A stretch of DNA of 15,153 bases, from contig JBHIAT010000082.1 of NCBI GenBank assembly GCA_046758705.1, positions 1-15,153 on the forward strand, in the 5' to 3' direction. The DNA comes from Candidatus Bipolaricaulia bacterium (GTDB lineage: Bacteria > Bipolaricaulota > Bipolaricaulia > JBHIAT01). Each line of letters opens with the position of its first letter. Position 1 is the stretch's first letter. Positions 1 to 15,153 of the stretch are shown here, piece after piece. The notes under the pieces were generated by a model. The model was not told where the DNA came from and made no database searches. It saw only the letters and a program-made list of their open reading frames with translations. The position numbers and the translations under genes were made by a program.

Positions 1-425
1 TCAACACGTTCGACCCGGAGGCCCACCCGAACTTCGACTACTTCCTGGGGCTGATCGCGCGCAACGACATCATCATCAGCCAGTACTTTGATACCCCTAG
101 TAATAAGGACATGGATATTCATGCGTCGCTGCTGTCAGCCGAGGGGAGCTTCTGGCACAGCTTGTTCAGCCAGGACTCGGCCTCGGATCATACTGACATC
201 AACCTGTACGGCGGGCTGGCCCAGGCTAACCGCGGACCGGTGGGACTGTCCAACGGCCAGGGATTTATCAAGAACTATGTCTACGACAAGCGGCTCGCCG
301 GAGTGATCAACGAGGATTCTAACAATCACCCACCGGTCTACCCGCTGGTGAAATCGGGCAATCCCAACAACCCGCAAATCAAGCCGTCGATCAGCGTGTT
401 GCTGGTGAGCATGTACGATCTATAG
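1..425 (+). CDS. 3' end of a PilX/DUF4900-like protein (partial, runs in from the left edge); paralogue of 10995..13301
   Basis: The frame from base 3 is open (NTFDPEAHPNFDYFLGLIARNDIIISQYF...) to TAG at 423-425. It aligns collinearly, with one extra codon, to 12880-13301 (INTFDPNDHPNFNYFLGLIALKDVVISQYF...NYVYD...HPPVYPLVKSG...IKPSISVLLVS). The ORF-track Met at 111 is internal. Confidence 0.88.
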   Translation, partial: NTFDPEAHPNFDYFLGLIARNDIIISQYFDTPSNKDMDIHASLLSAEGSFWHSLFSQDSASDHTDINLYGGLAQANRGPVGLSNGQGFIKNYVYDKRLAGVINEDSNNHPPVYPLVKSGNPNNPQIKPSISVLLVSMYDL

Positions 426-441
426 ATATAGCAGTGTAAGA

Positions 442-480
442 CGACGGCGCATTGGGAAGGGGCCAGGGGGCGTGCCGTCG
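442..480 (+). repeat. GC-rich inverted repeat (hairpin) downstream of the first gene; same arms as the 2416-2451 hairpin
   Basis: CGACGGCGC (442-450) pairs with GTGCCGTCG (472-480), including one G-U pair. No U-tract follows. Confidence 0.55.
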
Positions 481-594
481 CCCGGCTCAAGCCCCGCAAA
501 GCTTGATCTGAAGAGCATTACAGTTTATAGTTGTCGGTGCCGTTTAACGACGACGACTGAGAGGAGAAGTATGGGGCATAATAAAGATATGGTA

Positions 595-690
595 AGCGAT
601 CAGCGATCAGCAGTCGGCTGTCAGGAAAACACTAAAAATAATTAGCCTTTGGCCTTAAGCTGATAGCTGAAAGCTGACGGATAAAGGCTT
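595..690. repeat. Heptamer-armed palindromic intergenic element, copy 1
   Basis: Left arm AGCGATC-AGCGATC-AGCAGTC-GGCTGTC, AT-rich core AGGAAAACACTAAAAATAATT, right arm AAGCTGA-TAGCTGA-AAGCTGA. The TCAGC and GCTGA units are complementary. Confidence 0.75.
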
Positions 691-710
691 GCTTATTAAG
701 GAGGAGATCG

Positions 711-1583
711 ATGATCACAAACGTGCGCAACATGCTGTTCACCATGATGGTTCTGATGTTCGCCATCGGTCTGATTGGTTCGGCGGCGAGTTTCCCGGTT
801 GCTGTCATCGATGATCAGGGGCAACGAGTGACGATCGAGGTGCGGCCAAGGCGGATCGTTGCGGTCACCGAATTGGCGGTCCACACGCTCATCGACATCG
901 GAGCCGGCAACCGACTGGTCGGCGTCCTGACCTCATCCGACCTGCCACCGGAGGTTAGGAACGTTCCTAAGGTCGGCCCGTCTCACAACCTCAGTGTTGA
1001 GAGGATCATTGCTCGCGATCCGGATCTGGTGCTGGGGGCGGTCGGGGCGGTGCGCAACCAGCTGAACCAGCTGGGGGTTAACACCTACACCTTCCGGCCG
1101 ATCATCCGCGTCGAGGATAATATGGAGTTCATCCGGATCTACGGACAGATCACCGGCAACGTCGCTGAGACCAATGAGATCGTCGCTGACATCCAGAATG
1201 CACTCGATGAGGTCCAAGCCTGGGTCGAGGACAAACCGAAGGTGCCGGCCGCGTTCATCCACGTGCGGGGGGAGGCGGTATTCGTCTCCGGAGGCAGAAC
1301 ACCGGAGCACGATCTGCTCACCAAAGCGGGCGGACAGAACGTGTTCTCCCATATCTCCGGTAACGTCCGGCTCAGGAGGCCCGAGGAGCTCGGCAACCCC
1401 CAGATCATCTTCACCGACCCGGCTTACGTCAGCAAGATCCTCAATATGGAGGGTTTTCAGTTTATCGATGCGGTGAGAAATCGGCAGGTGTTCGCGATCC
1501 CTGCCGATGAAGTGACCGGCTCACAGGTCGGTCGGGTGCTGACCGATATAGCTAACCGGATCCATCCGCCGCTGTTCTTTTAA
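711..1583 (+). CDS. ABC-type solute-binding protein, BtuF/Peripla_BP_2 (cobalamin/siderophore/heme class)
   Basis: RBS AAGGAGGAG at 698-706. Sec-type signal peptide with no lipobox Cys. Family motifs FPVAVIDDQGQRVTI..PRRIVAV, LIDIGAGNRLVGV, SVERIIARDPDLVL, LLTKAGGQNVF, NPQIIF, IDAVRNRQVFAI. Substrate cannot be determined. Confidence 0.88.
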   Translation: MITNVRNMLFTMMVLMFAIGLIGSAASFPVAVIDDQGQRVTIEVRPRRIVAVTELAVHTLIDIGAGNRLVGVLTSSDLPPEVRNVPKVGPSHNLSVERIIARDPDLVLGAVGAVRNQLNQLGVNTYTFRPIIRVEDNMEFIRIYGQITGNVAETNEIVADIQNALDEVQAWVEDKPKVPAAFIHVRGEAVFVSGGRTPEHDLLTKAGGQNVFSHISGNVRLRRPEELGNPQIIFTDPAYVSKILNMEGFQFIDAVRNRQVFAIPADEVTGSQVGRVLTDIANRIHPPLFF

Positions 1584-1625
1584 ATCTGTGTTCATCACGC
1601 ATGTCTGAAATCTCGGTTTTTTACG

Positions 1626-1631
1626 TATAAT
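1626..1631 (+). promoter_or_regulatory. Sigma-70-type -10 box for the riboswitch-1 leader
   Basis: Perfect TATAAT 6 nt upstream of GAAGCCC (1638); a similar arrangement recurs at 10849-10854. No clear -35 box. Confidence 0.6.
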
Positions 1632-1653
1632 AGTAGTGAAGCCCAAAGACGCG

Positions 1654-1735
1654 TCCACGACAAGGGCAAACCCACCGAAAGGTGGGGACGCAAAGCCACG
1701 AATCCGTAAGGACAGTCGGGCTGCCGAAGTTGGAA
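1654..1735 (+). ncRNA. c-di-GMP-I (GEMM-I) riboswitch aptamer, copy 1
   Basis: CACGACAAGGGCAAACCCACC-GAAA-GGTGGGGACGCAAAGCC...GGGCTGCCGAA: canonical GGCAAACC, GNRA-capped P2, GGGACGCAAAGCC and RCCG core. The G20 equivalent (1665) and C92 equivalent (1724) are intact. Located in the 5' leader of 1778..2371. Confidence 0.95.
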
Positions 1736-1777
1736 TGAACGGGCTTCCAATGACCTTGAATTAATTGGAGGTGCGTA

Positions 1778-2371
1778 ATGCACATAAATCGGAATCGGAT
1801 GGCCATAACGATCGCCACGGCCTTGGTGCTGGTGATCTCGGCATCCATTGGTGTTTGGGCGGTGACCGGAGGCAACAACGGTGCAGCCGTCAATGGAACG
1901 GTCGGACCCTTGAGTGATGGGACGCCCGTCGTCTCTTGGAGTGCTTATACCTGGGCGCAGATCGCCGTCCACGGCGCGGTTGCCCTAGGGACCATCGATG
2001 ACACGACGGCCTACACCGGCGCCACGCCCAGCGGCGGTGGTGCCTTCGGGAACCTGGAGAGCCTGACTAACAACGTGTTCGTCATCACCAACGACCCCGA
2101 CGGTTGGGTGCTCCAGATCTCGGTGACAGGTACCAGTACGCCTCTGGGCTTCACCGGAGACCTGTTGGGCGACTTCCAGTGGCGGGAGACGCCGATAACC
2201 GCTGGAACTTATGCAGCAGCCACCGGGCTTGATTTACTACCGGCCACGGTAGATACGACTGCCGCAGCTGGCTCCGCGGTCTACGGCTTCGACTACAAGT
2301 ACAATATTGACATCAACGACATCCCGGGCAACTACAGCGTCACCGTCCAGTACACCGTGACCACCAACTAG
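1778..2371 (+). CDS. Secreted single-domain pilin-like protein (SCPU/Csu- or WxL-like Ig fold); candidate major fibre subunit
   Basis: RBS GGAGG at 1767-1771. Signal peptide (..SIGVWA). Rich in Gly/Thr/Ala, beta-strand pattern, internal GWVLQIS and C-terminal IPGNYSVTVQYTVTTN (PGxYxxTvxxT terminal strand typical of such pilin-like domains). The coding call is firm; the family assignment is an inference. Confidence 0.7.
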   Translation: MHINRNRMAITIATALVLVISASIGVWAVTGGNNGAAVNGTVGPLSDGTPVVSWSAYTWAQIAVHGAVALGTIDDTTAYTGATPSGGGAFGNLESLTNNVFVITNDPDGWVLQISVTGTSTPLGFTGDLLGDFQWRETPITAGTYAAATGLDLLPATVDTTAAAGSAVYGFDYKYNIDINDIPGNYSVTVQYTVTTN

Positions 2372-2415
2372 ACTCGCTTGTAACTTGTAAAGATGCAGAA
2401 GCTGTAGAGGCTAGA

Positions 2416-2451
2416 GGCGACGGCGCGTCCTCCCCCCGACGTGCCGTCGTC
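2416..2451 (+). promoter_or_regulatory. Strong intercistronic hairpin (mRNA stabiliser or partial terminator) after the first gene of the cluster
   Basis: GGCGACGGCGCGTC (2416-2429) pairs with GACGTGCCGTCGTC (2438-2451): 14-bp stem with two G-U pairs and loop CTCCCCCC. No immediate U-tract. Confidence 0.65.
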
Positions 2452-2467
2452 CGGTTTAAGGTGAACG

Positions 2468-3439
2468 ATGAAGGTGTCAAGGTCTGTTTCGGTCGCAGTT
2501 CTATTGGTGTTCTTGATTCTCGTTTCATTCTCCGTTACGGTTAAGGCCCCCCAGCAATGCAGCCCTGGAGGCGGTAATCAGCGGGTCTGCATCACCGTAC
2601 ACGCCAATCTGAACCTGGGCCTCATCGATGAGACGATCTACAGCGGGGCCACACCGGGTGGCGGCGGCAGCTTCGGGGACCTGGAGAGTCTGAGCAACAC
2701 CGTCAACGTCAAAAGCAATCCCACATGGAGTCTGGAGATTGAGGCGACGGCCACCAGTGCACCTGCGGGCTTCACCGGGAACCTGTTGGCCGACTTCCAG
2801 TGGCGCGGCGGCGATCAGGTGGCCTACACCTCGTTCCCCGCGCTCAACACCATGATGACCGTCGTCGCTTCCGACACAGGAAACAACGTTAATGTCGGTA
2901 TGGATTACCGATACAGCGTGGACATCGATGACATCCCGGGAAGCTACAGCATCACGCTTCAGTATACCGCATCCAACCAGCTCGGGTATACGATCTCGGA
3001 CACGGTGACCCTCAGTTGGGACACCTACACCTGGGCACAGATCGCCATCCACGGCGCGATCAGCTTAGGGATTATCGATGAGACGATCTACAGCGGGGCC
3101 ACACCGGGTGGCGGCGGCAGTTTTCAAGCGCTGGAGAGCACCGCAAACAACGTGTTCATCATCACCAACGACCCCGACGGCTGGACACTGCAGATCGAGA
3201 TGACGGCTAAGACGGAACCGGTGGGCTTCACCGGAGACCTGTTGGCCGACTTCCAGTGGCGCGGCGGCGACCAGGCGATCTACACCTCGTTCGCCGCGCT
3301 CAGCACTCCGATGACGGTGGCGACCACCACCAGTCAGGGATCTCAAGTCTACAATATAGATTATCGGTATACCGGGGACACCGATGACATCCCGGGCAAC
3401 TACAGCGACACGCTTCAATTCACAGTGACGACCGGTTGA
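2468..3439 (+). CDS. Secreted protein with two tandem copies of the 1778..2371 domain; candidate minor/tip subunit
   Basis: Signal peptide and an N-terminal Cys pair (QQCSPGGGNQRVC). Two repeats of LGxIDETIYSGATPGGGGSF..LES...GFTGxLLADFQWRGGDQ...DDIPGxYS.TLQxT. DNA 2624-2670 is identical to 3074-3120. Confidence 0.75.
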   Translation: MKVSRSVSVAVLLVFLILVSFSVTVKAPQQCSPGGGNQRVCITVHANLNLGLIDETIYSGATPGGGGSFGDLESLSNTVNVKSNPTWSLEIEATATSAPAGFTGNLLADFQWRGGDQVAYTSFPALNTMMTVVASDTGNNVNVGMDYRYSVDIDDIPGSYSITLQYTASNQLGYTISDTVTLSWDTYTWAQIAIHGAISLGIIDETIYSGATPGGGGSFQALESTANNVFIITNDPDGWTLQIEMTAKTEPVGFTGDLLADFQWRGGDQAIYTSFAALSTPMTVATTTSQGSQVYNIDYRYTGDTDDIPGNYSDTLQFTVTTG

Positions 3440-3464
3440 TCCCTAGGAAATAAGGAGGACGCTG

Positions 3465-4271
3465 ATGGGCAAACGTCGCAGGTTTCTGTTGATCGCGGCA
3501 CTCTTTTCAGGACTTATCTGCTATTCGTATTCGTTCACCGCCTACCCGATCCGGGTCTCGAACATGGTCTTCGAGCTGAGTCTGGCGCCGGGGGAGAGCG
3601 GGACGTTCTCGTTTGAGGTGCTCAACAACGAGACGCGGACGACCCGGATCACCGTCTATCTGGTCGATTGGCGCATCCATCCTGACGGCTCCCAGGTGTT
3701 CCTCGATCCGGGGATCTTGCCCCGTTCCAACACCGCATGGATCGTTGTCTCACCCTCCGAGTTCGGATTGAATCCTGGGGAGACCCAGGAGGTCCGGTTC
3801 ACGATCAGCGTCCCGGAGAACGTAGAGGGAGGAACCTATTGGGGGATGATCTTCGTCGAGGGCTCCCCAATCGTGACCGAGAGTGGGGGAATCTCCATCC
3901 TCACCGTGCAACGGTTCGGGATCAAGGTCTATGAGACGACCCCGGAGGCGACGCTGCGCGACGGTCGGGTGACCGGCATGAGCCTGATCAGCTTGGACCC
4001 GCTTAAGGTGAAGGTCGCGTTCGAGAACACCGGCAACGCGAGCCTACGACCGGAGGGTCGAGTGGAGGTGATGAACGAGCAAGGTGAGCTGGTCAAGCGG
4101 CTGGAGATCGGCGCGTTCTCGGTGCTTCCCGGGGCCAACCGGGAGGTTGAGGTCGTTGACGAGGGCGGCAAGCGCCTGGGGCCGGGACGCTATGTCGTCT
4201 TGGGTATAATCGACTTCGGAGGGGAGAATCTGGTCGCCGGGCGGTTGCTGTTCCAGATCACTGAGAACTGA
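3465..4271 (+). CDS. Exported two-Ig-domain protein resembling pilus chaperones (PapD/EcpB-like) or DUF916-type WxL-interacting proteins
   Basis: RBS AAGGAGG at 3452-3458; signal peptide. Motifs LAPGESGTFSFEVLN, WIVVSPSEFGLNPGETQEVRFTISVP..GTYWGMIFVE, VAFENTGNASLRPEGRVEV and SVLPGANREV. No C-terminal membrane anchor. Confidence 0.7.
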   Translation: MGKRRRFLLIAALFSGLICYSYSFTAYPIRVSNMVFELSLAPGESGTFSFEVLNNETRTTRITVYLVDWRIHPDGSQVFLDPGILPRSNTAWIVVSPSEFGLNPGETQEVRFTISVPENVEGGTYWGMIFVEGSPIVTESGGISILTVQRFGIKVYETTPEATLRDGRVTGMSLISLDPLKVKVAFENTGNASLRPEGRVEVMNEQGELVKRLEIGAFSVLPGANREVEVVDEGGKRLGPGRYVVLGIIDFGGENLVAGRLLFQITEN

Positions 4272-4324
4272 GAACGGCTGAACCCTTTCCCCGACCTGTC
4301 AGCGGCTATGATATAAAGCTGATC

Positions 4325-7300
4325 TTGAGGTCAAGAGATTTCCGTACTGTTCAGCCGATTCTAGTGAGGATCCTGCCTGTTCTCCTCCCTTTTCTATTTC
4401 TGCTCACCTATAGCGCATCGGTCGGGCTAGCTCAGTCCTCCCTTGATGTCACCTCCGCCCCTAAGGTCGGATCGTTGGGCGACTTCATCACCCACACGTT
4501 CCGACTGACCCATGCGGGCGGAGCTCAAGAGATTTATGACCTGGCACTGGAACTTCCCGAGGACTGGGAGTCCCTCGACGGGTTGGACCCGGTGACGCTG
4601 GACCCCGGCGAGGCAGACACGATCTTCATCACCGTGTTCGTCCCGTTCGCTGTGGTTGCCGGGGATTACGAGATAACGCTCACGGCGACCGCCCGAGTCA
4701 CGGCGGTTCAAGTGACGGCCTCCGCTTCGGTCAAGGTGCTTCAGGTCGCCGAGGTGATGATTCAAGCGCCGCCGGGCGCCCAGGCGCTGCCGGGGAGTCA
4801 GTTCAGCTACACGTTCGCGATCGTCAACCGCGGCAACGCTCCGGATGTGTTCGAGATCTCTGCCGACTCGGCCCATGATTGGATCGTCGAGATCTCAGAA
4901 GACCAAATCGAGCTGGTGCCCGGCGAGCGGGGAACGTTCGATATAACCCTCCAGATCCCATTGTTCGCGTCGGAGGGCCGGGATCGGCTCACCGTCGAGG
5001 TCATGTCTACCGTCTCCTCAGAGGTCTCCGATCGGGTCACGCTGTTCACCACCGTCCTGCCGCCCTCGCCTCAGGGAGTCGGGAGGAGGCTGTTCGTCGA
5101 GGTGCCGGCCGAGATCGGGTTGATGGCAGGCGGCTCGCCAGCGGGCGTGAGCACCTCCCAGTTGAAACTGTTCGCCGAGGGGGGGATCGGGGCGGACCGC
5201 CAGTTCTCTCTGGAGTCCACCCTCGGTGGGCTGACGACCCCGACGCCAACGCTTAACGCACTCATCTTTAACTATGAGACGGAGCGGTATCGGCTCAGAC
5301 TGGGGAACATCTCGACCGAGTTCGCCGAGTTTGCCAACCTGTCGGGGAGGGGGGCACAACTCGATCTGGGCGGCGAGCGGCTGGGTGTCACGGTGCTCGG
5401 CCTGGAGGTGACTGGGGGGCAACAGATCGGTGCCGCGGCCGGTCTGACCGGCGCCCTCGGCCCGATCGATGCCAGCCTCTCCTATATCGGACGGTTCGAT
5501 CAGCCGCTGAATCTTCAGACAGATCTGCTCGACCTCTCACTTGCCTACCCACTGAGTGACACCTGGACAATCGGTGCGGAGGGAGCGATCAGCCGCTCGG
5601 CTTCAGGACAGGACGTTGCCTGGTGGCTCGGTTCAGTGTTTCAAGGGGAGAACGCGTTCCTCAGCGCCGACTATGTGAAGATCGGCACAGAGTTCGTCGG
5701 TGAGCGGAGCGACGAGGCCGGCTTCCGGGTCTCTCACCAGCTGTCATTCCGCAAGCTCTCTCTGTCTCTGAGGTTCCTCATCGAACAACTCAGCGATAAC
5801 GTGGCCGGGGATCCCACCCAGCCGACGGTCACGACGACCCGCCTCCTGTCGGACTCGACCTTCTCCTCACCGGGGTTTCCCGCGCTCGGTTTCGGAACGA
5901 ACTTCGAGACGCGGCGCAGCCGCGGCCCCGCGCCGCGCACCGATGAGGAGGAGGTGGCACTCAAACTGAGCCTTGCCGGACCCCTGGGGCCGTTCTCCTA
6001 CCGCCTCTCCGGCAATTGGGGGGAGATCCGGGATCGGATCGCGGCGACTCGGTTCAGTTCGGTCAGTTACGACGTCAGCCTGAGACTGGCCCGGGGCCGC
6101 TTCTCGGGCGAGGTGGGCTATGTCGATCGTACCGTCTCAAACGCCATAACCAGCCAAATCGAGGACCGATCGATCGAGGAGCGCCTATTGCTGACCTACG
6201 AGCTGAGTCCATCTCTGTCGGCCTCCCTGAGCGCCGATCGGGATGAGCTGGGGGGAACCACCACCCTCACTCCAAAATTCACTTACCGGCTCGGTGGGGA
6301 GACAGAGATGGCAGTTGGCGGTGAGTTGGGATTCGTCGATGGACAGGGGGATGTCACTTGGACCGCTCAACTGGAGTACAATCGTGGGTTCTCTCTTCCA
6401 TTGCCCTGGATCAAGACGAAGGGGCAGGTCGAGGGTTACGTGTTCATCGATGAGAACGGGAACGGCCGTCCGGACGACGGGGAGGCTGGCCTCAGCCGGC
6501 TGGTGCTGCGCACCGGCCATACGGGCGTGCTCACCGACGAGACGGGGTTGTTTCGCTATCCCCCGCTGGAACCGGGGGAGTATGAGCTGGTCCTCGATAA
6601 CCCGCCAGCGGACCTCGTCCCGTCCATCCAACTTCCTCAACGGTTTGAACTCGCCCGCGGCGAGGTCAAGCGGATCGATATCCCGATGCAACGGGCCGCC
6701 TATATCGACGGCCGGGTCTTCGATGATCAAAACCGGGATGGTCAATTGGACCCCGGGGAACCAGGCGTGACCGGAGTCCGGGTGGCTCTGATGACAGCCG
6801 AGGGGGAGCCGATTCGCGAGGGGTTCACCGGGCCCACCGGGTGGTTTGCGTTCACCGGCCTGCTTCCCGGAGGATACCGGCTCCGGGTCGATGAGACCTG
6901 GTTCCCCCCCGGATACGAACCGACCACGCCTCAGGACCGCGAATTGACCCTGGAGCCTGAATCCCATGCCCAGGTTCAGTTCGGGGCCGCTGCCAAGGAG
7001 CGAGGGATCATCTTCACCCTGGAGAACACTCCGCCGACCGCATTATTCGTTCTGACGCCCGATCGCCCCACTATCCTGGATGAGATCCGGTTTGCCGACC
7101 GCTCGACCGACCCTGACGGGGAGATCACCCGCTGGCTTTGGGACTTCGGCGACGGGGGCGAGAGTGATGAGCCAAATCCGATCCATCGCTACCGGGAGAC
7201 GGGAACCTACCAGGTACGGCTCACCGTCACAGATGACCTCGGCTCGACCGACACGGCGGTCATCGAGCTACAGGTCGTCAATGCCCTCCCGCAGGCAGCG

Positions 7301-9274
7301 TTCGATCACGACCCCGACACGCCGACGGCCGAGGAGTTAGTTCGGTTCGTCGACCGCTCCCAGGACCCCGACGGAGAGATCATAAGCTGGCTTTGGGACT
7401 TCGGCGATGGGGCGACCGCTCAGATCCGAACCCCCCAACACACCTACCCGCGTCCGGGTCGGTACCGGGTGACCCTGATCGTTACCGATGACGATCGGGG
7501 CCAAAATACCGTCTCCCGGGAGATCGAGGTACTTCAACGTCCCAACCGCTCCCCGGTCGCCGACTTCTCCTTCGCGCCGCAACGGCCGCTCACCGGCCAG
7601 ATCCTGCAGTTCTTCGACCGTTCGACCGACCCCGATGGGAACATCACCACTTGGCGCTGGGACTTCGGGGATGGCCGTTTCTCGACCGAGCGAAACCCGA
7701 TCCATCGCTATGAGCAGGCCGGGACTTATCGGGTGAGTCTCCAGGTCGTCGACGACGATGGGGCGAGGAATACGATCCTGCAGGAGATCCACGTCGAGGC
7801 CCCCCGCGGAGCGATCGCGGTGGAGGTCTATCGGGACCACAATGGCAATAGGATCCGAGAGCCGGAGGAGGAGCTGGTCGAGGAGGCGATTGAGATCCGG
7901 GTCAACGGGAGAGAACAGACGATCGTCGGTCGAGAGGTGCTGGCCGACTTGACGGTGGGACGCTATACCCTGGAGGTCATCGACAGGAGCCTGCCCACCG
8001 GTCTCGTTTCGACCGGTCCTGCGACCGTTGTAATCGAATTGAGGCAGGGCGAGCAGGAGACGATCCCCTTCGGGCTAGCGCGCGGTGGGATGGTTGAGGT
8101 TCGCGTCTTGGAGCGCCGATTGCTCTCCCCGCCTGTTGAGCTGCTGAGCGGTGTGTTCGCGTTCCCCGGCACGTTCGTCGCCGCCCCACCGGTCAGCGAG
8201 TTGGAGATCCTCCCCGACAGCCTGAAACGCGAACTCCGGGCCCCGACCAGCCGATTGGCGTTCGCGACCATGATCCTCAACAGCTTCCAGATAAGGCAGC
8301 AGCTCACCCGGACGATGATCGGCTTCCATCTGAGTCAGCCGGCAGAGGTGACCGCCGAGATTCTGGATCAACATGGTGAAGTGGTCAGAACACTGCTGAA
8401 GGAGGAGTCGCTGGGGCATGGGCTGCACTATCGGGTCTGGGACGGACGGGCTCAGACGGGGAGAGTCGTTCCAGAGGGAACCTCCCGTTATCGGGTTTCG
8501 GCCGAAGGCGTGGATGGGGATGGACGCTCATCGCTGCTGGAGGGCGAATTGATCGTCCAATCCTGGGTGCTGCTCCTGGAGGCAGACCGAACCGGGGTGT
8601 TCGAGCGGACGTTTGAATTGGGATTGGTCGTCGGCGTCGCTCCCGGGGAGTTCGCCGGCGATCGAGCCATCACCGCCTGGGAGGCCAAGACGATCCTGGC
8701 CCGGGCGTTGAATCGGGAAAAATTCCTCCCGATCCGGATCGGCTGGATGCTGCAGGAGATCCTGGAACCGATCGAGGGGAAAGAGTCTGAGGAGACGATC
8801 ACCGGGGAACAGGCGGCCCGGATCATCGGAACCTATCTGAATCAGACCCCGCCGATCAAACCGATCAAGATGACCGGCGTACTGAATCGGGGTTTCGGGA
8901 TCGAGGTCGACGAAAAACCTGTCCCATCCGATCACGACGGTCAGTTCCGAGCGCTGATCGACGCCCGGGATATCGACGCTCTGGATGGTGAAATCCCATT
9001 GGTCTTTGTGACCGAGGAACCGGACGATCGCCTCCAGGTCATCCGGGAGGGGGTCGGCGGCTTGATGGTGGCAGTCGGCGATGTGGGGCAGCTCACCGAC
9101 GAGACAGGACGAGCGAGCTTCACCGGGGTGGGGCCGGGCCGACATAGGGTCAGGCTGTTTCCTGAATCGCTGGCGGGGAGGTTCAAGTTGGTATCCGACG
9201 GGATTTTTGATATGATGGTGGAAGAAGGGGAACGAACGGTTGTGACGTTTGAGGTGGTCGTGATCGGAATGTAG
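4325..9274 (+). CDS. Giant multidomain exported protein: 2x Ig-like, predicted outer-membrane beta-barrel, SdrD-B-like repeats, 3x PKD, FlgD-Ig-like and SLH-like motifs; candidate usher-like platform
   Basis: 1649-codon ORF; the start is uncertain (TTG 4325 or GTG 4364). Signal peptide, then Ig domains (VTLDPGEA; IVNRGNAPDVF..LVPGE). Amphipathic strand region at ~5100-6410. SdrD-B-like motifs GYVFIDENGNGRPDDGE, GRVFDDQNRDGQLDPGE and VYRDHNGNRIREPEE. Three PKD repeats F.DRS.DPDG.I..W.WDFGDG....PxHxY..G.Y.V.L.V.DD at ~7020-7800. FlgD-like GFHLSQPAEVTAEILD..VVRTL..VWDGR at ~8310-8505. SLH-like GLVVGVAPGEFAGDRAITAWEAKTILARAL at ~8620-8710. Confidence 0.8.
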   Translation: MRSRDFRTVQPILVRILPVLLPFLFLLTYSASVGLAQSSLDVTSAPKVGSLGDFITHTFRLTHAGGAQEIYDLALELPEDWESLDGLDPVTLDPGEADTIFITVFVPFAVVAGDYEITLTATARVTAVQVTASASVKVLQVAEVMIQAPPGAQALPGSQFSYTFAIVNRGNAPDVFEISADSAHDWIVEISEDQIELVPGERGTFDITLQIPLFASEGRDRLTVEVMSTVSSEVSDRVTLFTTVLPPSPQGVGRRLFVEVPAEIGLMAGGSPAGVSTSQLKLFAEGGIGADRQFSLESTLGGLTTPTPTLNALIFNYETERYRLRLGNISTEFAEFANLSGRGAQLDLGGERLGVTVLGLEVTGGQQIGAAAGLTGALGPIDASLSYIGRFDQPLNLQTDLLDLSLAYPLSDTWTIGAEGAISRSASGQDVAWWLGSVFQGENAFLSADYVKIGTEFVGERSDEAGFRVSHQLSFRKLSLSLRFLIEQLSDNVAGDPTQPTVTTTRLLSDSTFSSPGFPALGFGTNFETRRSRGPAPRTDEEEVALKLSLAGPLGPFSYRLSGNWGEIRDRIAATRFSSVSYDVSLRLARGRFSGEVGYVDRTVSNAITSQIEDRSIEERLLLTYELSPSLSASLSADRDELGGTTTLTPKFTYRLGGETEMAVGGELGFVDGQGDVTWTAQLEYNRGFSLPLPWIKTKGQVEGYVFIDENGNGRPDDGEAGLSRLVLRTGHTGVLTDETGLFRYPPLEPGEYELVLDNPPADLVPSIQLPQRFELARGEVKRIDIPMQRAAYIDGRVFDDQNRDGQLDPGEPGVTGVRVALMTAEGEPIREGFTGPTGWFAFTGLLPGGYRLRVDETWFPPGYEPTTPQDRELTLEPESHAQVQFGAAAKERGIIFTLENTPPTALFVLTPDRPTILDEIRFADRSTDPDGEITRWLWDFGDGGESDEPNPIHRYRETGTYQVRLTVTDDLGSTDTAVIELQVVNALPQAAFDHDPDTPTAEELVRFVDRSQDPDGEIISWLWDFGDGATAQIRTPQHTYPRPGRYRVTLIVTDDDRGQNTVSREIEVLQRPNRSPVADFSFAPQRPLTGQILQFFDRSTDPDGNITTWRWDFGDGRFSTERNPIHRYEQAGTYRVSLQVVDDDGARNTILQEIHVEAPRGAIAVEVYRDHNGNRIREPEEELVEEAIEIRVNGREQTIVGREVLADLTVGRYTLEVIDRSLPTGLVSTGPATVVIELRQGEQETIPFGLARGGMVEVRVLERRLLSPPVELLSGVFAFPGTFVAAPPVSELEILPDSLKRELRAPTSRLAFATMILNSFQIRQQLTRTMIGFHLSQPAEVTAEILDQHGEVVRTLLKEESLGHGLHYRVWDGRAQTGRVVPEGTSRYRVSAEGVDGDGRSSLLEGELIVQSWVLLLEADRTGVFERTFELGLVVGVAPGEFAGDRAITAWEAKTILARALNREKFLPIRIGWMLQEILEPIEGKESEETITGEQAARIIGTYLNQTPPIKPIKMTGVLNRGFGIEVDEKPVPSDHDGQFRALIDARDIDALDGEIPLVFVTEEPDDRLQVIREGVGGLMVAVGDVGQLTDETGRASFTGVGPGRHRVRLFPESLAGRFKLVSDGIFDMMVEEGERTVVTFEVVVIGM

Positions 9275-9324
9275 CGGTTTTTTTCGGGGGATTTCGAATA
9301 ATTCTTAAGTAAAAGGAGGTTGCA

Positions 9325-10743
9325 GTGTTTAAAACTAGAAATATTTTCATTTTTATCCTCATCCTGACATTTTCGGTTTTAATCCTCCTGTTCTATTCCA
9401 CAACCATCGCGTTGGGTTCCGAGCTCCAGCTGTCTGCGTCGGTTGTCCAGGCGAACTCCCTGTTCCGGATGACGGTGGTCTCCACCAGGGTAGAGCAGAT
9501 CACCGTGACCCTGCCCAACGGGTTCTTGTTCCGGGCTACGCCCAAGCTGGGCAAGGCGGAGGGAAATCGTTACTGGGTCCTATCGATCGACGACGAGCGG
9601 TTCGAATTCACGGTGATGAGCGGCGCGCCCCCCGGACGTTTCGTCATCGGGGCGATCTTCGACGTCATCGGTGGAGAGCCAGTTGAAGTCAAGCAGGAGA
9701 TCCAAGTGGAGGGTCCGGTGGGTGCCGCTGTCGAAGTCGAAGCTGAGGCTGAGGCTGAGGTTCCGGTGTCAGGACCGAGGGTGGCGGTCACAGAGACGCT
9801 GATCCGACTCAGGAGCAGCGGATCGGTCGAAGTCGTGCTCTCCGAGGCTCCGCAGGGGCTTCGGGCGTTCGACTTCACCGTCTTCATTCGGTCGGAATCG
9901 AATAGAGCTGTGGTCGGGCTTGCCGGCCTTGAACCCGGCGTAATTGACGGACAATTCTTCGAACAGGTGAGACGTGGCCCGACGTTCGCTACGTTTAGGG
10001 GGGTGGACTTCAGCGATCGGGTCCGTGCCGGTGCCCAGGGGGTGCGGCTCGCCAAGCTCATTCTGAATGGAGTCTTCGAGGGAACGGCGACAGTGGCCGT
10101 AACCGTCAACATCATGGTGGACGATCTCGGCGCATCGATAACGTCTGCAGGAGTGCCAGGGCAGGTCCAAGTGGTCCAGATCCTGCCGATCGGTGATCAT
10201 GACATCCCGCCCCAGGACCTCGACGAGGACGGGCGGTTTGAGGACATCGATGGCGACGGCCAGTTGACCAGACGCGATGCGATCAGCTTTGCCTTCAACC
10301 TCGGTGATCCTGAGATCAAGGTGAGTCCGAAAGCCTTCGACTTTGATGGGAACGGACAGGTGGAGTTCAGCGATGCGATCACACTGGCGACGGCTACGCT
10401 GGGAGCATCGAGGGTAGAGGAGCCACCGGTCACCGTGATGGCGGTGCGCTTCTTCGCCCACCCCGATCACACGCGTATCGTCTATGACCTCAGCAACGAG
10501 CCGGACCCGGAGATCATGGCGGTTTCGGACCCGCCGCGCATCGTCGTAGCGCTTGGCAACGCCCAACTTGCCGGAACCCTCGATTCCCGCGACGTCCCGG
10601 TGGGTAGCCCTGAGGTCACACGGGTCCGCTATCAGCTTCAGGAGACCGGGGTTCGCCTGATCGCTGAGTTGAACGGCGAACACGGTTACCGGTTGTTCAC
10701 CCTGACCGATCCCTATCGAATCGTCATCGACGTAGGGATATAA
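9325..10743 (+). CDS. Exported protein with cohesin-like, dockerin-like (paired Ca-binding loops) and C-terminal AMIN domains
   Basis: RBS AGGAGGT at 9314-9320, GTG start, signal peptide. Cohesin-like VVLSEAPQGLRAFDFTV...GAQGVRLAKLIL...IMVDDLG at ~9820-10180. Dockerin-like PQDLDEDGRFEDIDGDGQLTRRDA...AFDFDGNGQVEFSDAITLA at ~10207-10390. AMIN-like VRFFAHPDHTRIVYDL..DPPRIVV...RLFTLTDPYRIVIDV at ~10430-10740. Confidence 0.78.
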   Translation: MFKTRNIFIFILILTFSVLILLFYSTTIALGSELQLSASVVQANSLFRMTVVSTRVEQITVTLPNGFLFRATPKLGKAEGNRYWVLSIDDERFEFTVMSGAPPGRFVIGAIFDVIGGEPVEVKQEIQVEGPVGAAVEVEAEAEAEVPVSGPRVAVTETLIRLRSSGSVEVVLSEAPQGLRAFDFTVFIRSESNRAVVGLAGLEPGVIDGQFFEQVRRGPTFATFRGVDFSDRVRAGAQGVRLAKLILNGVFEGTATVAVTVNIMVDDLGASITSAGVPGQVQVVQILPIGDHDIPPQDLDEDGRFEDIDGDGQLTRRDAISFAFNLGDPEIKVSPKAFDFDGNGQVEFSDAITLATATLGASRVEEPPVTVMAVRFFAHPDHTRIVYDLSNEPDPEIMAVSDPPRIVVALGNAQLAGTLDSRDVPVGSPEVTRVRYQLQETGVRLIAELNGEHGYRLFTLTDPYRIVIDVGI

Positions 10744-10745
10744 TG

Positions 10746-10801
10746 AGCGGTCAGCCGTCAGGAAAACACTAAACAACTTTTGACCTTAAGCTGAACGCTT
10801 G
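10746..10801. repeat. Heptamer-armed palindromic intergenic element, copy 2 (shorter)
   Basis: AGCGGTC-AGCCGTC-AGGAAAACACTAAA...CCTTAAGCTGA. GTCAGGAAAACACTAAA at 10757-10773 is identical to 620-636. Confidence 0.7.
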
Positions 10802-10848
10802 CATTCCTCTACCTCACCTAATCATGGCTAAACCTTTGGGTTTCGGCG

Positions 10849-10854
10849 TATAAT
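10849..10854 (+). promoter_or_regulatory. Sigma-70-type -10 box for the riboswitch-2 leader
   Basis: TATAAT in the same CGTATAAT context as 1624-1631, 8 nt upstream of GAAGCCCAAAGACGC. Confidence 0.6.
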
Positions 10855-10878
10855 TATGGGTCGAAGCCCAAAGACGCA

Positions 10879-10957
10879 TCCACGATAAAGGCAAACCCAT
10901 CGAAAGGTGGGGACGCAAAGCCACGGATCCGAAAGGACAGCCGAGCTTGAGTTGGGA
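10879..10957 (+). ncRNA. c-di-GMP-I (GEMM-I) riboswitch aptamer, copy 2, with a degenerate 3' end
   Basis: CACGATAAAGGCAAACCCATC-GAAA-GGTGGGGACGCAAAGCCACGGATCC-GAAA-GGACAGCCGAGCT. The G20 equivalent (10890) is intact, but the conserved GCCG after P3 is missing (GAGCTTGAG versus GGGCTGCCGAAG in copies 1 and 3). Confidence 0.85.
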
Positions 10958-10994
10958 CGGGCTTCCAGTGACTTTACATTCATTGGAGGTTCGT

Positions 10995-13301
10995 ATGCAC
11001 AGGTTGAGCGAAACACACTGGGCGGACGACCGGGGATCGATGATGATCGTCATGTTCTTCGTCTTGTTGGTCGTCACCCTACTGGGCGTCGGCTACTTCA
11101 GCATCTCCCTCAACAGCCAACGGTACAGCTCTCTGATCCAAGACAGCGAACGGTCCCTGTACATTGCCAAGGCCGGCATCCACCGCGCCGAACAGTACAT
11201 CGTCAACCGCCTGGGCGGCTTTGAGGCGTTCCAGATAGCTGCCCCGAGCTGGATCCCCGTCGAATATCAGACGAACGGCTACCTGCTGGCCAACGAGACG
11301 GACATTACCAACGCTCAGATACTCAGCGCCGATGTGTTCATCATCACGGATACCTCCGGCATCTCCCCGGCATTCCTCATTCTGTCCCGGGGCCAGCATG
11401 AGGGGACGGAACGGCTGTTGATGGAGCGATTCGAGTTCGGTGGCGGGATCAGCTCGTTGGCCCGCTACGCGTTGTTCCAAAACTCGAACAGCATGTCAGA
11501 CAAGTTTGGCGGTTACGATATCTGGTTCATCGGGGGTGATTTGATCGACGGCCCACTTCACACCAACACCCAGGACCCAGACGATATGCTCAAGCTCATA
11601 ATGATGTATAGTAAGAATGAGTTGAAAGAGCACCCCCAGTTCCTCGCCAAGGTGACGACCACCAACAACCGGCTGAAGATCCGACGTTGCCAATCGCCAT
11701 TGTCCTGCACGAGCGAATACTTCCGGTTCCAGGCAAACCCCGACACCTATGGCGACCCGTTGTTCGAAGCCGTCCATCCGGGCTGGCAGGAGAACATCTT
11801 CCAGGGCGGGATCGTCTACGCTGCCGAGCCCCTGCAGATGATCTACGACACCCAGACCGGCAGTGACTTCGACGCGATGCATCGCGAAGCAGTCCGCCAT
11901 GGCACCGTCCTGCCCGACTATCGGCTGCTCAAGACCTATGTCCAAACCACGGGTGGAACCGCCGCCACCGATCCGGACACCGGAGATTACCTCATCCCCG
12001 AACTCACCTACTGGGCGTACACCGGCACCCAGACCGCCCCATTCTGGGGCGTCGATCCATACGACCTGGGCCAGAGCTCAGACGTGCCGACCGATCTGGT
12101 GGCTGACTACCAGTACGCTGGGGTTTCTGAAGCGGCTCAGATCTGGTATGACAACCCGGCCAATCCCCAGTCGAAGGTGGTTCTGGAGAAGCGCAAGTTT
12201 GAGTATCCGTTCCACTGGCAGGCGGACTACTACGTACGGGTGACCGATGACCAATGGATGCACGAGCTGCGCGACTGGGACGAGTTGACCGGGGAGATGA
12301 CCGACATCGGGTTCCAGCAGCAGGCGGGAACCGGCGATACCTCCACCCCTAACTCCACGCTGTGGATGAACCCGGCGACCTACCAGTGCGTGGATGAGTG
12401 CGATGGACCTGAAGATCTGGTCTTGGTCAGCCAGACGGAGTACATCGAGATCGAGGAGATTCAGCAGTGGAAGATCTACATCAACGACAACCAGTTCGAG
12501 TACTACTACACGACCCAAACCCCGAACTATTTCGGTCCCAAGAACTTCAACATCTACGGCAACTGCAGAGGCTCGATCATCGACTACGGCGAGCCGAACG
12601 TCTGCAACGACGGCGGCGACCTCGATCCCAATGACTCCACCATCTGGAACCAGGTCCAGACTGCGACCACCTCGATCTCGGGGATGAATCCGATCGCCCC
12701 CGGCCAGAACATCTGGGGACTGCTCAGCTCGATCCAGTCGACCAACAACACCCTGTACAGTACAGGGAACCTGTATGTCGCCGGCAGTTACGGGACGTCG
12801 GCCTCCATCATCAGCCGGGAGAATATCTACTTCTACGACGACATCACCGCCAAGTATCTGGACGATGGGGGTTACGACATCAACACGTTCGACCCGAACG
12901 ACCACCCGAACTTCAACTACTTCCTGGGGTTGATCGCGCTCAAGGATGTGGTCATCAGTCAGTACTTTAATGATCCTGATAAGGACATCGACCTGCACGC
13001 GGCGATCCTGGCAACCGAGGGGAGCTTCTGGTACAGCCTGTTCAGCCAGGACCCGGCCTCGGCTCATGACCAGATCAACCTGTACGGTGGGCTGGCCCAG
13101 TATGCCCGTGGGCCGGTGGGGCTGTCTAACGGCAAGGGGTTCCTCAAGAACTACGTCTACGACGAGCGGTTTGCTGGGTTGGTCAATGAGAATTTCAAGA
13201 ACCACCCGCCGGTCTACCCGCTGGTCAAATCGGGCGATCCCACCAACCCCGAGATCAAGCCGTCGATCAGCGTGTTGCTGGTGAGTATTCAGGAGCTATA
13301 G
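10995..13301 (+). CDS. PilX/GspK-type minor-pilin-like protein with a large DUF4900-like C-terminal region
   Basis: RBS GGAGG at 10985-10989 supports ATG 10995. Class III signal DDRG|SMMIVMFFVLLVVTLLGVG without Glu+5, followed by SLYIAKAGIHRAEQYI (PilX-N-like). Motifs WFIGGDLIDGPLHTN, LGLIALKDVVI, INLYGGLAQ..RGPVG..GFLKNYVYDERF..PPVYP. Confidence 0.8.
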   Translation: MHRLSETHWADDRGSMMIVMFFVLLVVTLLGVGYFSISLNSQRYSSLIQDSERSLYIAKAGIHRAEQYIVNRLGGFEAFQIAAPSWIPVEYQTNGYLLANETDITNAQILSADVFIITDTSGISPAFLILSRGQHEGTERLLMERFEFGGGISSLARYALFQNSNSMSDKFGGYDIWFIGGDLIDGPLHTNTQDPDDMLKLIMMYSKNELKEHPQFLAKVTTTNNRLKIRRCQSPLSCTSEYFRFQANPDTYGDPLFEAVHPGWQENIFQGGIVYAAEPLQMIYDTQTGSDFDAMHREAVRHGTVLPDYRLLKTYVQTTGGTAATDPDTGDYLIPELTYWAYTGTQTAPFWGVDPYDLGQSSDVPTDLVADYQYAGVSEAAQIWYDNPANPQSKVVLEKRKFEYPFHWQADYYVRVTDDQWMHELRDWDELTGEMTDIGFQQQAGTGDTSTPNSTLWMNPATYQCVDECDGPEDLVLVSQTEYIEIEEIQQWKIYINDNQFEYYYTTQTPNYFGPKNFNIYGNCRGSIIDYGEPNVCNDGGDLDPNDSTIWNQVQTATTSISGMNPIAPGQNIWGLLSSIQSTNNTLYSTGNLYVAGSYGTSASIISRENIYFYDDITAKYLDDGGYDINTFDPNDHPNFNYFLGLIALKDVVISQYFNDPDKDIDLHAAILATEGSFWYSLFSQDPASAHDQINLYGGLAQYARGPVGLSNGKGFLKNYVYDERFAGLVNENFKNHPPVYPLVKSGDPTNPEIKPSISVLLVSIQEL

Positions 13302-13464
13302 AGGTGAGGACGGAGATCCCTAAGTGTCTGACCGTTCATCTGCAACTCGATGTGAACTGCTGAGACTAGAGGCATGGTATTTCACCTTGTTATACTTATT
13401 CGATGGGTTGATGTCGTCATGTTATATGGATGGGCCATCGAGAGGGTCATGCGAGATGAGAGAT

Positions 13465-13539
13465 AGCTGTCAGCCATCAGCTCAAGAAAATATGCATTTG
13501 CTGTTGACGTTTAGCTGAGAGCTGATCGCTGAGGGCTTA
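13465..13539. repeat. Heptamer-armed palindromic intergenic element, copy 3 (divergent core)
   Basis: AGCTGTC-AGCCATC-AGC, core TCAAGAAAATATGCATTTG.., right arm TAGCTGA-GAGCTGA-TCGCTGA-GGGCTTA. Confidence 0.7.
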
Positions 13540-13843
13540 GGCTGTTTTGCGATCTGGTGGGCGGGGTCTCTCTACGGACGCCTATCCGGACATGCTCAGA
13601 GCGAATGAGTATTAGGAGTGTCCAAGGCCAACTGCCAGAGCTCATAGCTTATTCGATGAGCTAGGTATTTCGGGCTCAAATCCAGCTCCAACATAGCCGT
13701 CGCGCTTAGATGGCAATAGACAGCCGCTCAGAACATCTGGCGTCGAATTGACGCTCTCTCCACGATCCACTCCGTTGGCTCACCCGTTCAGGTATTAGGA
13801 TTTGGGTTTTTGGGGCACAATAGGGGGTGAATACCAAGGGTAC

Positions 13844-13923
13844 GTCTACGACAAAGGCAAACCCATCGAAAGATGGGGACGCAAAGCCGCGAATCCGAAA
13901 GGACGGTCGGGCTGCCGAAGGAC
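13844..13923 (+). ncRNA. c-di-GMP-I (GEMM-I) riboswitch aptamer, copy 3
   Basis: TACGACAAAGGCAAACCCATC-GAAA-GATGGGGACGCAAAGCCGCGAATCC-GAAA-GGACGGTCGGGCTGCCGAAG. The G20 (13856) and C92 (13915) equivalents are intact. The P2 pair that is C-G in copy 1 is U-A here (compensatory change). Confidence 0.95.
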
Positions 13924-13924
13924 C

Positions 13925-15085
13925 ATGCAAAGCTTCAAGCTTGGACTCAAGCTCACCCAGGTCTGGATAGGCCGTACAATTCACTTTTGCAGACCCTTAT
14001 ATAAGGGCAGGACGGGCAACCGGGGCTCGGCGATGGTCGTGGTCGTCATCTTCTCTGTCCTGTTGGTGGGCACCCTGCTGGGCATCGGCTATCTGATCAC
14101 CTCTCTCAAAAGCGAGCGGTACAGCTCCCTGACCGAGGACAGGGAAAAGTCCCTGTTCATCGCCAAGGCTGGCATCCACCGTGCCGAACAGTACATCATC
14201 AACCGAAGGGGTAACTTCGCTTCGGCGAAGGTCAACGCTCCAAGCTGGGTCCCCGCTGACTACCAGTTCTCCGGCTACCTGCTGGCGAACGAGGGCGTCT
14301 CCGACGATCAGCGGCTCAGTGCTGAGGTGTTCATCATCGAGTCGAACCCGAGCACCTACCACATCCTCTCCCAAGGCAAGTTCCAGAAGACACAGCGCAT
14401 ACTCCTTGAGACCGTCAACTTGTCCGGCGGCTCGGTCGTCGATCAGTACTTCTCGACCGCCGTCGTCGCCGATGCGGATGGGGGAATCCTAACCAGCGAA
14501 AATACCATCATCATTGCACCGGAAGGGGATAGCCTACTGTTTTCGGGGCTTCCCCCGATCATCGAGCCCAACACCTACGATGAGGATCACAGCGGCGAGA
14601 TCCTCAGCTCAGAAATCGTCCTCTCCGATATCAATCCCCACAGGCCGAAGACCTACTTCTACGATGGGATCGACTTAAGCAGCAACCAGGAGGTCGTCGT
14701 CGACGGAGACGTCCAACTGTACGTGAATGGGGATGTAGCCATCTCAGGAGGAGCACAGATCGGTCGCTGCATAGATGCGGTGAACATCTCCGGCCTCGGT
14801 AACTGTTCACTGGTCATCTACGTCCTGGGGTCGGGGAACGTGACGATTGGGGGGACTTCCGAGGTGCGTGCGGCGATTTATGCGCCACAGAGCACGCTCG
14901 TCGCCTCGAGCGGAACACCTGAGATCTACGGGGCGTTGGTCGGGTTCGCCGTTGATCTGCGGGGGAGTGTGATGGTGGTCTACGATTCTGATCTGACGGC
15001 CAAGTTGGCCGATTTAGAGGAGACCGGAGTCGAGACGATCCAGGTTGACCCCGAGGTGCAGTTTACCGGGTGGGAAGAGATCTGA
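13925..15085 (+). CDS. PilX-type minor-pilin-like protein with a short beta-solenoid-like C-terminal domain (DUF7305-like)
   Basis: First ATG after the aptamer (13925; start moderately certain). GNRG|SAMVVVVIFSVLLVGTLLGIG followed by SLFIAKAGIHRAEQYI, homologous to the N-terminus of 10995..13301. C-terminal motifs VVVDGDVQLYVNGDVAISGG, NVTIGGTSEVRAAIYAPQS, IYGALVG..VDLRGS..VVYD. Confidence 0.78.
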   Translation: MQSFKLGLKLTQVWIGRTIHFCRPLYKGRTGNRGSAMVVVVIFSVLLVGTLLGIGYLITSLKSERYSSLTEDREKSLFIAKAGIHRAEQYIINRRGNFASAKVNAPSWVPADYQFSGYLLANEGVSDDQRLSAEVFIIESNPSTYHILSQGKFQKTQRILLETVNLSGGSVVDQYFSTAVVADADGGILTSENTIIIAPEGDSLLFSGLPPIIEPNTYDEDHSGEILSSEIVLSDINPHRPKTYFYDGIDLSSNQEVVVDGDVQLYVNGDVAISGGAQIGRCIDAVNISGLGNCSLVIYVLGSGNVTIGGTSEVRAAIYAPQSTLVASSGTPEIYGALVGFAVDLRGSVMVVYDSDLTAKLADLEETGVETIQVDPEVQFTGWEEI

Positions 15086-15153
15086 GTGATCTAAATAAGG
15101 GTAGTCTCCCTTTCAAGTGTTGCTGACAACAGGAATCGGTAGAGTTGTCAAAA

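Follow-up and report, generated by a model that had tools for sequence, protein, structure and literature searches.

What do the five genes that follow a c-di-GMP riboswitch on a contig of a Candidatus Bipolaricaulia bacterium assemble, and how does this machine relate to known pili? The window, i.e., the whole stretch of DNA that was analyzed, comprises 15,153 nucleotides. A sequence-only reading had proposed that the cluster is a distant, possibly undescribed surface-fiber assembly system. This reading is supported by our analysis, and two of the three points that had been set in advance as tests, a membrane barrel and the co-occurrence of homologs, turned out favorable. We hold with moderate confidence that the five genes encode a donor-strand-exchange pilus of an undescribed, chaperone/usher-like kind. 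The cluster probably represents a two-membrane relative, so far undescribed, of both the WxL pilus of Gram-positive bacteria and the chaperone-usher pili of Gram-negative bacteria. The literature searched contains no description of such a pilus cluster, and among the matches listed none links Bipolaricaulota/Acetothermia to c-di-GMP riboswitches, chaperone-usher systems or pilins.

Cluster Layout and Host

The riboswitch and the five co-oriented genes claimed in the earlier reading were all recovered in place (Table 1). The 1649-aa open reading frame has a second possible start, a GTG at 4364. The N-termini of all five products carry one to four K/R residues followed by a hydrophobic stretch (maximal 12-aa Kyte-Doolittle value 2.7-3.4), and on this pattern all five are predicted to open with signal-peptide-like segments. 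An LP.[TSA]G motif is absent from the five proteins. NCBIfam models yield no match for the first three proteins and only matches below cut-off for the giant protein (best: choice-of-anchor T, 46.4 bits against a cut-off of 70). A simple scan for promoters and terminators gave counts no higher than the shuffle level. The host genome encodes an Omp85/BamA homolog (111.8 bits), which shows that the host is a diderm. A gene for a substrate-binding protein lies just upstream of the cluster (711-1583).

Table 1. Features of the riboswitch-headed cluster, in order along the window.
Feature	Position (nt)	Strand	Length	Content or basis
c-di-GMP-I-GGC aptamer	1656-1729	+		Rfam RF03167 (clan CL00126), 75.7 bits against a gathering score of 59, E 8.9e-17, model positions 1-80 of 80
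Expression platform	1730-1777	+		Predicted fold
Subunit 1	1778-2371	+	197 aa	Signal-peptide-like N-terminus, flexible stretch, TPVVSWSAY (aa 49-57), beta-sandwich (aa 59-197)
GC-rich hairpin	2416-2451	+	14 bp	Between both subunit genes; no U-tract
Subunit 2	2468-3439	+	323 aa	Two tandem subunit domains, 44% and 58% identical to the subunit 1 domain
Chaperone-like two-Ig protein	3465-4271	+	268 aa	Predicted periplasmic
Usher-like outer-membrane protein	4325-9274	+	1649 aa	Pfam, AlphaFold2 of aa 30-800, fold and family searches
Predicted beta-barrel (aa 257-697 of the usher-like protein)	5093-6415	+		AlphaFold2 pLDDT 95.7; 26 long antiparallel strands
Accessory protein	9325-10743	+	472 aa	Signal or anchor segment, shared module, dockerin/EF-hand-like module, C-terminal AMIN domain

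Riboswitch and RNA Elements

At the level of sequence, a c-di-GMP-I riboswitch is confirmed at the head of the cluster, as the full aptamer scores above the gathering score of its model. In the expression platform, a predicted 9-bp hairpin (1743-1751 pairing with 1764-1772) hides the Shine-Dalgarno sequence GGAGGT (1767-1772), which lies 5 nt upstream of the ATG at 1778. The Shine-Dalgarno sequence stays base-paired (P unpaired <= 0.003) under each of the three constraint settings, in the aptamer-enforced and P1-blocked folds alike, and the minimum-energy fold hides it as well. Since it is buried with or without the enforced aptamer, these thermodynamic folds give no ON or OFF direction. The segment between both subunit genes (2372-2467) folds at -39.9 kcal/mol (z -3.46), and the hairpin within it may act on stoichiometry or on the stability of the mRNA.

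The association between riboswitch and subunit gene recurs in relatives. Counting the window together with the relatives' loci, 34 of 42 c-di-GMP-I aptamers stand directly before a gene of the subunit family, and 34 of 50 such genes have an aptamer of their own, often one per gene. Two more c-di-GMP-I aptamers in the window (10880-10953 and 13847-13920) head other surface-protein genes outside the cluster, and the genome holds 27 aptamers in total. When the first gene after each of these 27 was assigned, the first-ORF heuristic mis-called several small open reading frames, and only clear cases were considered.

Subunit Proteins

The beta-sandwich of subunit 1 terminates in the C-terminal motif of the family, G.Y....YT.T. 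The amphipathic segment TPVVSWSAY ahead of the sandwich is a candidate donor strand, and an amphipathic N-terminal segment is conserved across the subunit alignment. The second gene, described before as a tandem paralog of a small pilin-like protein, indeed encodes the subunit 1 domain twice. The first of these domains lacks the N-terminal amphipathic segment, while the linker before the second holds a copy of it, DTVTLSWDTY. Such a layout would fit a fiber-tip subunit.

The family is represented by no Pfam model. A profile search for relatives of subunit 1 retrieved 25 proteins, unnamed or annotated as "hypothetical" and all devoid of a Pfam domain, and a word-indexed search for close homologs returned only the window's own two proteins. 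The models of WxL (PF13731), SCPU, Fimbrial and TasA matched none of 39 subunits at E <= 0.1, and the same 39 gave no Pfam match that would place them in a TasA/camelysin family. Compared with the PDB as a single sequence, subunit 1 found nothing at E <= 10. The only PDB sequence matches of the family profile are TLP-2 (E 0.13) and TLP-1 (E 0.77), aligned over the region of the N-terminal strand.

The AlphaFold2 model of subunit 1 (pLDDT 76.6) has TasA (4.9e-4), TLP-1a/b (about 1e-3) and CsuA/B (4e-3) as its top Foldseek matches in the PDB, followed by PapA, FimG and CS17 (9.6e-3) and CFA/I (1.7e-2). An independent all-against-all fold search ranks TLP-1b first (Z 7.5, rmsd 3.2, 132 aa), and then CsuE, TasA (Z 6.7), FimA/G, cannulae, CfaB and EcpA. 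Archaeal chaperone-free fibers are also found among the fold matches. The matches are rich in donor-strand subunits, yet they are middling (Z < 8, TM 0.3-0.5), and the search tool itself cautions that scores in this range can reflect a common Ig-like arrangement. As a lead only, the nearest named cluster in the ESM Atlas is 60% WxL (score 0.94). Judged from the predicted model, the subunit family best, though weakly, resembles donor-strand fiber subunits.

Chaperone-Like Two-Ig Protein

The likeness of the cluster to WxL/DUF916 systems, suspected in the sequence-only reading, is borne out by the third protein. Its profile matches EfmWxLIP1, which belongs to the WxL-pilus chaperone family of enterococci, at E 0.0033. 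The alignment runs colinearly through both domains, and this family supplies the sole sequence relative in the PDB. Within the aligned region, aa ~143-156 would be a candidate chaperone strand. Sub-threshold matches to WxLIP_PGBD (PF06030) occur in 11 of 29 chaperone-like family members (best 6e-4). These sequence matches fit a distant relative of the WxL-interacting protein (DUF916/DUF3324; PF06030/PF11797) that falls short of membership at the Pfam threshold. Of the PapD chaperone models (PF00345/PF02753), PapD_N (PF00345) is matched in three of the 29 members, again sub-threshold (best E 0.00099), and PapD-type chains are absent from the PDB profile search at E <= 10. The single sequence finds nothing in the PDB at E <= 10. 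Its neighbors in the ESM Atlas (TM 0.78-0.84 over about 240 aa) include clusters auto-named as PapD-type pilus chaperones, which serve as a lead only.

The chain stops straight after the second Ig domain and the last 60 aa reach a maximal 18-aa hydropathy of only 1.17; hence, the protein is predicted to have no C-terminal membrane anchor. A C-terminal dockerin is found in 28 of 29 aligned members, i.e., in all 28 relatives, the window's protein being the one without. Homology links the first Ig domain to one in the barrel protein, namely the second of the two at its N-terminus (hhalign probability 96.3%, E 1.5e-9), a sign that both proteins belong to one machine.

Barrel Protein

The giant protein consists of a signal peptide, two Ig domains, a 26-strand barrel, two SdrD_B/CarboxypepD_reg domains, three PKD domains, FlgD_ig and an unannotated tail. 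A barrel-like region had been suspected at 5100-6410, and AlphaFold2 places a barrel almost exactly there (Table 1), with Z-scores of 17-22 to solved outer-membrane barrels. The model thus predicts with very high confidence that nt 5093-6415 encode a large beta-barrel. It contains short loops only and no inserted plug domain. In Foldseek, the ushers FimD and PapC lead the matches of the modeled protein (1.9e-12 to 1e-10 over 630-690 columns), the top single match being FimD (3rfz_B, 1.9e-12, 675 columns). Ranked by Z, the nearest structure to the barrel is MtrB (22.2, 403 residues aligned), the PapC pore reaches 18.7 and ushers range from 17.4 to 18.7; TonB-dependent receptors and porins, at about 17, are tied with the ushers.

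At the sequence level, the usher family PF00577 has no match in the giant protein at E <= 0.01 and none in 45 homologs at E <= 0.001, and a PDB search with the barrel profile returns no sequence at E <= 10. Pfam and PDB profile searches thus agree with the previous impression that no part of the cluster is a standard PapC or CsuA/B sequence. Weak Porin_4 matches occur in three of 45 homologs. The core kept in the 45 homologs scanned comprises the two N-terminal Ig domains, the barrel and two C-terminal beta-sandwiches. This parallels the usher layout NTD-barrel-CTD1-CTD2. Most family members carry only the two small beta-sandwich domains, and sometimes one PKD domain, after the barrel. In the window's protein, about 950 residues follow the barrel, which is beyond the needs of an usher.

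This long extension raises the question whether the end product is the giant protein, as an adhesin that is anchored in the outer membrane and resembles an inverse autotransporter or an MtrB-type sheath. Its SdrD_B, PKD and FlgD_ig domains would then pass through the barrel of the same chain or lie beyond it, and the small and two-Ig proteins would be non-polymerizing accessory or lectin-like surface partners. The adhesin-type nature of the domains after the barrel, the top Z-score of MtrB and the plug-less model are in line with such an arrangement, and the dockerins of chaperone-like proteins and neighbor proteins suggest a docked multi-protein complex. The post-barrel domains of most family members are too little for a stalk, however, and an even number of strands places both barrel ends on one side of the membrane. 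Furthermore, the best subunit folds are those of fiber subunits and the only PDB sequence relative of the two-Ig protein is a pilus chaperone family. We therefore regard a self-anchored adhesin as unlikely.

The domain content and the porin-like scores also touch on a nutrient-uptake module that makes no fiber, in which periplasmic binding proteins would cooperate with a large channel of the outer membrane whose Ig domains are of a carbohydrate-binding type. NEW3/NPCBM_assoc, CarboxypepD_reg and PKD domains are found in the cluster by Pfam. Glycan-processing and TonB-dependent systems often contain such domains. The tie of TonB-dependent receptors and porins with ushers, the weak Porin_4 matches and the neighboring substrate-binding-protein gene would agree with uptake. 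Yet Pfam and NCBIfam scans detect no transporter, TonB-box or enzyme gene in the operon. Moreover, the riboswitch precedes the genes for the small beta-sandwich proteins, often one each, which fits a bulk structural subunit, and the fold matches are to fiber subunits and a pilus chaperone. An uptake function for the cluster is thus very improbable, and a pilus remains the reading we prefer.

Accessory AMIN Protein

The fifth protein had been called wall-binding, and it does contain an AMIN domain (Pfam, E 1.2e-11). Ahead of it lie a weak dockerin/EF-hand-like module (aa ~297-360) and, before that, a module (aa ~160-290) that recurs in neighbor genes of relatives. The protein would tether the machine to the wall. 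A cohesin identity for the fifth protein and its relatives was considered and dropped, as no cohesin Pfam match was found at E <= 1.

Conservation and Distribution

If the genes form one machine, their homologs should travel together. In the 29 relatives' loci with a chaperone-like gene, a subunit gene adjoins this gene in 23 and is missing from the adjacent position in six. A barrel gene follows directly 3' in 21, and both partners are present in 16. Five of the eight loci without a downstream barrel gene end within 1.5 kb; in the three with room, chaperone-like and subunit genes occur with no barrel gene within 6-8 kb. Family searches gathered 145 barrel-family and 73 chaperone-family clusters, and of 184 Bipolaricaulota genomes, 126 carry the barrel gene. 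These data show that gene order and riboswitch are conserved across Bipolaricaulota. One distant metagenome contig (L048) repeats the gene order of the cluster. No riboswitch was found on it, and riboswitch control is thus not universal to the gene set.

The three barrel-less loci bear on a further possibility, namely that the subunits form a donor-strand matrix fiber by TasA- or cannula-like self-assembly. A true chaperone/usher cycle would be missing, the 268-aa protein would act as nucleator or anchor and the barrel would be an export pore or attachment point only. The rank of TasA in Foldseek and the archaeal chaperone-free fibers among the matches would also agree with this idea. In a diderm, however, there is an outer membrane that folded subunits have to pass. 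Most loci have the barrel gene next after the chaperone-like gene, and most of the exceptions are loci that end early, as described above. In addition, the Ig homology ties the chaperone-like protein to the barrel protein. Self-assembly is accordingly quite unlikely in our view, and we return to a chaperone-guided pilus for the comparison below.

Comparison With Known Systems

Three known systems and one orphan fibril share features with the cluster. In an October 2026 preprint, ElrE (DUF916/DUF3324) is shown to be the chaperone of a donor-strand WxL pilus encoded by Enterococcus faecalis elrABCDE, with ElrC/D as WxL pilins, and the WxL system is described as confined to Bacillota (bioRxiv 10.64898/2026.10.17.759780). 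The operon logic is the same, i.e., small beta-sandwich subunits and a larger subunit are encoded beside a two-domain Ig chaperone. In contrast to the WxL pilus, the host here is a diderm, the chaperone-like protein lacks a C-terminal membrane helix and its family carries a dockerin instead (28 of 29 members). The cluster also has no LPxTG subunit, and none of the 39 subunit sequences matches the WxL Pfam model. An outer-membrane protein with a predicted 26-strand barrel and control by a c-di-GMP riboswitch are added.

With archaic and alternate chaperone-usher pili (Csu, CupE, CFA/I) the cluster shares the order of subunit(s), chaperone and outer-membrane barrel protein. Periplasmic beta-sandwich domains flank the barrel, FimD and PapC lead its Foldseek matches, and CsuA/B, CsuE and CfaB are among the best subunit folds. 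Unlike these systems, the cluster contains no PF00577 usher, no PF00345 above threshold and no SCPU or Fimbrial subunit, and the barrel protein has two N-terminal Ig domains rather than one NTD. The ushers PapC and FimD form a 24-strand barrel with an inserted plug domain, whereas the predicted barrel has 26 strands and no plug. MtrB is a 26-strand sheath around another protein. The sheath (PDB 6R2Q) equals the predicted barrel in strand number and has the highest Z-score to it; however, there is no sequence similarity, cytochrome genes are missing here, and MtrB is devoid of flanking Ig and beta-sandwich domains.

The TLP-1a/b fibrils (PDB 9IKJ/9IKK) provide the best subunit fold match and, together with TLP-2, the only profile matches, with a sequence likeness that is not significant taken alone. 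According to the CryoSeek study, the TLP-1 protomer (~236 aa) assembles by donor-strand exchange, with protomer n+4 in the tubule as donor; the producer and the assembly genes are given there as not known, and the nearest named relative is from Flavobacteriales (PMC11494351). TLP-1 protomers are larger than subunit 1.

Proposed Mechanism

The following scheme is one that we infer, and this applies to polymerization, chaperone binding and passage through the barrel as well as to the roles at tip and shaft and to the direction in which the riboswitch acts. Both subunit proteins would be exported to the periplasm by Sec, where the 268-aa two-Ig protein may hold them and complement their fold in the manner of a chaperone. 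Next, the subunits would polymerize and leave through the 26-strand barrel of the 1649-aa protein, whose two N-terminal Ig and C-terminal beta-sandwich domains may stand in for the periplasmic domains of an usher, and the AMIN protein would tie the machine to peptidoglycan. Subunit 1 might form the shaft. Subunit 2 might sit at the fiber tip because it is a fused double domain, the first domain of which lacks the N-terminal strand. Through the riboswitch, synthesis of the shaft subunit would depend on c-di-GMP, and probably so would expression of the whole operon.

Significance

When a Bipolaricaulota/Acetothermia genome was first closed, it was reported to lack fimbrial, pilus and adhesin genes (PMC6092417). 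Cryo-EM, as presented in a later preprint, reveals pili at the toga ends of the first Bipolaricaulota isolate (bioRxiv 10.1101/2025.11.21.689855). A far-reaching joint reading, which we offer tentatively and consider rather doubtful as a whole, would make the cluster the founding case of a third branch, ancient and so far unrecognized, of donor-strand pilus assembly under the guidance of a chaperone, with a soluble WxLIP-like chaperone and a plug-less 26-strand "usher". This branch would be near-universal in Bipolaricaulota, occur also in other non-proteobacterial diderms (Gemmatimonadota, Acidobacteriota, Deinococcota) and form an evolutionary link between the WxL pilus and chaperone-usher pili. 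It would make the toga-end pili of the first cultured Bipolaricaulota strain, and a machine of this kind would also build the orphan pond-water TLP-1 fibrils. Every pilin gene would have a c-di-GMP riboswitch to itself as its gate.

Taken by themselves, the individual implications are as follows. Based on predictions, the cluster is a concrete candidate for the toga-end pili, and it may offer a genetic lead for the orphan environmental TLP-1 fibrils. Individual pilin genes are predicted from sequence to be under direct RNA-level control by c-di-GMP, often with one aptamer per gene. Finally, the Bacillota-only picture of the WxL system would become broader if a deep-branching diderm has a distant WxLIP-like chaperone beside an outer-membrane barrel, and an evolutionary link between Gram-positive and Gram-negative donor-strand pili would become testable.

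Cluster Layout and Conservation of Gene Order

The window is the complete contig C82 (15,153 bases) of a metagenome-assembled genome, G000, with an estimated completeness of 94% and contamination of 4.7%. At 3.7 Mb, it exceeds nearly all other genomes searched in the phylum; the majority measure 1-2.9 Mb and one 4.1 Mb. The sequence-only reading had placed five co-oriented genes for exported proteins behind a c-di-GMP-I aptamer. Rfam locates the aptamer, five open reading frames (ORFs) follow on the forward strand, and all five proteins open with basic residues and then a hydrophobic stretch; the observation is therefore confirmed. The periplasmic binding protein gene upstream of the first aptamer is probably unrelated to the cluster.

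Features of the window
Feature	Positions (nt)	Strand	Evidence or remark
Open frame at contig 5' end	3-425		C-terminus of another paralogue of the large aptamer-headed proteins
Peripla_BP_2 gene	711-1583		E 3.9e-21
c-di-GMP-I aptamer, RF03167	1656-1729		Rfam, 75.7 bits, above gathering score
ORF 1, protein 1 (197 aa)	1778-2371	+	ORF call
Hairpin between both subunit genes	2416-2451		14 bp, GC-rich, no U-run
ORF 2, protein 2 (323 aa)	2468-3439	+	ORF call
ORF 3, chaperone-like protein (268 aa)	3465-4271	+	ORF call
ORF 4, barrel protein	4325-9274	+	ORF call
Predicted 26-strand barrel, protein 257-697 (model residues 228-668)	5093-6415	+	AlphaFold2
ORF 5, AMIN protein	9325-10743	+	ORF call
c-di-GMP-I aptamer, RF01051	10880-10953		Rfam, 59.1 bits, above gathering score
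Large protein	10995-13301		weak DUF4900
c-di-GMP-I aptamer, RF03167	13847-13920		Rfam, 71.0 bits, above gathering score
Large protein	13925-15085		DUF7305, E 8.5e-15

The chaperone-like gene occurs in 35 of 41 genomes searched (the window's own included), and the barrel profile matches 126 of 184 phylum genomes at E <= 1e-10; among the high-quality genomes the count is 59 of 71, and by genus 41 of 54. Removal of duplicates (L015, L017, L018, L023) left 31 distinct loci from relatives, 29 of them with a full chaperone-like gene. A subunit gene adjoins this gene in 23/29 loci, the barrel gene lies directly downstream in 21/29 and both are adjacent in 16/29; since the loci were fetched via the chaperone-like gene, only these neighbours carry weight as a test, and related loci are not independent of each other. 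Of the six loci without an adjacent subunit gene, two have <1 kb of sequence upstream. Of the eight without a barrel gene, five end within 1.5 kb, and the remaining three (L033, L034, L037) are a variant in which a subunit gene follows the chaperone-like gene. The same order recurs on a metagenome contig that was fetched via P0094, a distant homologue of the barrel protein (E 5e-20 against the profile). Here, the barrel protein is preceded, in this order, by a protein of 335 aa containing a subunit domain (E 1.3e-5), one of 174 aa whose C-terminal motif is similar, and a chaperone-like protein of 270 aa (E 2.9e-33); no riboswitch was found on this contig. Hence, the expectation that homologues of the cluster genes co-occur elsewhere holds.

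The Subunit Family

The two halves of protein 2 are 44% and 58% identical to protein 1, which bears out its description as a tandem paralogue. Neither protein is recognised by Pfam or NCBIfam, and a word-indexed search with the subunit returned nothing beyond these two. An iterative search of the relatives' loci and the window's genome found the family in nearly every locus, and two more paralogues in the genome. The resulting 39 sequences match no WxL, SCPU, Fimbrial or TasA model at E <= 0.1, and their profile retrieves 25 proteins from a 5.8-billion-protein set, all unnamed or 'hypothetical', free of Pfam domains and with organism names only from Acetithermum and Bipolaricaulota. Conserved in the alignment are the signal peptide, an amphipathic segment that reads TPVVSWSAY in protein 1, and a C-terminal motif, G.Y....YT.T, 2-3 residues from the end.

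The AlphaFold2 model of protein 1 (pLDDT 76.6, pTM 0.60) shows a disordered segment (aa 25-58) followed by a beta-sandwich (aa 59-197). Donor-strand fibres rank top in a Foldseek comparison of this model with the PDB: TasA (4.9e-4), TLP-1a/b (about 1e-3), CsuA/B (4e-3), PapA, FimG and CS17 (9.6e-3), CFA/I (1.7e-2) and archaeal bundling pili (1.8e-2). When 48,161 chains are searched independently of Foldseek, the best match is TLP-1b (rmsd 3.2, 132 residues) at a middling Z of 7.5, and values under 8 may, as the search tool warns, mirror a common arrangement; CsuE, TasA, FimA/G, cannulae, CfaB, Csu, EcpA and CupE rank behind it. The only PDB sequence matches of the subunit profile are TLP-2 (E 0.13) and TLP-1 (E 0.77), over the N-terminal strand region. 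TLP-1 fibrils are described as donor-strand-exchanged filaments imaged from pond water, their producer and genes being given as unknown (PMC11494351). It is the consistent enrichment of fibre-subunit matches in these middling comparisons, with no single score decisive, that suggests a fibre-like subunit.

In many relatives, a gene for a ~330-aa protein lies directly before the chaperone-like gene (L009:7663-8646, L014:7257-8243, L040:6930-7973 and similar) and joins an unannotated N-terminal domain to a C-terminal subunit domain, the layout of two-domain tip adhesins; the window instead has the double-subunit fusion at this place. One family of relatives has a conserved small gene there (~107-136 aa, MQLTIYYTKDDLYLIK...; L010:4245-4568, L011:8024-8434, L012:7500-7841), and two loci of this type have no subunit gene nearby.

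The Chaperone-Like Protein

All Pfam matches of the 268-aa protein are sub-threshold. Among 29 aligned family members, WxLIP_PGBD (DUF916) matches 11 (best E 6e-4) and PapD_N three (best E 1e-3), and all except the window's copy have a C-terminal type I dockerin (Dockerin_1, 28/29). Two PDB sequences match a dockerin-free profile of 30 sequences (E about 0.003). Both are EfmWxLIP1, a chaperone-family structure of the enterococcal WxL pilus, and the alignment runs colinearly through the two Ig domains (query 30-241, chain 23-245); PapD-type chaperones are absent from the matches at E <= 10. This fits a distant kinship of the protein with WxL/DUF916 systems, a likeness that the sequence-only reading had seen in the subunits. 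The 268-aa protein lacks a membrane anchor, and an LPxTG partner is absent from the five cluster proteins. The system of WxL chaperone and pilins is described as confined to Bacillota (bioRxiv 10.64898/2026.10.17.759780).

The ESM Atlas model is confident (pLDDT 0.85) and has structural neighbours of ~265 aa (TM 0.78-0.84 over ~240 residues) in Deinococcota, Vulcanimicrobiota, Gemmatimonadota, Bacteroidota and Planctomycetota. Several neighbour clusters are automatically named PapD-type pilus chaperones, a few with PapD_N or WxLIP in a minority of members; we take these names as a lead, not a test. Of 73 proteins matching the chaperone-like profile, 69 have no Pfam domain, and the set includes proteins labelled Gemmatimonadaceae and Pyrinomonadaceae. 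By hhalign, the first Ig domain of the 268-aa protein shares homology with the barrel protein's second N-terminal Ig domain (probability 96.3%, E 1.5e-9, 76 columns). The evidence for a two-Ig chaperone fold is indirect.

The Barrel Protein and the Fifth Protein

Pfam assigns Ig domains of the NEW3/FixG_C/Ig_VWA7 type to the N-terminus of the barrel protein and, past an unannotated gap, two SdrD_B/CarboxypepD_reg, three PKD and one FlgD_ig domain. A profile of the gap (17 sequences, aa 258-702), run against 1.84 billion proteins, matches 145 representative clusters at E <= 1e-3 (86 at <= 1e-10, 50 at <= 1e-30), nearly always at ~residues 250-690 of a 900-1000-aa protein. We scanned 45 of these clusters, picked across the E-value range with lengths above 800 aa, against Pfam: nearly all have N-terminal Ig matches and all 45 C-terminal beta-sandwich matches, the centre is unannotated apart from weak Porin_4 matches in three, and none matches the Usher family.

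AlphaFold2 (aa 30-800, 78-sequence alignment, pLDDT 95.7, pTM 0.76) predicts two Ig domains, 26 long antiparallel strands forming a barrel with no inserted domain, and a beta-sandwich, in agreement with the barrel-like region proposed at 5100-6410. The top Foldseek match is the FimD usher (3rfz_B, 1.9e-12, 675 columns), and many FimD and PapC entries (1e-12 to 1e-8) are mixed in the ranking with Ig-array proteins, whose match is to the N-terminal domains; BtuB follows at 3.5e-8, and TM-scores are low (0.3-0.45). VIA-align ranks MtrB first (Z 22.2, 403 residues aligned), then the PapC pore (18.7), PapC (18.2), FimD (17.5 and 17.4) and TonB-dependent receptors and OccK porins (about 16-17.5); by the barrel alone, ushers therefore cannot be told from other large barrels. 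The predicted usher-like feature is the whole architecture, not the barrel by itself. No PDB sequence relatives of the barrel profile were found. The genome also encodes an Omp85 homologue (111.8 bits).

The fifth protein ends in an AMIN domain (E 1.2e-11). A weak module of dockerin/EF-hand-like type lies at aa ~297-360 (Dockerin_1 E 0.015; calmodulin matches) and aligns with the dockerins on chaperone-like proteins of relatives. In the window, this module sits on the operon-end AMIN protein, while the chaperone-like protein has none. A middle module of the fifth protein is shared with genes between the chaperone-like and barrel genes of two relatives; a cohesin identity for it found no Pfam support, and no cohesin partner for the dockerins came to light.

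Riboswitches

The window and the relatives' loci contain 42 c-di-GMP-I aptamers. The end of 34 of them falls in the range from 145 nt ahead of a subunit domain to 10 nt within it; 34 of 50 subunit-family genes have an aptamer so placed. The aptamer-less genes are mostly third in a run and encode the ~330-aa proteins, whose extra N-terminal domain before the subunit domain would, we infer, fit a tip adhesin. Two expression platforms occur (in relatives, for example, L011:7367-7456, L016:2026-2110, L009:7001-7083). In the first, the start codon lies 4-6 nt past the aptamer, which makes the ribosome site overlap with the 3' strand of the aptamer. In the second, which includes the window, an anti-SD/SD (Shine-Dalgarno) hairpin follows the aptamer; in relatives' subunit genes, the hairpin CCUCCAAG...CUUGGAGG sequesters the SD. 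A single operon can hold both types. For the window, the ensembles of the leader, whether free, aptamer-enforced or P1-blocked, all leave the SD paired, and we therefore make no ON/OFF call for the c-di-GMP effect. The intergenic sequence 2372-2467 folds at -39.9 kcal/mol (z -3.46).

Across the genome, 27 c-di-GMP-I aptamers score above the gathering threshold, several in tandem (C52, C55, C23, C81, C149), and some head small secreted proteins of ~146 aa (C14, C23). The window's second and third aptamers precede one large protein apiece, both with an N-terminus that is hydrophobic and pilin-like, and paralogues on C52 and C68 also lie behind aptamers. These proteins look like PilX-type minor pilins or tip proteins controlled by riboswitches.

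Proposed Mechanism and Novelty

We propose that the subunits would be exported by Sec, capped at their groove by the soluble WxLIP-like chaperone and handed to the barrel protein at its N-terminal Ig domains. Donor-strand exchange and extrusion via the predicted 26-strand pore would follow, and the AMIN/dockerin-like protein may tether the machine to the wall. Subunit 2 would sit at the fibre tip because its first domain lacks the N-terminal strand, a copy of which lies in the inter-domain linker. Polymerisation and chaperone binding are candidate functions, for which the evidence is indirect.

Published work portrays Bipolaricaulota as atypical diderms that have no LPS genes and whose outer membrane is toga-like. 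Pilus, fimbria and adhesin genes are said to be absent from the first closed genome (PMC6092417), and 'a few pili' are reported at the toga ends of the first isolate (bioRxiv 10.1101/2025.11.21.689855). In the literature searches, one of which covered the top-ranked matches, we found no paper that ties Bipolaricaulota to riboswitches, chaperone-usher systems or pilins. The cluster would work like a chaperone-usher or WxL pilus, but belongs to neither by the sequence tests applied. Hence, it is likely a system of the chaperone-usher/WxL pilus type hitherto undescribed in the literature searched.

Follow-up and report, generated by a model that had tools for sequence, protein, structure and literature searches.

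Probable derivation of three c-di-GMP-I aptamer leaders from one genome-wide cassette in a Bipolaricaulia contig, with predicted opposite control of a fibre subunit and a type IV minor pilin

We think it probable that the three c-di-GMP-I elements in the window (the whole stretch of DNA analysed, 15,153 nt, which is an entire contig) are deletion-derived copies of one genome-wide promoter and c-di-GMP-I cassette, with copy 1 a predicted ON switch for a likely donor-strand fibre subunit, copy 3 a predicted OFF switch for a likely type IV minor pilin and copy 2 likely dead. The initial annotation had proposed three working switches which form a local regulon and coordinate two appendage types together. 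Two appendage types were indeed recovered as targets, a predicted donor-strand fibre and type IV PilX/ComZ-like pilins. Three working switches were not borne out, as the binding pocket is lost in copy 2, nor was joint coordination, as the platforms of copies 1 and 3 are opposite in predicted sign. Local clustering holds only trivially and not as a local regulon, since aptamers lie on 14 contigs of the genome and occur class-wide. Since this riboswitch class, its tandem copies and the control of pili by riboswitches were known before, three copies in 12 kb are unsurprising by themselves; the main addition is the class-wide tie, read from sequence, of two platform layouts to the two sides of the fibre-subunit tree.

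Covariance-model searches returned a match for each of the three plus-strand aptamers that had been claimed. Matches to RF03167 span 1656-1729 (copy 1, 75.7 bits), 10881-10952 (copy 2, 57.2 bits) and 13847-13920 (copy 3, 71.0 bits), all on the + strand and with E-values of 9e-17 to 2e-11, far beyond chance; copies 1 and 3 lie over the gathering score of 59 and copy 2 falls under it. With RF01051 the scores were 71.3, 59.1 and 68.6 bits for copies 1, 2 and 3, all above the gathering score of 35. RF03167, the top-scoring Rfam model, is a GGC variant which we take to be G20/G47/C92, yet A47 is found in all copies and by this base their sequences are canonical c-di-GMP-I.

The base-level description given earlier was confirmed for a P2 pair that is C-G, U-G and U-A in copies 1, 2 and 3, for a P3 pair that changes from A-U to G-C in copy 2, for the P3 loops GUAA, GAAA and GAAA, and for G20, which together with A47 is kept in all three copies. 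C92 and the P1-closing G14-C93 pair are intact in copies 1 and 3. The claim that the variation preserves structure fails for copy 2: among 80 pair cells counted over four aptamers (the three window copies and a paralog on contig C190), the only two unpaired are both in copy 2, namely G10884-A10950, equivalent to the G14-C93 pair, and C10922-A10944 in P3. Covariation among these four close paralogs is not significant by itself (32/500 shuffles reach the same level). The roles of G20, A47 and C92 in the pocket are described in the accessible parts of PMC5888326 and PMC4744006. As had been suggested, the ligand of copies 1 and 3 is likely to be c-di-GMP and not cGAMP, judged by sequence: G20 is present in 27/27 genome aptamers, with the A20 of the c-AMP-GMP (GEMM-Ib) riboswitch found in none of them, the site equivalent to PleD D344 is Asp and not the Hypr Ser in 9/9 GGDEF domains of the genome, and the 94%-complete genome gave no SMODS match.

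The 27 over-cut-off aptamers of the genome reside in about 20 duplicated promoter-leader cassettes. A -10-like hexamer lies just upstream in 16/19 cassettes, and the GAAGCCC leader is present in all six cassettes with a downstream anti-SD versus 3/13 without. Parent leaders elsewhere in the genome are doublets or triplets, with full-length tandem leaders on contigs C97, C190 and C52, while each leader in the window has one aptamer and not the two or more of a tandem. The fourth aptamer suggested upstream of the gene cut at the left edge would lie beyond the contig; both candidate 5' ends of that gene (C97, C190) bear tandem aptamers. Copy 1 is short of about 189 nt of the full-length leader, a 192-nt interval of the C97 leader is missing from copy 2, and copy 3 is compatible with loss of an 89-nt interval between two tandem aptamers; the copy 3 spacer aligns with five long-leader spacers (z 3.6-5.3, 0/300 shuffles as high). 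The features of cassette 1 and its operon are as follows.

1626-1631, + strand: TATAAT -10-like element of cassette 1, a putative promoter, from sequence
1638-1644, + strand: GAAGCCC in the 5' leader, able to pair with the anti-SD at 1741-1747 as the predicted outer helix P0, from constrained folding
1655-1728, + strand: copy 1 aptamer, intact (G14=1659, G20=1665, A47=1692, C92=1724), from Rfam and pair check
1741-1775, + strand: copy 1 expression platform, an anti-SD/SD hairpin with SD GGAGG at 1767-1771, from folding
1778-2371, + strand: 197-aa secreted protein, a fibre subunit of the far group with a predicted donor-strand pilin fold, from model and tree
2468-3439, + strand: 323-aa protein in which two domains resemble the subunit (52% and 59% identical to 1778-2371)
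3465-4271, + strand: 268-aa likely periplasmic chaperone, with weak WxLIP/Ig-like Pfam matches below cut-off
4325-9274, + strand: 1649-aa likely assembly platform, from domain matches and barrel likeness
9325-10743, + strand: 472-aa secreted protein with an AMIN domain, from domain match

The fibre subunit matched no Pfam or NCBIfam family. Its model (pLDDT 79) found mostly donor-strand pilins among the top fold matches (TLP-1b, Z 7.8; CsuE, 7.2; TasA, 7.1; type 1 pilus subunit, 7.0), with no Foldseek match at E<=0.001. Homologs of the chaperone occur in 125/150 class relatives. The likely assembly platform has an Ig-like N-terminus, SdrD_B, three PKD and FlgD_Ig domains; it matched no usher family in Pfam or NCBIfam, and its residues 250-700 resemble outer-membrane beta-barrel clusters at 0.91-0.93. 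The AMIN-domain gene is probably the last of the operon, given the 50-nt spacing.

Folding weakly predicts that copy 1 is a translational ON switch for the fibre subunit. Its platform resembles the class-wide far-type platform, and folding favours P0 by 1.3 kcal/mol. The gain in SD accessibility is small (0.12 to 0.27 and 0.02 to 0.18 in two constrained-folding runs), and a weaker hairpin still masks part of the SD. Copy 1 is without the short class-type capture helix and its 5' flank duplex is only -3.7. The TATAAT of this cassette was not listed by a generic promoter scan.

The features of cassettes 2 and 3, and of the pilin gene cut by the contig start, are as follows.

3-425, + strand: a further long PilX-like paralog, truncated by the start of the contig so that only its 3' end remains; 73% identical to residues 630-768 of the 10995-13301 protein
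10849-10869, + strand: TATAAT -10-like element and GAAGCCC leader of cassette 2, from sequence
10880-10953, + strand: copy 2 aptamer remnant, with P2 intact, G20/A47 kept, C92/C93 strand lost and a P3 C-A mismatch
10957-10994, + strand: 15-bp hairpin over the SD (10985-10989) of the 768-aa pilin gene, from folding
10995-13301, + strand: 768-aa PilX-like pilin paralog, RG/S prepilin-like site, weak DUF4900, from domain match and paralogy
13816-13821, + strand: CACAAT -10-like element of cassette 3, from sequence
13846-13919, + strand: copy 3 aptamer, intact (G14=13850, G20=13856, A47=13883, C92=13915), from Rfam and pair check
13917-13927, + strand: SD-like GAAGGA within the P1 3' strand and ATG at 13925, from folding; in frame with the pilin ORF
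13925-15085, + strand: 386-aa PilX/GspK/ComZ-like minor pilin with beta-solenoid (DUF7305) insertion, from domain and fold

Copy 3 is predicted by folding to be a translational OFF switch before the PilX/ComZ-like pilin. Under a bound-like constraint its SD unpaired probability fell from 0.61 to 0.29; all 20 counted pairs are kept and the P1 extension covers the SD. The gene start is uncertain, Met37 having been chosen by a gene caller (P0003).

Copy 2 is likely a deletion derivative, a dead remnant that would not respond to ligand, since C92 and the P1-closing pair are gone, with the strand lost at the junction 10947/10948, and the SD is held in the 15-bp hairpin. Cassette 2 is identical to the C190 cassette at 98/101 nt (10821-10921), and the C92-C93-G94 motif that it lacks is found in 24/27 genome aptamers. 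The SD unpaired probability was 0.0 with or without constraints and the SD hairpin was favoured over P0 by about 9 kcal/mol, so the hairpin is predicted to be ligand-independent. With the motif absent and G-A at the P1-closing pair, we counted copy 2 as a remnant and not as a member of the riboswitch class. Weak ligand binding may persist, because C92 is less conserved than A47 in the aptamers treated in the accessible part of PMC9049102.

Two other readings of this junction were weighed. It is very improbable that the junction is an assembly chimera of near-identical paralogous leaders: the contigs of this metagenome assembly do break at these repeats, none of the contig pieces listed spans 10947, and loose ends at this position bear the paralog's intact GCCGAAGG, but the junction homology is only about 3 nt with private bases on either side, whereas repeat-collapse joins should need long shared words. 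Unique upstream DNA also continues into the cassette 2 promoter in three runs, and comparable pocket-less remnants exist at other genome sites. Least probable of all is an aptamer of altered specificity, in which a shifted register (G14-U, C13-G) places U at 92, where adenine would then be preferred (3'3'-cGAMP bound the other way round). Folding of copy 2 does yield a shifted P1, GUUG with CGAU, and Vc2 G20A/C92U is reported to bind c-di-AMP in the part of PMC9049102 available to us, which draws on earlier work; against this, copy 2 is a single, deletion-made copy, the shifted helix takes up the pocket strand, with the junction 3 nt longer, the genome has neither a Hypr-type GGDEF (0/9) nor a SMODS match, and C92 is missing in 0/52 subunit-leading aptamers.

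Both window pilins have RG/S before a hydrophobic stretch, as in a class III signal, where Gly precedes a hydrophobic helix, and the N-terminal 150 aa of the 768-aa protein are 56% identical to the 386-aa pilin. The model of the latter has a helix at 33-94, and fold comparison showed a pilin domain closed by a C-terminal strand and an inserted domain, with matches to GspK (Z 9.8, rmsd 2.9, 97 aligned), S. sanguinis PilA (8.9), ComZ (8.7) and XcpX (8.1); a separate comparison gave ComZ at E 0.0076. Pfam PilX_N was not matched by the window proteins; it was matched by 7/21 scanned homologs (5 above cut-off), and Tad families by 4/21. Type IV pilus machinery is present in the host genome (7 N_methyl and 18 T2SSE matches).

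Among class relatives, 50 fibre-subunit leaders in 32 relatives sort into a near platform type, with the start codon 7-20 nt after C92, and a far type, at 33-77 nt. Both types occur at one locus in 15 genomes, usually near first and far second. RF01051 matched in 30/30 relatives, and a same-strand upstream aptamer was found at 15/20 hand-picked chaperone loci and, counted from coordinates, for 27/29 best subunit matches, the loci having been picked knowing the aptamers and the profile built from aptamer-led genes. The 5'-3' flank duplex was -8.9 kcal/mol in near leaders (n=27, 27 genomes) versus -5.2 across loci and -5.1 shuffled, and -9.8 in far leaders (n=23, 21 genomes) versus -6.7 and -5.2; individually, 15/27 near and 15/23 far leaders beat shuffles at p<=0.05. 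Capture helix and SD hairpin overlap by at least 3 nt in 22/23 far leaders. Layout divides the 52-protein subunit tree in one change (99/97; shuffles 17.4) and a tree from the C-terminal 115 aa alone in two; the near/far split is one old event and not many independent ones. A few near leaders (L085 2926, L127) showed no OFF shift or a reversed one. Far-type switching appears only weakly in equilibrium folding, where, in most of the far leaders listed, the SD hairpin stays the favoured fold whether or not the bound state is imposed.

In the mechanism that we propose, c-di-GMP binding would close P1. In the near layout, as in copy 3, P1 and its extension would mask the ribosome site, so that translation would be blocked when c-di-GMP is high. 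The far layout, as in copy 1, would hold the ribosome site in its own hairpin until, once P1 forms, the aptamer 5' flank captures the anti-SD arm and high c-di-GMP frees the site. With the two layouts on sister subunit groups, the subunit mix would shift as c-di-GMP rises, and in this lineage the cassette would also have been copied before an expanded PilX-like pilin set and would often have decayed.

An unlikely account, if the strongest of the competitors, is that cassettes spread mainly as promoters, with only fibre-subunit leaders selected as switches and the aptamers ahead of PilX-like genes (copies 2 and 3) as passengers. Decayed cassettes do precede other genes (C183, C207, C55:10882, C68:14540), the 11 PilX-like 5' ends comprise seven with an Rfam-level aptamer, one with a remnant and three with none, and the PilX-like family was not found by this query in 150/150 relatives, so the riboswitch-PilX link would be young; but 24/27 genome aptamers retain a full pocket, as copy 3 does its pairs and its cover over the SD. 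Marginally less likely still, we consider three same-sign working switches co-regulating both appendage types. All three copies exceed the RF01051 cut-off, share a promoter/leader family and keep G20 and A47, and an alternative GUUGGAA/UUCCAAU helix in the copy 1 sequence would imply the opposite sign, making copy 1 OFF like copy 3. Against it stand the lost C92 and G14-C93 pair and the P3 mismatch of copy 2, the unresponsive SD hairpin of copy 2 in folding, and the copy 1 protein, which belongs to the subunit group whose leaders have the capture layout (22/23).

Under the preferred reading of deletion-derived copies, opposite wiring on paralogous subunits would let c-di-GMP set fibre composition or length, not presence alone, and two functional subunit types would be named for a pilus family without annotation. 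Leaders that are full, trimmed or broken and descend from one parent form a natural series in this genome, which bears on how platforms change sign, and there is also a warning that Rfam matches over cut-off may be pocket-less remnants (3/27 here). A wider proposal, which we hold only tentatively, is that class-wide one c-di-GMP signal rewires, through RNA alone, the make-up of one donor-strand pilus (sister subunits, often on one predicted transcript, under the same aptamer class OFF and ON, with a cap, anchor or initiator swapped for a shaft subunit as c-di-GMP rises), and that here the cassette is a portable module of about 20 copies, which deletions have re-tuned into tandem, single ON, single OFF and dead forms and which sets expression of an interchangeable type IV tip pilin array.

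The window copies share P2 with a GNRA loop and P3 with the c-di-GMP-I (GEMM-I, RF01051) riboswitch Vc2 of Vibrio cholerae; the G20/A47/C92 pocket is common to copies 1 and 3, and C92/C93 are missing in copy 2. Like known c-di-GMP-I riboswitches, they lie upstream of surface-structure genes. Tandem c-di-GMP-I riboswitches number 347 doublets and 12 triplets in the accessible part of PMC9481103, whereas each window copy stands in a leader of its own, 3-9 kb from the next. Compared with PilX/GspK/ComZ minor pilins such as Thermus thermophilus ComZ (PDB 6QVI), the long N-terminal helix, pilin domain and inserted beta-solenoid are shared, but here at least 11 paralogous 5' ends occur in one genome, most behind a riboswitch cassette. 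The predicted Ig-like subunit fold is shared with chaperone-usher Csu, CFA/I and type 1 pili, TasA and TLP-1 fibrils, the last described as orphan in the available portion of PMC11494351, from which the donor-strand-exchange comparison is taken. A signal peptide and chaperone-like and beta-barrel-like operon genes are likewise shared with donor-strand-exchange pili; the operon here differs in that it gave no Pfam or NCBIfam pilin, PapD or usher match, with a best Z of 7.8, and in that its platform bears PKD and FlgD-like domains. In the Clostridioides difficile regulon, as far as the accessible text of PMC11477304 describes it, 12 class I riboswitches are OFF and 4 class II are ON; there, as here, many riboswitches occur per genome, and the opposite regulation predicted here has its parallel in the inverse control of type IV pili, adhesins and other surface structures. 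In C. difficile sign follows aptamer class and control acts on transcription, whereas here both signs are predicted for one aptamer class, by way of two translation platforms placed on sister subunits of a single fibre.

The initial annotation had claimed three c-di-GMP-I aptamers in the window, and Rfam covariance models returned clan matches on the + strand for all three. The aptamers and the genes beside them are:

3..425, left-edge gene
1655..1728, + strand, aptamer copy 1
1778..2371, gene for the 197-aa fibre subunit
10880..10953, + strand, aptamer copy 2
10995..13301, gene for the 768-aa PilX-like protein
13846..13919, + strand, aptamer copy 3
13925..15085, gene for the 386-aa PilX-like protein

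Against RF03167 (cut-off 59 bits) copy 1 scored 75.7 bits (1656-1729), copy 2 57.2 bits (10881-10952) and copy 3 71.0 bits (13847-13920); the corresponding RF01051 scores (cut-off 35 bits) were 71.3, 59.1 and 68.6 bits. Rows for mir-27 and P27 in the window were under the cut-off and were taken as chance. The P2 and P3 pair changes and loop sequences listed for the three copies proved correct on realignment, but the variation was structure-preserving in copies 1 and 3 only, the damage to copy 2 having been overlooked. G20, A47, C92 and the G14-C93 pair were all kept in copies 1 and 3; according to PMC5888326 and PMC4744006 the two guanines of the ligand face G20 and C92, with A47 in between. 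Copy 2 carried GAGCT-TGAG where other aptamers have GGGCT-GCCG, and both of the unpaired cells in a four-row alignment (2/80) belonged to it. We regard copies 1 and 3 as ordinary members of a known aptamer class and copy 2 as a pocket-less remnant.

Judged from sequence, c-di-GMP is the likely ligand. The GGC variant was ruled out for the window copies by A at position 47, a base also found in the aptamer of locus L127 of a relative. Against the cGAMP subclass stand G20 in 27/27 over-cut-off aptamers of the genome (A47 likewise in all 27, the 3' pocket motif in 24, and A20 in no aptamer of the genome), Asp at the Hypr Ser site in 9/9 GGDEF domains, eight of them with the GGDEF motif intact, and the lack of any SMODS match in the genome (94% complete). 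Ser at the GGDEF Asp site is the criterion for Hypr enzymes in PMC7288161.

The assembly comprises 3.70 Mb (94% complete), with the window as the whole of contig C82. At least 31 RF01051 matches, at least 27 of them over the cut-off, were spread across 14 contigs, a lower bound since 150 of 230 candidates were scored, and a profile built from the genome's own aptamers added one further clear copy and one remnant. The aptamers were sorted into 21 leaders, with an extra remnant before a PilX-like gene on C68. A -10-like hexamer lay just 5' of the aptamer in 16 of the 19 leaders examined, and a GAAGCCC-like leader followed most. RF01051 matches were present in all 30 class relatives searched (1-17 each, lower bounds with at most 99 candidates scored per genome), and with aptamers on 14 contigs and in 30/30 relatives the proposal of a local regulon was not borne out. 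A record aptamer density was also rejected, as 27 in 3.7 Mb is about the per-Mb value of relative G011 (17 in 2.1 Mb); matches occur in all 30 relatives and the per-Mb density is therefore unexceptional. The open-access literature gave nothing relevant on per-genome record counts of such riboswitches. Window DNA was matched well in three hydrothermal-vent metagenomes of a single study, which may be its source; no RNA run was among the listed matches. From the label on the cluster nearest to the fibre subunit, the class probably belongs to Candidatus Bipolaricaulota.

Further pocket-less remnants keeping the promoter side were seen at C207:3934-4023, C183:5727-5800, C55:10882-10931 and C68 near 14500, before a PilB/GspE-like ATPase, an unknown ORF, a response-regulator-like ORF and a PilX paralog, respectively. 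Tandem second aptamers at C97:376-449, C190:4505-4578 and C112:3738-3805 had a simplified P2 and no GNRA loop and retained G20, A47 and C92. The same cassette preceded small secreted proteins with a C-terminal DP(I/V)R motif on C14 (two copies), C23 and C66, those on C14 and C23 being cationic. On C52, C23 and C112 a start codon directly after aptamer B opens short ORFs (about 42, 64 and 28 codons, by eye) which end beside or overlap the SD of the main gene, an arrangement that suggests translational coupling.

The leaders on C97, C190 and C52 are long. In each, a promoter and aptamer A are joined by a GGAGG linker to aptamer B, after which come a spacer that opens with ATG (about 110-150 nt), an anti-SD/SD hairpin and a PilX-like gene. 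We infer the direction of events by which the three window leaders would be deletion products of this tandem form. The copy 2 leader was identical to that of C190 at 98 of 101 nt through the promoter and P2 and then jumped to the hairpin; it lacks 192 nt of the C97 form, a gap which takes the pocket strand and the whole of aptamer B. The copy 2 junction was neither seen on an independent contig nor contradicted among the pieces listed from four DNA runs. Copy 1 has a complete aptamer A with about 189 nt skipped, and copy 3 fits the loss of the 89 nt separating A from B with the spacer kept, here in frame with the pilin gene (z 3.6-5.3 against five long-leader spacers). Derivation of the long spacer from the 5' end of a subunit gene was clear for C149 (z 7.8) and C81 (z 6.4); copy 3 (z 1.5) and C97 (z 1.9) gave only weak signals, and for them we make no claim. 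Related AT-rich intergenic spacers with inverted AGCTGAN-type 7-mer flanking repeats were present at 593-680, 10749-10800 and 13461-13539 of the window; similar repeats exist elsewhere, since run depth was raised over some AT-rich spacer bins.

On the + strand none of the three aptamers was followed by a terminator-like site in the scan (10 sites overall vs 9.9 expected); transcription-terminator platforms were therefore rejected for copies 1-3, and control is probably translational. In copy 3 an SD-like GAAGGA lies inside the P1 3' strand, 2 nt 5' of an in-frame ATG, and folding under a bound-like constraint lowered SD accessibility from 0.61 to 0.29; copy 3 is predicted to be an OFF switch. 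The start of its gene is uncertain, as the gene caller picks Met37, a start at which the prepilin site would be lost from the 386-aa pilin. For copy 2 a 15-bp hairpin kept SD accessibility at 0.0 in both states, and it is predicted to be unresponsive. In copy 1 a hairpin encloses the SD, and the 5' arm of this hairpin could instead pair with the leader GAAGCCC. The two states were equal when unconstrained (-54.1 and -54.0 kcal/mol), the leader pairing came ahead by 1.3 kcal/mol with the aptamer core fixed, and SD accessibility rose from 0.12 to 0.27 under the bound-like constraint. GAAGCCC was found in 6/6 cassettes carrying this anti-SD vs 3/13 without it, the cassettes being paralogs and non-independent. 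Copy 1 also deviates from the far layout of the class and contains a rival helix of opposite sign; we predict, weakly, that it is an ON switch. One contig of run X3 carried A1769G and T1776C, the former making the copy 1 SD GGGGG with a U-G pair retained in the hairpin.

Of 20 chaperone loci of relatives, taken from best homolog matches and including some known beforehand as near aptamers, 15 carried, upstream and in the same orientation, an aptamer above the cut-off. In 46 of 60 relatives of at least 90% completeness a profile built from 23 subunits gave a match, and the best match was directly preceded by an aptamer in 27 of the 29 returned loci (counted from coordinates). We assembled 50 non-redundant aptamers directly before a subunit gene from 32 relatives, plus two of this genome, leaving out upstream tandem partners, twice-fetched loci, one identical duplicate and one ORF-less aptamer. 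The leaders had two layouts: near (n=28), to which copy 3 is similar, with the start codon 7-20 nt beyond C92, and far (n=24), the type of copy 1, with the start codon 33-77 nt beyond C92 and an SD hairpin in front. Pairing between the 5' and 3' flanks was -8.9 in near leaders vs -5.2 across loci and -5.1 shuffled, and -9.8 in far leaders vs -6.7 and -5.2, although only 15/27 near and 15/23 far leaders beat their shuffles singly. The flank helix is predicted to cover the ribosome site in near leaders and overlapped the anti-SD arm in 22/23 far leaders of relatives. In most of the far leaders among the rows listed, equilibrium folding failed to reproduce the switch, the SD hairpin (-15.2) being more stable than the flank helix (-9.8), so that kinetic control must be assumed.

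In the protein tree near and far subunits fell on opposite sides of one branch (one change, 99/97; 17.4 in shuffles). With signal peptides removed there were two changes; three rows strayed, each very long or of odd composition and probably read in the wrong frame. The split is a single ancient event. Both types occurred in 16 genomes, at one locus in 15 and with the near gene leading in 14 (counted from coordinates). The near-far gap had no -10-like hexamer in 9/13 cases, which allows, though does not demonstrate, a single transcript. In this genome the window subunit is of the far type and the near-type gene is on C55. At four loci of relatives (L085 3658-3701, L090 2773-2819, L096 4133-4173 and L086 2191-2235) a P2-only half aptamer directly precedes a far-type aptamer; this 'ghost' is conserved and frequent in relatives and provides the capture strand of the far aptamer. 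L086 (G001, C44) contained two identical far-type leader and subunit units in tandem and long 7-mer repeat insertions in the aptamer P3 stems.

Copy 1 stands before five genes in close succession. The secreted subunit of 197 aa had no family match and the 23 aligned members no Pfam family, with just three single chance-level matches in the Pfam scan; a sequence search returned only the subunit itself and its neighbour, with no match in named genomes. Its model (pLDDT 79) matched mainly donor-strand pilins: TLP-1b (Z 7.8, rmsd 2.7, 125 aligned), CsuE (7.2), TasA (7.1) and a type 1 pilus subunit (7.0). Unrelated entries stood among these, and no entry reached Z 8 or E 0.001. A two-domain paralog follows, then a chaperone-like gene with homologs in 125/150 relatives, a protein of 1649 aa whose middle part resembles a beta-barrel, and an AMIN protein. 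By inference the operon would work like a chaperone-usher pilus, as a putative member. The secreted AMIN-domain protein (9325-10743, +) has at residues of about 170-350, by eye, a strand region of cohesin-like appearance and, after it, two DxDxDG calcium-loop motifs that look dockerin-like; there was no family match. A BtuF-like periplasmic binding protein (711-1583, +, PF01497) lies alone between the PilX paralog and the fibre operon, with no Rfam match upstream. A GC-rich hairpin, GACGGCGC...GYGCCGTC, directly 3' of the stop codon at 443-479 and 2418-2449 (four genome copies) is a possible mRNA stabiliser raising the major subunit above downstream genes. A further subunit-family gene at C21:4437-5030 (-) had no aptamer match upstream.

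Copies 2 and 3 both precede PilX-like pilin genes. The model of the 386-aa protein shows an extended N-terminal helix, a pilin domain similar to those of GspK (Z 9.8), S. sanguinis PilA (8.9) and ComZ (8.7), and a beta-solenoid resembling ice-binding proteins (Z 13.2); single-sequence PDB searches with the 386-aa and 768-aa proteins gave no match. The family had 12-13 matches in the genome, which also encodes type IV pilin and ATPase genes, and gave no match in 150/150 relatives searched with the window query. At the left edge the window contains only the 3' end of a gene for a further long PilX-like paralog. The contig order C97, C190, C82 is suggested by fragments of PilX-like genes meeting contig ends (5' fragments ending at C97 and C190, 3' fragments beginning at C190 and C82). 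Either candidate 5' end for the left-edge gene, on C97 or C190, carries a tandem aptamer leader; a search of the genome for end overlaps of at least 15 nt did not join the left edge to another contig.

The open-access literature yielded no paper on c-di-GMP riboswitches in Bipolaricaulota or on riboswitches in Acetothermia; on sister pilins under translational control of opposite sign it yielded related reviews only. The aptamer class, tandem copies, inverse riboswitch control of surface structures and orphan donor-strand fibrils are already known. PMC9481103 gives 347 doublets and 12 triplets of c-di-GMP-I, PMC11477304 describes 16 riboswitches through which flagella, pili and adhesins are inversely controlled in C. 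difficile, the sign being set by aptamer class, and PMC11494351 covers the orphan fibrils. What is new, as predicted from sequence and folding, is opposite wiring on paralogous fibre subunits.
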